Notes: a model not told the origin generated them from the sequence alone. Shown: positions 1 to 64,000, numbered from the stretch's first letter. The stretch: 64,000 bases of DNA from Chitinophaga pinensis (GCA_945863035.1 CAMAZH010000005.1:6655-70654), one strand, 5' to 3'. Numbers and translations: made by a program.

Positions 1-1561
1 TCAGGACTTCACTTGCAATAAAATAGGGATTATCGTACCATTCGTTATTAAACCAGTTCTGTGTCTCATCCTTCAAAAGCCAGTAATTGGAATAGTCTCT
101 CACATCCCATTCCGTTCCGAGCCATCCGATAAGGTTATACAAAAAACCGCCGGAATATTGGTTTCCATGAACATTTGGGGACACTTGTTTGGAGTAGGTA
201 ATTTTTGATTCCAGAACCAGCTTGTTCACCTCAATATCGCCGCCGAGGGAGTAACTGATTTTATCGTATTTCTGATTTGGGAATTGTCCCTTGTTGTGCA
301 CGTGCGAAACAGAGGATCTAAGACTGCCATGTTCGCTCTGATTAAGTATGCTGATATTGTTGTTGGTAATAAGTCCCAATTCCCTGAAGTTCCTCAGGTT
401 ATTTCTCCCTTTTGAAACAAGTGGGGTATTTTCTTTCCAGATCATTTCAACAGGGTCCCAGAGTGTAGCTGAACGGCCTATGTCGAGTTTGTCTCCCCAC
501 ACGTAATCGTTACCATATTTCCCGTTAAAGCCGGAGGAATAAGAGGTTTGGATTTCGGGGCTGGTAACGAAACCTAGATTCAGCATAGTTGAGGAATTAA
601 CTGAAACCGAAAGCCCATTCTCACGCTCCCCTCCCCGGGTTGTGATCATTATGGCTCCGTTTGCTCCCCTGTATCCATAGAGCGCCGAGGCAGAAGCACC
701 TTTCAGGACGTCTATACTTTTGATGTCGTCGGGAGAAATATCATTTATTGTAATGTTAATCGAAGGCAATCCATCCAAAACGATAAGTGGATTCTCGCCT
801 CTGAGATTAATAATGGGCTTTGTGCCAAAGTTGCTGCTGTTTCTGACCAACAACCCGGATATCTTTCCGGTTAATGAGGTAGTGGGATCCACCACTTTTA
901 CAGTTTGAATCGATTCGCCATATATTTTCTGAACCGAATAGCCCAAGGCCTTCTCTTTTCTTTTTATCCCAAGGGCGGTAACAACAACGCTCTCCAGCTG
1001 CGTTGCCAGTTCGTGCATTTCAACATTGAGGGAGGATCTGTGCCCGGCTGAAAGCTCAAGGGGTTCGTAGCCCAGGTATGAGAACACAAGGATATCATCA
1101 GGGGACGGCACTTCGATCGAGTAAAGCCCTTCGTTTGTTGAGACAGCTCCCACAGAACTGCCTTTTACCTGTATTGTTAACCCAGCCAGAGGTAATCGGG
1201 TTAACTCATCAATCACCCTTCCCGAGATTTTTTTTGGCTTTCCGGAGTCGGATTCGTTTTTGGCAGGACTCAGGATAATCTGATGGTTCACTGTAATGCA
1301 ATTCACCTTTACCTCCCTGAACAAACTGTCGAGGATATCAATTATAGCAGTATTAACAAATACTGCATCGACTTTTCTGTTTACATCCACAAATTCTTCG
1401 TTTAGGATGAAGGTATACTCACTCTTTTTTTCAATCTCGTTCAAAACATCATTTAAGGGAACATCCGAAAGGTTCAGGCTGATCCGGTCAGACTGTGCAT
1501 TTAGGCCAACCGGAATAACAATCAATCCCAGAAAGAAATAAAAAAGAAAAGACAATTTCAT
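1..1561 (-). CDS. SusC/RagA-type TonB-dependent outer-membrane receptor with N-terminal STN-like signalling domain (5' part only; runs off the window start)
   Basis: Absent from the ORF track because it has no stop in the window. My reverse-strand translation from ATG ~1561 gives MKLSFLFYFFLGLIVIPVGLNAQSDRISLNLSDVPLNDVLNEIEKKSEYTFILNEEF (signal peptide + STN-like domain). It continues ISGRVIDELTRLPLAGLTIQVKGSSVGAVSTNEGLYSIEVP (carboxypeptidase-regulatory-like). Around 640-730 it reads DDIKSIDVLKGASASALYGYRGANGAIMIT, a classic TonB-receptor plug motif. It lies directly downstream of the ECF sigma and FecR genes. Confidence 0.85.
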   Translation of the reverse strand, partial: MKLSFLFYFFLGLIVIPVGLNAQSDRISLNLSDVPLNDVLNEIEKKSEYTFILNEEFVDVNRKVDAVFVNTAIIDILDSLFREVKVNCITVNHQIILSPAKNESDSGKPKKISGRVIDELTRLPLAGLTIQVKGSSVGAVSTNEGLYSIEVPSPDDILVFSYLGYEPLELSAGHRSSLNVEMHELATQLESVVVTALGIKRKEKALGYSVQKIYGESIQTVKVVDPTTSLTGKISGLLVRNSSNFGTKPIINLRGENPLIVLDGLPSINITINDISPDDIKSIDVLKGASASALYGYRGANGAIMITTRGGERENGLSVSVNSSTMLNLGFVTSPEIQTSYSSGFNGKYGNDYVWGDKLDIGRSATLWDPVEMIWKENTPLVSKGRNNLRNFRELGLITNNNISILNQSEHGSLRSSVSHVHNKGQFPNQKYDKISYSLGGDIEVNKLVLESKITYSKQVSPNVHGNQYSGGFLYNLIGWLGTEWDVRDYSNYWLLKDETQNWFNNEWYDNPYFIASEVL

Positions 1562-1647
1562 TTTTAACATATTTGAGCCTAAATCTTCACCAATAATTAT
1601 AAATTCTTATGATCTCTACCCTTTTGAATTTGAGTTTGGTATTCGTA

Positions 1648-2688
1648 TCAGACCTCGCTTGAAAAAATTATAATTTTTCTTCTTGAAAATGTACTGTCGG
1701 GCAATAGCTCCGGGTAAACCTCCCGATAGTCTATTGGTGATGACATTTTCAATAATCTTAATAATTCATTCAAGGGTTCGTTCTCAAAAGTTGCTCTGAA
1801 TCGGTAACTCTTAATCTTATCCCCCTGTATTTCAATGTCAACATTATACTGAAGACTAATTTTTCTCGCAACTTCGGTGATTAAATCATTGCGGAAGACG
1901 AGTTTCCCGTCCTTCCATGCGATATGTTTGTATATATCTTCAGTTTGGATAGTGGAATTTCCGCTTTGAGCATTGAAGGTTAAATGTTGGTTAGGAAGCA
2001 AAATCGAGACAGCACCTTTTTTCCCGGCCGGGTTTAAGTTTAGCACGGCAACTTTGCCTTCGGCAAGCGTTACGCTGGATATCGCGGAATTCTGATACGC
2101 CATTACATTGAATCGGGTACCGGTTGCTTTAACAGAAAACCCGGAAGTGTTTACCACAAAAGGGCTGTCCGGGTCGGAATGCACTTCGAAATAGGCTTCT
2201 CCTGTAAGGTAAACACTTCTTTCATTTATGCTGAATTTATCTGGGTACTTCAAACTGCTACCTGCGTTTAGCCAGACTTTGGAGCCGTCGGGCAATACCA
2301 TTGTGGAAATTGAGCCGAAAGCTGCCTCCACTTGCTTGTAGACAAAGTCCGAACCGTTGGTTTTTTTTCCTTTTTCGATTGAGACGTATAACACTGAAAT
2401 AAGCAAAGGTATAAAGAGGATGGCTGCGGCTTTTTGCCAAAAGCCCCAAAATGAGATTCTGCTTTTTTCTGATTCAATGCGCTTCATAACCTTCTCCAAT
2501 GCTTTTTCGGTTGAAACAGGAAAGGCTTCCGAAGCCTCCCAAACCCGCTTCATCTCTTTAAAATATTTCTGGTTATCAATCGATTCAGCAAGCCATGAAG
2601 TAAGTACTGTCATTTCCTCATCAGAGGAATTCCCTCCCAGATAATTTACAATTACCGTATTTATCCCAATATGATCTTTCTTTCCCAT
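1648..2688 (-). CDS. FecR-family anti-sigma factor / transmembrane sensor
   Basis: 346 aa. It has a short cytoplasmic N-terminus, one TM helix (AAAILFIPLLISVLYV) and a periplasmic FecR-like domain (PDGSKVWLNAGSSLKY...GEAYFEV). Its position between an ECF sigma and an STN-bearing receptor is the canonical trans-envelope signalling layout. Confidence 0.85.
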   Translation of the reverse strand: MGKKDHIGINTVIVNYLGGNSSDEEMTVLTSWLAESIDNQKYFKEMKRVWEASEAFPVSTEKALEKVMKRIESEKSRISFWGFWQKAAAILFIPLLISVLYVSIEKGKKTNGSDFVYKQVEAAFGSISTMVLPDGSKVWLNAGSSLKYPDKFSINERSVYLTGEAYFEVHSDPDSPFVVNTSGFSVKATGTRFNVMAYQNSAISSVTLAEGKVAVLNLNPAGKKGAVSILLPNQHLTFNAQSGNSTIQTEDIYKHIAWKDGKLVFRNDLITEVARKISLQYNVDIEIQGDKIKSYRFRATFENEPLNELLRLLKMSSPIDYREVYPELLPDSTFSRRKIIIFSSEV

Positions 2689-2769
2689 AGTTTTATCCTG
2701 ATGTTATAAAGACGGTTCATATCGGATGCCCCACATCCAAAAACCGAACTTTATTAAAAATAGTGTGAG

Positions 2770-2992
2770 CTTTAAGTGCCTAAAGTGCCTAGAGTGCCTA
2801 AAGTGCCTAGAGTGCCTAGAATGCCTAGAGTGCCTAGAGTGCCTAGAGTACTTGGAGTACTTGGAGTACTTTAGTACACCCTAAGTACTTTGCGCACTCC
2901 AGGCACTTAAAAAGTACTTTAGGCACTCCAAGTACTCCAGACACTTAAAAAGTACTTTAGGCACTCTAGACACTCCAAGTACTCTAGGCACT
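2770..2992. repeat. Intergenic array of 9-bp tandem repeats followed by their inverted complements (long imperfect palindrome)
   Basis: About 8 head-to-tail AGTGCCTA(A/G) units come first, then about 3 AGTACTTGG units. Next is ~110 bp built from the reverse complements TAGGCACT and CCAAGTACT, including AAAAAGTACTTTAGGCACTC twice. No ORF. The array fills most of the ~305-nt gap between the sigma stop (2993) and the FecR start (2688). Confidence 0.8.
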
Positions 2993-3586
2993 TTAATTCA
3001 GTAAGTTTTGCAGGATCAGGAAAAACCACAGAACCAGATAATCCTTAAGCTCATCGCGCAAGTATGCCAATGCCTTGCTGATTCGCACCTCAACGGTCCT
3101 GACCGAGACCCCTAGCTTCTTTGCTATTTCATTATGATTCAGGAACTCAAACCGGCTCATTCGAAATACCTCGGCATATTGAACCGGGATATTGCCCAAG
3201 GCTGTATTAAGACTCGATTCCAGTTCAGAATGCAATACAAAATTCTCTGTTTCGTTATCCGACAATACAGGGTTCTCCAGCACTGAGGAGGCATATTTGT
3301 GTTTTATATTCGTGTGTCTGAGCCAATCGATGCTTCGGTTCTGGACCGATTTCAGAAGGTATGACTTGATTGAACTTTGAATGAGCAGGTTGCTGCGGTT
3401 TTCCCATAACTTCACGAAGACATCCTGAACCAATTCTTCAGATGCATCCGGATTTTTTGTGAATCTGAAGGAAAAGCGAACAAAATCGGAATAATAATTT
3501 GTAAAGATTACAGAGAATGCCGACTTGTCGCTTTTTTTGAGCTTCTCAACCAATATCTTCTCATATGAAGCCAGTAGAACAGACAT
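2993..3586 (-). CDS. ECF-type RNA polymerase sigma-70 family factor
   Basis: 197 aa. Region 2 reads ELVQDVFVKLWENRSNL, and the region 4 HTH reads NHNEIAKKLGVSVRTVEVRISKALAYLR. It is upstream of FecR and the SusC-like receptor on the same strand. Confidence 0.9.
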   Translation of the reverse strand: MSVLLASYEKILVEKLKKSDKSAFSVIFTNYYSDFVRFSFRFTKNPDASEELVQDVFVKLWENRSNLLIQSSIKSYLLKSVQNRSIDWLRHTNIKHKYASSVLENPVLSDNETENFVLHSELESSLNTALGNIPVQYAEVFRMSRFEFLNHNEIAKKLGVSVRTVEVRISKALAYLRDELKDYLVLWFFLILQNLLN

Positions 3587-3811
3587 AATTTTTCACAAAG
3601 CCTTTTTGCGAATATATTTCTTTTTTTAATGATAATTGCTACTTTATGTTTTTGGGCATTTCGTATGATTTGTTCTAATTTCATGGGATGCTACGAACAT
3701 AAAAACAAAACGAACCTTTGTTGTGGAAACTTCTCAAATCGAACAAATCATAAAAACCCCTTAACAACTGAAATACTCATTTCGTATATTTGATCCCTCT
3801 AAAAAAATATT

Positions 3812-5932
3812 ATGCAGGAATTTTCAAAACTCATTGCCGCGAAACTGAAACTGGGCGAAAAAGAAGTTTCAAACCTGATCAGCCTCCTTGAACAGGGTGC
3901 AACCATTCCATTCATTAGCCGCTACCGCAAAGAGATGACGGGCAGTATGGATGAGGTACAGGTTGGCGATGTTAAGGATGAGCTTACCCGCTTGAAGGAT
4001 CTCGACAAGAGAAGGGAAGCCATTCTGAAATCCATTGAAGAGCAGGACAAGCTCACACCTGACTTAAAAGCAAGGATTGAGGCCTGTTTGAATATGACGG
4101 ATCTGGAAGATATTTACCTACCCTACAAACCCAAAAAGAAAACCCGCGCCAGCATTGCCCGGGAAAAGGGTCTTGAGCCATTGGCTGCCATCATGATGAA
4201 GCAGAAAGAGATGGATATCCATGGCAAGGCGGCAGGATTCATTACGGATGAGGTTCCTGATGTTGAAGCCGCATTGCAGGGTGCCCGCGACATAATTGCC
4301 GAATGGGTAAGCGAAAATCCGAAAGCCAGAAATATCGTGCGGTTTCATTTCGACAAATCCGCCCTGATCAGCTCAAGGATTGTAAAAGGCAAAGAGGAAG
4401 AAGGGGTTAAGTTCACCGACTACTTTGCATTTTCGGAGCCTCTGAAAAGATGTCCCTCCCATCGCATACTGGCGGTTCTCAGGGGAGTTTCGGAAGGATT
4501 CCTCAAGCTTTCGATCGAACCGGAGGAAGAACCGGCTCTCGAAGCGCTCAATGGAATGTTTTTACAGGGCTATTACGATGTTTCCCAGCAGGTTGAATTG
4601 GCCGTTAAGGATTCTTACAAGCGCTTGCTTGCCCCATCCATCGAAAATGAGTTCAAGGCTTTATACAAGGAGAAAGCGGATATTGAGGCCATCCGGGTCT
4701 TTGCCGAAAACCTTCGCCAACTGATGCTATCCTCTCCCCTGGGACAAAAAGCCGTGATGGGAATCGATCCTGGTTATCGGACGGGTTGCAAAGTTGTGTG
4801 TATGGATAAGCAGGGTAACCTTTTGCATAATGCCACAATTTATCCACATCCCCCGCAGGATGACAAGGGTGGGAGCATGAAAAAAATAGATACACTTGTG
4901 GAACAGTATAAGATTGATGCTATTGCTATCGGGAATGGAACGGCTTCCCGTGAAACAGAGCATTTTATAAAAAAGATTCGTTTTAACCGCGACATTCAGG
5001 TCTTTGTAGTTTCGGAAGCCGGAGCCTCCATCTATTCGGCCTCGAAAGTAGCCCGCGACGAGTTTCCCGATTACGATGTTACTGTGCGCGGGGCTGTTTC
5101 CATTGGGCGCAGGTTAATGGACCCTCTGGCCGAACTCGTGAAAATCGATCCTAAATCGATCGGTGTTGGACAATACCAGCACGATGTTGATCAGGGCAAA
5201 CTTAAAGACAGCCTCGATCAGGTTGTTGAAAGCTGTGTTAATCTCGTGGGAGTGGATGTGAACACGGCCAGCAAACACCTTCTCACCTACGTTTCAGGTT
5301 TGGGTCCGGTTCTGGCTCAGAACATAGTCGACTACCGTAAGGAAAACGGGGCCTTCCGAAGCCGGAAAATGCTGATGAAAGTGCCCCGGATGGGAGAAAA
5401 AGCATTCGAACAGGCTGCCGGGTTTCTCAGAATCAATCAGGCAGAGAATCCCCTGGACAACTCGGCCGTGCACCCCGAAAGTTACCACATTGTTGAACAG
5501 ATGGCCAGGGATGCCGGAAGCAGCGTTTCGGAACTTATTGCCAAACCGGAGCTAAGGAGCAAAATTGAAATCAAAAAATACATCACCGAAAAAGTCGGGA
5601 TCCCGACCCTTAAAGATATCATCGACGAGTTGGCCAAGCCGGGAAGAGACCCACGCTCGAAAATCGAGGTTTTCGAGTTTGCTCCGGACGTTTTTACAAT
5701 CAACGACCTCAAACCCGGAATGGTTCTGCCGGGGATAGTAACCAACATTACAAATTTTGGAGCTTTCGTGGATGTAGGCGTCAAACAGGACGGGCTTGTG
5801 CATATTTCCCAGATCGCCAACCGCTTCGTGAAAGACCCCAACGAAGTCGTGAAACTGCATCAGCACGTTAAGGTTAAGGTTCTTGAAGTTGATGCAGCCC
5901 GCAAAAGGATTCAACTGAGCATGAAAGATTAG
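3812..5932 (+). CDS. tex: Tex-like transcription accessory protein (YqgF/RuvC-like + HhH + S1 domains)
   Basis: 706 aa. The N-terminus reads IPFISRYRKEMTG, the YqgF-like segment GIDPGYRTGCKV, and the C-terminal S1 domain GMVLPGIVTNITNFGAFVDVGVKQDGLVHISQ. Confidence 0.9.
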   Translation: MQEFSKLIAAKLKLGEKEVSNLISLLEQGATIPFISRYRKEMTGSMDEVQVGDVKDELTRLKDLDKRREAILKSIEEQDKLTPDLKARIEACLNMTDLEDIYLPYKPKKKTRASIAREKGLEPLAAIMMKQKEMDIHGKAAGFITDEVPDVEAALQGARDIIAEWVSENPKARNIVRFHFDKSALISSRIVKGKEEEGVKFTDYFAFSEPLKRCPSHRILAVLRGVSEGFLKLSIEPEEEPALEALNGMFLQGYYDVSQQVELAVKDSYKRLLAPSIENEFKALYKEKADIEAIRVFAENLRQLMLSSPLGQKAVMGIDPGYRTGCKVVCMDKQGNLLHNATIYPHPPQDDKGGSMKKIDTLVEQYKIDAIAIGNGTASRETEHFIKKIRFNRDIQVFVVSEAGASIYSASKVARDEFPDYDVTVRGAVSIGRRLMDPLAELVKIDPKSIGVGQYQHDVDQGKLKDSLDQVVESCVNLVGVDVNTASKHLLTYVSGLGPVLAQNIVDYRKENGAFRSRKMLMKVPRMGEKAFEQAAGFLRINQAENPLDNSAVHPESYHIVEQMARDAGSSVSELIAKPELRSKIEIKKYITEKVGIPTLKDIIDELAKPGRDPRSKIEVFEFAPDVFTINDLKPGMVLPGIVTNITNFGAFVDVGVKQDGLVHISQIANRFVKDPNEVVKLHQHVKVKVLEVDAARKRIQLSMKD

Positions 5933-6119
5933 GGAACGGGAGAACCTACCGGTAGTCCGGAAACTTTTCCTGTATCCTTTCCCTAATCCCGACAAATATT
6001 GTCTACATTTGTGCTCGCTAAAAAAAGAGTCACTCAGGTATTGATTTTAAGACACATGATAGAGCACAGGTGAACTTAACACCCGATGCATTGTTCTAGT
6101 TTAACTAAAATTTAACCGG

Positions 6120-7919
6120 ATGGGATCAGAAGAAAAAATAACCACTCTTAACGGACATCTCTATTTTCAGGTTTTTATTTCCGGAGCAAACAAAATTCTG
6201 GAAAACCAAAAATTACTCAATAAAATCAATGTTTTCCCGGTACCCGATGCTGACACGGGAACCAATCTGGCATCCACGCTTCGGGCAGTTATCGATAACG
6301 CCCGTCCCTCAGACTCATACACTCTTACAGCAAATTCTATAGCTGTGGCGGCTTTGAACGGTGCCAGAGGAAATTCGGGTGTTATCTTCGCCCAATTTCT
6401 TTATGGGATGAGTATTGAAGCAGGCGAGGCAAGGCACATCAGCATCGACGATTTCGTCGACAGCATCAAGCGTTCAGTCAGCTATATTTACAGTGCCATT
6501 GCCGATCCGGTTGAAGGCACCATGCTTACTGTTATCAGGGAATGGGCTGATTTTATCTATGCTCAGAAAGGAATAATCGACGATTTCAGAAAACTCTTCA
6601 AATCCTCCTACGAAATTGCTCTCAAATCACTTGCAGAGACAACTCTTAAGTTAAAAGCCCTTGCCCTTGCCAATGTTGTGGATGCCGGAGCCAAAGGCTT
6701 TGTTCTTTTTCTGGAAGGGATTATCGAGGGCTTTCGCAAAACGCTCCTTCACGAGGAAATTATTGCCCGCTACGATGAAATAGATCAGTCTGCCTTAGGA
6801 AATATCAAGCATGAGGAATTCAATTTCCGCTTTTGCACCGAAGCCATGATTCATGGCCAGGATATCGATCACAAGAAAGTTAAATCCCTGATTTCGGGGA
6901 TGGGCGATTCACTTGTGATTGCCGGCTCCGAAAAAATGGTGCGCCTCCACATCCACACCGACCATCCGCACATTCTCTTTGAAAAGCTTCGTGAATTTGG
7001 CAAGATTCATTATCAGAAAGCCGATGATATGAAGAAACAGCAGGAAGCCATGTATTCGCGCAAATGGAAAATTGCCCTGGTTACAGATTCCACCAGCGAT
7101 TTGTCGGCCGAACTCATGGAACAGTATCAGGTTCACATGATTCCCCTGAATGTACATTTCGGCGAGAGTCAGTACCTCGACAAAATTACCCTTCAGCCCG
7201 ATCAGTTTTACGATTTGGTAAATAGGGAGAAGAATTACCCTTCCACAAGCCAGCCGAACGAAACAAGCTTCCTGAATGTATACTCGCATCTTGCAAGTCA
7301 TTACGACTCGGTAATATCGGTTCATGTCTCCGAAAAATTCAGCGGCACCTTTAGAAATGCCCGGAATGCGGCCGAAAGAATAAGCAAAGAGCTTGGCAAA
7401 CCCATTTCGGTTATCGACTCCCAAAACGTTTCCGGCTCCCTTGGCCTTCTTACACTGAGAATTGCCCAGGCTATAGAAAGCGGAATGAAGCATGAGGAGA
7501 TCGTTGCCCAATCGGAAGAATGGAAAAAAAACACCAAGATTTACGTGAGCGTTAAAACCCTCAAGTACATGATTCGCGGGGGCAGGGTTAGCAAAACTAA
7601 AGGATTTGTGGCAGGTCTTTTAAATATTCTTCCCATAATATCTATTAACGAGGAGGGAAAATCGGAGCTTTTCGACAAGGCTTTCAGCCAGAAAAGCAAT
7701 ATGAAAAAGGTGATGAACCATGCCCGGGAGTTCCTTAACGGCCGTAAGGTTCACGATTACATTGTTACGCACGCCGAAGATGAAGAAAATGCTTCCTGGT
7801 TTGTGAGAGAAATGGAGGAGCTAACAGGTTTAAAACCTGTTTCTGTTGTCAGCATCTCTCCTGTTGTGGGCGTAAACGCTGGAAAAGGCACGGTTGCTCT
7901 GGCTGTTATGGCAGAATAA
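6120..7919 (+). CDS. DAK2/DhaL-domain (YloV-like) protein fused to a DegV fatty-acid-binding domain
   Basis: 599 aa. The N-terminal motif [14 protein letters not shown] is YloV/DhaL-like. The C-terminal half starts [12 protein letters not shown], typical of DegV. Confidence 0.8.
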
Positions 7920-7930
7920 TTCAAGTATCA

Positions 7931-8707
7931 ATGATTCAAATATTTTCTATTGCCGCCATTACCATTTTCTCCTATATGGTAATTGTTTATCTCATTGCCC
8001 AGTACCTAAACGACAACTCGATTGTTGATACAGCTTGGGGAATGGGATTCGTGATAACTACCCTGGTATTGATTTTCAGCTCGGAAACAATTCTCCCGCC
8101 AATGCTCATCATGAGCCTTCTTGTGCTTTTGTGGGGCATACGTCTGAGCTTTTACATCTACATGCGCAACCTTGGCAAACCCGAGGATTTCAGATATGCC
8201 AACTGGAGGAAGGAATGGGGAAAAGGTCAGCCCTGGAAAGCGTTTTACAAAGTTTTTATGCTGCAGGGGGCAATCATGTGGATTGTTGCTCTCCCGATTC
8301 AGCTGGTTTTTACAGGACAATCAGGCTCGGTGGGGATTGTTGGAATCATTGGTGTTTTCGTGTTTCTTTTCGGTTTGCTTTTCGAGGGAATTGCCGATAA
8401 GCAGATGAAGGTATTCAAATCCCAGCCGGCCAACAAAGGCAAGATCATCACCACGGGTCTGTGGAAATATAGCCGACATCCGAATTATTTCGGCGAAGCC
8501 CTTTTGTGGTGGGGGATTGGGCTTTTTTCGTTTTCGGTATCGGGATTTTGGTACAGCTTTATTGGCCCGCTTGTTATAACCCTGTTGCTTCGATATGTGT
8601 CAGGCGTACCCATGCTGGAAGAAAAATACAAGGATCGCAAGGATTTCCAAGTGTATGCTTCCAAGACTTCAATTTTCTTTCCTTTTCCTTGTAAGAAAAG
8701 AGACTAA
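7931..8707 (+). CDS. DUF1295 / steroid-5-alpha-reductase-like polytopic membrane protein
   Basis: 258 aa with multiple TM helices. The conserved C-terminal motif is [20 protein letters not shown]. Confidence 0.7.
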
Positions 8708-8869
8708 CGGGCAAGACACTATTCTAAATGGACAAATTAGTTTCGAAAAATCAGAAATCCTGACCTATCCGGCTTTTTGAAACAAAAATTCCTTACGTTT
8801 GTTATTCCGTGTATATTTCATAAACAGTCTTGTGTATTTGAATCCTTTCACCTAGATAAATCGACTCCC

Positions 8870-11005
8870 ATGAAAAACCGATTTTATAACAATGTATTAA
8901 TTATGTCGTTGGCAGCAGCAATGATTCTTCCTGCTGCAGGATGTAAAAACAAAAAACAAATTATGGCTCCCGTTGCAAAAAAAGTCCCCCATGAGCTCAC
9001 GTATCATGGCGACACCCGAACAGACAATTACTATTGGCTCAGAGAACGAGAAAACCCCGAGGTGATTAAGTACCTTGATGACGAGAATCTCTATCTCGAC
9101 GAGCAGATGTCTGACACAAAAGGCTTTCAGGAAAACCTCTACAATGAAATTATCGGAAGGATTAAGCAGACAGACATTTCTGTTCCCTACAAGTACAATG
9201 GCTACTGGTATTTCACACGGTATGAGGAGGGCAAGGAATATCCTATTCATTCGCGCAAAAAAGAAAACATGGAAGCTGCCGAGGAAATTATGCTCAATGT
9301 AAATGAAATGGCAGAAGGTCATAAGTACTATCAGGTTGCAGGAACATCGGTAAGTCCCGATAATTCGATGATTGCGTATGGTGTCGACACCGTTTCCCGT
9401 CGCATTTACACCCTCTATTTCAAGAATCTTATTACCGGCGAAATGATGGAGGACGTTATCCCCGCATTCTCGGGTTCTCTTGCATGGGGCAATGATAACA
9501 AAACAATTTTCTACTCAAAGAAAGACGAGGAAACACTTCGCCCCTTTCAGGTCCTGAGGCACGTTCTCGGAACCGATCCCGCAAATGATGAATTGATTTA
9601 CACGGAAGATGATGAGACATACTCCTGCGGCGTCTACAAGAGTAAATCGAAAAAGTACATCATGCTTGGAAGTTATGCGAAAATGTCGACCGAATACCAA
9701 TTTATGGATGCAGACAAGCCGATGGGCAAGTTCCAGGTTTTCAATCCCCGGGAAAAAAATCTGGAATATGATGTGAATCATTTTGGTGACAAGTTTTATA
9801 TCGTCACCAACCTGGACGCTAAAAACTTCAGGCTTATGGAGACTACGGTCACTAAAACGACGAAAGAAAACTGGACGGAAGTAATTCCCCACCGCGAGGA
9901 TGTCATGCTCGAGGGAGTTGATATTTTCAAGGATTTCATGGTTGTGTCGGAACGGAAAGTAGGGCTAACCAATCTCAGGATTATTAACTGGAATGATAGA
10001 ACTGACGAGCACTACCTCAATTTTGGCGAAGAAGCATACATGGCTTACACCTCGGTAAATCCCGAGTTCGACACCGATATCCTTCGCTATGGTTACACCT
10101 CGCTTACGACTCCGAATTCCGTTTTTGACTACAATATGGATACCCGTGAGAAAACTCTTTTGAAACAGGAAGAGGTCATAGGAAGTTTCAATTCCAACGA
10201 TTACGAGACAAAAAGAATTTATGCCACAGCAGGCGACGGGACAAGTATTCCGATCTCGATGGTTTATAAAAAGGGAATGAAGAAGGATGGAACGAATCCG
10301 ACTTTGCTCTACGGCTACGGATCGTATGGCTACACCATTGACCCCGGGTTCAGCTCGGTGCGATTGAGCATGCTCGACAGAGGTTTTATTTTTGCCATTG
10401 CCCATGTCCGCGGAGGCCAGATTAACGGAAGGCAGTGGTATGAGGACGGAAAACTTTTCAAGAAGATGAATACCTTCACGGATTTCAACGACTGCGCGCG
10501 CTTTCTTATCAGCGAAAAATTCACATCACCTGAACATCTTTATGCGGAAGGCGGAAGTGCCGGAGGTCTTTTGATGGGAGCAATTATCAACCTAAACCCT
10601 GAACTTTACCATGGCGTGATTGCGGCAGTTCCCTTTGTTGACGTGGTTACCACCATGCTCGATGAAACCATTCCCCTTACAACCGGCGAATACGATGAGT
10701 GGGGAGATCCAAGGATTAAGGAGTATTACGATTACATGAAAAGCTACTCCCCTTATGATAACGTGAAAGCCCAAGACTACCCGAACCTCATGGTTACAAC
10801 CGGTTTGCACGATTCGCAGGTTCAGTACTGGGAACCCGCGAAATGGGTTGCCAAACTCCGGGACATGAAAACCGATGACAATCTTCTGGTAATGTATTGC
10901 AACATGGAAACCGGGCACTCAGGAGCTTCGGGCAGATTCCAAAGGCATAAGGATACCGCAAGGGAATACGCCTTTTTGTTTATGCTTGAAGGAATTGACA
11001 AATAA
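8870..11005 (+). CDS. ptrB: S9A prolyl oligopeptidase family serine peptidase (oligopeptidase B-like), lipoprotein-type signal
   Basis: The track ORF starts at a TTG (8777). The ATG at 8870 gives MKNRFYNNVLIMSLAAAMILPAAGCKN, a signal peptide plus lipobox. An N-terminal beta-propeller region is present. The nucleophile elbow is AEGGSAGGLLMG and the catalytic His is in METGHSGASG. Confidence 0.85.
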   Translation: MKNRFYNNVLIMSLAAAMILPAAGCKNKKQIMAPVAKKVPHELTYHGDTRTDNYYWLRERENPEVIKYLDDENLYLDEQMSDTKGFQENLYNEIIGRIKQTDISVPYKYNGYWYFTRYEEGKEYPIHSRKKENMEAAEEIMLNVNEMAEGHKYYQVAGTSVSPDNSMIAYGVDTVSRRIYTLYFKNLITGEMMEDVIPAFSGSLAWGNDNKTIFYSKKDEETLRPFQVLRHVLGTDPANDELIYTEDDETYSCGVYKSKSKKYIMLGSYAKMSTEYQFMDADKPMGKFQVFNPREKNLEYDVNHFGDKFYIVTNLDAKNFRLMETTVTKTTKENWTEVIPHREDVMLEGVDIFKDFMVVSERKVGLTNLRIINWNDRTDEHYLNFGEEAYMAYTSVNPEFDTDILRYGYTSLTTPNSVFDYNMDTREKTLLKQEEVIGSFNSNDYETKRIYATAGDGTSIPISMVYKKGMKKDGTNPTLLYGYGSYGYTIDPGFSSVRLSMLDRGFIFAIAHVRGGQINGRQWYEDGKLFKKMNTFTDFNDCARFLISEKFTSPEHLYAEGGSAGGLLMGAIINLNPELYHGVIAAVPFVDVVTTMLDETIPLTTGEYDEWGDPRIKEYYDYMKSYSPYDNVKAQDYPNLMVTTGLHDSQVQYWEPAKWVAKLRDMKTDDNLLVMYCNMETGHSGASGRFQRHKDTAREYAFLFMLEGIDK

Positions 11006-11067
11006 AAATCCCATCAAACCTCTGGGATAACCGGATTCTGATCCTTACCATCCCGGGAGGATAATAA

Positions 11068-11790
11068 TTATCTTTGGCTAACAGAGCCCGCACTCGAAGT
11101 TTCGACCTTCCTGCTTGCGGGCTCTCCCTTGTATTGGATATTCCCGGCACTGCTGGCGTCGGCTTTCAGTTCCTCCAATGCCCATACACTGGCATTTCCC
11201 GCACTCGACGCGGAAACCCGCACGTACTTGGCCTGCAACCGATCTGCATCAACTGTGCCGGCACTACTAACATCCACATCCAGTTCACCAACCTCTCCCC
11301 GGAGTTCTATGCTACCGCTGCTGCTGGCATCCACTCTGATTTCACCTGCATTGGTTTCCAAACGCAAACTCCCTGCACTGCTTGCGGAAAGTTCAATTTG
11401 CGAAGTATTCAACACATTCTCGCATTTAACATCTGCAGCGCTTGAGACCTCAATTTCCTTAAGGGAGGGAACCGTAATCCTTATGTTTTTCGCTTTTGCG
11501 TTGCGAATGTTCTTTTCCGTATAGACCCTCAATTGGCCAGATTCAACTTCGGTTCGAATAATTTCATGCAGGTTTTCATCGGCTTCGACCTGAAGTGAAC
11601 TCGCATCGCCAAAAGTTATAAAAACATGCAAGCCGTTACTGGCATCAACAGAATTAAAATCAGAGACTTCTCTCGATTCCACCCTAACATCACCATTTCC
11701 AGAGATGCTCCCTGTAAAATTGTAGTAACAGGAAGAGATTGCGAAAGCGGATGAGAAAAACAACAAAAAAAGAACTGCCTTATTTTTCAT
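11068..11790 (-). CDS. DUF2807 / head-GIN-domain lipoprotein (repetitive beta-helix-like)
   Basis: The internal ATG (M34 of the track ORF) gives MKNKAVLFLLFFSSAFAISSCYY. Repeated SSAG/SSSG segments follow (VSSAADV, ASSAGSL, ASSSGSI, VSSAGTV, ASSAGNA, ASSAGNI, TSSAGSV). Confidence 0.6.
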   Translation of the reverse strand: MKNKAVLFLLFFSSAFAISSCYYNFTGSISGNGDVRVESREVSDFNSVDASNGLHVFITFGDASSLQVEADENLHEIIRTEVESGQLRVYTEKNIRNAKAKNIRITVPSLKEIEVSSAADVKCENVLNTSQIELSASSAGSLRLETNAGEIRVDASSSGSIELRGEVGELDVDVSSAGTVDADRLQAKYVRVSASSAGNASVWALEELKADASSAGNIQYKGEPASRKVETSSAGSVSQR

Positions 11791-11881
11791 AGTTGAGGAT
11801 TTAGCCTGAATCAGGTGTTTATAGTATACAAAAACTTGAGTCTGCATAAGTAATAAAAAAAAACAGTCAAAGTCAAATGAT

Positions 11882-13069
11882 TTAATCAACCTGGATTACC
11901 AATCCCTTTAAATACTCTCCCTCGGGATGATAAATACTAATGGGGTGATCGGCCGGTTGCGACATCTGGTGCAATATTCTGACATTTCGTCCCGAGGAGG
12001 CTGCGGCAGCAAAAACACTCTTCCTGAAATTTTCACGGCTAACAACCTGGGAGCAGCTGAAGGTAAATATAATTCCCCCGGGAGAAATCTTTTCGATGGC
12101 CTCCCTGTTGATTCTTTTATAACCCTGCAAGGCATTATCGAGTACCTTCAGGTGTTTTGCAAACGCAGGGGGATCAAGAATGATAAGATCATAATCCTGT
12201 CCTTTGCGGTTGAAAAAGTCGAATGCGTCCTCGGCAAATGAAGCGTGTCGGTTATCGTTTTCAAAGTTCGCAGCAATATTTTTGTCGGTTAGTTCTATGG
12301 CTTTCTTTGATGCATCAACGGAGTGGACAAGGCTAGCCCCGGCCCGCATGGCATAAACCGAAAAGCCTCCTGTGTAGCAGAACATGTTCAACACCTTACG
12401 GCCTTTGGAGTATTCCCCGAGAAGTTTGCGATTTTCCCTCTGATCGATGAAAAAGCCGGTCTTTTGCCCCTCTTCCCAATCGATAAAAAAGTTGTTTCCA
12501 TTTTCAATAACCTTATTTTCCCCGGGGGAGCCAAACAGGTACTCCGATTTTGCATCCATCCCGGCCTTAAAGGGTAAAGTTCCCTCGCTCTTATCATAGA
12601 CGCATTTCAACTTGTTGCCAAGAACATTTTTTAACGCTTCCACAAGGGTTTCGCGAATCAGGTACATCCCAACCGAATGCATCTGGAGAATTGCAGTACC
12701 GTTGTAGTAGTCAACCACAAGACCAGGCAACCTATCTCCCTCAGCATTGATAAGCCTGAAGACATTCGTAAGGGGATTATCGATAAAGCCGATGTTTTCC
12801 CTGAGTCTCACCGCATCTTCAATTTTCCGGATCCAGAAATCAAGATTGATCTCTTCCTTTTTGAAACTAAGCATACGAACCGCAATAGAACCCGGTTGGC
12901 AATGTCCCAGGCCCAAAAACTCACCATGGTTCGACAAAACATCTACCAGATCACCCTCCTGCACTTCCCCCGAAATGCTCTTGATGGCGCCCGAAAAAAC
13001 CCAGGGATGAAGTCGCATCAAAGAGATTTCCTTCCCTGATTTCAGGGTAATCTGAATGTTTTTTGTCAT
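11882..13069 (-). CDS. rlmI: Class I SAM-dependent 23S rRNA (cytosine-C5) methyltransferase, RlmI-like (PUA + MTase)
   Basis: 395 aa with a PUA-like N-terminus. SAM motif I is VLNMFCYTGGFSVYA and motif IV is LIILDPPAFAK. Confidence 0.8.
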   Translation of the reverse strand: MTKNIQITLKSGKEISLMRLHPWVFSGAIKSISGEVQEGDLVDVLSNHGEFLGLGHCQPGSIAVRMLSFKKEEINLDFWIRKIEDAVRLRENIGFIDNPLTNVFRLINAEGDRLPGLVVDYYNGTAILQMHSVGMYLIRETLVEALKNVLGNKLKCVYDKSEGTLPFKAGMDAKSEYLFGSPGENKVIENGNNFFIDWEEGQKTGFFIDQRENRKLLGEYSKGRKVLNMFCYTGGFSVYAMRAGASLVHSVDASKKAIELTDKNIAANFENDNRHASFAEDAFDFFNRKGQDYDLIILDPPAFAKHLKVLDNALQGYKRINREAIEKISPGGIIFTFSCSQVVSRENFRKSVFAAAASSGRNVRILHQMSQPADHPISIYHPEGEYLKGLVIQVD

Positions 13070-13740
13070 TGGATATTTGAGTTTCTGAGAATCCTGTATA
13101 TTTCAAGAGATACCCAGGCATCGGTGGCGGCATATCTCAATTGGGCTTCGGTAAGCACGGTAGCTTCCCAGTCGGAAAGCTGCTGTGACTTTGATATTTT
13201 TATGTCCATTACAATCGCTGCCAGTTTCTTCAGGCTGTTATCCTCGATTTTAAAGAATGAGGAGTATTGCTGAAGCTCCAGGAACCCGGCAGCTTTGAAG
13301 TTCTTAATCTGTTGGAGCTTGCGGACGTCGTCGCGTATAGCCACCCCCGTGAAAATCACATCCTCGTCTTCGAACAGCCTGATCAGGTCGTTCGGGAGGC
13401 CGGTGTACATGAGCCGGAACAAAAAAACCTCATTGGGAATAGCAAGCTGCAACAGCGACACCCGACTGGAGTCGCCCTTTCTGAAACACGGCTTGCTTTC
13501 GGTATCAAAACCTATAACATTGTGTTTTGACAGACGCTTTGCAGCTGCCGCAACGTCTTCAGGCGAATCGATTACATGAATTATTCCATCGTACTGCTTT
13601 ATTTCGAGTTTATTGATTTCTTCGCTGCTAATGCTCGGCAAGAAAGTCGTCGTCTTCTTCTCTGAATTCTTCTTGTCGTTTTGCAATAAACCAGCTCCGG
13701 GTATCCACCCTGGGAGCCTCATTTTCTTTACCCATTCCAC
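13066..13740 (-). CDS. DnaQ-superfamily 3'-5' exonuclease (RNase D / WRN-exo-like)
   Basis: ExoI is VIGFDTESKP and ExoIII is LRYAATDAW. There is a 4-nt overlap with the rlmI start. The ATG-started ORF overlaps the upstream gene by 95-113 nt. An in-frame TTG at ~13641 would give M-PSISSEEINKL and only a 14-nt overlap, so the true start is uncertain. Confidence 0.75.
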   Translation of the reverse strand: MEWVKKMRLPGWIPGAGLLQNDKKNSEKKTTTFLPSISSEEINKLEIKQYDGIIHVIDSPEDVAAAAKRLSKHNVIGFDTESKPCFRKGDSSRVSLLQLAIPNEVFLFRLMYTGLPNDLIRLFEDEDVIFTGVAIRDDVRKLQQIKNFKAAGFLELQQYSSFFKIEDNSLKKLAAIVMDIKISKSQQLSDWEATVLTEAQLRYAATDAWVSLEIYRILRNSNIQ

Positions 13741-14269
13741 TATCTAAAGTTTTAAGTTCACCAGAGTGTAATTTATGAAGCGCAGCGGCCACCCGGAGTG
13801 CCTTTGCTCCCCAGAAGCTCAGAAAGTTATTCTGACATTCCCAAAGGGCATCGTTCATTACGTCTTCAGGAGCGTTTCTGTAAACCTCCAAAAAGTCGCG
13901 CAGATCCTGGTAAATATCTGCCATATCTTCGGAGACCTTTCGGGTTATCAACTCTGAACGATCAAACTCGCTCTCGGCAGGGATATCCAAAAAGTCGTTG
14001 TTTCCCTCCATACAGTTGGCTATCTTCTGATACACCCCCGACCAGTCCTGCTCACTCACAAATTTCTCGCTACCCTCATCGAATATCGATTCGATACCGG
14101 GAATCCTGATCATTGCAGAGTATATCCCCGGCAGGCTATAGATGCTGAACCGGATGAAATCCCCCTGACTAATATTCAACTCCGACTCGAGAAGCGTGCA
14201 GTATTCCTTCGATAACCTCACGAATTCAAGTACTTCTGCCGAATATAATATTTTGCTGTTTTCGTCCAT
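13628..14269 (-). CDS. Hypothetical protein (resembles the DUF5063 family that precedes this exonuclease in Bacteroidota)
   Basis: The start is taken at the internal ATG (MDENSKILYSAEVLEFVRLSKEYCTLLES). It is an acidic, helical protein. The family assignment and the DUF5063-exonuclease-RlmI gene order are from memory only. Confidence 0.5.
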   Translation of the reverse strand: MDENSKILYSAEVLEFVRLSKEYCTLLESELNISQGDFIRFSIYSLPGIYSAMIRIPGIESIFDEGSEKFVSEQDWSGVYQKIANCMEGNNDFLDIPAESEFDRSELITRKVSEDMADIYQDLRDFLEVYRNAPEDVMNDALWECQNNFLSFWGAKALRVAAALHKLHSGELKTLDSGMGKENEAPRVDTRSWFIAKRQEEFREEDDDFLAEH

Positions 14270-14440
14270 TTCCAATAATACTGTAATTATTCCAGGGAAT
14301 GGGGAAATTGATTCATCCTGTCCCCAGCTCAACCCAACTCACTCCTAAGCGTCTGCTTGCGATTCTATACGCTCGAACTGCCAAACAATCCCGCAAAGTT
14401 AAAAATTATCTGTTAGTCACTGCTTTAACTGCCCGATTTC

Positions 14441-16345
14441 TTACTTCGCCCAATAAAACAAATAAAAATCATCCCGAAGAATCTTTTCGTGGTCGTTCAG
14501 CCAACGGAATACCTTAATAACCTTTTCTTCGGGAAACGACAGTCCTTCCATAAGTTCTTCCATACTCAGCCGGGTATCCTTGAGCTTTTCCTTAATCTCT
14601 TCAAGGATCAGGTCGAATTCATAGGCACTCATGTCCAGTTCGTTTCGCTTTCTGCACACGTCGCACTGTCCGCAACGGGCAGCCTCTTTCTCCCCAAAAT
14701 AAGTGAGCAGGATCTGGCTGCGACACTTGTTCATGCCGGATGCGTAAAGCAGCATCTCGTTTGATCGGTCGATATATCTTTCTTTCAGAAATTTGTAGGT
14801 CTCCACAGAAAAATAAAGATTCCTGGAATCGAGCCGCTCCTCGGTAAAATAAATCACCGGGTTTTTCTTTCGGGGGATATACTGTATGATTCCCGAGGAT
14901 GAAAGCTTGAGCAGGTATTTATAGATGACATCGAAGCTGGCACCTGAGCGCTTTGCCAGGAGGTTTTCGTCAATAGGCACAAAAGACGAGAACATCCCGC
15001 TATACGATCGCAAAAGAAGCTTTATGAATCCGTCGAGGTTTTCATTGGCAATCTGAAACTTGTAGAGATCGTCGCGCTGAACAACAAAATGAACCCGAGA
15101 GGGGTTGTTAAGTTCCTCGGTCAATTCAATATAACCTTCCCGCTGCAACACCTTCAGGCTGTTGTGGGCAATTAGGGCATTGAACTTGAACTTTGAAATG
15201 AAATCGGTGAGGATGAAATCGTAATTCTGGCCTTTCCCTCCACCTACCGGGATCTGGAAATAGTTGCCAAGGGCGTTATAAACATCACGTATAACCGACA
15301 GCTCGGGGAAGCTTATCTGTATCCTCTGGTCGACCGATCTGCGGTCGGACTCGTTGTAGAGGAGAATTGCCCGAGCCTGCTTCTCGTCGCGTCCGGCTCT
15401 ACCTGCTTCCTGATAATAGGCCTCAAGGGAATCGGGCAGATCGACGTGTATCACGAACCGCACGTCGGGCTTGTCGATGCCCATTCCAAAGGCATTCGTT
15501 GAAATGATGACCTGGGTTTTATCTTTTTGCCACTCCTCCTGTTTTCGGCTTCGATCTTCGTGCGTAAGGCCTGCGTGGTAATAATCGGCCTTTATTCCCT
15601 GAGCTTGAAGAATTAGTGCCAGCTCCCGGGTCTTTTTGCGGTTGCGCGCATAAATAACCCCGGTACCCGGATTTTCTTTAACGATGCGGATGGTGCGCTG
15701 TACTTTATCCTCGCAAAACTCGACATCGTAAATGAGATTCTTTCGTTCGAAACTTTTTCTGAAAACGTTCCTCTCCCGGAACTCAAGTCTGTCCATGATA
15801 TCTTCAACAACTTTAGGAGTTGCTGTGGCAGTGAGGGCCAGATAAGGCACATCCGGGAGAATATCCCTGAGCCTGGCAATTTTCAGGTAGGAAGGACGGA
15901 AGTCGTATCCCCACTGCGAAACACAATGCGACTCATCAATAGCGATGAGGCTGATATTCATTTTCTCAATACGGGCCTTAAAGATATCCGTTTCAAGTCT
16001 TTCGGGGGATAAATAAAGAAACTTTACCTGACCGTAAACGCAGTTATCGAGAGCGATATCGATTTCTCTGCTGCCCATCCCCGAGTGAATGGCAATGGCA
16101 TTGATTTCCCTTCGGCGGAGATTCTCCACCTGGTCTTTCATCAACGCAATCAGCGGAGTGATTACGATACAGGTACCTTCTTTTGCCATGGCCGGGACCT
16201 GAAAGGTTATCGATTTTCCTCCCCCGGTAGGCATTAGACCAAGCGTATCGTGTCCCTCGAATACCGATTGAATGATCTCATCCTGCAGAGGACGGAAGCG
16301 CGAATATCCCCAGTAACGGGCCAGTATTTGGGTAAATCTCTCCAA
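14441..16345 (-). CDS. recQ: RecQ-family ATP-dependent DNA helicase
   Basis: 634 aa. Walker A is PTGGGKS and the DEAH variant is IDESHCVSQWG. Motif VI is QEAGRAGRD. The Zn-binding module is CRSQILLTYFGE...CGQCDVC. Confidence 0.9.
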   Translation of the reverse strand: MERFTQILARYWGYSRFRPLQDEIIQSVFEGHDTLGLMPTGGGKSITFQVPAMAKEGTCIVITPLIALMKDQVENLRRREINAIAIHSGMGSREIDIALDNCVYGQVKFLYLSPERLETDIFKARIEKMNISLIAIDESHCVSQWGYDFRPSYLKIARLRDILPDVPYLALTATATPKVVEDIMDRLEFRERNVFRKSFERKNLIYDVEFCEDKVQRTIRIVKENPGTGVIYARNRKKTRELALILQAQGIKADYYHAGLTHEDRSRKQEEWQKDKTQVIISTNAFGMGIDKPDVRFVIHVDLPDSLEAYYQEAGRAGRDEKQARAILLYNESDRRSVDQRIQISFPELSVIRDVYNALGNYFQIPVGGGKGQNYDFILTDFISKFKFNALIAHNSLKVLQREGYIELTEELNNPSRVHFVVQRDDLYKFQIANENLDGFIKLLLRSYSGMFSSFVPIDENLLAKRSGASFDVIYKYLLKLSSSGIIQYIPRKKNPVIYFTEERLDSRNLYFSVETYKFLKERYIDRSNEMLLYASGMNKCRSQILLTYFGEKEAARCGQCDVCRKRNELDMSAYEFDLILEEIKEKLKDTRLSMEELMEGLSFPEEKVIKVFRWLNDHEKILRDDFYLFYWAK

Positions 16346-16456
16346 ACCGTGTGTAATTAGTGGAATTTCAGTGCTATTTTATAAGAAAAAAAACAAATAA
16401 ATATTCTCTAAATTTTTGTAATTTCGCAGCATTTAAATTTAACCAAAATTACTGCA

Positions 16457-17926
16457 ATGTCCTTTATCGAAGACAAAATTAAATATGAGGGTCTCACATT
16501 CGACGATGTTTTGCTTTTACCCTCCTATTCCGAGGTTTTACCAAGGGAGGTAAGTCTGGTAACGAAATTCAGCAAAAACATTTTTTTGAATGCGCCTATT
16601 GTTTCAGCCGCGATGGACACGGTGACAGAGGCCGAGCTTGCCATTGCCATTGCCCGGGAGGGAGGAATAGGGGTAATACACAAGAACATGCCGTTGGATC
16701 AGCAGGCTTATCAGGTGAGGCGGGTTAAACGTGCAGAAAGCGTAATGATACACGACCCCATTACCATATTGAAGAACGCAACTGTTGCCGATGCCCTCAA
16801 TCTTATGAAGGAATTTAAGATCGGTGGTATTCCGGTTGTTGACGAAGAGAAGCATCTAATTGGGATTGTAACCAACCGCGACCTGAGGTTTGAGAACAAC
16901 ATGCGCAGACCCGTGGCTGAGATCATGACCAGCAAGGATATCATTACCACAACTCAGAAGACTGATCTCAGCAAGGCGGCCGACATACTTCAGAAACACA
17001 AGATTGAGAAACTCCCGGTTGTGGATTCCGACAACAAACTTATCGGGCTTATAACTTATAAAGACATAACCAAGGCGAAAGACCAGCCCAATTCGTGCAA
17101 GGATGACAAGGGTCGACTGCGCGTTGCCGCTGCAGTTGGAGTAACCCTTGATGCTGTTGAGCGGGTTGCCGTTCTGGTTGAAGCAGGTGTTGACGCCATA
17201 GTGATCGACACAGCACACGGTCATTCAAGAGGAGTTGTTGAAACTCTCAAAAGAGTGAAAAAAGCCTTTCCCGGTGTGGATGTTGTTGTAGGAAACATTG
17301 GGACTCCCGAGGCTGCTCTGGCCCTCGTCAAGGCTGGAGCCGATGCCGTCAAGGTAGGGATCGGCCCCGGCTCTATCTGTACAACCCGCATCATCGCGGG
17401 CGTTGGGGTACCTCAGCTATCGGCAATCTACGATGTTGCATTGGCTCTCAAGGGTACCGGTGTTCCCGTGATAGCAGATGGAGGAATCCGTTACTCGGGT
17501 GATATCGTTAAGGCCATTGCCGCAGGAGCCAACTGTGTTATGGCGGGCTCCCTTTTCGCGGGAGTGGAAGAATCGCCCGGCGAAACAATAATCTACAACG
17601 GCAGAAAATACAAATCGTACCGTGGCATGGGCTCCATTGAAGCAATGCAGCAAGGATCCAAGGACCGCTATTTTCAGGATGTGGAAGACGATATCAGCAA
17701 ACTCGTTCCCGAAGGTATAGCTGCCCGTGTTCCGTTCAAAGGAGGTCTTGCCGAAGTTATTTACCAGATGATGGGCGGGCTTCGTGCAGGAATGGGCTAC
17801 TGCGGCTCAGCAAATATTGAGGCTCTTATGGAAGCCAAATTCGTAAAGATCACCAGTGCCGGGATAAACGAAAGCCATCCCCACGATGTGACCATTACCC
17901 GTGAGGCCCCAAACTATAGCAGATAA
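16457..17926 (+). CDS. guaB: IMP dehydrogenase
   Basis: 489 aa. It has a CBS pair insert, the catalytic loop [12 protein letters not shown], and GSLFAG...YRGMGS. Confidence 0.97.
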
Positions 17927-17976
17927 TAAGCAACAACTTTTTACGTTAGGTTTAAAACTAAAAAACTTTTTTAATT

Positions 17977-19935
17977 ATGAGAAGCATTGTTTCATTCATT
18001 ACCCTGTTTTTTCTTACAGTTGTTTCCGCATTTTCCCAAGGCGACAAAGTTTTAATGACCATAGGCGACCAATCCGTCAGCCTTCAGGAATTCGAGAGGA
18101 TTTACAACAAAAACAACGTGGTTGGCATGTATGAGAAACAGCCGGTTGAGGAATATCTTGACTTGTTTATCAATTTCAAACTCAAGGTACTGGAAGCAGA
18201 GAACCTCGGAATGGACACTGTAAAGACTTTTATAAACGAGCTTAAAGGTTACCGCGACCAGCTTGCAAAACCTTACCTCAACGATTCCGCAACACAGGAA
18301 GAACTCATGAAACAGCAATTCGAGCGCATGAAGTCCGAATTGCATGTTAGCCATATCCTGCTCCGCATCGATAAAAGCGCTTCTCCTGAAGACACTTTGA
18401 TGGTTTACAATAAAATCATGGATATTCGCAAAAGAATTCTTACCGGGGAAAAATTCGAAACCGTAGCCAGAGAGACTTCGGAAGACCCGTCGGTAAGCAA
18501 GAATGGAGGCGATATAGGATGGATGACAGCCTTTCGAACCGTTTGGGAATTTGAAAACGCAATCTACAACACCCCTCTGAAAGAAGTATCCATGCCCGTC
18601 AGAACACAGTTCGGCTACCATATTGTCAACGTATGGGCAAAACGACCAAGCAAGGGCAGCGTGCTTGTTGCCCATATTTACGTCAGGGCTCCGGAAGACA
18701 TGAATCCTGAGATGAAACTACAGGCAGAAAAGAAAATCACTGCCATCTACGACAGCCTGAAGCTGGGATCCGACTTTGCCACACTTGTGCAAAACAATTC
18801 CGACGACCGGTCAACGGTTTCCACCGGTGGTGAATTGCCATGGTTTGGCTCGGGACAGATGATTCCTGAGTTTGAGGATGCTGCCTTTTCACTCAAAGCC
18901 AAGGGCGACTATTCCAAACCCGTTCATTCTTTCTACGGATGGCACATCATCAAACTTATCGACAGCAAAGGGTTGGGAACGTATGAGGAACTGAGGCCTG
19001 AGCTCCTCTCCAAAATGAACGATGCTCCAATTGCTCCCGTGAAGAAAATGCACTATTTAAACAAGCTTAAAAAAGAGTATAACTACACATTTAACCAAAG
19101 CAACTTCGGGAAATTTGCTTCACTTATCGACACTTCGATATTTAGCGGCATGTGGAGCGACTCTACCCTGCAGAACAACAAAACCGTTCTTTTCACTCTT
19201 GATAAAAAGGATTACACTTTTTCTGACTTCGCATCATATCTCTACAACAACCAGCGAAAAAGCGAACCTGCCAATATGAGTGTTTTCCTGAGCGAGCAGT
19301 TTGCGAGTTTCAGCGACAACACCATTCAGGATCACGAGAAAGACCTGCTGGCAAACAAGTATCCTGAATTCAGGTACATCCTTCAGGAATATCACGACGG
19401 GATTTTGTTATTTGACCTGACGGATAAGACGGTCTGGTCGAAAGCCGTTCAAGACACTATCGGCCTCGAAAAATATTACCGGGAAAATAAAACAAAGTAT
19501 ATGTGGGAGAAACGGGCCAATGTAATGATTTTCTCGAGCGACAGCCTGGAGTTGCTTAACGCAGCCAAAGCATTGGCTTTGAAATATGCAGCGAAGAAAA
19601 AATTCGGTCCTGATTTCGTCCTTTCTAAACTCTGCAAAAACGATAGTATAAAAACCTGCATTGACATTCAGGAAGCGCGTTTTGAAAAAGGCGACAACGA
19701 GGAAGTCGACAAAACCGATTGGAAAACAGGCGCCGGCGAAAATTACGAGTCCGAAGGAATTCATTCTTTTGTGCTGGTAAGGGGCATTCTTGAGCCGGAA
19801 GTAAAAAAGTTGGATGAGGCAAGAGGTCTTATTACCGCTGACTATCAAAACCAACTTGAGATTGCATGGATCGCAGAGTTAAGAGCCAAATATCCCGTTA
19901 AGGTGGATACGGACTTATTAAAAACCATCAAATAA
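17977..19935 (+). CDS. Periplasmic parvulin-type peptidyl-prolyl isomerase (SurA/PpiD-like, two PpiC domains)
   Basis: 652 aa with a signal peptide. The parvulin motifs are GGDIGWM...FGYHIVNV and GGELPWF...FYGWHIIKL. Confidence 0.8.
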   Translation: MRSIVSFITLFFLTVVSAFSQGDKVLMTIGDQSVSLQEFERIYNKNNVVGMYEKQPVEEYLDLFINFKLKVLEAENLGMDTVKTFINELKGYRDQLAKPYLNDSATQEELMKQQFERMKSELHVSHILLRIDKSASPEDTLMVYNKIMDIRKRILTGEKFETVARETSEDPSVSKNGGDIGWMTAFRTVWEFENAIYNTPLKEVSMPVRTQFGYHIVNVWAKRPSKGSVLVAHIYVRAPEDMNPEMKLQAEKKITAIYDSLKLGSDFATLVQNNSDDRSTVSTGGELPWFGSGQMIPEFEDAAFSLKAKGDYSKPVHSFYGWHIIKLIDSKGLGTYEELRPELLSKMNDAPIAPVKKMHYLNKLKKEYNYTFNQSNFGKFASLIDTSIFSGMWSDSTLQNNKTVLFTLDKKDYTFSDFASYLYNNQRKSEPANMSVFLSEQFASFSDNTIQDHEKDLLANKYPEFRYILQEYHDGILLFDLTDKTVWSKAVQDTIGLEKYYRENKTKYMWEKRANVMIFSSDSLELLNAAKALALKYAAKKKFGPDFVLSKLCKNDSIKTCIDIQEARFEKGDNEEVDKTDWKTGAGENYESEGIHSFVLVRGILEPEVKKLDEARGLITADYQNQLEIAWIAELRAKYPVKVDTDLLKTIK

Positions 19936-19939
19936 ATCT

Positions 19940-20791
19940 ATGATTCGAAAAGTTCTGATCATCTGTTTTGTGTTTTTTGGTCTTTTGGCATCATGCCGGC
20001 AAATAAACAAGTTGGAGCCGGAAAAACCGATTGCCAGGGTTTATGATTTGTACCTCTACCCTTCGGATCTTGTGCGCCGCATACCGGAAGGAGCCTCATC
20101 AGAGGACAGTATCCGCATGGCCCGAAGGCTTACTGAAGAGTGGGTGCGAGAGAAACTTCTTTTGAACCGGGCTGAACAGTACCTTTCAGAGGAACAAAAA
20201 GATGTGGATAAGCAAATTGAGGAATACAGGTCTTCTCTCCTTACATTCATCTACAAGCAAAAACTCCTGACCCAGAACCTGGATACAGTAGTAAACGACC
20301 AGGAGCTTCAATCGTACTACGATCTCAACTCATCGAATTATATTCTCGACACGGATGTTGTTAAGGTTAATTACGTGAAGGTCCCGGTGGATGCGCCTCA
20401 GATCAGCGACATCCGGCGCTGGTATCGGTCGGAATTAGCCGAGGATCTCGACAATCTCGAGAAATACTGTATTGTCTATGCGAGTAACTATATGATTCAC
20501 GGGGAAAAGTGGTTCCGTTTTACCAACCTGATTAATGCCACTCCCCTGAGAGTCGATAATCCTTCAAATTATCTGAACGCAAATAAAAACATTGAGACAA
20601 GCGACGCCTCTTACCACTACTTCATTCATATCATCGACAGGGTTAAGGAAGGACAGGTAGCCCCGTTGGATCTTGTGAAAGACGACATTCAAAGCGTTAT
20701 CATCAATAAGAGAAAAATCAGGTTTATGGAAGACCTGGAAAACTCCGTTTACAAAGACGGTCGCGCCAACAACAAAGTAGAAATATACTAA
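19940..20791 (+). CDS. Hypothetical lipoprotein, SurA-N-terminal-like chaperone domain
   Basis: 283 aa with the lipobox FGLLASC. It is helical and charged. It is sandwiched 4 nt after one PPIase gene and before another. No parvulin motif is seen. Confidence 0.45.
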   Translation: MIRKVLIICFVFFGLLASCRQINKLEPEKPIARVYDLYLYPSDLVRRIPEGASSEDSIRMARRLTEEWVREKLLLNRAEQYLSEEQKDVDKQIEEYRSSLLTFIYKQKLLTQNLDTVVNDQELQSYYDLNSSNYILDTDVVKVNYVKVPVDAPQISDIRRWYRSELAEDLDNLEKYCIVYASNYMIHGEKWFRFTNLINATPLRVDNPSNYLNANKNIETSDASYHYFIHIIDRVKEGQVAPLDLVKDDIQSVIINKRKIRFMEDLENSVYKDGRANNKVEIY

Positions 20792-20916
20792 AACAGCAAA
20801 TCGAAACTCTCATGATTGATTTCAACTCTCACCTGACATTGCTTTAAACAATCAGGTGAGGTACTCCGTCATAGGCAGACAAGCTATACAAGCTTTAAAA
20901 TCAAAATTATACCAGA

Positions 20917-22275
20917 ATGAAATACATTTCAAAAAAAATCCTCTCTTTAAGCGCGCTATTTTTTTTCAGCTTTCTGGGCGTTAGTGCTCAGGGGTTTATA
21001 GTCGACAGAGTGGTAGCCGTTGTGGGTGATTTCACCATTCTTCAATCCGATATAGAGCAACAATATCTTCAATACAGAGCTCAGGGATACACCATGCCCG
21101 ACATGAAATGCCTTATATTCAAAGAGTTTCTTGAAGAAAAACTACTCTTGAATCAGGCCAAAATCGACAGTATCGAGATTTCTGAGTCGAACGTGGAGAT
21201 GCAGCTCGATCAGAGGCTAAACTATTTTATCAGCCAGATTGGATCACAGAAAGAGCTCGAAGAATACTTTAACAAAACCACTCTTCAGATCAAGGATGAC
21301 TTTCGTGAGATGATCCGCAACCAGATGCTCACACAGAAAATGCAGCAGGAAATTACAGGAACCGTAAAAATAACCCCTTCTGAGGTAAAAGCCTACTACA
21401 ACAGTATTCCTAAAGACAGCATCCCAAATATCGACGCCAAGGTAGAAATGGAGCAGATTGTTGTATACCCCAAGTTAAGTGAGGATGCTGTTTTCGAGGT
21501 TCGGGAAAAACTTCTGGATCTCCGGAAAAGAATTATGGAAGGAGAGAGTTTCGAGACCCTCGCAATTTTATATTCCTCCGACGGCTCCGCATCAAATGGT
21601 GGAGAAATTGGATATATGGCCAAAGGAGAACTCGATTCGGAATATGCAAAAGCGGCCTTCAGTCTCAGGAAAGGACAGGTATCGAAAATCGTTGAGTCAC
21701 AGTTCGGTTACCATTTGATCCAGCTCATCGACCGAAAAGACGACAGGATAAATACCCGGCACATACTCATGAATCCGCGCATAACCCCCGACGCACGCAA
21801 AAGAGCCACTTCGAGACTTGACAGCATTTTGGTTCTAATTCGCGCCGACAGTTTGGAGTTTGGAATGGCTGCCCGTGTGTATTCCGAAGACAAAAACACC
21901 AACATGAACAAGGGACTCCTCGTAAATCCCAATGACAACTCTGCTTTTTTCGAATTGAAACAGCTCGATTCAAAAGATTATCTCGTGGTCAGGGATTTGA
22001 AAATCGGTGAGATTTCAAATCCCTATGAGTCGATAGACGAAAATGGCAAACCACTCTATAAGATTGTAAGGCTCAAGTCGAAAACGGATCCCCATAAAGC
22101 AAACATGAAGCAAGATTACACACTTCTTCAGGACATGGCGTTGGCCGATAAAAAGCAAAGGGTTGTTGAAGACTGGATTCGTGAAAAGCAAGGCGAGACT
22201 TTTTTTCACATCGATGACAGCATGCGTGAGTGCGACTTCCTGAAAAAGGGCTGGCTCGAATTAAAAAAACAATAA
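20917..22275 (+). CDS. surA: SurA-like periplasmic chaperone / peptidyl-prolyl isomerase
   Basis: 452 aa with a signal peptide. It has a SurA_N-like region and the parvulin motif GGEIGYMAKGELDSEYAKAAF...SQFGYHLIQL. Confidence 0.75.
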   Translation: MKYISKKILSLSALFFFSFLGVSAQGFIVDRVVAVVGDFTILQSDIEQQYLQYRAQGYTMPDMKCLIFKEFLEEKLLLNQAKIDSIEISESNVEMQLDQRLNYFISQIGSQKELEEYFNKTTLQIKDDFREMIRNQMLTQKMQQEITGTVKITPSEVKAYYNSIPKDSIPNIDAKVEMEQIVVYPKLSEDAVFEVREKLLDLRKRIMEGESFETLAILYSSDGSASNGGEIGYMAKGELDSEYAKAAFSLRKGQVSKIVESQFGYHLIQLIDRKDDRINTRHILMNPRITPDARKRATSRLDSILVLIRADSLEFGMAARVYSEDKNTNMNKGLLVNPNDNSAFFELKQLDSKDYLVVRDLKIGEISNPYESIDENGKPLYKIVRLKSKTDPHKANMKQDYTLLQDMALADKKQRVVEDWIREKQGETFFHIDDSMRECDFLKKGWLELKKQ

Positions 22276-22300
22276 TACAGCCTCTCTCATTTATTGCATT

Positions 22301-23821
22301 ATGGGAAGAAAAGTAAATAAAGTCCAGTTTCTTTTGATCTTCCTCATTTACATTATGTGGCAGGGCGGCTTGGTTCATGCACAGAAAACCAAAACAATTA
22401 TTATCGATAACGCCGATATTACCGAATTTGATAATACCGGGGGAGCTCAACGTTCGAGGATGCTGGGAAATGTTAAGTTCCGCCATGAGGATGTGTTCAT
22501 GTCGTGCGACAGTGCTCATTTCTTCCCCGACATCAACGTTCTTGATGCTTTTAGCCGCGTTCATATCTGGCGCGGAGACACTCTCGATTTGTATGGGGAT
22601 TTCCTCAAGTACAAGGGCAATGTAAGAATTGCAGAGGTCCGAAGGAATGTTGTCCTCGACGATAAAGAGAACCATCTTACCACCGACAACATCGATTACG
22701 ACCTGAACAGCGATCTGGGGTATTATTTCAACGGGGGAAAGATTGAAAATGGCGAAAACACACTTATAAGCGAGGTTGGCTATTATTACTCAAAGGAGAA
22801 ACTTTTTTTCTTCAAAGACTCGGTTAAGATTGTCAATCCCGATTATACGATGTATTCCGACACGCTTAAATACAACACCGTTTCGGAGGTTGCTTATTTC
22901 TTGGGCCCCACAGACATTATCAGCGAGGAAAACTATATTTATTGCGAAAACGGCTGGTACGACACCCGAAACAACATTTCACAGTTTAACAAAAACGCTT
23001 TTCTGCAGAACAAGGAAAAGATTCTCAAAGGCGACAGCATTTATTATGAGAGGGAAACCGGCCTTGGAAAAGCCTTTATGAATGTTGAGCTCATAGACAC
23101 CCTTCAAAACATGGTGCTCACAGGGCATTATGCTATTTACGAGGAGCTATCCGATTACGCAATGCTTACCGACAGTGCCCTGATGATTCAGATCGACAAA
23201 GGGGACAGTTTGTTTGTTCATGCCGACACGCTTTGGACGGTTGCCGATACCATACCTGAAAAGAAGCTTATAAAGGCCTATTACCATGTGAAGATTTTCC
23301 GCAGCGATCTTCAGGGGAAGTGCGATTCGCTGGTTTATGCAGAGAACGACTCGACCTTCAGGTTCTATGGCGAACCGGTGTTATGGTCGGATGAGAACCA
23401 ACTAACTGCAGAATTCATAAGTATTGAGACTAAAGCCAAAGGTCTGCATAAAATCAACATGAGATCCGAAGCATTTATAATATCGAAGGAGGATACAAGT
23501 AAATTCAATCAAATCAAAGGGAGAGACATGCAAGGTTGGTTCAGGGAAAACGAGTTGCACATGATCGATGTGAACGGCAACGGGCAGACAATTTATTATG
23601 CGAAGGATAAGGGTGAATTGCAGGGAGTAAACAAGGCAGAGAGCGCGAACCTGAAAATCTACCTGAAAGACAGGAAGATCGAGAAGATCAATTTCATAAC
23701 AAAACCCGACGCCACCTATTTCCCTCTTGAAAAATTTCCTCCGGCTGCGTCGAAGCTTGAAGACTTCAAATGGTTAGACGAATATCGCCCAAAAAGCCGT
23801 CAGGATGTTTTTAGGTGGTAA
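22301..23821 (+). CDS. OstA/LptA-like repeated beta-jellyroll protein
   Basis: 506 aa with a signal peptide. It has repeated LptA/OstA_N-like segments (GNVKFRHEDVFMSCDSAHFF, GNVRIAEVRRNVVLDD). It follows the SurA-like genes, as in Bacteroidales outer-membrane-biogenesis clusters. Confidence 0.55.
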   Translation: MGRKVNKVQFLLIFLIYIMWQGGLVHAQKTKTIIIDNADITEFDNTGGAQRSRMLGNVKFRHEDVFMSCDSAHFFPDINVLDAFSRVHIWRGDTLDLYGDFLKYKGNVRIAEVRRNVVLDDKENHLTTDNIDYDLNSDLGYYFNGGKIENGENTLISEVGYYYSKEKLFFFKDSVKIVNPDYTMYSDTLKYNTVSEVAYFLGPTDIISEENYIYCENGWYDTRNNISQFNKNAFLQNKEKILKGDSIYYERETGLGKAFMNVELIDTLQNMVLTGHYAIYEELSDYAMLTDSALMIQIDKGDSLFVHADTLWTVADTIPEKKLIKAYYHVKIFRSDLQGKCDSLVYAENDSTFRFYGEPVLWSDENQLTAEFISIETKAKGLHKINMRSEAFIISKEDTSKFNQIKGRDMQGWFRENELHMIDVNGNGQTIYYAKDKGELQGVNKAESANLKIYLKDRKIEKINFITKPDATYFPLEKFPPAASKLEDFKWLDEYRPKSRQDVFRW

Positions 23822-23842
23822 AGCAGAATGTCGATACAAATT

Positions 23843-23886
23843 AAAAAAAGAGGTTGGCCCGTTTTTGAGCCAACCTCTTTTTTTGT
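23843..23886. terminator. Bidirectional rho-independent terminator
   Basis: The sequence is AAAAAAAGAGGTTGGC-ccgtttttga-GCCAACCTCTTTTTTT. It is a 10-bp GC-containing stem flanked by an A-run and a T-run. It lies between convergent genes ending at 23821 (+) and 23893 (-). Confidence 0.85.
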
Positions 23887-23892
23887 AGGTTT

Positions 23893-24114
23893 TCAGTATT
23901 CGTCCTCGTTGAAGAAGAAGTCATCCTTGCTGGGGTAATCAGGCCAGATATCTTCAATGCTTTCGTAAATATCACCTTCGTCCTCAATTTCCTGCAGGTT
24001 TTCGATCACCTCCAGAGGCGCACCCGAACGGATGGCATAATCAATAAGTTCTTCTTTACTCGCAGGCCAGGGGGCGTCTTCAAGTTTTGAAGCTAATTCT
24101 AGTGTCCAATACAT
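23893..24114 (-). CDS. DUF2795-like small acidic protein
   Basis: 73 aa. MYWTLELASKLEDAPWPASKEELIDYAIRSGAPLEVIENL matches my recollection of the DUF2795 signature. Confidence 0.55.
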   Translation of the reverse strand: MYWTLELASKLEDAPWPASKEELIDYAIRSGAPLEVIENLQEIEDEGDIYESIEDIWPDYPSKDDFFFNEDEY

Positions 24115-24185
24115 AATAAATATCTTAATATGCTAATTACGGTCTATTTCCAACTTTTTCGCAAATATATAAACTTTTTCCATAT

Positions 24186-24734
24186 TTACAAGTCTGGTTT
24201 CCAAGGAATCTCCACAGCATTCAATTCTTTGGAAATGAGACGGGATAGCACAAACAGGAAGTCCGAAAGCCTGTTGAGGTATTTTATGACAAGGGTGTCG
24301 GTATGGGTTTTTTCCGGCAAAAGGATTGTTTTGCGTTCTGCTCTGCGGCAAATAGTTCTTGCGACATGGCAATGCGACACTACAGGATGACCGCCTGGCA
24401 GTATAAATGACCTGAGTGGAGTTAGTTGGGACTCCATTAAATCAATCTCTTTTTCAAGAAACACGATATCTTTTTCATAAATTTTGGGAAGGCCTTCTTT
24501 AAACTCGTCACCCTCTGCAGCAAGGAGCGATGCCGCTACCATAAGCCTGTCTTGAATTCCAATCAGAACCTGACGATAATATTCGTTCTGGAATGAATCC
24601 CTTAAAAGTCCGCAATAAGCAATCAGTTCGTCAACCGTGCCGTAAGCTTCAATTCTATCATCCGATTTAAGAACCCTCCTCCCTCCAATCAATGATGTTT
24701 TCCCGGTGTCTCCGGTTTTAGTGTAAATCTTCAT
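24186..24734 (-). CDS. PduO-type ATP:cob(I)alamin adenosyltransferase
   Basis: The internal ATG gives MKIYTKTGDTGKTSLIGGRRVLKSDDRIEAYGTVDEL, the conserved PduO-type N-terminus. Confidence 0.85.
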   Translation of the reverse strand: MKIYTKTGDTGKTSLIGGRRVLKSDDRIEAYGTVDELIAYCGLLRDSFQNEYYRQVLIGIQDRLMVAASLLAAEGDEFKEGLPKIYEKDIVFLEKEIDLMESQLTPLRSFILPGGHPVVSHCHVARTICRRAERKTILLPEKTHTDTLVIKYLNRLSDFLFVLSRLISKELNAVEIPWKPDL

Positions 24735-24750
24735 ACTACTTTTTTTTACC

Positions 24751-25461
24751 CTAAACAACAGACCCTATGTGATGTTCATTAATAACATCAGAATCGATAA
24801 AGCCATCTTTCAACCGAATGATGCGATGCGCATGCCGTGCGATTTCCTCTTCATGGGTTACCAGAATCATGGTATTTCCCTGTCGGTGTATTTCGCCAAA
24901 AAGATTCATAATGTCGATTGAGGTCTTGGAGTCAAGATTACCCGTAGGCTCATCCGCAAGAATGATGGAAGGGTTGTTCACCATAGCCCTGGCAACAGCA
25001 ACACGCTGCCTTTGACCGCCAGAAAGCTCATTGGGCTTGTGATGCCCACGGTCCGACAGGGCAACGTCTTCAATTACCTTTTTTGCCCTGACAATCCTGT
25101 CGGCTTTGTTCATCCCGGCATAGATCAATGGGAGCATAACGTTTTCAAGGGCTGTATACCGAGGCAGCAGGTTAAATGTCTGAAACACGAAACCGATCTC
25201 GCTATTTCTGATTTCTGCCAGCTCATTGTCCTGCATTTTACTCACATCGGTTCCGTTAAGCACATATTTTCCGCTGGTTGCCGTATCAAGACAGCCTAAA
25301 AGATTCATCAGGGTCGATTTCCCCGAACCCGAAGGCCCCATAATGGCAACGTATTCATTTCTTTTTATCTCGAGGGAGATAGACTGCAGCGCTTTTACAA
25401 CGATTGTTCCTATCATGTAATTCTTAACTACATTCTCGAGATGGATAATTGTGTCGTTCAT
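24751..25461 (-). CDS. ABC transporter ATP-binding protein (MacB/LolD-like); no adjacent permease
   Basis: Walker A is GPSGSGKST. The signature is [14 protein letters not shown]. Walker B is [12 protein letters not shown]. Confidence 0.9.
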
Positions 25462-25479
25462 TTTTTATTTTTTCATTTC

Positions 25480-25612
25480 TCACTTCGACAAGCTCACTTC
25501 GACAAGCTCAGTGGCCTGTCATTTTAATATCTACAAACTCATTTCGACAAGCTCAGTGGCCTGTCTTTTAATATCTACAAACTCATTTCGACAAGCTCAG
25601 TGGCCTGTCATT
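25480..25612. repeat. 44-45 bp intergenic tandem repeat (~2.6 copies plus a 16-bp partial copy)
   Basis: The unit is TTCGACAAGCTCAGTGGCCTGTC(A)TTTTAATATCTACAAACTCAT, starting at ~25498, ~25543 and ~25587. CACTTCGACAAGCTCA is also duplicated at ~25480. It lies between the methyltransferase stop (25700) and the ABC ATPase start (25461). Confidence 0.85.
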
Positions 25613-25699
25613 CTCTTTTTGATAAACTCTGCAAAGCCTTAAATCTTTTAATATCTGTACTAAATTACTCATATTAACGAAAAACTCTCCAATTAATTA

Positions 25700-26482
25700 T
25701 TAAAAGTTAATCACAAAATCCTGTTTTGGGATACCTCCCCTGAAAAAAACAATGCCCATAAAAAACAGGTCAACGCTAATCACAACGGTCGGGTCACGGC
25801 GAATTTCGTCCCAGGCTTTTTCCATATCGTCCGACCACCGGATATCGTCAAAAACAATAAACGATTCCTCATTGATATATTTTTTGATTTGCGCATAATA
25901 ATCCATGGTTTTTCCATAGCTGTGATCCCCGTCCACAAAGACCAAAACAGGATGTCTGGCATCGGCCAAAATCCCTGGGAGCAATTCATTGAACAAGCCC
26001 TTGTGCAATGTTACATTATCCGCCCCGATCTGTTCGAGAAAACGGCCAGCAAACGCCAATTTTTCCGGATCCGCCTCTATGCTGATTACCCGGGATTGGC
26101 GAGAGGCTATTGCGAGGTAAGCTGTGCTGATCCCGATTCCCGTTCCCAGCTCGATAATTGTGGCAGGTTTGAATTCGTTTACCAGGTAGTAGATAACACG
26201 TCCGTACTTGTGCCTCAGACTCGATTTCCGAACAATTTGGCCCACGCTACGTCCCTTTGATTTATGAGACTTTGAGCCTGCCCCGGTATCCCTTGTGCTG
26301 ACAATGCGCTGCTCCCTCGACAATTTCTTGCGCCATACCGAAAGTTTCTTCAGTTCAGCATCGTCTCTCCCGGCAAGTACCTTGCAAACCAGATTGAAAA
26401 CAAAGGGCGAATGCACCCCAAAACCTTTGCGGTGTGGGGCAAACAACTTGTAATAGATAAACCGGAGTGCGATTTTGATCAT
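25700..26482 (-). CDS. Class I SAM-dependent methyltransferase (O-methyltransferase family 3-like)
   Basis: 260 aa. SAM motif I is IIELGTGIGISTAYLA. The sequence continues VFVDGDHSY...FDDIRW. Confidence 0.7.
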   Translation of the reverse strand: MIKIALRFIYYKLFAPHRKGFGVHSPFVFNLVCKVLAGRDDAELKKLSVWRKKLSREQRIVSTRDTGAGSKSHKSKGRSVGQIVRKSSLRHKYGRVIYYLVNEFKPATIIELGTGIGISTAYLAIASRQSRVISIEADPEKLAFAGRFLEQIGADNVTLHKGLFNELLPGILADARHPVLVFVDGDHSYGKTMDYYAQIKKYINEESFIVFDDIRWSDDMEKAWDEIRRDPTVVISVDLFFMGIVFFRGGIPKQDFVINF

Positions 26483-26674
26483 AACGGTTATTAGACAATA
26501 AAAATAGACAAATTATTCTCACCCTCGGGATGAATTTATCGAATTCTGCAGCCAGCATTACCCAGTCGAAAATCTTTTGTTTGGGTTTACAAAAGGGTGA
26601 CGGTTAATAACCTGTTAATAGCTGTGAAATATGCATCGCTTTTTTTTCCGATCTTTACGCTGTTATTCAAGCTT

Positions 26675-28777
26675 ATGCAGGAATTTCTTGAGCAAGACAT
26701 ACAATTTTTGCCCGGAGTTGGGCCCAAACGTGCAGAAATCCTAAAAAAGGAACTACAAATTGCAACGTTCAGGGATTTGCTATACCATTTCCCCTACCGA
26801 TATATCGACCGCACCCGCATTTACACTATCTCTGAACTGAACCCCGAACTTCCGATAATCCAACTTAAGGGAAAGATCACGGGGTATGAAAAATCAGGGA
26901 ATAAAGGAAAAAAACGATTGGTAGCCGGCTTCACAGATGGCACAGGAAGCATTGAACTTCTGTGGTTCCGGGGAGAGAAATGGATTGTCGATACCTACAA
27001 GCCTGGGATCGAATATATTGTTTTTGGCAAACCCACTGTTTTTAACGGTCAGATAAACATCGTGCACCCCGATATCGACGATGTTTCGAAATCCCGGGAA
27101 CTGCTTACCCGGCTGCAACCCATGTACAGCAGCACGGAGAAGCTGAAGGACAATTTTCTGAACTCCAAGTCGCTACACAAGTTGGTAAACAGTATGCTTG
27201 AACTCTCGGCCGGAAAAATTGCAGAAACGCTGCCTGTCTGGCTACTTAATGAGGCCTCGCTGATTTCGCTCCCCAAGGCACTGCAGAACATTCATTTCCC
27301 ATCCGACACGCCCACCCTGCAAAAAGCGGAAACAAGGTTGAAGTTTGAGGAGCTTTTTTTCCTCCAGCTCAATATTCTGAGGATAAGGGCCGGTCGCATA
27401 ATGAGTTTTAAGGGATATGTTTTCTCGAAGGTGGGCGACAACTTCAACTGCTTTTACAAGGAGAACCTTCCCTTCGAGCTGACAAATGCCCAGAAGAAAG
27501 TTCTGAAGGAAATCCGTCGCGACATGGGCACGGGAAAGCAGATGAACCGGCTGTTGCAGGGCGATGTGGGAAGCGGAAAAACGCTGGTGGCCCTTATGAG
27601 TATGCTGATTGCCCTGGACAACGGCTATCAGGCTGCTTTTATGGCTCCCACTGAGATCCTTGCAATTCAGCATTTCCGAACCCTTACCCGGTTTCTGGCG
27701 GGACTGGACATACGGGTAGAGCTTCTCACCGGTTCCTCAAAAAAAGCTGAGCGCACACGGATTCACGAGGCCCTCGAAAACGGCAGTTTGCAAATACTTG
27801 TGGGAACGCACGCACTGATTGAAGACAAAGTAAAATTTAAAGATCTGGGACTGGTTATCATCGACGAACAACACCGCTTTGGAGTGGCGCAAAGGGCCCA
27901 ACTCTGGAAGAAAAGCGATACGGTTCCGCATGTGTTGGTAATGACCGCAACGCCAATCCCCCGAACCCTCGCCATGACGCTTTACGGAGATCTTGACGTA
28001 TCGGTAATTGACGAACTTCCCCCGGGAAGAAAACCAATAAAGACAATACACATAACCGATTCGAAACGACTCCGGATGCATGGTTTTTTGAAAGAGCAGA
28101 TAGCGGCGGGAAGACAAATTTATATCGTGTACCCACTGATATCGGAATCGGAGAAGATGGATTACAAGGATCTTTCCGATGGGTATGAAAGTATCACCAG
28201 AGCCTTTCCTCCCCCGAAATACCAGGTAAGTGTAGTGCATGGCAAGATGAAATCGGAGGAAAAAGAAATTTCCATGAAACATTTCAAGGAAGGCCGCACG
28301 CATATAATGGTTGCAACCACAGTAATCGAAGTCGGAGTAGATATTCCCAACGCATCGGTAATGGTTATTGAGAGCACTGAGCGCTTCGGACTGTCGCAGC
28401 TTCACCAGCTAAGGGGGCGTGTGGGACGCGGAGCCGACCAGTCGTATTGCATACTGATGTCGGGCTACAAGCTTTCTGCCGATGCGAAAAAGCGGATCGA
28501 GACCATGGTGCGGACCAACGACGGTTTTGAAATTGCCGAAACCGACCTGCAACTTCGGGGTCCCGGTGATATGGAAGGTACCCAGCAGAGCGGGGAAGCC
28601 TTTGACCTGAAAATTGCCCATATCGGCAAAGACGGCCAGATTTTGCAATATGCAAGAGACAAAGCCTCGAAGATTATTGATGACGATCCGGAACTGAATA
28701 AAGAATCAAACCTACTTTTAAAGAAACAATTAAGGAAATTGTACCGAAACAATGTAAACTGGGGGGTTATTTCCTGA
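26675..28777 (+). CDS. recG: ATP-dependent DNA helicase RecG
   Basis: The internal ATG gives MQEFLEQDIQFLPGVGPKRAEILKKEL. The wedge/OB region is followed by GDVGSGKT, DEQHRFG and QLHQLRGRVGRG. Confidence 0.93.
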   Translation: MQEFLEQDIQFLPGVGPKRAEILKKELQIATFRDLLYHFPYRYIDRTRIYTISELNPELPIIQLKGKITGYEKSGNKGKKRLVAGFTDGTGSIELLWFRGEKWIVDTYKPGIEYIVFGKPTVFNGQINIVHPDIDDVSKSRELLTRLQPMYSSTEKLKDNFLNSKSLHKLVNSMLELSAGKIAETLPVWLLNEASLISLPKALQNIHFPSDTPTLQKAETRLKFEELFFLQLNILRIRAGRIMSFKGYVFSKVGDNFNCFYKENLPFELTNAQKKVLKEIRRDMGTGKQMNRLLQGDVGSGKTLVALMSMLIALDNGYQAAFMAPTEILAIQHFRTLTRFLAGLDIRVELLTGSSKKAERTRIHEALENGSLQILVGTHALIEDKVKFKDLGLVIIDEQHRFGVAQRAQLWKKSDTVPHVLVMTATPIPRTLAMTLYGDLDVSVIDELPPGRKPIKTIHITDSKRLRMHGFLKEQIAAGRQIYIVYPLISESEKMDYKDLSDGYESITRAFPPPKYQVSVVHGKMKSEEKEISMKHFKEGRTHIMVATTVIEVGVDIPNASVMVIESTERFGLSQLHQLRGRVGRGADQSYCILMSGYKLSADAKKRIETMVRTNDGFEIAETDLQLRGPGDMEGTQQSGEAFDLKIAHIGKDGQILQYARDKASKIIDDDPELNKESNLLLKKQLRKLYRNNVNWGVIS

Positions 28778-28901
28778 TTCGACGAATTGAAACCCCGGAG
28801 CCTACAGAAGTTGGAAAGAAATGTTTTGGGCAAAGGGATAAAAACAAAAAAAGCTCTGCGACACTTCGAATAGACCGAGTGTTGAGGAAAACAATAAAAA
28901 A

Positions 28902-30368
28902 ATGGAAAAAAAAGCAATCGTAATCGGTGCTGGTTTGGGCGGAATTGCTGTAGCAATCCGGCTTGCATTGAAAGGATACAAGGTTCGGGTTTTTGAAGCA
29001 TCGGATGGTCCGGGCGGGAAGCTGAACAGTTTCAGTCTGGGCGATTACCGCTTTGACTGGGGGCCGTCGCTTTTCACGATGCCGGACCATGTGCTGGATT
29101 TGTTTCGTGCGGCAGGCCGGAATCCTGAGGACTATTTCAGGTATGCCCAGGTTCCTTTAGCTTGCAGGTACTTTTTCGAAGATGGCACGAAAATCAATGC
29201 TTATACAAAACGAGTTAACTACACCGCCGAAATCAAACAGAAACTTGGGGTGGAGGAGAAGGTCACGAATCGTTACATTAACCATTCCATATGGCTTCAC
29301 AAGATGTTATCGCCGGTGTTTCTGGAAAAATCGCTGCACAGAACAGGGTCGTTTCTTTCATGGAAAACGGTTCGCGCAGCAGTATTTTTCCCGAAAATGG
29401 ATATTTTCACCAGCATGAATGAAGCGAATGAAAGACGCTTACGACATCCGAAGTTGGTTCAGATGTTCAACCGGATGGCAACCTATAACGGATCGAGCCC
29501 ATACAAAGCCCCGGGAATCCTTAACATCATAAGCAGTCTGGAGCATGATTCCGGCGTTTTCTTCCCGGAGGGTGGAATGTACTCCATAACAAAAAGTCTT
29601 GTGAAACTGGCCAGCGATCTGGGGGTTGAGTTCAACTATAAGGAAAGGGTAAACGAAATTCTTCACAAGGACAAGAAAATCACGGGAGTTGAAACAGAGC
29701 GTGGAATAATCCATTCAGATCTCGTGATAAGCAATATGGATATAATCCCGACCTATAAGTGCCTGTTGCCGGGGGTGAAGTCGCCCGACAAAACGTTAAA
29801 GCAGAAGCGTAGCAGTTCGGCGTTGGTTTTTTACTGGGGGATTAACAGAGAATTCCCCGAGCTGGATCTCCACAATATATTTTTCAGTGAGGATTACAGA
29901 AAAGAATTCGAATATTTGTTTGAGAAGTTCGATATAACCGACGATCCGACGGTGTATGTGAATATCTCATCGAAACAAAATCCCGGTGATGCGCCTATCG
30001 GCCATGAAAACTGGTTTGTGATGATCAACGCACCCCAGTATGCAGGACAGGATTGGGATTTAATCACCTACCGCACGCGTGAAAAAGTCATTGCCAAATT
30101 AAGCAGGATTTTGAATACTGATTTCTCAAAACTTATTGCAAAAGAATATATTCTCGATCCCTCTGAAATTGAGTTGAAAACTTCGTCGTATCGCGGCTCA
30201 CTATATGGGACCAACAGCAATTCGAAGTTCGCGGCCTTTTTAAGGCATCCCAACTTTACGGGAAAAATAAAAGGCTTGTATTTCGTGGGAGGTAGCGTTC
30301 ATCCCGGGGGCGGAATCCCACTGGTTTTGCAATCGGCAAAAATATGCGCCGGAATTATTCCCTCGTGA
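28902..30368 (+). CDS. Phytoene desaturase (CrtI/CrtD) family FAD-dependent oxidoreductase
   Basis: 488 aa. The N-terminal dinucleotide fold is KKAIVIGAGLGGIAVAIRLALKGYKVRVFEASDGPGGK. The C-terminus is GLYFVGGSVHPGGGIP. No other carotenoid genes are in the window. Confidence 0.75.
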   Translation: MEKKAIVIGAGLGGIAVAIRLALKGYKVRVFEASDGPGGKLNSFSLGDYRFDWGPSLFTMPDHVLDLFRAAGRNPEDYFRYAQVPLACRYFFEDGTKINAYTKRVNYTAEIKQKLGVEEKVTNRYINHSIWLHKMLSPVFLEKSLHRTGSFLSWKTVRAAVFFPKMDIFTSMNEANERRLRHPKLVQMFNRMATYNGSSPYKAPGILNIISSLEHDSGVFFPEGGMYSITKSLVKLASDLGVEFNYKERVNEILHKDKKITGVETERGIIHSDLVISNMDIIPTYKCLLPGVKSPDKTLKQKRSSSALVFYWGINREFPELDLHNIFFSEDYRKEFEYLFEKFDITDDPTVYVNISSKQNPGDAPIGHENWFVMINAPQYAGQDWDLITYRTREKVIAKLSRILNTDFSKLIAKEYILDPSEIELKTSSYRGSLYGTNSNSKFAAFLRHPNFTGKIKGLYFVGGSVHPGGGIPLVLQSAKICAGIIPS

Positions 30369-31482
30369 GAATCATTCTGCGTACCAGCTGAAGCTCATCG
30401 GTTTTCAGGCGGACAAAATACGATCCGTTAGCAAGGGATTCATTTCCCCACCGACAACTATGTTTGCCGGGCTGAGCGTCAAAATCGGCCAAGGTAATCA
30501 AGGTTCGGCCCAGCGTATCGATTATATCAAGCTTCACCCTGGTCGGTTTGTCCAGAGAGTACCTTATTTCAGCATTCGATGAAGCGGGATTAGGAAAAAC
30601 ATGATCCAGTTCGACTCCCCCGAGAGCAGAAACAGAAGTCACATCGTTGTAATAAAACCCACCTGAAATAAGTGGGCGGCCTGCTTTAACCCAAGCTGTG
30701 TAAAACAATTCAGCTATACTATGGGAAGCTTCCTCGAAGAGTAAAACCGTAAATTTTCCGGTTTTTTCCCATAATGCTGCCTTATATGCTGAAGAGGTGG
30801 TAACAGATGAAACAGACCTCGCATAATCATCTGCTGTCAGAACTGAATCCACATAGGGATAATTCCGATAAATGTAATTAAAGACATAGTCGCTTACATT
30901 ATCCACTACATCCAAAGAATCGCCCTCATAATCGATTTGAGCCGCATAAACACTCAGCATACTTGTTTCGTACAGTGAATGAATTCCGTCATTTCCAGTA
31001 AGTTTGCCATCATAGTTGTTTGTGATATGCATGGGCATGAATCCGTCTGCCACATAATGACCAAGGTCTGCCGCAAAAACTTTAGCTTTGGCCCAGTCGC
31101 GGCGCTCAAAACAGGTTTTGAGTGAGTCGTAGGTTGCAACCGTGGCCCAGGGAAGCGTGCCATTTCCGATTACAAAATCATAGTTGTGAAGAGCGACCAC
31201 ATCGAACCAGCTCTGGGCGATTTTTCCATCGCTTACAAATTCCGGGTAGTTGTCGATATCAAGGTAATGCTTGGGTCCCTCATATGGGTCGTTGCTTCTT
31301 CTGTAATCAGGATCGGACGCATGATCAACAAGGAAGGATTTCCAGTCGTTAAACTGGCTCATCTCCTCATTAAAAGAGAGAAAGGCATATGCACTGATGA
31401 TTTTGTGTCCCTGATTTCCCCAGCTGATTAGAATAAGTGATAAAGCAATCACCCCAGCTGTCAATAAAGTGTATTTTCTCAA
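30355..31482 (-). CDS. Secreted S1/P1 nuclease / zinc phospholipase C superfamily protein with T9SS C-terminal sorting domain
   Basis: The mature N-terminus is WGNQGHKII (WGxxGH). Metal ligand-like motifs are DLGHYVADGFMPMHITNNYDG and GIHSLYE. The C-terminal ~80 aa, FPNPASSNAEIRYSL...GSYFVRLKTD, is a T9SS type-A CTD. There is a 14-nt convergent overlap with the crtI-like gene. Confidence 0.65.
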   Translation of the reverse strand: MRKYTLLTAGVIALSLILISWGNQGHKIISAYAFLSFNEEMSQFNDWKSFLVDHASDPDYRRSNDPYEGPKHYLDIDNYPEFVSDGKIAQSWFDVVALHNYDFVIGNGTLPWATVATYDSLKTCFERRDWAKAKVFAADLGHYVADGFMPMHITNNYDGKLTGNDGIHSLYETSMLSVYAAQIDYEGDSLDVVDNVSDYVFNYIYRNYPYVDSVLTADDYARSVSSVTTSSAYKAALWEKTGKFTVLLFEEASHSIAELFYTAWVKAGRPLISGGFYYNDVTSVSALGGVELDHVFPNPASSNAEIRYSLDKPTRVKLDIIDTLGRTLITLADFDAQPGKHSCRWGNESLANGSYFVRLKTDELQLVRRMILTRE

Positions 31483-31609
31483 TGTGGTCCGTTTGTTTTC
31501 GGGTTAGAGCTTGTAAAGCTAAAAATATAAATCGGTGAGCGCTCGCTACAGCGAAAAAAAAGTGGCAGGGTGTCGGGAGATTTGACAGGCATAGCTCAGG
31601 TGAGGAATA

Positions 31610-31657
31610 AAGGCACGAGGTTTCACATTGCAAATCCATTGCGAAACTTCGTGCCTT
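31610..31657 (-). terminator. Long hairpin downstream of the last gene of the 31.7-48.7 kb array (terminator-like)
   Basis: AAGGCACGAGGTTTC...GAAACTTCGTGCCTT forms a 15-bp stem with one G:U or mismatch. It lies 45 nt past the stop at 31702. Only a weak U-tract follows on the minus strand. Confidence 0.5.
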
Positions 31658-31701
31658 GCAGTCCTTATGTTAGTTTATACCAACCACAGACCAAGCGAAG
31701 T

Positions 31702-32937
31702 TTATGAGATGAACTTATTTGGAAAAATCAAAGTAGCCAAAAATCCGAAGATTCCGGTAACGGCGATTATTGCAAGATCCGGTATTTGATTCTTCACATT
31801 CTGTTTTCTGCGTTTAATCAGGAAAATTGCAAAGCCAACCCAGATCATGTTCAGGAAAACCCAGATAAATCCTGGTGAAACGCGCAAGGCAAACCTGATA
31901 TATCCGGTATTCTTATCTTTTGCAATAAATTCGGCAGGGAATAGCCATGAGAAAATCTTCCCTTCGGTCCGCTCAAAAAGTGAAGGCCATTCCTCCGAAT
32001 ATTTGTCAACCGGCTCATACATGTCATCCATAACAAATACCTCAACCCGGTTATCGGAAGTCACGGCCACAGTACGGTTGAAAATATCTCCCTGTATGCG
32101 CAGCTCATCCTTTTTCGGGTCAAAACCCTCGATCGGAAGTTCAACGAGATCGTAAGCTTCTTGCGTAAGGATATAGACCTGGTTCGCAGCAGAATAAACA
32201 AAGCAATAAAACTCACGGTTTCTGACTTCGGTGCATTCGATAAAGCTGATCCGGAAATTCTCAGGGGTCTCAACTCTTACAACAAAAGGCTCCCCTTTTA
32301 CCATCTTAATATGGAACAGTCCGTTGTTGCTGTCGGTAATAAAATAGCCGTCGTCCCGGGCCTTGCGGGTTGTTGGAAGTCCTGCAATGAGATTCCCCGG
32401 GAACACAAAGTCCTCTTCTGCAAGCGCTTCGGTAAAAAGCTCACTTTTCTCATTGTTGAGTTTATTGGAACGGGCATCAATGAATTCCACGCGCTTGCCG
32501 ATCCGGAAGAAATCCTGAGGCATTTCAAGGTTAACCCTGCCGCTTTCCGATTCGAACATCGGATATAGTTTTGGCTCCGGATAATACCGGCTTTTGGGCT
32601 GATACCTGTAAAAGAAACTGCTCTGGAAAAGGGAATGCGGATCCATTTCAACCCCGTTAATAGTATCGTGCATGGTGCCGTTTGACATCAGCTGGCGAAA
32701 ATAGGTCATGGGCAGTAATTGCTCATATTCTTCCCTGGAGTAGATCGTCCCTTTGGTGTCGGTACGGATAGGATCATCGCCCGGCTTTAGAATCATGAAA
32801 TCGTTGTTAATACAACTGTACATTACATTAGGTGCTTTCGGAGCCTTTTCGAAAGCTATCCAATACAACTTTGGAATTGCTACAGAACCCGCTAGTATTG
32901 CAATTGCCACTAAAAAATATCTGCTTAATTTTACCAT
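31702..32937 (-). CDS. Bitopic membrane accessory protein of the adjacent ABC-2 transporter (DUF4857-like)
   Basis: 411 aa. It has an N-terminal TM helix (YFLVAIAILAGSVAI), a ~330-aa extracytoplasmic domain and two C-terminal TM helices. It starts 1 nt after the upstream permease gene. The DUF4857 assignment is from memory. Confidence 0.5.
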   Translation of the reverse strand: MVKLSRYFLVAIAILAGSVAIPKLYWIAFEKAPKAPNVMYSCINNDFMILKPGDDPIRTDTKGTIYSREEYEQLLPMTYFRQLMSNGTMHDTINGVEMDPHSLFQSSFFYRYQPKSRYYPEPKLYPMFESESGRVNLEMPQDFFRIGKRVEFIDARSNKLNNEKSELFTEALAEEDFVFPGNLIAGLPTTRKARDDGYFITDSNNGLFHIKMVKGEPFVVRVETPENFRISFIECTEVRNREFYCFVYSAANQVYILTQEAYDLVELPIEGFDPKKDELRIQGDIFNRTVAVTSDNRVEVFVMDDMYEPVDKYSEEWPSLFERTEGKIFSWLFPAEFIAKDKNTGYIRFALRVSPGFIWVFLNMIWVGFAIFLIKRRKQNVKNQIPDLAIIAVTGIFGFLATLIFPNKFIS

Positions 32938-32938
32938 T

Positions 32939-33607
32939 TTACATTTCTCCTTTCCTGAATCTGTAACCTGAAAACAATATTGAAATACTTGCCATCATCG
33001 CACTGATGAATAGCGGCAACATAGCGTGAGCATATGCGGCCTGTTCTGCCCGGATATAAAACAAAGTGATGAAACCAAACGCAACCAGGGCATAGAAGAT
33101 TCTGAATTTCCATATAGGCTCCAGTATTATGGTGGATACCATGAAATAACCTACCAATCCGCTAATGATCCATGGCAAGACAGTAAGCACAGCAGCCACG
33201 GTCATTTCTATAGGGAAATAGTACCGACAACCTGCAAAAAACAAGAGGAAAAGCAAGAGGTAGACAGCAACAAGAACAGCAGTGCCAAATAGATGCATCT
33301 GCAGCAAAATTTTGTTTTCTTCCACCGGTAAATGGAAAGTCAATTTCATCCTTTTATCCACTGTTTCGGGAAAATATTGCGACAATGCAAGGGCTATCCC
33401 GATGATGATGGGGATAAACTTCAGCAGGGTAAAAAAGTTATACTTCATAAAAAGGATCGAATACCAAAAGTTATTAGCGTCGGTTGTGCGAATATCATGG
33501 CTTACTTTCAGAAAAACAAAACCGCAAACCAGCAGAACCACGACAATCGAAAAAATGGCTGTCCATCGAATTTTTAGCCACTCCTTATAAATAATAGATT
33601 TCCACAT
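32939..33607 (-). CDS. ABC-2-type transporter permease (6 TM)
   Basis: 222 aa. The N-terminus IYKEWLKIRW and the loop PETVDKRMKLTFHLPVEEN resemble the E-x-GT-xE-LL-xP signature region of ABC-2 permeases such as GldF and NosY. Confidence 0.55.
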   Translation of the reverse strand: MWKSIIYKEWLKIRWTAIFSIVVVLLVCGFVFLKVSHDIRTTDANNFWYSILFMKYNFFTLLKFIPIIIGIALALSQYFPETVDKRMKLTFHLPVEENKILLQMHLFGTAVLVAVYLLLFLLFFAGCRYYFPIEMTVAAVLTVLPWIISGLVGYFMVSTIILEPIWKFRIFYALVAFGFITLFYIRAEQAAYAHAMLPLFISAMMASISILFSGYRFRKGEM

Positions 33608-33624
33608 AATTGTTTTTTTAAATG

Positions 33625-34509
33625 TTAGTATTTTCCGGTTAGCCCGATGAATGCATCTTCCAACGACATTGTCACCTCGGTGAAGCCTGTATAGTTAATC
33701 TGGGAACCCGACAGGTACTGCTTAAGGTTTTCTTCGCTCGCATACGTATAACACTCCACCTTGTCGTGGATTTGTTCGACATTCCAAATCAGCTCGTTTT
33801 TCGGGATTACAGCTTGTGGATTATCCAGGGTAAACCTGAACTGTTTGAAGTTTTTCATAAACTCGCTTATTGGCTGTTGGGCCAGTATACGGTTGTAGTC
33901 CATAATCAGTACATCGTCGATTAACCGCTCCATGTCCTGAATGATATGAGAGGTAGTGAAAATGGTTTTCTTTTCAGCTTTGGCATATTCTCTCAGGTAA
34001 TCGATAAACAGCCTGCGGTAGCCGGGATCCAGACCCATGGAGAAGTCATCCAGGATCAGTAAATCGGGATCCTGGGCCAGAATCAGACCCAATGCCACCT
34101 GCGAACGCTGACCGCATGACATGGTTGAAATTTTCTGCAAGGGCTGAACTTTCAGCTTTGCCATCAATTCCCAATAAGGCTCACGTTTCCAGTTCGGATA
34201 CATTCCCGAATAGAATTTCTCGATCTGGGTGATATTCATAAAGGCATACTGGATGTGTCCCTCGATAAGGAATCCTATCCGGGCTTTGTTTGCCGGTGTG
34301 AGGTGTTGAGAATCCTCCCCGTAAATATAGCAGTTCCCGCTGTGTGGCTGCAGAAATCCATTAAGAATGTTAATGGTGGTTGATTTCCCTGCACCATTCT
34401 TTCCAAGGAGGCCTAAAATACTACCCTCCCCGACATGGAAACTGAGGTTTTCATAAACCAGTTTCTTGCCGTAATAATGGGTTAAATTTTTACATTCTAT
34501 TGCATACAT
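33625..34509 (-). CDS. ABC transporter ATP-binding protein (ABC-2 subfamily-like)
   Basis: Walker A is GLLGKNGAGKST. The signature variant is MSCGQRSQV. Walker B is LLILDDFSMGLD. Confidence 0.9.
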   Translation of the reverse strand: MYAIECKNLTHYYGKKLVYENLSFHVGEGSILGLLGKNGAGKSTTINILNGFLQPHSGNCYIYGEDSQHLTPANKARIGFLIEGHIQYAFMNITQIEKFYSGMYPNWKREPYWELMAKLKVQPLQKISTMSCGQRSQVALGLILAQDPDLLILDDFSMGLDPGYRRLFIDYLREYAKAEKKTIFTTSHIIQDMERLIDDVLIMDYNRILAQQPISEFMKNFKQFRFTLDNPQAVIPKNELIWNVEQIHDKVECYTYASEENLKQYLSGSQINYTGFTEVTMSLEDAFIGLTGKY

Positions 34510-34613
34510 ATTTGCTTTATTATAGGTTTCGTAATGAATTCAAGGCTGCAGTTTCCCAAACCGCCAATTCTTCAACGGCAGGGAAAACCATTCTAATATA
34601 TTGATTTACAGTT

Positions 34614-36335
34614 CTATCTGTTAATAATTAGTTTTTGGGTTACTACTTCACCTTTTAGTGTTTTACACTTAACAAGGTAAAATCCCTCGGGAACGTCAAG
34701 GATTGGGATTTCGGGGGATGAAAGGAACTTTCGGGTTACAAGCCTTCCGCTCATATCAAAAATATCAACCGAACGTATATCGGGCTCGGTCAGGGTTATC
34801 GATCTGCTTGCCGGATTAGGGTAAAAGAAGGGCTTCCCTGTATCGGCTGTTTTTACGGAATTGGGTTCAATAACGGTGGTTGTGTCGATATCCCCCGGGT
34901 AAATCATGGCTATCCAGATATTTTTGCCTTCCTGTGGATCGTCGAAATTCTCCCCGGTATAAAAGGAGAGAGCTCCTTCGTAAGAGCCACACACAAGAAG
35001 TTCGTGATCAGAACCCATGGTCATTCCCCAGCCGTAAAAATGACTCCGGTTGGTACCATCGTTATAAAACGCGCTGGCTTTTCTTCCCCACAGGTAGCTT
35101 CCATCCATGTCGTGCCGGATGATCAGTCCTGCGTTTCCGTCCGCATCTATAGAGAACTTGTCAGGTCCAAAAACTGTTTCGGGGTCCAGAAAATATGCGG
35201 AAGTGTAAATTTCCCCGTCGGGAGCAATGGCAATATCGTGAGCGCCTTCATTTTCCAGGCCTCCCTGCATATTTCCCCACTGCAGGTTTCCTGCCGGTGA
35301 GTATTTGCAAAGCAGGTAATCGTATTTAGCCCCGTTCAATTCCAGTTTCTGCAGGTTGCCATCGATGCTGTTAAGCTGAGTCTGTCCCTGAACGAGGGCT
35401 CCGCAATATATGTTATCATCGGAATCAAGTGAAAGTGTGTACGACATTTCAGAGCCGGCTGAGCCGATGCGGTTTACCCAGACAACGCTTCCGTTGGTTT
35501 CATTCAGTCGTGTCAGGTAAATGTCATCGTTTCCGGCAGGATTTCCCAGGGGAGTAAGACCAGCCACTCCCTGGATGGTTATGAACGGAGTTGCGGATAC
35601 CATGCTGGCTGTAAAAGGAACAAATATGCCACCGTTTTTTCCTGCTTTGATATCCCTGGCAAATGATGCCTTCCCGTTTACTTTTGTTATCCAGTTTACC
35701 TCTCCTTCCGATGACAAGGAAACAACAACAGCGTAATTGAAAGTGGTCGAAGCGTTCGGATAGTCGTTTTTCACCTCAACCCCAGCAATTGTGATTGTGT
35801 TGGAAGGACGCAATGTTGCAACAATATTGTTGCCCGATACAGCCAGTTTTTCAAGCTGATCACCGGCAGGCCCCGTAAATCCCTTTACCCACAGGTACTC
35901 TCCGGAGCTGTTAAGTTTGGCAATAAACGCGTCGCCCAGTTCATCCTCATGGGGATAAACTGTTAATGCGCCGAAGCTTGTGGTATCGGAATACCGGCCT
36001 CCCACATATACATTGTTTTCGGCATCCACGGCCAATCCGAATGCGGTTGTTTTTGATCCTGAAATGGAACTTGCAGTAGAAACCCAAAGGACTTCGCCTT
36101 TCTGTGAGAGTTTCATTACAAACATATCAAGACTCGATGTTTCAAGGTGCACCGGCCCAAAATCGGCGGTATCACGTACATTTCCGCAAACCAGTAATCC
36201 TCCGTCGGGTGATGCTACACAATCGTAAGCCTCATCGTCACCGGCACCGCCAAAAGTCAGCAGCCAGCTGGTTTCCTGTCCATATAGCTCAAGGCCGGAA
36301 AACAGGAAAAGAAGTATGAATATTTTGTGGATCAT
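34614..36335 (-). CDS. Secreted beta-propeller-repeat (SBBP-like) protein with T9SS C-terminal sorting domain
   Basis: 573 aa with a signal peptide. It has repeated FGG.G.D...D..G..YV.G-type segments. The CTD is FFYPNPASRSITL...GFYLVKCKT...KLIINR. Confidence 0.6.
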   Translation of the reverse strand: MIHKIFILLFLFSGLELYGQETSWLLTFGGAGDDEAYDCVASPDGGLLVCGNVRDTADFGPVHLETSSLDMFVMKLSQKGEVLWVSTASSISGSKTTAFGLAVDAENNVYVGGRYSDTTSFGALTVYPHEDELGDAFIAKLNSSGEYLWVKGFTGPAGDQLEKLAVSGNNIVATLRPSNTITIAGVEVKNDYPNASTTFNYAVVVSLSSEGEVNWITKVNGKASFARDIKAGKNGGIFVPFTASMVSATPFITIQGVAGLTPLGNPAGNDDIYLTRLNETNGSVVWVNRIGSAGSEMSYTLSLDSDDNIYCGALVQGQTQLNSIDGNLQKLELNGAKYDYLLCKYSPAGNLQWGNMQGGLENEGAHDIAIAPDGEIYTSAYFLDPETVFGPDKFSIDADGNAGLIIRHDMDGSYLWGRKASAFYNDGTNRSHFYGWGMTMGSDHELLVCGSYEGALSFYTGENFDDPQEGKNIWIAMIYPGDIDTTTVIEPNSVKTADTGKPFFYPNPASRSITLTEPDIRSVDIFDMSGRLVTRKFLSSPEIPILDVPEGFYLVKCKTLKGEVVTQKLIINR

Positions 36336-36363
36336 TATGTTGTGTATATTGGTTTTTCATTTG

Positions 36364-37905
36364 TTAAAACAGCATTCCAAAACTGCATTCCGCATTCCAT
36401 AGCGACTTGAAAGCCTTACCGGGAATCAGCCATCCTGAACTTGCTTTTAAGTAAAGTCTCTGCTGTTTCAAGGGAGGAAAATAAATCTCCAATTGGGCCT
36501 GTTCGGTCAAATATGATTTTGAGAGAATGTTGAAATCGTGAATAACAACCGGGCTGGTAATTTCGGTTCTTGCGGGTATGAAAGGTGTTGTGGGAGAGAT
36601 ATTGAGTTTACTCCCATTATCGAAAAATCCACCGGTAGTAAAAATAAGCCCTGCACTCCAACCTCCAGCCAGATCTTTGGTGTAATGGGCATGCATTTCC
36701 CCTCCCCACATAGCAATAAGCTGGGTTGCATAGAAAAAGTTCTCGGCAGAATGATGAAGCGAACCCAATTGCATCCCAATACTTTTTTGGGTGTGCCCCT
36801 CTTGTCCAAAATACATTTCTCCTGTCACACTCAAATCAATATTCCGGCTTTGGTATTCAACCTGTTCATTTTCATATAGGTACGACTTGGAATTTTTATT
36901 AATCCCTGTAAAACCCAATACAATAGTTTTCTGTCTCATCCGCAGTTTGGTTCCGGCATAAACTCTCCAATAATGTTCTTCAAAGGCAGCATCGCGGATG
37001 GCTGTGGAGGTGAATACCTTTGTGGCATCGTCCATGTTGGATGCATAAGGGGATTGCGTGGCATCTTCGAACGTATTCAGGTATTCAAGTTCCGCAAACC
37101 ATTTGCTGTAACAGGTTTGACGACCTGCCTGTATAGCCCCGCCCAACTGCAATGCATCAAACCTATAACTCAGAGTGGACTTCACAAGGGGACTGCCATA
37201 CTGCATCAGTCCATTGACTTTAAAAATCGCATTCCCCCCTACCCCATACTTGTTCATTACATCGATATCTTCCCTCTTGCTTCCAATTATTGCTGTGATT
37301 CCTGTAAACCAGCCATTTTGGCTTTTCCAGGTAACCGAAGGGTATATCCTCAGATTCATCCACAAACTTTGAGGCCGGGGGTCGTTGTCGCGGCCACCAA
37401 GTCCAACATGGTATTCTGTTTTCAGTCCTGCATGAAAACCGTGAAAAGAATTGATCGAAGCAATGCTGAATGATGTTTTAAAGCGATCCTTTAGCCAATC
37501 CCCCCCAATTGAATCGGCGATATAAAAGGGATTTGTCTCTGAAGGGTCGAACCGCATGTACCAGTCGGCATTTTTCTCATAGGCGCGATCGTAGTCGAAG
37601 CTTCCGGAGAGTATGGCCTTACCTGTTTTTTTAATTCCGAAAGTCCGGAACCCGATAAGATTGCTCAGATCAGCTTCGGCAGCCCGGTTAAAGTCGCCGT
37701 CGGTATGATGGTAGAAGAACTCAAAGCGACGGATTTCCGGCAAGGAGTCGATGCAAAGCCCGACAGCATTGCAGGTATTGAGCCAGAGTGTACCGCTCAT
37801 CTGCTCTTCCTGGTCAAGAAGGTGCATGCACGCTGACCCGCCGTTCTGCGATTTCGCTGACGCAGCAAGCATTATTACAAGCAGTATGGTAACTATTCTT
37901 TTCAT
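36364..37905 (-). CDS. Predicted outer-membrane beta-barrel protein of unknown function (DUF6850-like)
   Basis: 513 aa with a signal peptide. It shows alternating hydrophobic/polar beta-strand periodicity and is rich in aromatic and Gly residues. The C-terminus ends ...FGMLF with a terminal Phe. It abuts the upstream lipoprotein gene with a 0-nt gap. The family name is from memory. Confidence 0.45.
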   Translation of the reverse strand: MKRIVTILLVIMLAASAKSQNGGSACMHLLDQEEQMSGTLWLNTCNAVGLCIDSLPEIRRFEFFYHHTDGDFNRAAEADLSNLIGFRTFGIKKTGKAILSGSFDYDRAYEKNADWYMRFDPSETNPFYIADSIGGDWLKDRFKTSFSIASINSFHGFHAGLKTEYHVGLGGRDNDPRPQSLWMNLRIYPSVTWKSQNGWFTGITAIIGSKREDIDVMNKYGVGGNAIFKVNGLMQYGSPLVKSTLSYRFDALQLGGAIQAGRQTCYSKWFAELEYLNTFEDATQSPYASNMDDATKVFTSTAIRDAAFEEHYWRVYAGTKLRMRQKTIVLGFTGINKNSKSYLYENEQVEYQSRNIDLSVTGEMYFGQEGHTQKSIGMQLGSLHHSAENFFYATQLIAMWGGEMHAHYTKDLAGGWSAGLIFTTGGFFDNGSKLNISPTTPFIPARTEITSPVVIHDFNILSKSYLTEQAQLEIYFPPLKQQRLYLKASSGWLIPGKAFKSLWNAECSFGMLF

Positions 37906-39141
37906 TTACTCAAATATTCCGGGTGTTGGAAAGGGGATGATTTCGAAATCCTCGCTGCTGTTATTAAAGTCCTGCAATATTACCCGTCCATCTATCTTAT
38001 CCTCAACTTTCCGCCTGCAACTTTGACCGTTGAAAATCCCTGTGCAATATTGGAAGCCTGCATCCAGAGAAACCGGGAGCCGTTTGTATTTTCCCGAGCG
38101 CGGATAGGCCAGAGCTTCAAATCCATCGAGGACCCAGGATGAGGGAATCAGCATCACCTCATGCCCCAGTTCATCTGAAGGTTCAGGTACGATATTGGCG
38201 TTTTCAATGTTATCGGTCCGGAAGATCACAAGGCTCGGTCCATAGCTGTGAAGAATCCAGTCGTGTGTGCCATTTCGGTTGAAAAATACTTCAATCATAT
38301 TTGGGACTTCGAGGATATCCACATCCTTTTGATTTTCGGGACGGTATATGTAAGTCTCCAGCTCAGCCGATGTCAGGTCGATACTGTTTGGGTTGCCATT
38401 GGGGTCATCCCTGTGGTTCATCCCGTCCTGGGCAATAATCATGCTGGCACCGGGCAAAATTGGCCAGGAACCGCCGTTTCCCGGCACTCTCCAAACAAAC
38501 TCCAAGGCAACCGAATCGCTCAGATGTTGAAACTCCGAAACTTGTCCGTCGGTACTTCCATTGGATCCAAAACAGTTGGCAATGTAGAGTTTGTCGGCAA
38601 AGATCACTTTATCGGTATTATTGAAAATCTCCACAAAGTGGTCCGACCAGTAGGCTCTACCGTTAGGCGTGGTTGTACCTGTATAAAAGACTTCTTTTAT
38701 AAGCAGGGTGCCGGGAATGGAAGACCTGAGGATAAGCGGTTCCACATTTATGAAATCGCTGATAAAGATATCCTGGCGGTTTGCGTTTAGATTTATAAGT
38801 TTCCCATCGGCAATATCCTGACTTGAAGGAATTGTATCACCCAAAGCCACTGCAAGGGAGGAAGGTATTTTAAGATTTGCTGAAATCCGGTAGGTTCCTC
38901 TGAGCACATCCGTAAATAATACCTGGCCCTGGTCGTTGGAAAAGGCTTCCTCAGTAAGCGAGTTTGACTGATTGATCAGTTTGACGGAAACGCCCGCGGC
39001 CATATCCTCGGTGTAATAAGCAGGGTATTTTATGGTAACGCCCAAGGAATAGGTTTTAGGCTCCTCCCCAAAAAACTCCCTGTCGCAACCGGTTAACAGA
39101 AGCAATAAGCCGATAATCCATATGATTTCTGGTTTCAGCAT
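37906..39141 (-). CDS. Surface/periplasmic lipoprotein: transthyretin-like N-domain + lamin-tail-domain-like module (DUF4876-like)
   Basis: The lipobox is LLLLTGCDREF. GVSVKLINQSNS...QGQVLFTDVLRGTYRISA is CarboxypepD_reg-like. LLIKEVFYTG...DHFVEIFNNTDKVIFADKLYI is LTD-like. It lies 3 nt downstream of the TonB-dependent receptor gene. Confidence 0.45.
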   Translation of the reverse strand: MLKPEIIWIIGLLLLLTGCDREFFGEEPKTYSLGVTIKYPAYYTEDMAAGVSVKLINQSNSLTEEAFSNDQGQVLFTDVLRGTYRISANLKIPSSLAVALGDTIPSSQDIADGKLINLNANRQDIFISDFINVEPLILRSSIPGTLLIKEVFYTGTTTPNGRAYWSDHFVEIFNNTDKVIFADKLYIANCFGSNGSTDGQVSEFQHLSDSVALEFVWRVPGNGGSWPILPGASMIIAQDGMNHRDDPNGNPNSIDLTSAELETYIYRPENQKDVDILEVPNMIEVFFNRNGTHDWILHSYGPSLVIFRTDNIENANIVPEPSDELGHEVMLIPSSWVLDGFEALAYPRSGKYKRLPVSLDAGFQYCTGIFNGQSCRRKVEDKIDGRVILQDFNNSSEDFEIIPFPTPGIFE

Positions 39142-39144
39142 ATT

Positions 39145-41859
39145 TTAAAAGGATATATTTATTTCCCCGCCAAACGAAAGAGCCGGATTTTGTTTATCAT
39201 AAGTTCCGGATCTGATATTAGCATATGCCGGGTGGTGCATGAACATATTGTTTGCGTAGAATGAGAATTTGAAATTATCAGCAATTTCCTTGGTTACCCT
39301 GAAGTTCATATTCCACAGTGCCGGCTTTTTCTGCACATAAAACACAGTTTCGTCGAGGTTCCAGAAGAGGGGCGAAAACTCCGCCGAATGAGACTGGGCT
39401 TCGGTAAGAGCAAAGGTGTGCCCGGCATCGTCTACATATCCCACAGGATATTGGTTTCTTATAAATGTCCGATCCTGCTCAAACCAGGAAACCTGAAATG
39501 CAAAAGAAGCCAAAAATCGGATCGACGGAATGTGTTGAATTACCCTGAAGGTGGTGAGAAAATTTCTGGATTCATAGGTATTAGAGGGATATATCCCGAT
39601 CATGCGCTCCGTGTTTCCGCTAAAAAACTGGCTGTTCAGGTAAATCTGGTTGGAATTGTCGTATGAAGTGTTTACCATCCATGCTCCCGTTAGATTCAGG
39701 GAGGTTCCGGTGAGTGGGATTTTTGGGGAGTTATAGGTAAACTCCAATCCGCGTCGGGTATACGACCTGTTATTCTGGGGGATTTTATATGTGCTTCGGG
39801 CTACAAGAGTATCAACGTTTATGGTGTCGAGCATAGGCTGCATACCAAATCCCGGGATATAAAAGAAAACGGAATACGAAGGGTAACTGACGGAAGCCAG
39901 AATATCTTTGAAACTATATCCGCTTTCAAGTTTCTCGTCGTACAGGGTGACGCTGAGATTGTTTTGCTTTTTCTCGAAATCAAAGCCGACCTCCCACTTT
40001 TTCATCACCGACATTCCAAGATTGCTATTCTGCTGTTGGAAAACCCGGGTTGTAACGATTGCCAGATTTTCATCCGGGTATAGGTTGGAGTATTGCTGGA
40101 AACTGGAAACATCCATATAGGCATTATCGGGGTAAAGATAAATCAAGGCCGGCGATTTTGCCGACAATCCATAACCTCCCCTGATTTTTATAGCATCCGA
40201 AAGTTTATACGTGACATTCGTCCTGGGTAGTAAAACCTGTCCGAATTCACCTTCCGAGAGGCTTAAAGGCTGTGTGTTTTCAAAGCGCACACCCAACTGC
40301 ACTTTCAGTTCGCGCTTCGCAAGTTGCGTCACAACCAGGTCCTCGATATAGGATGCCAAAATATTGAGTTCGGGGATATCCGAAAACGCTCTTGGACGGG
40401 TCGAGGAGGGTGGAAAATAGCCATTTTCGAAAAAACGTCCTTCACCGTAGTTGGCTGAGATTTTCCATTCAGCACCGGCAATCAGCTTATGTTTTAGAGG
40501 TCCGGTTTGCTTAATCAGGTTATAGTTCAATTCGCTGAAAAAATTAAATGGCTTTCCTTTGATATAGGTAGAGCTAAGGTACTCCGAAGGGATGAATGGA
40601 ACCTCGAGGGTTGTATCGTTCATTGCCACGCTGAGGAATTTCACGGATCCGGAGTTGAGCATCCGGGTGTACGATTCCTGATCTTCGTAGTTTACAGAGA
40701 CATTGTAATCCAGATTACTGATCCATTTTTTATTAAGGTTTAGCTTGCCGGAGGTTGTGATTCGGATACCATTTTCTTCTGAGAATCGTTTCTCGTTGCT
40801 CAGTGCGTCCTTATCGTCGCGATCGGTATCGAATGTCCGGAACAAATCCATGGAAGCTTTCACATTCCAAAAGTTACCAAACAAACTGTTTGAATACGAC
40901 ATTTTACCCGTTGCCCGTGTATAGGACGGTACAGGCACTCTCAGGTCGGCCTGGGCATAAGCATAATCGATATCTGCATTCAGCATTCCACCCGACTCGC
41001 CAAGTCTCACTCCTTTACCAAGGTAAGCCACTGCAGTAGTTGCGTTGAATTTCACTTTTGCCGTTGCAGGCATTTCTCCATTTTTTGTATTAACAAGCAC
41101 TACCCCGCTGGTCATGTCGCCATGCTTCACAGAAGGTATTCCTTTGATTACTTCAACCGACTCGATGTTATCGGCCGGAATACGGCGCAAATCGACTCCC
41201 CCACCACTAACCGTCTCGAAATAACCGGCAGCGCCAATGGTTGATGTATTGGTTACCTGGAGGTTTGCATTGTTTGAGAGCGGCGCCCCATCGATCACAA
41301 TCGACGTTCCCATGGCACTTATGTTGTTGTCGGCATTTGAAGCAGAACTGCCTCGCAAATTAGCCTGGGAACTACTGGTAAGATCACTGTTTCCCGCTGT
41401 CTGTCCGGGCATAAGCTGAAGCACATCGCTAAGACTTGTAGCCTGTACGTGTTCAACCGCCTGCGCACCGATCATGGACGAAGATGCCATGGAGTTCTGG
41501 TTTTCGCGTGCAACGATTGTAACATCACCAAGACCAAGGGTGGTGATTTTCAGGGAAACGTCAAATTGCTTTTCTTTTCCTGCTTCAACATCCACCATGC
41601 GTTCTGCCGACTGGTACGACATCATCTGAAAACGTGCAGTATAACGGCCTGCGGAAAGTCCGGGAATCCGGTAAAAACCATTAACATCAGCCATAATGCC
41701 AATCTCAGGCTCTATTAGATACACGGTTGCAAAAGGTAAACCCTCACCGGTTTGCGCATCTGATATTTTACCAAAGAGAACAGCCCCTCCCTGAGCAGTT
41801 GCCTGTAAGCAAAACAGCAGAAGGATGAACTGAACAATTATGGTTTTTATCAAATTCAT
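39145..41859 (-). CDS. TonB-dependent outer-membrane receptor (CarboxypepD_reg + plug + 22-strand barrel)
   Basis: 904 aa with a signal peptide. The regulatory-like region is GKISDAQTGEGLPFATVYL...GFYRIPGLSAGRYTARF. The plug is IESVEVIKGIPSVKHGDMTSGVVLVNTK. The C-terminus ends ...GGEINISF. Confidence 0.85.
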   Translation of the reverse strand: MNLIKTIIVQFILLLFCLQATAQGGAVLFGKISDAQTGEGLPFATVYLIEPEIGIMADVNGFYRIPGLSAGRYTARFQMMSYQSAERMVDVEAGKEKQFDVSLKITTLGLGDVTIVARENQNSMASSSMIGAQAVEHVQATSLSDVLQLMPGQTAGNSDLTSSSQANLRGSSASNADNNISAMGTSIVIDGAPLSNNANLQVTNTSTIGAAGYFETVSGGGVDLRRIPADNIESVEVIKGIPSVKHGDMTSGVVLVNTKNGEMPATAKVKFNATTAVAYLGKGVRLGESGGMLNADIDYAYAQADLRVPVPSYTRATGKMSYSNSLFGNFWNVKASMDLFRTFDTDRDDKDALSNEKRFSEENGIRITTSGKLNLNKKWISNLDYNVSVNYEDQESYTRMLNSGSVKFLSVAMNDTTLEVPFIPSEYLSSTYIKGKPFNFFSELNYNLIKQTGPLKHKLIAGAEWKISANYGEGRFFENGYFPPSSTRPRAFSDIPELNILASYIEDLVVTQLAKRELKVQLGVRFENTQPLSLSEGEFGQVLLPRTNVTYKLSDAIKIRGGYGLSAKSPALIYLYPDNAYMDVSSFQQYSNLYPDENLAIVTTRVFQQQNSNLGMSVMKKWEVGFDFEKKQNNLSVTLYDEKLESGYSFKDILASVSYPSYSVFFYIPGFGMQPMLDTINVDTLVARSTYKIPQNNRSYTRRGLEFTYNSPKIPLTGTSLNLTGAWMVNTSYDNSNQIYLNSQFFSGNTERMIGIYPSNTYESRNFLTTFRVIQHIPSIRFLASFAFQVSWFEQDRTFIRNQYPVGYVDDAGHTFALTEAQSHSAEFSPLFWNLDETVFYVQKKPALWNMNFRVTKEIADNFKFSFYANNMFMHHPAYANIRSGTYDKQNPALSFGGEINISF

Positions 41860-41944
41860 CGGATCGGTCTGAAGAGGATAGTGTTAAGGGAATAAAAAAG
41901 TTGGACCAGGACAAAACATTCTTTGCCCCGGTCCGATTTCATAC

Positions 41945-44900
41945 TTAATAGACGATTAGTTTGGTTAATCCTGTCTTCCCGTTCAGATCGGTGAGTTTCA
42001 CCTGATAAATTCCTTTGGAGAGGTTTAATTCAACCGGGATTCCCGTTCCACTGTAATCAATCTGACGACTCAGTACAACTTTGCCATCGAGCGAAATCGC
42101 CTCAAATGTCATTTTCCCTTTAGCCATGTTTGATGGATTAACTTTTACAGTACTTCCATCCGAGGGATTTGGGTATACTCCGATCAGGGAAAGTTTGCCA
42201 TGACCCACAGCGGTAGCATCCAAAACTGTAACATCGAAGCTGCAGGTAACGAAATTTCCGGCCTCATCGGTTGCTGTATAGATTACGGTTACGGTTCCCG
42301 GTGAAAACAATTCACCCGACTCGTTGGTCGAGATCAGGGTCACAATGCCGGAGTTATCTGTAGCTGTTGGGGCAGTCCAGGTAACTGCAACAGATGCTCC
42401 ATCGCCTGAGTACAATGTGATATTTGCCGGACAAGCGGAGATAACCGGATTAGTGAGATCGCGCAGGTCCACAACCGTAACATCAAAGCTGCAGGTAACG
42501 TCATTTCCAGCCTCGTCGGTTGCAGTATAAACCACGGTGTTTTTTCCGGGAGCAAAAAGTTCACCGGGCTCATTGGTAGTCGTAAGTGTAACCACACCGG
42601 AGTTGTCGGTCGCTGTTGGGGCTGTCCATGAAGCTGCAACGGTTGTTCCTGAGGTAAGGTCAAGTGAAATATTTTCGGGACATCCCTCAATAACAGGGTC
42701 AATCAGATCATCAATATTCAAAAGTTGTGTATTAACGACCGTTTTGCAGAAGTTGGAAGCCGCTAGAGAAACTTCATACTGGCCATAACTTGTGTAGGTA
42801 TGTTCCGGCTCAAACTCCGTCGATGTTGATCCGTCCCCAAAGCTCCATATCTGGCTGTCAGCGTTTGAAAGGTTTTCCACAGTAAGTTTTTTGTCGTCAA
42901 TGCTGCTTGTCCAATCTGCATTGAGAGGAAGGAAATTATCGATATACGCGTGATAAACCTTGCCTCCCGCACCCGAGGCCAGAACTTCCCGGTTAAAAAC
43001 GGCGAGTTCAAAGAAGGATCCAAGGCCTGCAGCATTAAGCTCCCAGGTATTTCCTCCATCAACCGATACTTTAAGGGTTTGCTGATCTTTTCCGGTTAGA
43101 AAAACGCCCTCGGCAAGACTAACAACGTCGAAAGAGTAATCGGTAGGATTCACTGTCCATGTCGAAAATCCGTCGGTTGTTTTAGCGGTACCATACTGAG
43201 TGGCGGCTATTAGATTCAAATTGTCAATCATAATCAGATCGTTAATCGAGCCTAAAGCATCAACGGCGAGTTTCGTCCAGCTGGCTCCTCCATCGACAGT
43301 TCTCCACAAGAGTTTTACGCCTGCCAGGTAACCTGTCATCCCATCGGCTGAGAATGCAAGGGTATTAAGGGTTGAAGAAAAGGTAGGAGCATAAATGTCA
43401 TCGCTGATAATTGTCCAGCTTGCACCGCTATCCACAGTTTTATAAACATAACCATGTTTAGTGGTAGTTAAGGCTTCCTCCCAACGGATAGCTGTGAATG
43501 CCGTGGTGGAATTGATTGCGGTAACCGGGTAGAAATATATTTTCTTTCCCAGGGAAACATCGGTAACATCGCTTCCGCTGGCGTTTGAGAAAGCGGAAAT
43601 CGGAACTAGCGTCCAGCTGGCACCGGCATCTGCGGTTTTCAGCATAAAGCCTTCCTCAATCGTTTTCCCGGCTGCATATGAAAAGTTGGCAAGGCCGTTC
43701 TGAGCATCAAAGAATGAGAGGTCAGTGGCGATGTGGCCAATATAATCAGCAGAGGGCAAAGCTGCAGGCAGCCAGTTTTCCCCACCGTTGTTTGTATAAA
43801 AAATTGCGGTGTTATTCCCGACAATTACAGCGGCTGTGTCTTTCTTTACAACAACGAGTTTCTGAACCGTTTGGTCACCGATAGTATGCAATGCCCAGGG
43901 AGTTGCAATTGTATCGACAACTACGGTTGTAATCTCTGAGTTTACTTCGCCGAGAGTGTTAATCCCCTTTAGTGAAATATCGTACTCACCATAAATTGGA
44001 ATATTATAAGTTGTAAGATCGCCTGCAATTTGTTTGGCTCCGATTGTCCAGGTGTAGGTACCGATATTCTCTGAAAGGTTTACAAAATTGAGAACGTTAC
44101 CCAGCTGTTCAACGGTAAAGTCGACCTTTGGATCAAGAAGTTGTTCAGGAGTAGTTACATAGGCAATCCCAGATGATGCCAAAGCATAGATCTTGTTGTT
44201 AAACAAGGTAGCTTCGAACAAGGTTCCTGCGCCATTTGCGGCAACCTGCCAGCTTGCGCCCCGGTCGAGGCTCCTGTAAGTTTTATTGGCTCCACCGGCT
44301 GCAAGAAACACGGTATCCTGGCAAATCAGGAAGTCATTGGCTCCATCGGTGGTAAGTTGGCTCATTGTAAGGAAACCATCCCTCGTAACCCAAACCCCAG
44401 CCAGTGTAGCAAGGTAAACCGAATCTTTATTCACCACATGAATATCATTGATATATTTGGTATCCAAAAGGGTTCCGGCCGTGCTCATTTTGGTCCAGGA
44501 AGCACCCCCGTCAACCGTTTTGAGAATAAGGGAGTTGGATCCCACGATATAACCGGTAAGCTCATCGCTGGCAAATTCAACAGCAGTGATTGTTTTTGTA
44601 GCGCCGGCAGCAAAGTCAGCAGAAACGACAGACCATGTGAGACCTGCGTCGGCAGATTTCAAAACGAACGAGCGATAAGTCGTTGTTCCGATTTTGTAAT
44701 TTATGGTTGTAAAGCAGGTGGTTGCGTTGCTAAAGCCCAGCCCGAAAAATTTCTGTGTGTTACCCGTTGTTGGATCATCGGGAGTACCAATCAGATCGGT
44801 AACAACCTGCGGCATATTGATTCTTGTCCAGCTGTCACCCTGATCGGTGGTTCTGAGCAGAAAAGAATCCTGTGGCACAACCAGGCCTGTATTCAAATCG

Positions 44901-45148
44901 CCAAAATCGATACTCATCAGGTTTTTGAGAGGAACACTTTCGGGGGAAACGTCAGTCCATGTCTGCCCCGAATTCACAGTCTTATAAATCAGCGAATTAC
45001 CGAATGTGGCCAATGCCTTTGCATCATCGAAAACATATATTTTCTGGCCTGTGCTGCCAGATCCCATATCTGTCGATACCCACTGCCCCATGAGGAGAGT
45101 TGGAAGGATTACTAAAAACAAGCCTAGAAGAGTCAGGTTCTTTTTCAT
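41945..45148 (-). CDS. Large secreted protein: two Asp-box (BNR/sortilin/GH74-like) beta-propellers, two PKD-like domains, two HYR domains, T9SS CTD
   Basis: 1067 aa with about 11 Asp-box motifs (SGQTWTDV, DQGDSWTRI, DAGLTWSVV, DGGASWTKM x2, DRGASWQVA, NGGENWLPA, DAGASWTLV, DSGASWTII, DGGNTWEL). The PKD motif is WSFGDGSTS...HTYTSYGQYEV. There are two HYR repeats (WTAPTATDNSG.VTL..TNE.GELF.PG..TV.YTATDEAGN.VTCSFDVTV). The CTD is VYPNPSDGSTVKV...GIYQVKLTD...KLIVY. Confidence 0.75.
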   Translation of the reverse strand: MKKNLTLLGLFLVILPTLLMGQWVSTDMGSGSTGQKIYVFDDAKALATFGNSLIYKTVNSGQTWTDVSPESVPLKNLMSIDFGDLNTGLVVPQDSFLLRTTDQGDSWTRINMPQVVTDLIGTPDDPTTGNTQKFFGLGFSNATTCFTTINYKIGTTTYRSFVLKSADAGLTWSVVSADFAAGATKTITAVEFASDELTGYIVGSNSLILKTVDGGASWTKMSTAGTLLDTKYINDIHVVNKDSVYLATLAGVWVTRDGFLTMSQLTTDGANDFLICQDTVFLAAGGANKTYRSLDRGASWQVAANGAGTLFEATLFNNKIYALASSGIAYVTTPEQLLDPKVDFTVEQLGNVLNFVNLSENIGTYTWTIGAKQIAGDLTTYNIPIYGEYDISLKGINTLGEVNSEITTVVVDTIATPWALHTIGDQTVQKLVVVKKDTAAVIVGNNTAIFYTNNGGENWLPAALPSADYIGHIATDLSFFDAQNGLANFSYAAGKTIEEGFMLKTADAGASWTLVPISAFSNASGSDVTDVSLGKKIYFYPVTAINSTTAFTAIRWEEALTTTKHGYVYKTVDSGASWTIISDDIYAPTFSSTLNTLAFSADGMTGYLAGVKLLWRTVDGGASWTKLAVDALGSINDLIMIDNLNLIAATQYGTAKTTDGFSTWTVNPTDYSFDVVSLAEGVFLTGKDQQTLKVSVDGGNTWELNAAGLGSFFELAVFNREVLASGAGGKVYHAYIDNFLPLNADWTSSIDDKKLTVENLSNADSQIWSFGDGSTSTEFEPEHTYTSYGQYEVSLAASNFCKTVVNTQLLNIDDLIDPVIEGCPENISLDLTSGTTVAASWTAPTATDNSGVVTLTTTNEPGELFAPGKNTVVYTATDEAGNDVTCSFDVTVVDLRDLTNPVISACPANITLYSGDGASVAVTWTAPTATDNSGIVTLISTNESGELFSPGTVTVIYTATDEAGNFVTCSFDVTVLDATAVGHGKLSLIGVYPNPSDGSTVKVNPSNMAKGKMTFEAISLDGKVVLSRQIDYSGTGIPVELNLSKGIYQVKLTDLNGKTGLTKLIVY
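42228..42726 (-). repeat. Intragenic tandem duplication (2 x ~249 bp) encoding the two HYR domains
   Basis: GTAACATCGAAGCTGCAGGTAAC at ~42228 recurs as GTAACATCAAAGCTGCAGGTAAC at ~42477. The two 83-aa units are clearly homologous at both the DNA and protein level. Confidence 0.8.
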
Positions 45149-45199
45149 AATGATCGTATTTGGTTAATTAAACTTCAAATTTCAATAATCAAGCATTGG

Positions 45200-47119
45200 T
45201 TAATCTTCTTTAAAAACGAAGGGGTTTGCTTTCGCACCTTCAGTTCCATCTCTGTATGTATAGTAGAGAGAGTCGGAATTCATTTGCTCCAGCACTTTCA
45301 CTTTCTGAATCAGGGAATCGAGGTACGCAATTTCCACCCATTCCGCGCCAGTATCATCCAGAGAGGTGGATAGGGCTAGTATTCCGTCTTCGCCAGAAAT
45401 ATGGCTGATGAGGTAATTAAGCTCGTTCTTGAACTTGCTGTTTTCTCCCATGTGAACTTTGAAAGTACTTATCTGTTCCGACTTGTAACTTGTGTATTTA
45501 TTGAACCGGGCTTGTGTTGGGACATACATTTCCTTTCCATAAACGTCTATCTGCAAGGTATCGGTATTTGGACCGGTAATCACTTCATAGTTCAGATTTA
45601 CATTATACTCGTTTTCATTTATTGTGTACGAAAGGGTTTTACTCTCAAGAACCGTTACCAGCTCAGAAAGGTCCAGGATTGTATCCCCCGGGAAATAAAT
45701 AGAGACCAATACCGGGCAGCTGTATTCGGTTTGAAGCGCAACCGCGTTCGTGTATTTCAGGAGCAGTTGCTGGAGGTAGTATGCATCCATGGGATCGAAG
45801 AAGTTTTCGAGACTAACATTGACTTTAAGGATTTCGCCCACTTCTCGTTTCACCGGTTTGAAGATCTTTTTAACCGGAGTGAAAATGATTTTCTGGAGCA
45901 TCGAATCGTTAAGCATGGCAGGGTTGTACCAAACTTTCACCTCGTGGCGTTTCACATAGGTGGCAACTCCATAAACGCCCTTCACTTTTTGCATCTGAGC
46001 GGAGAAAGCTGCCGAACTGCCAAAACATTTAATATTTTTCAAGCCTGACTGGGAAAAGACGGCAGACTGTTCGATTTCCTCGGGGGTTCCCCATTTCTCG
46101 TCGATGGTTGGGATTTCCCAAACCGACTTCAGGGAGAAACCGATAATGAGGAGCACGGCAAGAACTGCTGCGGGAAGCCAGTTCCAACTTTTGCGATTGA
46201 TTTGCAGGGTGTTTTTTTCAGGGCAATGTGTGAGGCAATCCCCGCAAAGATTACAGTCGATGTGAGTAACTTTCACCATATTGGCCACATCGATTCCCTG
46301 AGGACATTTCTTGCTGCAGATATTACAGTTGATACAACTATCGAGCGAACGTGTAATGTTTACAGGAGAGAGAGCCACCTTCTTCATTTTCCAAATTTCC
46401 AGGATATAACCTCCTACTGAAACAACTCCCAATGGCCAGATCCAGTGAATATTCAGATCGAATGCCAGAAGAAGCGCGAAAATCCCTATTACTGCAAGAA
46501 AAAACCAGAAAAACCTGAATATGTTTGAAATGGCACCCAGGGGGCAAAGATATTTACACCACAAAAGCCGGACAAAAAGGCTGCCGACCAATAAAATGGT
46601 CAAGGTAAGGATAGCATACAAAACCACCACATCGCTGTTGAAGCCGGAAGCCAGCGCATAATAGGGGTCAAAAGTTTTGCAGAAGAGTTCGCTCGATGTA
46701 AGGGTGAAATAAAACGTAATAAATAGAAGAACATATTTGAGCGATCTGAGCAATTTGTCGGCAAGTCCGGTAATGGTAAACCTGATTTTCAGGCGATCAC
46801 CCAGTTTCCCGATTAATTCGGAAACCGTACCGATCGGACAGATGTATCCGCAAAAAAGTTTTCCGAATAGCATTGCGCCTGCAGCCAGCAAAAGCCCCAT
46901 GATAATTTGGGTGCCCGTCATGGTGCAAGCCAGCGACCCTCTTGAGAGATAGCTCCCCAAAGCTTGCAAACCGCCAAACGGGCAGTAGGCTTCGAAGTCG
47001 GCTGTGAAAGTTTTATCGAAAAACAATCGGATTCCGAGATAGGCCAATATAAATAGAATGCCGAATTGAAAAAGCTGCTTATAAAAATTACTTTTCGGTT
47101 TGCGTTTTTTGGTGGTCAT
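45200..47119 (-). CDS. NapH/MauN/NosH-like membrane polyferredoxin (4Fe-4S binding) with ~300-aa C-terminal extension
   Basis: 639 aa. The TM-embedded CxxCP motifs are FCGYICPIGT and WCKYLCPLGA. The two ferredoxin motifs are CINCNICSKKCP and CNLCGDCLTHCP. One more TM helix follows, then a soluble C-terminal region with no recognisable Cys motifs. Confidence 0.8.
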   Translation of the reverse strand: MTTKKRKPKSNFYKQLFQFGILFILAYLGIRLFFDKTFTADFEAYCPFGGLQALGSYLSRGSLACTMTGTQIIMGLLLAAGAMLFGKLFCGYICPIGTVSELIGKLGDRLKIRFTITGLADKLLRSLKYVLLFITFYFTLTSSELFCKTFDPYYALASGFNSDVVVLYAILTLTILLVGSLFVRLLWCKYLCPLGAISNIFRFFWFFLAVIGIFALLLAFDLNIHWIWPLGVVSVGGYILEIWKMKKVALSPVNITRSLDSCINCNICSKKCPQGIDVANMVKVTHIDCNLCGDCLTHCPEKNTLQINRKSWNWLPAAVLAVLLIIGFSLKSVWEIPTIDEKWGTPEEIEQSAVFSQSGLKNIKCFGSSAAFSAQMQKVKGVYGVATYVKRHEVKVWYNPAMLNDSMLQKIIFTPVKKIFKPVKREVGEILKVNVSLENFFDPMDAYYLQQLLLKYTNAVALQTEYSCPVLVSIYFPGDTILDLSELVTVLESKTLSYTINENEYNVNLNYEVITGPNTDTLQIDVYGKEMYVPTQARFNKYTSYKSEQISTFKVHMGENSKFKNELNYLISHISGEDGILALSTSLDDTGAEWVEIAYLDSLIQKVKVLEQMNSDSLYYTYRDGTEGAKANPFVFKED

Positions 47120-47125
47120 TGGGTT

Positions 47126-47488
47126 TTATTTAGTTGTCATGTATAGATCTTTATCCAGTTCAACACTCAAAAAGTGACTGGATTTGAATTGTTCAATAGT
47201 ATTAGCTTCGACTTTTGGTCGCATATCATAGCCTCGCGATTTAACCTGCATTCCAAGTGTAAGGCCCAATATCAGGCTGATACCGATTACTGAGGCGGCG
47301 CTCAGGAATCTGCTGACGGGAGAGAGTTGAATTGTCTCGTGCGCCTCAACCGACTCGATACGGCTCATTACTCCCGTCACAAAACCCTCACCCGGAGCGA
47401 TTTCCGCAAGAGTATGTATGGTCTGTGATTCAACAAGACGAATAAAATCCGCTTCGCTTATATTTGTTTTCTTTTTCATTTCGGACAC
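47126..47488 (-). CDS. Small single-pass membrane protein (possible anti-sigma factor)
   Basis: 120 aa. It has a soluble N-terminal ~60 aa, one TM helix (AASVIGISLILGLTLG) and a short C-tail. It sits two genes downstream of an ECF sigma. No recognisable motif was seen. Confidence 0.35.
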   Translation of the reverse strand: MSEMKKKTNISEADFIRLVESQTIHTLAEIAPGEGFVTGVMSRIESVEAHETIQLSPVSRFLSAASVIGISLILGLTLGMQVKSRGYDMRPKVEANTIEQFKSSHFLSVELDKDLYMTTK

Positions 47489-47542
47489 TTGTAATTTATA
47501 AAGGACATAAACCGGCGAAAAAACTTGCGCTGCGTAATGAGT

Positions 47543-48067
47543 TTATTTCATTTTTCTCAGCCTTTCCTTTCTGGGACATTCCTTCTTGTTGCAAATTGCA
47601 CACTGCTCATTCATCTCCATCATTTCAGTAAAGATTCCGGAAAGTTGTTCCGACTGCTTCTCGTCGCAGATTTCCTTAACGATTATGAAGTGCTTGATCG
47701 TTTGTTTTTTGATAGATGCATTCAGGTTTCCGATTCGCACAGCAATGGAATCGAGTTTTTCATCCGAGGGATTTTCGCCGGCCAATTCATCCAGGAGGGA
47801 GAAGTGTGCTTCACAAAGCAAATCTACAAGAACATGGTATGCACGGAATACTTTATCGTCTTGCTTAGCAATTTCGGCATACTGTTTTTCATCCAACTTA
47901 AGCTCTTCCCTCAAGAACTCCAGGGAGCTGATTTTCTGCTGAGCCGTGGCAGCAGGTTCTGCCGGCTTGCCGCTCATAACGATGAAAGTGGCAAATGCCG
48001 ACAGGTTGACTGTCAGCAGTACGATGTTAAGCCACTTGATTGCTCGGGATTTCGGGTTTGAGTTCAT
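47543..48067 (-). CDS. Membrane-anchored Spy/CpxP/ZraP-like (LTxxQ-type) helical protein with Cys-rich C-terminal tail
   Basis: 174 aa with an N-terminal TM helix. The LTxxQ-like motifs are LKLDEKQYAEI and ICDEKQSEQL. The C-terminus is NEQCAICNKKECPRKERLRKMK. Confidence 0.45.
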   Translation of the reverse strand: MNSNPKSRAIKWLNIVLLTVNLSAFATFIVMSGKPAEPAATAQQKISSLEFLREELKLDEKQYAEIAKQDDKVFRAYHVLVDLLCEAHFSLLDELAGENPSDEKLDSIAVRIGNLNASIKKQTIKHFIIVKEICDEKQSEQLSGIFTEMMEMNEQCAICNKKECPRKERLRKMK

Positions 48068-48081
48068 GATTATTTACCGTT

Positions 48082-48657
48082 TTACTGATAATTTTTCCTG
48101 TAATAGTTTTTCAGATTGACCCGTAGATTCTTTTTAGCTCGAAACATAAGGGATTCAACAGTTGAGAGAGATAGCTCCAACATGTCACAAATAGTCTGGT
48201 AAGAACAGCCTTCCATTTTATGAAGAATATAGACTTTCCTTTGCCTTTCAGGCAATGCGTCGAGGGCCGCATCGAGAATTTGGCGTGCCTCTTCGTTAAT
48301 AAGTGTCTTTTCGGGATTGTCGGAGCTGATTTGCTCTTTCCCGGTTTGCTGCTGGGAAAAATGAATATCGGGGGAGAAATTAAGTTTCTTGCTTTTTGCC
48401 CGCCAGTTTATCGACTTATTAAAGGCAACGCGATGCAGCCAAAAAGAGATGTCCTCGGTTTGCCTGAGCGTGGAGATCGATTGGAACGCCTCGAGGAAAA
48501 CTTCCTGTCCCACATCCTCTGCATCGTCCCTGTCGCGAAGAATTTTATAGCAGGTGTTAACGACAAGGCATTGGTATTTTACGACAAGTAATCCAAAGGC
48601 TTCGTTTTCACCCTGAAGAACTCTCTTTACCAACGCCTGATCCGAATCACCCCCCAT
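48082..48657 (-). CDS. ECF-type RNA polymerase sigma-70 family factor
   Basis: 191 aa. Region 2 is DAEDVGQEVFLEAFQS...WLHRVAFNKSINW. Region 4 is SYQTICDMLELSLSTVESLMFRAKKNL. Confidence 0.85.
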   Translation of the reverse strand: MGGDSDQALVKRVLQGENEAFGLLVVKYQCLVVNTCYKILRDRDDAEDVGQEVFLEAFQSISTLRQTEDISFWLHRVAFNKSINWRAKSKKLNFSPDIHFSQQQTGKEQISSDNPEKTLINEEARQILDAALDALPERQRKVYILHKMEGCSYQTICDMLELSLSTVESLMFRAKKNLRVNLKNYYRKNYQ

Positions 48658-48678
48658 TTAGTACACTTTTTCAACAAT

Positions 48679-49107
48679 TCACTTCAATTCCCAGCCTTTG
48701 GATAAAATAACTGCCTCTGCCTCTTCCCTGGTTCTGAAGAGATCCCCTTCGGTTTCCCACCAGGTATCGCCATACGACATTCCAATCTTGTCGCAACCCG
48801 GTACATCCATGAGGTTAACTTTTTCAATTGCTTTAAGTTTTATCTGGTCGGATTTGATTGTCATGACTTTAGCCTTCACCGATTTAGCAAGACTGGAACC
48901 ATCGGCATTCTGCATTACAACAATACCATAGCACTCCACTCCCTTTGCAATCCATTCGCCAAAAGCAGCCTGAAGTTTAGGGTTCAGCTCTACGCCTGAT
49001 TGATTGGATGTTTTAAGGGTTTCGGAAGCAGGATTTTCCGGATTTGAAGTTTTGCAACTGCTAAGGGAGATAAATACTCCAAGCGAAAGGATAAGGATTT
49101 TTCTCAT
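48679..49107 (-). CDS. Hypothetical lipoprotein
   Basis: The internal ATG gives MRKILILSLGVFISLSSCKTS (lipobox). It lies 21 nt upstream of the sigma gene on the same strand. No recognisable domain was seen. Confidence 0.45.
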   Translation of the reverse strand: MRKILILSLGVFISLSSCKTSNPENPASETLKTSNQSGVELNPKLQAAFGEWIAKGVECYGIVVMQNADGSSLAKSVKAKVMTIKSDQIKLKAIEKVNLMDVPGCDKIGMSYGDTWWETEGDLFRTREEAEAVILSKGWELK

Positions 49108-49286
49108 AATGGATTTTTCGAAATTAAATATAAAGACAATGGTTTTCGAAAAAACTTGCACTCAAAAAATAATTTATAATGAATCTAAGGCATTTATTTT
49201 TTTATGTCGGTTGCAAATTTTTTCTTTCCACAAGAGTATCGATTCCTGAACATTTTCGCAATACCTGATTCCAGTGAAAAAAAATA

Positions 49287-49323
49287 AGGTTTACCTCCAG
49301 CTTCCAGCTGGAGGTAAACCTTA
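49287..49323 (-). terminator. Rho-independent terminator of the DUF2892 gene
   Basis: AAGGTTTACCTCCAG-cttccag-CTGGAGGTAAACCTT is a perfect 15-16 bp stem. On the minus strand it is followed by TTATTTTTTTT. Confidence 0.85.
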
Positions 49324-49368
49324 CACTTACTCTAAAAATAGAAAAACTGAGGCCTTCTGCCCGTCTGG

Positions 49369-49581
49369 CTATTTCTTTTCCTGCTTTTTGCAGGTACTGA
49401 TGCCAAAGGGGGCATAAATCGGGCAAAAGCTGATGAGACTGGTAAGCAGAAACACAATTGCCAGAATCAGTAGGATGATTCCCAGTATTCCCGGAATTAC
49501 TTTGGTGAAATAAAGAATAGCGATGACTGCTGCAATAATTACCCTAACGATTTTGTCGATAGTGCCCATGTTTTTTTTCAT
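49369..49581 (-). CDS. YgaP-like DUF2892 small membrane protein
   Basis: The start is at the internal ATG (MKKNMGTIDKIVRVIIAAVIAILYF...). It has two TM helices and the C-terminal motif FCPIYAPFGISTC. Confidence 0.7.
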   Translation of the reverse strand: MKKNMGTIDKIVRVIIAAVIAILYFTKVIPGILGIILLILAIVFLLTSLISFCPIYAPFGISTCKKQEKK

Positions 49582-49791
49582 AGTTCCTGGTTTTAAGGTT
49601 ATTAGAATCAGACAACGCAACTGCAACAAGGATTATCCTGAACAAGGTACCATTCTGCAAGCTTGCTTCTCATGTTCAATTCATCCTGCACTAACAAAAA
49701 AGCAAGCGGTTTGTTTATTTTACATTCTGCTCCGAACAACACAACATTCGGGATTCAGCAAAAAGAAGACATTGCTTTTTCATTTGAATTG

Positions 49792-52014
49792 CTACTCAAG
49801 AAAGGATTTCAGTAGTGTTAGCAAACCGATCGAATTCGAAATATTGTATTTAGCCAGGGAGGGGCTTAATCCGATTTTAATGGTGATAGCCGATTCGGGC
49901 ATTGCCCTGAAAAGGTATTCGTCGGTTTTATCATCCCCTGCAGCCAAAAAAAAGTCGAAATTTTCTGTTTTAATAAGAGATGTTGCAGCCTGGCCCTTAT
50001 CGAACCTGCCATTTTTAACTTCAAGTACTTTATTGCCTTCAAGGATTTCGAAATCTGTTTTATGCCGAATGATCTCTGCCAGATCGTCGCGCAACTCATG
50101 CAACCAAAGCTGGGCAAAATCGGCATCAGTATTCCGGTAATGCCAGGCTATGCTTCCGGTTTTTTCCTCAAGAAAGGTACCGTTGCAGCGGTTCACATAT
50201 TCTGTGAGAATAGGTAGAACGTCCTCTTTCCACTTTGGGTCCGAACTAAGGGTTGCGGTCCAATTTTCATTTACAGGCCTAATGAAATAGCCATGCTCTG
50301 CAACCAGGGTTACGTTTGCGCCTTCAAATTGCTTTTCGAGAAAGTCCTTTCCCCTTCCGCTAATAATAACCACCGTGTTTTTAACATCCTTCGCCAATTC
50401 CTTAACGATATCAAAAGTGCTAAGGTCAATAGTTGCCAATTCGGGGTATTTGGCAAATGGCACCAAGGTACCGTCATAATCAAGAAATATAATTCGTTTA
50501 TCAGCCTTTTGGTAATCGGAATGGATTTGCAATGAGATGGGCGTATTGACAAACTTCACGCTCATGCGCTTTTGTTGTATTTTGGTGTCGTTTGCCTGAT
50601 CGAAGAAATCAAAGGCCCAGGCAAATACGTTATAGTTCGAAATTCTCGACTGCATTCTGACAATTCTTGATTTTTTTTCTTCGAGGGGCATTTCCAGAGC
50701 AGTGCAGATTGATTCGGCAATTTCAACCTTGTCTACCGGGTTGATTAATAATGCTTCACTCAGTTCAGCCGCTGCTCCTGCCATCTCGCTAAGAATTAGC
50801 ACTCCGGTATGCTCGACCTGGCAGGCCACGTATTCCTTTGCAACCAGATTCATACCATCGCGCAGTGGAGTAATAAGACCAACATCGCTTAAATCATAGA
50901 GAGCTACCAGCTCGTTAAACGTCAAGGATTTGTACTGATAGATTATTGGCTGCCAGGCCAGGGAATTGTACTTTCCATTAATCCGCCCTACCGCATATTC
51001 GATCTCCTTTTTCATTTCCTTATACTGCTTAATCTTGCTTCGGGAAGGTACAACAACCATATTGAACACCACCCGGCCATGCCATTCGGGATGTAATTCA
51101 AGGAAGGTCTCATATCCCTGAAGCTTTAAAAGCAAACCCTTGGAATAGTCGAGCCTGTCGACCGAGAAAACCAGCTTGTAATTTGACAGAAAAGCCTTTA
51201 TCTTGCTTTTTTCAACCAGCACGCCCTCGCTCAGGCATGCGGAATGAAACTTGTCGTAATCAATTCCTATCGGGAAAGCATCGGATTTGACAAGTTTATT
51301 TGGGGTGTAGATTTGATTCTGGTGACATTCGTAGCCGGTTGTCCGCTTAACCGATTTGATGAAATTTTGAGAATAGTCATTGGTGTGAAAACCAATTAAG
51401 TCGGCTCCCAATAGTCCGTTTATGATTGACTCCCTCCAGTTTCTGGGCATTAGTCTGAATATTTCGAAGGAAGGAAATGGGATATGCAGAAAAAAACCGA
51501 TGGTTGCCTCGGGAAATTTCTGTCGGATCATCTCGGGAAGAAGCATTAGTTGATAATCGTGAATCCAGATGAAATCACCCGGCTTTATGATTTTCACGAT
51601 TTCATCGCAAAACCTGGAGTTAGCCTCCACGTAAGCCTTATAATACTCGCTTTTAAAAACACTATAGGAAGTGAAATAATGAAATAAGGGCCAAACAAGA
51701 TCGTTACAAAATCCCCCGTAATACATCTCATTTAGTTTCTCGGGCAGAATAACCGGTGCGATATCAAAAAAATCGTTCTCAAATTTAGCCCCTGATGCAC
51801 TACCGGGCAAATCATCCGCAATGCCGGCCCAAACAATTTTACTGTCGGCAATCTGGCTATTGCTTTTCCTGAAGTTCTCCGACAATGCCAGAATTGCAGA
51901 AACAAGCCCTCCCGAATTTTGCTCAGCCTTTAAGCCTTTTTTGGTTTTACTGAATTTGAAAGGCAACCGGTACGCCGCAATTACCAATCTTTCAAAATGC
52001 CTTGTTTTGTTCAT
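49792..52014 (-). CDS. otsA: Bifunctional trehalose-6-phosphate synthase (GT20) / trehalose-6-phosphate phosphatase (HAD) fusion
   Basis: The start is at the internal ATG (MNKTRHFERLVIAAYRLPF). The GT20 core is ...WIHDYQLMLLP...FFLHIPFPS...PLRDGMNLVAKEY. The C-terminal HAD motif I is IIFLDYDGTLVP, and GDDKTDE follows. Confidence 0.9.
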   Translation of the reverse strand: MNKTRHFERLVIAAYRLPFKFSKTKKGLKAEQNSGGLVSAILALSENFRKSNSQIADSKIVWAGIADDLPGSASGAKFENDFFDIAPVILPEKLNEMYYGGFCNDLVWPLFHYFTSYSVFKSEYYKAYVEANSRFCDEIVKIIKPGDFIWIHDYQLMLLPEMIRQKFPEATIGFFLHIPFPSFEIFRLMPRNWRESIINGLLGADLIGFHTNDYSQNFIKSVKRTTGYECHQNQIYTPNKLVKSDAFPIGIDYDKFHSACLSEGVLVEKSKIKAFLSNYKLVFSVDRLDYSKGLLLKLQGYETFLELHPEWHGRVVFNMVVVPSRSKIKQYKEMKKEIEYAVGRINGKYNSLAWQPIIYQYKSLTFNELVALYDLSDVGLITPLRDGMNLVAKEYVACQVEHTGVLILSEMAGAAAELSEALLINPVDKVEIAESICTALEMPLEEKKSRIVRMQSRISNYNVFAWAFDFFDQANDTKIQQKRMSVKFVNTPISLQIHSDYQKADKRIIFLDYDGTLVPFAKYPELATIDLSTFDIVKELAKDVKNTVVIISGRGKDFLEKQFEGANVTLVAEHGYFIRPVNENWTATLSSDPKWKEDVLPILTEYVNRCNGTFLEEKTGSIAWHYRNTDADFAQLWLHELRDDLAEIIRHKTDFEILEGNKVLEVKNGRFDKGQAATSLIKTENFDFFLAAGDDKTDEYLFRAMPESAITIKIGLSPSLAKYNISNSIGLLTLLKSFLE

Positions 52015-52112
52015 GTTTTGTAATTGTTGACAGGTCTGAGTAAAGATAACCCGATATCTTACAAAAACGGTAAAAAAAGTGGTAAATTGGGCTATTAACC
52101 TATATTGCACAC

Positions 52113-53162
52113 ATGGATACCTATATAAACAACGAATCCACCAAACTGGTTTTAGCAATAACCTCCTTTATTGCGGTACTTGTAATTGTCTATTTTATCT
52201 ATCGATTCATTGTATCGGGATTGCAAAGAAGAGTCTCCGTAACACCCGGGAAAATAGATGATTTCATAGTGCAGCTATTTAAGATCCCTGCCTTATGGTT
52301 GATCTACTGGATTCTTTTGAAGATCTTCACCCACGTTTTCCTGACCAGCCTAACTGTTTACCCCTATCTGCTGCACGTCAACTCATTACTTCTGATATTC
52401 GCCGTTTCGTGGGTTGCCATTCAGTTTGCAAAAGCCGGTGCCTATTATCTGCAGGGGAAACTGGATCTGAAAACTGCCAACAACCTTCAGGCACGCGAGA
52501 GGCTCACGAAAATTAAAGTATTCAACACTATTGCAAACTCGGTTATCGTAATCATTGCAATTTCTGCGGCATTGATGACTTTTGAGCAGGCACGTGCCAT
52601 AGGAATAAGTCTGTTGACTTCAGCAGGGATTATCGGGATTATTATAGGATTTGCCGCACAAAAAAGCATCGGTATGTTTCTGGCGGGCATACAACTGGCG
52701 ATTTCCCAGCCAATTCGAATCGATGATGTTGTTATTGTGGAGGAGGAATGGGGCCGGATAGAGGAAATAACACTAACCTATGTGGTAGTAAAAATCTGGG
52801 ATGAGCGCAGATTGATTTTGCCGGTAACCTATTTTCTGGAAAAGCCGTTTCAAAATTGGACTCGCAAAAGTGCCGATATTACCGGAACAATATTTCTTTA
52901 CGTGGATTACAGCTTCCCAGTGGAGAGCATCCGGAGCACACTGCCGGAATTGCTCGAAGGAAATGCCGATTGGGACGGCAGAGTGGTTAACGTACAGGTT
53001 ACCAAAGCAACCGAGCATCATAAGGAGGTAAGGATTTTGCTTAGCAGCTCCGATGCCTCAAAAAACTGGGATTTACGTACGGACATCCGGGAGAAACTTA
53101 TTGATTTTATAAACACTAATTATCCCGAGGCGTTTGCGAAAATCAGAATCAAAACCATTTAA
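52113..53162 (+). CDS. MscS-family mechanosensitive ion channel
   Basis: 349 aa. It has 4-5 N-terminal TM helices followed by the conserved pore/beta-domain FAAQKSIGMFLAGIQLAISQPIRIDDVVIVEEEWGRIEEITLTYVVVKIWD. Confidence 0.85.
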   Translation: MDTYINNESTKLVLAITSFIAVLVIVYFIYRFIVSGLQRRVSVTPGKIDDFIVQLFKIPALWLIYWILLKIFTHVFLTSLTVYPYLLHVNSLLLIFAVSWVAIQFAKAGAYYLQGKLDLKTANNLQARERLTKIKVFNTIANSVIVIIAISAALMTFEQARAIGISLLTSAGIIGIIIGFAAQKSIGMFLAGIQLAISQPIRIDDVVIVEEEWGRIEEITLTYVVVKIWDERRLILPVTYFLEKPFQNWTRKSADITGTIFLYVDYSFPVESIRSTLPELLEGNADWDGRVVNVQVTKATEHHKEVRILLSSSDASKNWDLRTDIREKLIDFINTNYPEAFAKIRIKTI

Positions 53163-53199
53163 AGCAGAGAAAATCGACCTATTGATAAAACCGCGTCTT

Positions 53200-53829
53200 T
53201 TAAGCCTTGTTTTTTTTATACCGGAATGCCTTATAAACCAGGTAAGCCACCACTAAAAAACCAAGGATCCAGAATGCGATTTTTAATTCATGATAGTACA
53301 ATTCGAGCAGATCTTTTTGAGTATAGAGAAAATAGCCAAGGGCTGTCAGCACTGCATTCCAGATCATGGCGCCCAACATGGTATACAAAATAAAATCCGG
53401 TATTCTCATTTTGCTCAGGCCGGCAGGAATAGAAATCAACTGCCGAACGGCTGGCACCAATCGACCAATAAAGGTTGACAGATTTCCATATTTGCGAAAA
53501 TAGTCCTCCGCCTTTTCTATTGATGCCGGAGTAATAAGCATCAGGTTTGCTACCCGTGTATCAGCAAGTTTGTAAATTATCTTCCTTCCCACAAACAGTG
53601 CAACATAATAATTGAACAGAGCTCCGATAAGGGCTCCCAGGGTGCTGAAAAGGAACACCAGCCAAACATTCAAATCACCCTGTGCCGCTTTCCACGCAGC
53701 AGGAGGAATAATTATTTCAGAGGGGAATGGAATAAAGGAACTCTCTATTGCCATTAACAAAGTGATTGTTCCATAATTTATGTGCGCCATATACCAATCG
53801 GCCACTGAAGTGAAAATCTCCGAAATCAT
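53200..53829 (-). CDS. DedA-family (SNARE-associated) membrane protein
   Basis: 209 aa. The motifs are ESSFIPFPSEIIIPPAA and FIGRLVPAVRQLISIPAGLSKM. Confidence 0.85.
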   Translation of the reverse strand: MISEIFTSVADWYMAHINYGTITLLMAIESSFIPFPSEIIIPPAAWKAAQGDLNVWLVFLFSTLGALIGALFNYYVALFVGRKIIYKLADTRVANLMLITPASIEKAEDYFRKYGNLSTFIGRLVPAVRQLISIPAGLSKMRIPDFILYTMLGAMIWNAVLTALGYFLYTQKDLLELYYHELKIAFWILGFLVVAYLVYKAFRYKKNKA

Positions 53830-53966
53830 TTATATCTGTTTAGTTTGCCAATATTTAACCTATACTTACCAATACGTTTCTGACAGTTGAATCAACGAGG
53901 GGGTGAAGATATAAAAATATGGCTTATGGTAATTATCCGTTAATCAAAAAACCACAGCCGGGAATT

Positions 53967-55520
53967 CTACTTTTCCAGTTTAAATATCTTAATGGAATTG
54001 TACTCTCCTATTGGCTTTGTCATAAAACTCTGTAGGTATGCTCGATTGGCTGTCTCCTCACCGTGTATAACCAAATATTTGGCACCCCTGTCAATCGATG
54101 CCTCAACAGCCGCACTGTCGGAGTTGTATCCGAGGCAACCCGTCCATCCTCTTTGATTCATGAGGTAGAGAGTGAAGTGAGTCATGTCGGGCAGGCAAAC
54201 CACGGTGTCCATGGGTGCAATACCAATCGACCGAAGGTAGGGAGTAACCTCATGGTAGTCTTTATATTCCGGATGCTCGGTCCACCAGCCATAGTAACGT
54301 CCATACATCTCATTCCGGGAATGGTTCATATTAAACAACAGGAATCCAAGAAAAAGAATCTTCAGGTAATAACCTGAGAAGGCTTTGGGGAAGCGGTTTT
54401 TCAGAACCCAACCGAAATTCACAACCACAAAAACCAGCAGGATGTAAAGGTTAATAGTATAATAATCGTGATCCTTGAAAGTCGGGAACCAAAGGAGGAC
54501 ATAGGCAACTGTTCCCAGCAACAGCAAGATGTTCACAATCATCAGAAAACGACTGGCCTTCTTGATAAACGCCAATGTAAAGAGGAATGCCGCCGATAAA
54601 AAGTAAAGCGCGTAAACATGAAAATACTGGTTAAGCCATAATCCCTTAACATTATCCAATACCATTTGAATCTGGGACGAATCGAGCTCCCAAATTGGAA
54701 TAATCCGGGTGGAGAAATAAACCGAGTTATGCAGCCCATTAAAATACTTCGCATAGAAAACCCAGGAGGCAATAACTCCAAAAGCAAACAGGATAGGCAA
54801 GGCTGTTTGAACCGGCTTTTCGAAAACCTTACCTTCAGTTCTGAATTTAAAAATATGCAGCAGCTCAATCAGAAATAGTATTGAAATGGCAACCAGGCTC
54901 ATCAGAGCCGTAATTTTAAACGCTCCTGCCAAAAGGAAAAACAATATCGCGATCAGAAAATCCCACCTTATCCGGCTGAAGTAAAATTTAAGCAAAAAAT
55001 ACCAGCCAATCAGCGCAAATGCCAGTGCTGAGGAATCAGAAAGGAAATTATTCCCATAATAAACAAGAACAGGCGATGTGAAAAAGAATAAGCTGAAAGC
55101 CGCAGACCAGAAAAAATCGCCAAAAAGCATATAACACAACTTAAACAGATAAAACAAGCCCAGCAGAAAAATCAGGGTGTTTACCAGCCGGTAGATAAAA
55201 TCGTGATAGCCGAATATTTTATAGAGACTCGCCACAAAATAATACCCGATGGGAATTTCACTCGGGGCCGAATAGCCGGATTTACTCCCGCCGGAAGTAA
55301 GATTGTGAGTCTGGGGCTGAAAGAAATGCATTCCGTTCTGGTAGTAATTCAGAGCAATGGATGCACAGTCGGACTGTCGCCAGTGATGAACAGATTGCGG
55401 CCGCTTGAGAGTTACCGAAGGGTAATTGTAAACAATGGCAAAAACCAACAACAATAAACCAAAACGAATATTTGGATTAAAAGACTGATTAATGGCCTGG
55501 ACTTTCTTGAAAAACCTCAC
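53967..55520 (-). CDS. Polytopic membrane protein, GT-C (ArnT/PMT)-fold glycosyltransferase-like
   Basis: 517 aa with about 11 TM helices and a soluble C-terminal ~100 aa. The first extracytoplasmic loop is HHWRQSDCASIALNYYQNG. The overall topology resembles 4-amino-arabinose/mannosyl transferases. The assignment is tentative. Confidence 0.4.
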   Translation of the reverse strand: MRFFKKVQAINQSFNPNIRFGLLLLVFAIVYNYPSVTLKRPQSVHHWRQSDCASIALNYYQNGMHFFQPQTHNLTSGGSKSGYSAPSEIPIGYYFVASLYKIFGYHDFIYRLVNTLIFLLGLFYLFKLCYMLFGDFFWSAAFSLFFFTSPVLVYYGNNFLSDSSALAFALIGWYFLLKFYFSRIRWDFLIAILFFLLAGAFKITALMSLVAISILFLIELLHIFKFRTEGKVFEKPVQTALPILFAFGVIASWVFYAKYFNGLHNSVYFSTRIIPIWELDSSQIQMVLDNVKGLWLNQYFHVYALYFLSAAFLFTLAFIKKASRFLMIVNILLLLGTVAYVLLWFPTFKDHDYYTINLYILLVFVVVNFGWVLKNRFPKAFSGYYLKILFLGFLLFNMNHSRNEMYGRYYGWWTEHPEYKDYHEVTPYLRSIGIAPMDTVVCLPDMTHFTLYLMNQRGWTGCLGYNSDSAAVEASIDRGAKYLVIHGEETANRAYLQSFMTKPIGEYNSIKIFKLEK

Positions 55521-55698
55521 TTGAATAAATTTTATTTAGTTCAAAAGTATGGCTTTTTGCGAAATCGCCCCAGGTTCGCACCCTTCTTAATTGAAATGAT
55601 GTCTGAAATGAAGCAATTCCCGATCTGCAAACCCTTGGTTAAAACCAGAGTCCACAAAGCCGGGAACTAAAGTAGGAAATATTTCAGAATCGAACGCG

Positions 55699-56319
55699 CT
55701 ACTCCAGGAGTTTCATCCCCTCCATTGCAGAGGAACCTGAGGGTGTATTCATCAATGCCTTATTGAACAACACTTTAGCTTCACGGTATTTTTTTAGCTG
55801 GAAATTAGTCCAGGCATACATTACCAGTCCGTCGTAATCGAAGGGATAAAGATTTACAACTTTTTCGAAATACTTTTCGGCTTTCAGAAAATCTTTCTGA
55901 CCATAGTAGATTAGTCCCAATCGGTGCATAACAACCGAATTATTCGGGGTAATCTCAAGGATTTTCTCATATTGTGCGATCACCGAATTCCAGTTTCCCA
56001 TGGCTGCCTGAGGTAAAACAATTCCTAACCGCGGTTCAATGGCAAAAGGTTTTAAAAGTATAGCCTTGTTATAATAACTTTGCGCATCGCTGAACAATCC
56101 AGAGGAATAGGTAAGCCAGCCCAATCGCAGGTTAATTTCGTAGGAGTTCTCGTCATAAACATTTCTGAGATCGAGTATGGCTTCGGCCAGATTCCCGGAA
56201 GCCTCGTGAAGGTAACTGTTCTGAAAGCCCTCAATAACTTTCGGGTAATCCTGACTAAACCCGGTAATTGTTAAAAATCCGATTAAAACCCCAATACATA
56301 ATTTTCTTAAAGTTTCCAT
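55699..56319 (-). CDS. TPR-repeat protein with signal peptide
   Basis: 206 aa. It has about four 34-aa TPR-like units (e.g. AQSYYNKAILLKP, AIAQYEKILEITPNN, AEKYFEKVVNLYP, AKVLFNKALMNTP). Its start overlaps the upstream gene by 13 nt. Confidence 0.7.
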   Translation of the reverse strand: METLRKLCIGVLIGFLTITGFSQDYPKVIEGFQNSYLHEASGNLAEAILDLRNVYDENSYEINLRLGWLTYSSGLFSDAQSYYNKAILLKPFAIEPRLGIVLPQAAMGNWNSVIAQYEKILEITPNNSVVMHRLGLIYYGQKDFLKAEKYFEKVVNLYPFDYDGLVMYAWTNFQLKKYREAKVLFNKALMNTPSGSSAMEGMKLLE

Positions 56320-57644
56320 GATATTCCAAATGTAAATGATTGATAATTAATTTCTCTGCTGTTAGTGCTGCCAAAAACATCCTCCACAGGCACGAACATC
56401 GATTCAGACTTGTAAAGACGGGCACCGGCAAAAAGTGACGCGCCCGATTTATACAAGGGTATGATAAGGCTGATCGATCTGATGTTTTTATTAAGTTCCA
56501 GACTGTTGTAGGTAAGTTCGGAAAAAGGATCGTAGAGATTCGAGAACTCCCCAAATGTTGAATATCCCTCTAACCATAAATGCTTAGCAATCTTAAAACC
56601 AAGAGTATAGGAATGCATAAACTGCTGAATTGCCGCATCTCTCTGCTTCTGACCGTGAAGGTACCCGTTTGCTGTAAGATACAGATTCAAATTGCCCAGA
56701 GGTAATATCGTCAGGGAGGCAGCGGCAGTATTCTGTTTACTCAGATTCAGGTTGGAAAGTGAACCTGCTAATGAAAGGGTAACAATGCCCAGGTTTTTCT
56801 CCAATTTTATCCCTGTCACCAATTCACTGTGACTATCGTACGAGTATACGCTTCTCTTGTTCCCGCTTCCGGCACCATACTCATAAAAGATCGGGACCCT
56901 GTAATTTATATAGGAGAATAGCGGGGATAACGTCAGTCCTTCAACCGGCGTTACATCAGCGCTAAGATGATAACTGAATTGCCTTATTTTCTGGGACTCG
57001 GAAATATAAGGGGTTGAATTCACCACCGCAAAAGCATATTCATCCTTGTTGAGCAAGTTAGCCGAATGGTGAACAATTATACTTCGTTGAATTCCGTGGC
57101 TGATTTCGAAATTAAAATTCATAAAACTATTGGGCAAAATCTGGCTACCGTCAATATCTTGGGGGGCAGTTTGGCTAACATCATCTTTAAGGGATGGATC
57201 GGCTCCTGTTCCAAAAGTCGAATTTATGCCTATTCCTGTTAATGGCTTTCGATCCTCCTTGCCCAGAAAATTCTTAAGGGCCGGGGTGAACCTCCCGGCC
57301 AATTTTTCCGCATCGGCATCGCGGGCGGTATACCGATAGCAATAGTAAAGATACTCAAGCCCTGTAGGATCATTGTTGCTGAATTCAAGCAGTTTTTTGT
57401 AATGAGGGATAGCCTTTTGATACCTGCCTTTCATGAAATAGGCATAAGCAATCCGAAGGCGCAGATAGTAATAATCAATCCCGTTGTCGATGGCTGTTGT
57501 TCCCACCTCGATAATCCTATCCCAGTCGCTGTCCAGATAAGCCCTGAATGTTGAAGTATCGGCTTCGATAAAGGTCATGGGCTGCTGTCCCGTAAGATTT
57601 TTTAAGGGGATTAGCACCAGCAATATGAGAATGAAAGTCTTCAT
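56307..57644 (-). CDS. Secreted TPR domain + predicted C-terminal beta-barrel protein
   Basis: 445 aa with a signal peptide. The N-terminal ~110 aa are TPR-like (YYYLRLRIAYAYFMKGRYQKAIPHYKKLLEFSNNDP). The rest shows amphipathic beta-strand periodicity rich in Y/S/G/N and ends ...FTFGISWKL. There is a 4-nt ATGA overlap with the upstream gene. Confidence 0.5.
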   Translation of the reverse strand: MKTFILILLVLIPLKNLTGQQPMTFIEADTSTFRAYLDSDWDRIIEVGTTAIDNGIDYYYLRLRIAYAYFMKGRYQKAIPHYKKLLEFSNNDPTGLEYLYYCYRYTARDADAEKLAGRFTPALKNFLGKEDRKPLTGIGINSTFGTGADPSLKDDVSQTAPQDIDGSQILPNSFMNFNFEISHGIQRSIIVHHSANLLNKDEYAFAVVNSTPYISESQKIRQFSYHLSADVTPVEGLTLSPLFSYINYRVPIFYEYGAGSGNKRSVYSYDSHSELVTGIKLEKNLGIVTLSLAGSLSNLNLSKQNTAAASLTILPLGNLNLYLTANGYLHGQKQRDAAIQQFMHSYTLGFKIAKHLWLEGYSTFGEFSNLYDPFSELTYNSLELNKNIRSISLIIPLYKSGASLFAGARLYKSESMFVPVEDVFGSTNSREINYQSFTFGISWKL

Positions 57645-59851
57645 CGTGTAAGGATTACTTTCCTGTTCTTGATTGTTGACTGAATGGACGCGATGCCGGA
57701 CGTGTCAATATCGATAAGGAATTCGAGTTTATCCAACTTTTTGCGGAAAAAATAATTGCTCATTATGGAAACCAGCCTGATTTCTGAAGGAGTAATCGAA
57801 TCGTCAATTTCTTTGCAGGTCAGGGTGAACTCCGATTTGGCAAACACCACAAACGGGCTTATAAAATCATAAAACCACAATATGTGTTTAGGATAGGTCA
57901 GGTAAAGCGGGAATTGATCCGTAATCATCAGATCCTGATAAAATCCCTTTTGCAATTTAAAAAGAGCCTGAAAGAACAGAAAGAGCTGGCTATTCATATT
58001 TCCCTCGAAATAAGTGAAAAAGAAAAGGTTTTTATCGTTCTCGAAAAAGGCTTTAGCTCCGGTCTGTGAACAATGCATGTACGACTGGTTATACTCGTTC
58101 ACTTTCACCTCCCACGAAACCTTTTGGCTTTCCTCTCCCTCGGTGAATGTATACTCCAGCAACTGTCCCGGAATAAAGTTGAAAGCAGAAACCAACATGT
58201 CTGTCACCTCGATATTCGAAACTTTTTGATTAATTTTCGGTTTCGAATGGGTTTGCAACAAGGTTCCTCCCTTCTTATGTTCAATGTAATTGCTCAGGGG
58301 ATAATCGAGTGTTCCCGAGCCAATGTAAGGATACGACTGAATCTGGAAATGCAGGTGGGGGAATGGCGAGCGACCCGAGTTTCCACAGTGGGCAATGATC
58401 TGTCCGAACTTGACCTCATCGCCTTTTTTAACCTTAAGGGTTCCCTTTTTCAGATGGCACAATTTCGAATACACCTCCGTGTCGTGCTTAATGATTATGG
58501 TATTCCCCCAATTATCCTTCAGATTCGACTGTCCGATCACATTGTCGTCGATCCCATCGAAAATCTCTTCAACAACCCCATCCTCCGGAGCGATAACGGG
58601 TTTGTTATAGCAAAAATAATCTTCCGGGAAATCACCCTCGTTTTTAAACTGTTTGTCTTCGTGGTTGGTAATAATAAAATCCCATGCATGCCTGTAAACT
58701 CCCTGATGCGTTATCTCGCCGCTATGCCCTTGTGAAACCTTCCAGGTTCCGTAAAAGGGAAGTTTAAAAGGCGTAAGGAATTTGTGTCTGAAACGCTCTT
58801 TGTTATTGAGGAAAATATAAAGGTTCTTTTCGGGGGAGTTATGTTGGAAATACACTTCCGACATGGTGTAGGAATAGCGCTCCCTGAATTTGAGCGAGTA
58901 CAGAAAAAGCAGCACAACCAGGTTAAAAGGGAGGGAATAGATGGGTAAGCGGAACTGCAAAAAGACGATATTCAGACTTATTGTAAGTACCGCAACAAAA
59001 GGAATCAGCAGGATCATCCACAGGTAAGCATTACGGGAGGGAATGAGAAAGAAGCCTCCCAAAGCAATGGATGAAAGAATATAATTGAACCCAAAAAAAC
59101 TATAATCATAATCGGTGATCTCAGCCCCGATAAGCCCGTAAAAGCCATATGCCAGAAAAAAACCGATGAGCGAAAGCGAAAAAGCGATTCTGGAAAAAAG
59201 CAACAATCCTATGGCCAGCACAAATCCTGTAACAATATTGTACTGGAAGAGAATAGCACTCAAAGAGATCAGATAGGCACGAATCCCACCGGGGATATTC
59301 ATATTCCTGACGAAATCATAGGTGTCGGTAAGGGGTTTCCCTCCCAGGGTATAGAGCTCATTGATGGTATAGATGCCTCTTTCGTTTATTCCCAAGGCGG
59401 TGAAACTTCCGGTGGCCAGCATAAAAGCCCAGAGGGCAAGAATGAATGGAACACTCAGAAACGGCAGACCGTATTTTCCGATAACGCCCTGAAGCGAAAC
59501 CGAGATGAAAAAGGTGAAGAGAGAAGCCAGAATTACAATAAACAACAGATAAAGCGATGGGCTGTAATACACCCCCAGGCCCAGCCCAACAAGCAGGCTG
59601 TTAAACCCCAGCAATCCCTTCTTCAAAACGCCTTTATCGAAACCCAGAATTCTCCCCGTGATTGCCGATGCAAGCACCGAAACCAGACCGAAAGCACCGG
59701 TATAAAAATCAAAAAAAGTAACGAGCATTATCAGCAAAGCAAATCCCCTGTGAGTAGAAAAAAAGATTTGTGAATAACTGTTAACGACGATTTGTAAAAA
59801 GTCACCCGCAACAGCCCTATTGCGAGCGAAAAGAAGCTTTGCTGATTTCAT
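57641..59851 (-). CDS. Fusion protein: urea-transporter (UT/SLC14)-like 10-TM domain + M23 (LytM) metallopeptidase domain + ~230-aa unknown C-terminal domain
   Basis: The track ORF starts at a TTG (59875), and the first ATG is at 59851. The N-terminus VVNSYSQIFFS is followed by about 10 TM helices (UT-like). The M23 motifs are HAWDF (HxxxD), GNTIIIKHD and GRSPFPHLHFQIQ (HxH). Confidence 0.7.
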   Translation of the reverse strand: MKSAKLLFARNRAVAGDFLQIVVNSYSQIFFSTHRGFALLIMLVTFFDFYTGAFGLVSVLASAITGRILGFDKGVLKKGLLGFNSLLVGLGLGVYYSPSLYLLFIVILASLFTFFISVSLQGVIGKYGLPFLSVPFILALWAFMLATGSFTALGINERGIYTINELYTLGGKPLTDTYDFVRNMNIPGGIRAYLISLSAILFQYNIVTGFVLAIGLLLFSRIAFSLSLIGFFLAYGFYGLIGAEITDYDYSFFGFNYILSSIALGGFFLIPSRNAYLWMILLIPFVAVLTISLNIVFLQFRLPIYSLPFNLVVLLFLYSLKFRERYSYTMSEVYFQHNSPEKNLYIFLNNKERFRHKFLTPFKLPFYGTWKVSQGHSGEITHQGVYRHAWDFIITNHEDKQFKNEGDFPEDYFCYNKPVIAPEDGVVEEIFDGIDDNVIGQSNLKDNWGNTIIIKHDTEVYSKLCHLKKGTLKVKKGDEVKFGQIIAHCGNSGRSPFPHLHFQIQSYPYIGSGTLDYPLSNYIEHKKGGTLLQTHSKPKINQKVSNIEVTDMLVSAFNFIPGQLLEYTFTEGEESQKVSWEVKVNEYNQSYMHCSQTGAKAFFENDKNLFFFTYFEGNMNSQLFLFFQALFKLQKGFYQDLMITDQFPLYLTYPKHILWFYDFISPFVVFAKSEFTLTCKEIDDSITPSEIRLVSIMSNYFFRKKLDKLEFLIDIDTSGIASIQSTIKNRKVILTR

Positions 59852-59898
59852 GCTGTTCCTATGCTTATTAACCAACTGATTTTATTTTAAGAACGGGT

Positions 59899-61257
59899 CT
59901 ACAACTTAAAATCCAACAAATACCCGGGAATCCTGTCCATAGAGTTCATCGTTTCGTGCGTCTCGTTTTCCCTGATTACATGGGTATTACCTTGTAAATC
60001 GATCATAACTACTTTTGGCCGGTAGGTGATAAACTGCATCCATTGCGTCATATTGTAAGCCCCTACCCTTTTGATCACAACCTGATCTCCCTTTTCCAGC
60101 ACGGGGAACTGAACCGCAGCTCGTATCACATCAATATTCATACATAAGGGGCCATAAATAGTGGTGTCTTCCGTATCGCGTTGCTTTATCCTGGAAGGTA
60201 CGATATGATGCTCGTACCAAAAAGAAGTAAACAGATTATTTACGCCAATGTCGATGATCAGTGACCTCCGTCCGTCGACCAGGCGTTTATTCGCCAGCAC
60301 CGTTCCCAGAATATAGCCGGCATCGTCGATAAGCGCTCGACCGGTTTCAAGGAAAAGGGTAGGCATGTGTTCGTACTGAATATCGCTGTTATTAAGGGCA
60401 GAGGTGATTGCCTCGGCATAATCGTCAAAGCTCGGACAAGTGTCGCTTCCGGGGAGATATGCTCCCTTGAGGGTATTCTTTGAGGCAAAGCCTCCGCCAA
60501 GGTCGATATATTTGATGTTGTGCTTATATTTCAACTCGATGCGCACAGCCAGGGCAGCGAGTTTTGATGTGGCAACCGAATAGGCCACCGGGGTTGTAAT
60601 GTACGTTCCGATGTGGGTATGCAGGCCCAACAGCTCCATGTTCTCATCGGGCATGATTTTATTTATTGCGCTCCAGGCCTCCCCGTTCTCAAAATTGAAA
60701 CCGAAGCGATCCCACTGGGGATAAATTCCCGTGTCCATATTGATCCTGATGGCCACTTTGGCTACCTTGCCCACCGTCGGGGCAATTGCCATGATATCGT
60801 ACAACTCATCGAAGTGGTCAATATGAATGAGTGTGCCGTTTTCTATGGCAAGCTTTAGATCTTCCCTGGATTTGTCAGGGCCGTTGAAAATAATTTTATT
60901 TCCGGGCACCCCGTTTGCAATGGCCTTTGCGTATTCAAATCCCGAAACAACTTCGGCCCAGGAGCCCTCCTGGTGAAAAACCTTGCATACGGCATTGATA
61001 TAATTCGTTTTGTACGACCAGGCGAACTGCACCTTGGGATAGCGGGTTTTAAAAGCCGAAAGGGCCTCCTTATAGGTCTTCCGAATTGTTTTCTCCGATA
61101 TTACAAATAACGGGGACCCGTATTTTTCCAACAAATCCTGCACAGCAACATCATCGATATGACTGATAGGCTGAATAGATGTGCCCATTCCGAATTTATC
61201 AGGTACGCCGGCACTGATGCGGTTTATAACCGGCCTTTCAAATTTCAATTTTTCCAT
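59899..61257 (-). CDS. Fold-type III PLP-dependent decarboxylase (DapDC/ODC/ADC family)
   Basis: 452 aa. It starts YGSPLFVISE. The PLP-Lys context is FAWSYKTNY, the phosphate-binding Gly loop is IDLGGGFAS, and the active-site Cys region is IYGPLCMNID. Confidence 0.85.
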   Translation of the reverse strand: MEKLKFERPVINRISAGVPDKFGMGTSIQPISHIDDVAVQDLLEKYGSPLFVISEKTIRKTYKEALSAFKTRYPKVQFAWSYKTNYINAVCKVFHQEGSWAEVVSGFEYAKAIANGVPGNKIIFNGPDKSREDLKLAIENGTLIHIDHFDELYDIMAIAPTVGKVAKVAIRINMDTGIYPQWDRFGFNFENGEAWSAINKIMPDENMELLGLHTHIGTYITTPVAYSVATSKLAALAVRIELKYKHNIKYIDLGGGFASKNTLKGAYLPGSDTCPSFDDYAEAITSALNNSDIQYEHMPTLFLETGRALIDDAGYILGTVLANKRLVDGRRSLIIDIGVNNLFTSFWYEHHIVPSRIKQRDTEDTTIYGPLCMNIDVIRAAVQFPVLEKGDQVVIKRVGAYNMTQWMQFITYRPKVVMIDLQGNTHVIRENETHETMNSMDRIPGYLLDFKL

Positions 61258-61267
61258 TATGCTTATT

Positions 61268-62053
61268 TTATCGGATTATAATTTTGTTGGAATGAATAAG
61301 TTGGTTCTGGTCGCTGATTGAATAAATATAGGCACCCGAACCAAGTTGCCCTACGGGGATGGACTGCATTTCGCCCTTTCTGACCGGGATTGATAAAACC
61401 CTGAGTCCATCGACCGTGTAAAGATTGAAATCGCCCTTAAAGTTTTCCGGTACGCTGCTTGTGTTTATCAAAATCTGGTCCTTTGTCGGGTTTGGAAATA
61501 CAATCTGATTTTCAAAACCAATACTCCCAATGAAATCAGACGTGCCACCCAGACTATAAACATTTGTCACAACATCATAGTATAAGCCCAGCAAATTGTA
61601 GGTATAGGTATACGCCAGCAATTTATTTTCATTGCCCACATGTTTGACCTCGGCAAAGGCCCCGCCGGGAAGGCTTAACAGTTGTGTTCCGTTTTCGTTT
61701 ACAACCCCCATGCCGTATTGGTAATAATACCATGTTTCGGTACTTACGTACTTCTCGTAGATATAAAGCAATTCGATCAGATCGTCGGTGTTGAAAATGT
61801 TTTTCGAGACAAATTTTATATCCGAGAGGTAATAGCCCTCCGGCACTGTAAGGTTAATCGTTTTCTGCAAAACATGATAGGTATTATAAATGCGGCATTG
61901 TTTCTGAGGCACGTCCATCAGAAAATACATATACTCTTCGTTGCCTACTTCGCTAACCCCGGCGGAGTATGGGTAAGAATGCTCGATAGTAATCTGGGTC
62001 AGGGCCAGAACTGTATTGAAGAAGAAAACTGCTGAAAATAATAGTGTTCTCAT
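61268..62053 (-). CDS. Hypothetical secreted protein with T9SS C-terminal sorting domain
   Basis: The internal ATG gives the signal peptide MRTLLFSAVFFFNTVLALTQ. The CTD is VFPNPTKDQILINT...GAYIYSISDQ...KIIIR. The N-terminal ~170 aa are Tyr-rich with no recognisable domain. Confidence 0.6.
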   Translation of the reverse strand: MRTLLFSAVFFFNTVLALTQITIEHSYPYSAGVSEVGNEEYMYFLMDVPQKQCRIYNTYHVLQKTINLTVPEGYYLSDIKFVSKNIFNTDDLIELLYIYEKYVSTETWYYYQYGMGVVNENGTQLLSLPGGAFAEVKHVGNENKLLAYTYTYNLLGLYYDVVTNVYSLGGTSDFIGSIGFENQIVFPNPTKDQILINTSSVPENFKGDFNLYTVDGLRVLSIPVRKGEMQSIPVGQLGSGAYIYSISDQNQLIHSNKIIIR

Positions 62054-62057
62054 GGCT

Positions 62058-63116
62058 TTAGTTTTTTTTCTCGATTTCACCAAATATTGAAAGTTGCTCA
62101 AATTCCTGAATATCGCCTAACAAATCCCACGAATACCGAATAAACATTTTTCCAACCTGGTAAGTGGTAAACGGGGCAACCTCAATACCCATTGCAAGTT
62201 TTACCAGGGCTTCGGGAATGTTCTGTCCGGCTCCCACAGCCAGGTAAACCCAGGCGGGAATCCGGGGGTTGATTTCAATCATGTAATAATCGCCCGTGTT
62301 GGTCTTAATCATCTCCAGCTCCATCCCTCCCCTCCATTTGGTTTTTGAAATCAAATCTTTTGTAATGCGTATCATTTCCTGATCGCTGAGGGTTATGCCA
62401 CTCCAGGCTTTGCCTTTATCGGTTATAAACTGCTTCCTCATGGGCACCGCAGCTATAGTATTACCAAGCCCGTCGCCCAAGGCAACCACGTTTACCTCCG
62501 TGCCCTTTATAAACTCCTGGATGATAACCGGCAAGCCCCATTTAGCGCTTATTTTATTGAAATGGCTGGTAACCTGTTCGCTGTTATAAGCTACGTAGGC
62601 GTCATAGAACTTACCCTTAACAAGAAGAGGGTACTCGAATTCTTCATCAAGCTTTTTGATGTCGCTGTAACCGGTTAGAATCTTGCTTTTGGGAACTTTG
62701 ATCCCATATTTCTCACCATACTTTTCGAGGTTTGCTTTGTGTCGTTCCTCGAACTGCTCAAAGGTGGGCAGGAAAGTAGCGATCCCTAAATCCTGTAGTT
62801 TGGACTGTGACTTCATGAAAGTGTAAAGCTCAGCGTCGAGGTTCGGGATAATCAGGTTTATAGGATCTTTTTCGTGTATCTGAACAATGCGCTCCATATA
62901 GGCTTCGGTTCCTGTGGAAGGATAAGGGATCATATAAGTTTTGTCGATCATCCCGGGCATATAAATCCCCGGCTCAAGGTTTTCATAGGCAAGACCTATG
63001 ATGCGGGCATCTATTTCCTTTGATTCCAGTATCCCCCTGATAACAGGAATCCCGGGTCCGGGATTGTCAGTGTTGCTTAAGCCTGTAACCGCGATGGTAA
63101 GTTTCATCTTTTCCAT
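62058..63116 (-). CDS. ATP-grasp family carboxylate-amine/peptide ligase
   Basis: The likely start is the ATG at 63116 (MEKMKLTIAVTG), 1 nt after the PqqD-like stop. The ATP-grasp core is YPLLVKGKFY...VIIQEFIKGTEVNVVAL...GGMELEMIKTNTGDYYMIEINPRIPAW. Confidence 0.8.
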   Translation of the reverse strand: MEKMKLTIAVTGLSNTDNPGPGIPVIRGILESKEIDARIIGLAYENLEPGIYMPGMIDKTYMIPYPSTGTEAYMERIVQIHEKDPINLIIPNLDAELYTFMKSQSKLQDLGIATFLPTFEQFEERHKANLEKYGEKYGIKVPKSKILTGYSDIKKLDEEFEYPLLVKGKFYDAYVAYNSEQVTSHFNKISAKWGLPVIIQEFIKGTEVNVVALGDGLGNTIAAVPMRKQFITDKGKAWSGITLSDQEMIRITKDLISKTKWRGGMELEMIKTNTGDYYMIEINPRIPAWVYLAVGAGQNIPEALVKLAMGIEVAPFTTYQVGKMFIRYSWDLLGDIQEFEQLSIFGEIEKKN

Positions 63117-63117
63117 G

Positions 63118-63372
63118 TTAATCTTCCTCTTTCTCAATTAAATTAAATTGCCTCAGCATCATCAGGAACTCATCAAGATACCTGTGGAAAACATGGTCTT
63201 CGATGTCATAATTTTCAAGTACGGACTTCAAAATATCACTTTGGCTTTTCCCCTCGGCCAGCTGTTTGAAAATGATCTGTCCCGTTTTATTGAGATTAAA
63301 GGATTCTCCTGTATTTGGATCGAAAAGGAAGCCCGTCTCGCTAACGGCTATGTCTTTTTTTATTTTTATCAT
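63118..63372 (-). CDS. PqqD-family small protein (stand-alone RiPP recognition element-like)
   Basis: 84 aa. GFLFDPNTGESFNLNKTGQIIFKQLAEGKSQSDILKSVLENYDIE...DEFLMMLRQFNLI matches the PqqD/RRE winged-helix pattern (beta-strands, then three helices). It is the first gene of the operon. Confidence 0.65.
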   Translation of the reverse strand: MIKIKKDIAVSETGFLFDPNTGESFNLNKTGQIIFKQLAEGKSQSDILKSVLENYDIEDHVFHRYLDEFLMMLRQFNLIEKEED

Positions 63373-63584
63373 AATGCCATGTTTTTAATTTGCAATTATT
63401 CAGAATATTCGGTGTTGGGCGATTTCTCTAAAAACAGTTTTCAATTCTTTTGATGAATGGTAAGGTAAAAGGTTTAATCCAGAATTAAAAAAAAACATAA
63501 AATTCACACAAATCAGCATAAGCCACTAATTATCACAGGGTAAAAATTAATCATTCCCGGCCCTCTTTTCAATTACCAAAGAGC

Positions 63585-63641
63585 GTCTTTATAAAATCTT
63601 TATACTGAAGTCCCAAATAATTACAAAGTCTTTATAAAATC
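63585..63641. promoter_or_regulatory. Two perfect 14-bp direct repeats in the divergent promoter region between the PqqD operon and trkH
   Basis: GTCTTTATAAAATC occurs at ~63585-63598 and again at ~63628-63641. The centre-to-centre spacing is 43 bp, about four helical turns. The region is AT-rich. Any function is speculative. Confidence 0.25.
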
Positions 63642-63737
63642 CATGTTTTATTTGCGCATTCTTTATGGAAGGTTTAATCTCCTTGATACAGTTCATGTGA
63701 TCATGTAATAACCTGCCCTATACCATTAGGCAATTGA

Positions 63738-64000
63738 ATGACAAGTATTATTAATTTCAAGATTGTATTTAAGGTAATCAGTCGCAACCTTTTCATCATC
63801 TCAGTATCTCTGCTGGCTTGTGCTTTGGTGGCAGTTTACTATTCCGAAGAGATCTTTCCCTTTTTAATTTCCTCATTAGTTTCCTTAATTGTTGGCTTAG
63901 GGTTCTACCTGGCAACCAGAGAACAAGTCGAAAACGATAGTCTGCAAAAGAAGGAGGCCTACCTTACGGTTACATTGTCATGGCTGTTTATAAGTCTGGC
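63738..64000 (+). CDS. trkH: TrkH-family potassium uptake protein (N-terminal fragment; runs off the window end)
   Basis: My translation is MTSIINFKIVFKVISRNLFIISVSLLACALVAVYYSEEIFPFLISSLVSLIVGLGFYLATRE...KEAYLTVTLSWLFISL. This resembles the TrkH N-terminus. Confidence 0.7.
   Translation, partial: MTSIINFKIVFKVISRNLFIISVSLLACALVAVYYSEEIFPFLISSLVSLIVGLGFYLATREQVENDSLQKKEAYLTVTLSWLFISL

Follow-up and report, generated by a model that had tools for sequence, protein, structure and literature searches.

A conserved operon with a urea-transporter-fold::M23 fusion belongs to a widespread, uncharacterised bacterial module

What might a bacterium do with a PqqD-like protein, an ATP-grasp ligase, and a PLP decarboxylase that are encoded next to a urea-transporter (UT)-fold channel fused to an M23 peptidase? 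This gene set lies in a 64,000-nucleotide stretch of Chitinophaga pinensis DNA (GCA_945863035.1 CAMAZH010000005.1:6655-70654), which we call the window and number from its first letter. Seven tightly packed ORFs occupy positions 55699-63372 on the minus strand. A preliminary description had called a seven-gene array and assigned domains to each protein, and the array and every domain call were borne out by an ORF check and by Pfam, NCBIfam, and AlphaFold. Its junction lengths were reproduced as well. There are gaps of 1, 4, 10, and 23 nt, then a 4-nt ATGA overlap, at which the barrel gene start overlaps the UT::M23 stop, and a 13-nt overlap. These lengths assume ATG starts at 63116 for the ATP-grasp gene and at 62053 for the T9SS gene. 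The 23-nt gap between the decarboxylase and UT::M23 genes assumes a TTG start at 59875, and an ATG start at 59851 gives 47 nt.

Six of the genes form a core that encodes the PqqD-like protein, the ATP-grasp ligase, the PLP decarboxylase, the UT::M23 fusion, a protein with TPR-like helices and a 14-strand barrel, and a secreted TPR protein. The core kept identical order and orientation in 51 of the 52 related loci that had enough flanking DNA. Median gaps across loci were -8 nt (PqqD/ATP-grasp), -13 nt (UT::M23/barrel), and -13 nt (barrel/TPR). The kept order and the overlapping junctions exceed what chance would give. The locus is a genuine seven-gene operon, made up of the six-gene core and one accessory gene.

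The genes co-occur in other genomes, and the core crosses phyla and is shared by hundreds of bacterial species. We found the complete core in Hymenobacter gummosus, in a Myxococcales MAG, and in two more contigs. The stretch covered in Chloroherpeton carries part of the core, namely, decarboxylase, UT, M23, barrel, and TPR genes. Relatives of the UT::M23 fusion occur in at least 562 species-representative genomes among those scanned. The trio of PqqD, ATP-grasp, and decarboxylase genes reaches Bacteroidota, Myxococcota, Rokubacteria (Methylomirabilota), and Nitrospinota, with a partial cluster in Chlorobiota. The locus belongs to a module that is widespread, crosses phyla, and is uncharacterised. 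Cultured carriers, namely, Hymenobacter gummosus, Labilibacter marinus, Saccharicrinis, and Chloroherpeton thalassium, make the question of its function directly testable.

No pathway is assigned to this gene set by curated families, defence models, or the searchable literature, in agreement with the preliminary description. None of the seven proteins matched a PADLOC anti-phage defence model. The classes that had been set aside at the outset stay set aside. The seven proteins lack the Asn-synthetase-like cyclase and transglutaminase-like protease of lasso peptide pathways, and pqqA, pqqB, pqqC, and pqqE are absent from the operon and the sampled neighbouring genes. The locus is not a graspetide cluster either: no graspetide maturase model in NCBIfam matched at E<=0.01, the best match being to the PRK12767 CPS-like family, and no precursor gene was found upstream of the PqqD gene.

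The first core gene (63118..63372, minus strand) encodes the 84-aa PqqD-like protein, which scored 41 bits against Pfam PqqD (cut-off 23). All NCBIfam PqqD-type equivalogs were below cut-off, and the lasso PqqD models gave 29 to 36 bits (cut-offs 70 to 80). The orthologues have a common N-terminal motif, KKNIAVSESGFxFDPxTGESxSLN. We take the fold to be of the peptide-binding RRE type. We considered the acidic C-terminal tail as a LysW-like attachment site, which would make the protein a carrier, and rejected this idea. There is no fixed acidic C-terminal motif of the LysW type; the tail is usually acidic and varies in length and last residue. The tail of the Myxococcales homologue lacks this acidity, and in a PqqD::ATP-grasp fusion protein (P0321), where PqqD is on the N-terminal side, the tail is internal.

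To look for a precursor, we took the 700 nt that precede the PqqD gene in 59 loci and clustered all ORFs of at least 12 aa. No conserved precursor peptide or scaffold was found in this region. Recurrence was limited to the gene of an AraC-type regulator and the frames antisense to it, and a small lipoprotein ORF was common to just two Hymenobacter-type loci. Most gaps between core genes would not leave room for a precursor gene. The RiPP-style reading first given to the locus is left without its central element, since no precursor peptide gene is conserved; the PqqD association itself holds, by the Pfam score and the P0321 fusion. RRE-dependent RiPP and scaffold-peptide ("pearlin") pathways, which include that of 3-thiaglutamate, also use a PqqD-type protein that is sometimes fused to the modifying enzyme, as here. 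In "pearlin" pathways, a peptidase could free the product from its scaffold, a likeness to the M23 domain of this locus. However, those pathways have a tRNA-dependent ligase in place of ATP-grasp, the peptidase here is fused to a channel, and our search turned up neither a precursor nor a scaffold gene that is conserved.

The second core gene (62058..63116, minus strand) encodes the 352-aa ATP-grasp ligase, with matches to ATPgrasp_Ter (38 bits) and ATP-grasp_3 (32 bits). Its best NCBIfam match, the PRK12767 "CPS-like" family, reached 105 bits against a cut-off of 390, and its closest solved structures are the carbamoyl-phosphate synthetase ATP-grasp module and 2pn1. By sequence the ligase is nearest to bicarbonate- or carbamate-activating enzymes and not to peptide ligases, which counts against amide ligation as its reaction. 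Identity across 71 loci was 61 to 90%, and an E-x-N-x-R motif (IEINPR) was invariant. ATP-grasp::decarboxylase fusion proteins were also found. Together with the PqqD::ATP-grasp fusion, they support the earlier proposal that the ligase and decarboxylase act together.

The third core gene (59899..61257, minus strand) encodes a 452-aa alanine-racemase-fold PLP decarboxylase (Pfam Orn_Arg_deC_N, 110 bits; Orn_DAP_Arg_deC, 52 bits). Its best solved relative was N-citrylornithine decarboxylase (7kh2, 3.4e-56), followed by diaminopimelate decarboxylase (1twi, 8.9e-48); BtrK matched at about 1e-25. Identity across loci was 59 to 91%, and K83, T344, W347, Y348, C372-M373, and Q405 were invariant or nearly so among 72 orthologues. 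Thr344 stands where DAPDC has an arginine, and Met373 follows the catalytic Cys372, both as in FigC. A LysA identity was rejected because the lysA model (TIGR01048) gave 235 bits, below its cut-off of 298, the DAP-binding Arg is replaced by Thr344, and no acidic residue stands beside the catalytic Cys. Membership in the FslC/FigC family was also rejected: the FslC model (NF041039) gave 222 bits against a cut-off of 500, and the citrate-contacting H357, R387, and N389 of FigC correspond to I375, Q405, and M407. Judged by its sequence, the enzyme is FigC/FslC-like and not LysA, and FigC is its closest relative but the enzyme lies outside that family.

FigC was placed in a clade with other enzymes whose substrates carry tethered amino-acid moieties, with DAPDC and D-ODC alongside (PMC7857480). 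The decarboxylase of the window falls with these enzymes, whose target is an amino acid that has previously been attached to a larger entity. In the FigA/FigC (FslA/FslC) rhizoferrin pathway of Francisella, ligation comes first and the tethered amino acid is decarboxylated after (PMC7857480), and the same order may apply here. The two systems differ in that FigA is an IucA/IucC-type NIS synthetase, whereas here there are ATP-grasp and PqqD, and in that an MFS exporter stands in the place of UT::M23. A metallophore pathway of this kind, with ATP-grasp replacing the NIS synthetase, is very unlikely. FigC is indeed the closest solved relative, and recurrent neighbours of the related loci include an AraC-type regulator (with an MxCxxC-like N-terminal motif in many orthologues), a DUF2202 protein, ECF sigma/anti-sigma genes, and occasional TonB-dependent receptors. 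However, the proposed citrate-binding residues are replaced, the CxxC is absent from some AraC-type regulators, and Pfam calls no HMA domain. These neighbours are clade specific, the AraC-type regulator is missing from the window, and known siderophores would not fit through a UT pore.

Butirosin biosynthesis offers a second likeness. There, with BtrI/BtrJ/BtrK, an ATP-grasp ligase (BtrJ) and an alanine-racemase-fold decarboxylase work on a tethered amino acid, as we propose here. The butirosin pathway uses an acyl carrier protein in place of a PqqD-like protein, and the rest of its cluster is unrelated. We suggest that amide-bond formation comes first: working in the cytoplasm with help from the PqqD-like protein, the ATP-grasp ligase would couple an amino acid to a partner that offers a carboxylate or an amine. 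A peptide or a small scaffold encoded elsewhere may fill this role. The FigC-like decarboxylase would then strip the alpha-carboxylate from the tethered amino acid to yield an aminoalkyl amide.

The fourth core gene (57641..59875, minus strand) encodes the UT::M23::CTD fusion, whose length is 736 aa if translation starts at the ATG (59851) and 744 aa if it starts at the TTG (59875). Pfam found both UT (217 bits) and Peptidase_M23 (62 bits) in this one protein, and its AlphaFold model had a pLDDT of 77.6. The channel domain (58895..59794, minus strand) was recognised by Pfam, by Foldseek, and by its signature motifs. Foldseek aligned it with the Desulfovibrio vulgaris urea transporter at a TM-score on target of 0.71 to 0.77, and the fusion also matched M23 domains. 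Both LPxxSxPF signature motifs are kept, as LPFLSVPF and LPIYSLPF. Bacterial urea transporters (Yut and the D. vulgaris protein) have the same fold and the same duplicated LPxxS/TxPF signature, but the UT domain of the window is fused to an enzyme and has no linked urease or urea-metabolism genes. Urease and allophanate genes were absent from every neighbourhood sampled. We rejected an equivalog-level assignment as a urea transporter: the fold is that of UT, but the urea_trans_yut model (NCBIfam) gave 123 bits against a cut-off of 275, and linkage to urea metabolism is lacking. If the product-release pathway described here is true, the urea-transporter fold gains a role outside urea transport.

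The M23 (LytM-type) metallopeptidase domain (58337..58756, minus strand; Pfam Peptidase_M23) has, on its sequence, intact catalytic residues. H382, D391, H466, H499, and H501 were invariant in 71 orthologues, and H388 was present in 67 of the 71. The domain is probably cytoplasmic, because a K/R-rich linker (mean, 7.9 K+R) and a likewise K/R-rich N terminus flank the UT domain. M23 had been listed among the envelope components, and this was not borne out; its likely cytoplasmic site would make it a partner of the enzymes. The C-terminal domain that follows (57644..58294, minus strand) spans about 217 aa, consists largely of beta strands, and is modelled by AlphaFold with high confidence; profile searches gave it no Pfam match and no PDB sequence match.

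The same features bear on a cell-wall reading, in which the ligase, the DAP-decarboxylase-like enzyme, and M23 would modify or recycle peptidoglycan stem peptides. Characterised M23 relatives cleave peptidoglycan cross-links and the decarboxylase is related to LysA, yet we regard this reading as highly improbable. The M23 domain is probably on the wrong side of the membrane, in the cytoplasm, and the decarboxylase has neither the DAP-binding Arg nor the acidic residue beside the catalytic Cys. In addition, SIR2 replaces M23 in other phyla, and no conserved mur, ddl, or recycling genes lie nearby.

We suggest instead that the amide-cleaving domain at the cytoplasmic end of the UT channel would free the product, and that this small polar product would cross the UT-type pore to the periplasm. 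The narrowness of the pore would restrict passage to a very small product. The outward direction is an assumption, and import is the alternative. Ligation followed by cleavage looks futile unless it obeys a protecting-group or scaffold logic. The pathway as a whole, in which an amino acid is ligated, decarboxylated, cleaved at the channel, and passed outward, is one to which we give slightly less than even weight; we infer its substrates and the order of its steps. If it is true, it would bring to light a bacterial metabolite, or a protein modification, that is common yet has gone unseen. Peptidase-containing ABC exporters (C39) have a cytoplasmic cleaving domain fused to a membrane conduit and so couple cleavage with passage. 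The fusion described here has a passive UT-fold channel instead of an ABC pump, and M23 or SIR2 instead of C39, so that the resemblance is functional only. It would be a new coupling of product release to membrane passage, a passive-channel counterpart of those exporters.

With distant ATP-grasp relatives as the seed, the PqqD, ATP-grasp, and decarboxylase genes were found again in four UT::SIR2 loci, which include a Rokubacteria MAG and a Nitrospinota MAG. In these loci, a sirtuin-family (SIR2) domain, or SIR2::GNAT, is fused to UT in place of M23, and three of the four loci encode secreted TPR proteins. In the proposed pathway, SIR2-family domains would serve as the amide-cleaving domain in other phyla. 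A tentative extension of the proposed pathway, less probable than the pathway itself, is that the module defines a new multi-phylum biosynthetic class. In this class, PqqD/ATP-grasp and the FigC-like enzyme would build a small amine on a scaffold, and M23-UT or SIR2-UT would couple its cleavage to passage.

The SIR2 loci also bring in another reading, reversible modification of a protein or peptide. Here, the PqqD-guided ATP-grasp ligase and the decarboxylase would add a decarboxylated aminoacyl group, such as a GABA-like or aminoalkyl amide, to a lysine or an acidic residue. M23 or SIR2 would remove it, and UT would be an anchor or sensor. PqqD-type domains bind peptides, sirtuins remove acyl groups from lysine, and ATP-grasp enzymes of the RimK and LysX type modify proteins; the exchange of M23 for SIR2 or SIR2 plus GNAT fits this chemistry. 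With no conserved precursor, a full-length protein could be the target, its gene lying either in the cluster or outside it. In two loci, a DUF5939 protein and a Ser/Thr kinase stand in place of the UT fusion; this channel-free variant suggests signalling instead of export. We nevertheless find the modification reading unlikely. The UT signature motifs are strictly kept, which favours a working pore, conservation of the cytoplasmic genes extends to the secreted TPR protein and the outer-membrane barrel, and no candidate target was found.

The fifth core gene (56307..57644, minus strand) encodes a 445-aa outer-membrane protein, the sixth protein of the operon, for which Pfam gave only sub-threshold TPR matches by sequence. 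The protein has a signal peptide. Its AlphaFold model, built with database homologues, had a pLDDT of 90.7 and showed N-terminal TPR-like helices (about 57264-57572) and then a 14-strand beta-barrel (about 56313-57242). The best Foldseek matches of the barrel were FadL and OmpG, with BcsC at rank 21 and AlgE at rank 49, and the conserved core contains no polysaccharide synthase or glycosyltransferase. The analogy to PgaA/BcsC/AlgK polymer export that had been drawn for these proteins is without support, given FadL and OmpG as the best matches and the absence of a synthase from the conserved set. The model resembles in architecture Slam (type XI secretion), whose outer-membrane proteins have an N-terminal TPR domain and a 14-strand barrel. 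However, the barrel protein has no Pfam match to the Slam barrel family (DUF560-type). A weak TPR_Slam match was on the secreted TPR protein and not on the barrel protein.

The sixth core gene (55699..56319, minus strand) encodes this 206-aa secreted TPR protein, which has strong TPR matches. Its identity across loci, 40 to 84%, was well above that of the barrel protein. In the proposed export pathway, the secreted TPR protein and the TPR and barrel protein would handle or release the product. That such an outer-membrane route completes the module in the sampled Bacteroidota and the Myxococcales MAG is possible but doubtful, like the biosynthetic class to which it belongs.

The barrel bears on the direction of flow as well. 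The FadL/OmpG-like barrel and the TPR proteins might capture an external amide or ureido compound, UT would admit it, the amidase would cleave it, and the ligase and decarboxylase would convert the cleaved product. Urea transporters are passive, bidirectional channels, the best structural matches of the barrel are uptake channels, and TonB-dependent receptors adjoin some loci. Such inward uptake is quite unlikely all the same, as an ATP-dependent ligase with a PqqD partner would be unusual for catabolism, and no conserved urease, amidase, or other catabolic genes lie nearby. The high identities of the ligase (61 to 90%) and decarboxylase (59 to 91%) point instead to a fixed, dedicated substrate.

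The accessory gene (61268..62053, minus strand) encodes a 261-aa secreted protein with a T9SS type-A C-terminal sorting domain at about 61274-61501 (minus strand; Por_Secre_tail, 34 bits; TIGR04183). Solved structures match the tail only, and the N-terminal domain is without an assigned fold. A T9SS-tailed gene was detected in 26 of the 52 loci; in some it separates the ATP-grasp gene from the decarboxylase gene, and in others it follows the TPR gene. The description of this protein as T9SS cargo therefore stands as a domain call, but membership in the operon core does not, since the gene is accessory and varies in position. In the proposed export pathway, it would be an optional extracellular partner.

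Upstream of the PqqD-like gene, the intergenic region 63373..63737 (minus strand) separates it from a divergent membrane-protein gene and is the presumed promoter region. A scan for sigma-70-type promoters and terminators gave sites no commoner than in shuffled sequence. Rfam (E<=1, 53000-64000) returned one chance lncRNA match only and no riboswitch, with no match in 63373..63737, and this region has no ORF conserved with related loci. On the downstream side, PMT_2-like and DedA genes were rejected as operon members because no relative of either was found in 80 related loci. The closest related locus (L001) has an AraC-type regulator gene and a 422-aa gene upstream, both of which are absent from the window. 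The divergent membrane-protein gene beyond 63737 continues past the window end.

Seven ORFs occupy 55699 to 63372 on the minus strand and encode PqqD-like, ATP-grasp, T9SS-tailed, PLP decarboxylase, UT::M23 fusion, barrel, and TPR proteins. With ATG starts at 63116 for the ATP-grasp gene and 62053 for the T9SS-tailed gene, the junctions comprise gaps of 1, 4, 10, and 23 nt and overlaps of 4 nt (ATGA) and 13 nt. The 23-nt gap presupposes that the UT-M23 gene begins with the TTG at 59875; an ATG at 59851 gives 47 nt. Our ORFs agree with the tightly spaced arrangement in the preliminary description, and its domain calls for all seven proteins were borne out by Pfam and NCBIfam. The PqqD-like protein scored 41 bits against PqqD. 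The ATP-grasp protein matched ATPgrasp_Ter and ATP-grasp_3, and its top NCBIfam model was the PRK12767 "CPS-like" group, far under the cutoff. A type-A sorting tail was found on the T9SS-tailed protein, and the decarboxylase is of the Orn/DAP/Arg PLP type. UT (217 bits) and Peptidase_M23 (62 bits) are joined in a single protein. The TPR signal is strong in the TPR protein and weak, at the sequence level, in the barrel protein. After a 178-nt gap, the operon is followed by genes for a PMT_2-like membrane protein and a DedA/UptA-like protein; no relatives of either were detected in any related locus. A 101-aa plus-strand ORF (63148 to 63453), antisense to the PqqD gene and longer than it, supplanted the true gene in a naive longest-ORF call and is probably spurious.

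Databases contain more than 3,000 homologues of the UT::M23 fusion, most of them with Bacteroidales or Bacteroidota annotations, and at least 562 loci encoding a relative emerged when one genome was scanned per species. Most carriers are metagenome-assembled genomes (MAGs). We fetched 80 of these loci and searched them with the window proteins by tblastn. Because the loci were chosen via the fusion protein, conservation of its neighbors is conditional on the fusion being present. The PqqD, ATP-grasp, and decarboxylase genes precede the fusion gene in 59 of 60 loci with sufficient upstream DNA, and the barrel and TPR genes follow it in all 67 with sufficient downstream DNA. All six core genes keep their order and orientation in 51 of the 52 loci with both flanks, so the gene set does co-occur in other genomes. 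Spacing is tight throughout, with a median of -8 nt at the PqqD/ATP-grasp junction and of -13 nt at both the fusion/barrel and the barrel/TPR junctions. The T9SS-tailed gene, previously listed as an operon member, is linked to the set but accessory: it was detected in 26 of the 52 loci. In 12 of these it separates the ATP-grasp gene from the decarboxylase gene; in the others it comes after the TPR gene, 13 times on the same strand and once on the opposite one. Identity to the window proteins is uneven, at 61 to 90% for the ligase, 59 to 91% for the decarboxylase, 49 to 81% for the fusion, 40 to 84% for the small TPR protein, 36 to 81% for the PqqD-like protein, and merely 24 to 64% for the barrel.

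The full core was also present in Hymenobacter gummosus, one Myxococcales MAG, and two further contigs. Chloroherpeton thalassium (Chlorobiota; locus L081, CP001100.1) has decarboxylase, UT, M23, barrel, and TPR genes. Its UT and M23 regions (1673 to 3927) are in different frames, with a frameshift at an A-run in the linker, and an insertion of about 6 kb between the M23 and barrel genes (3927 to 10000) bears a gene for a 1260-aa AAA_11/AAA_12 helicase-like protein. The decarboxylase is 82% identical to that of the window, and such identity across phyla suggests horizontal transfer.

The ATP-grasp protein, used as the query in an exhaustive search, gave 231 clusters (50% identity) at E <1e-30, and reverse sampling from it covered 11 contexts. 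The relatives include an ATP-grasp::decarboxylase fusion (P0257, 871 aa), a PqqD::ATP-grasp fusion (P0321, 477 aa), and tandem ATP-grasp proteins of about 710 aa. Four loci of distant relatives, including Rokubacteria and Nitrospinota MAGs, have the order PqqD, (tandem) ATP-grasp, decarboxylase, and UT fused to a sirtuin-family SIR2 domain (L085, 12541 to 14229; L087, 12541 to 14256; L091, 6041 to 7750; L086, 7233 to 9344). One of the four fusions adds a GNAT acetyltransferase (UT::SIR2::GNAT), and a secreted TPR protein gene lies upstream in three. Read directly, the SIR2 sequences contain the sirtuin motifs GAGxS, QNVD, HG, and Cys4. A variant without a UT domain (L084, 8603 to 15148; L088, 7681 to 14108) combines PqqD, an ATP-grasp::decarboxylase fusion (914 to 934 aa), a DUF5939 protein, and a Ser/Thr protein kinase. 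One ATP-grasp relative is solitary in an unrelated context. Therefore, the invariant unit is PqqD, ATP-grasp, and decarboxylase. This trio is usually joined to a UT channel with an amide-cleaving domain at its predicted cytoplasmic end, and to a secreted TPR protein.

Among solved structures, the decarboxylase best matches FigC/FslC, the N-citrylornithine decarboxylase of the Francisella rhizoferrin pathway (7kh2, 3.4e-56), followed by archaeal DAP decarboxylase (1twi, 8.9e-48) and BtrK (about 1e-25). Assignment as LysA was rejected (235 bits against a cutoff of 298). We mapped its residues by alignment onto those discussed in PMC7857480. The PLP lysine K83 and catalytic C372 are kept. Like FigC, the protein has Met directly following the Cys, a position that is acidic in ODC, ADC, and DAPDC (PMC7857480). 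Thr344, equivalent to FigC T327, takes the place of the Arg that binds the distal carboxylate of DAP. FigC H357, R387, and N389, the proposed citrate residues (PMC7857480), correspond to I375, Q405, and M407. Across 72 orthologues, the mapped positions vary little or not at all. The FigC clade holds SbnH, AcsE, MccE, and BtrK, which act on an amino-acid moiety attached to a larger group, as well as DAPDCs and D-ODC (PMC7857480). Taken together, the clade, the FigC-like residues, and the replaced citrate residues suggest that the substrate is a tethered amino acid whose distal group is something other than citrate.

The Mg/ATP motif E-x-N-x-R is invariant among the ATP-grasp orthologues. In a profile search of solved structures, the top matches were the carbamoyl-phosphate synthetase ATP-grasp module (3e-10) and 2pn1, and no characterized peptide ligase appeared at E <0.01. 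The PqqD-like protein has the canonical strand-turn-strand motif and a tail that is acidic as a rule but not fixed.

In its model (pLDDT 77.6), the UT::M23 protein resembles urea transporters of bacteria and human (TM-scores on target of about 0.7) as well as M23 domains. The duplicated LPxxSxPF signature is retained, and M23 residues H382, D391, H466, H499, and H501 are invariant. The N terminus and the post-UT linker are K/R-rich (linker mean, 7.9 K+R), and the central UT loop has a net negative charge. Urea transporters have an N-in/C-in topology. These features point to a cytoplasmic location for the M23 domain and for the C-terminal domain, which had no match in Pfam or PDB. The loop between the UT half-repeats (58871 to 59410; residues about 149 to 192) is about 40 residues long and predicted to be periplasmic. 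It has very low model confidence, yet R158, G159, I160, N164, G170, and G171 are invariant, and it may serve to dock the periplasmic TPR proteins. The barrel model is confident (pLDDT 90.7) and has seven N-terminal helices and 14 strands. Its best fold matches are FadL and OmpG, and the suggested likeness to polymer-export porins found no support.

Of all the clues, the replacement of M23 by SIR2 tells the most. Both domains cut amide bonds. M23 DD-endopeptidases cut the D-Ala-to-DAP amide, and sirtuins act on acyl groups borne by lysine side chains. Such a bond is the type that an ATP-grasp ligase would form to a diamino acid. The best-supported reading is that three cytoplasmic steps, namely, ligation, decarboxylation, and cleavage at the channel, would be followed by movement of the product to the periplasm for possible handling by the barrel and TPR proteins. 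The analysis demonstrates the gene set, fusions, active sites, and folds; substrates, topology, flow direction, and periplasmic roles are inferred. Rival readings of the operon are inward uptake, metallophore synthesis, cell-wall peptide metabolism, and reversible protein modification.

The closest known logic to the ligase and decarboxylase is that of FigA/FigC and BtrJ/BtrK, and the closest concept to the fusion is a peptidase-bearing ABC exporter. Membership tests placed the operon outside LysA, FslC, lasso, graspetide, PQQ, LysW-type carrier, polymer-export porin, Slam, and known defense systems, in keeping with its earlier separation from lasso, graspetide/microviridin, and PQQ sets. The searchable literature contained no description of this gene set, and the preliminary description likewise knew of no characterized pathway with these genes. 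We rate the operon as a ligase-decarboxylase pathway type acting on tethered amino acids, in a new form; a smaller but real possibility is that the system is of a new kind.

No riboswitch was found around the operon. In about 40 of 59 loci, the PqqD gene has as its neighbor a gene for an AraC-type regulator (about 190 aa), many orthologues of which bear an MxCxxC-like N terminus. The window is without this regulator and has 365 nt (63373 to 63737) between the PqqD gene and a divergent membrane-protein gene. In the closest relative (L001, 1663 to 3640), genes for a 422-aa secreted protein and a 189-aa AraC-type regulator, both absent from the window, occupy this interval. Clade-specific recurrent neighbors are a DUF2202 protein, ECF sigma/anti-sigma sets, TonB-dependent receptors, and LytS/LytTR-type two-component pairs. 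The DUF2202 protein (about 216 aa, an apparent lipoprotein) is an immediate neighbor in about 18 loci (L023 to L025, L052, L058, L062, L066, L072, L075, and others), either before PqqD codirectionally or divergent together with the AraC-type regulator. About 7 kb downstream of the operon (47543 to 48657) are genes for an ECF sigma factor and for a membrane-anchored protein of 174 aa. In Saccharicrinis-type loci (L019, L021, L022, L029, L039, L057, and L063), homologues of both sit immediately upstream of PqqD, accompanied by genes for an anti-sigma factor and for a small secreted protein that has GNG repeats and D-x-D-G-x-C-D motifs. Homologous lipoproteins of 54 to 55 aa, with a lipobox and a Thr/Pro/Gly-rich tail, lie beside the cluster at differing positions in both Hymenobacter-type loci (L090, 7375 to 7539; L082, 16505 to 16672) and were not found in the window or the Bacteroidales loci. 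Also downstream of the operon (49792 to 53829) are genes for a fused trehalose-6-phosphate synthase/phosphatase (GT20 and Trehalose_PPase), an MscS-type mechanosensitive channel, and the DedA/UptA-like protein. At 39145 to 45148, a 1067-aa T9SS-tailed protein with BNR, PKD, and HYR domains adjoins a 904-aa TonB-dependent receptor.
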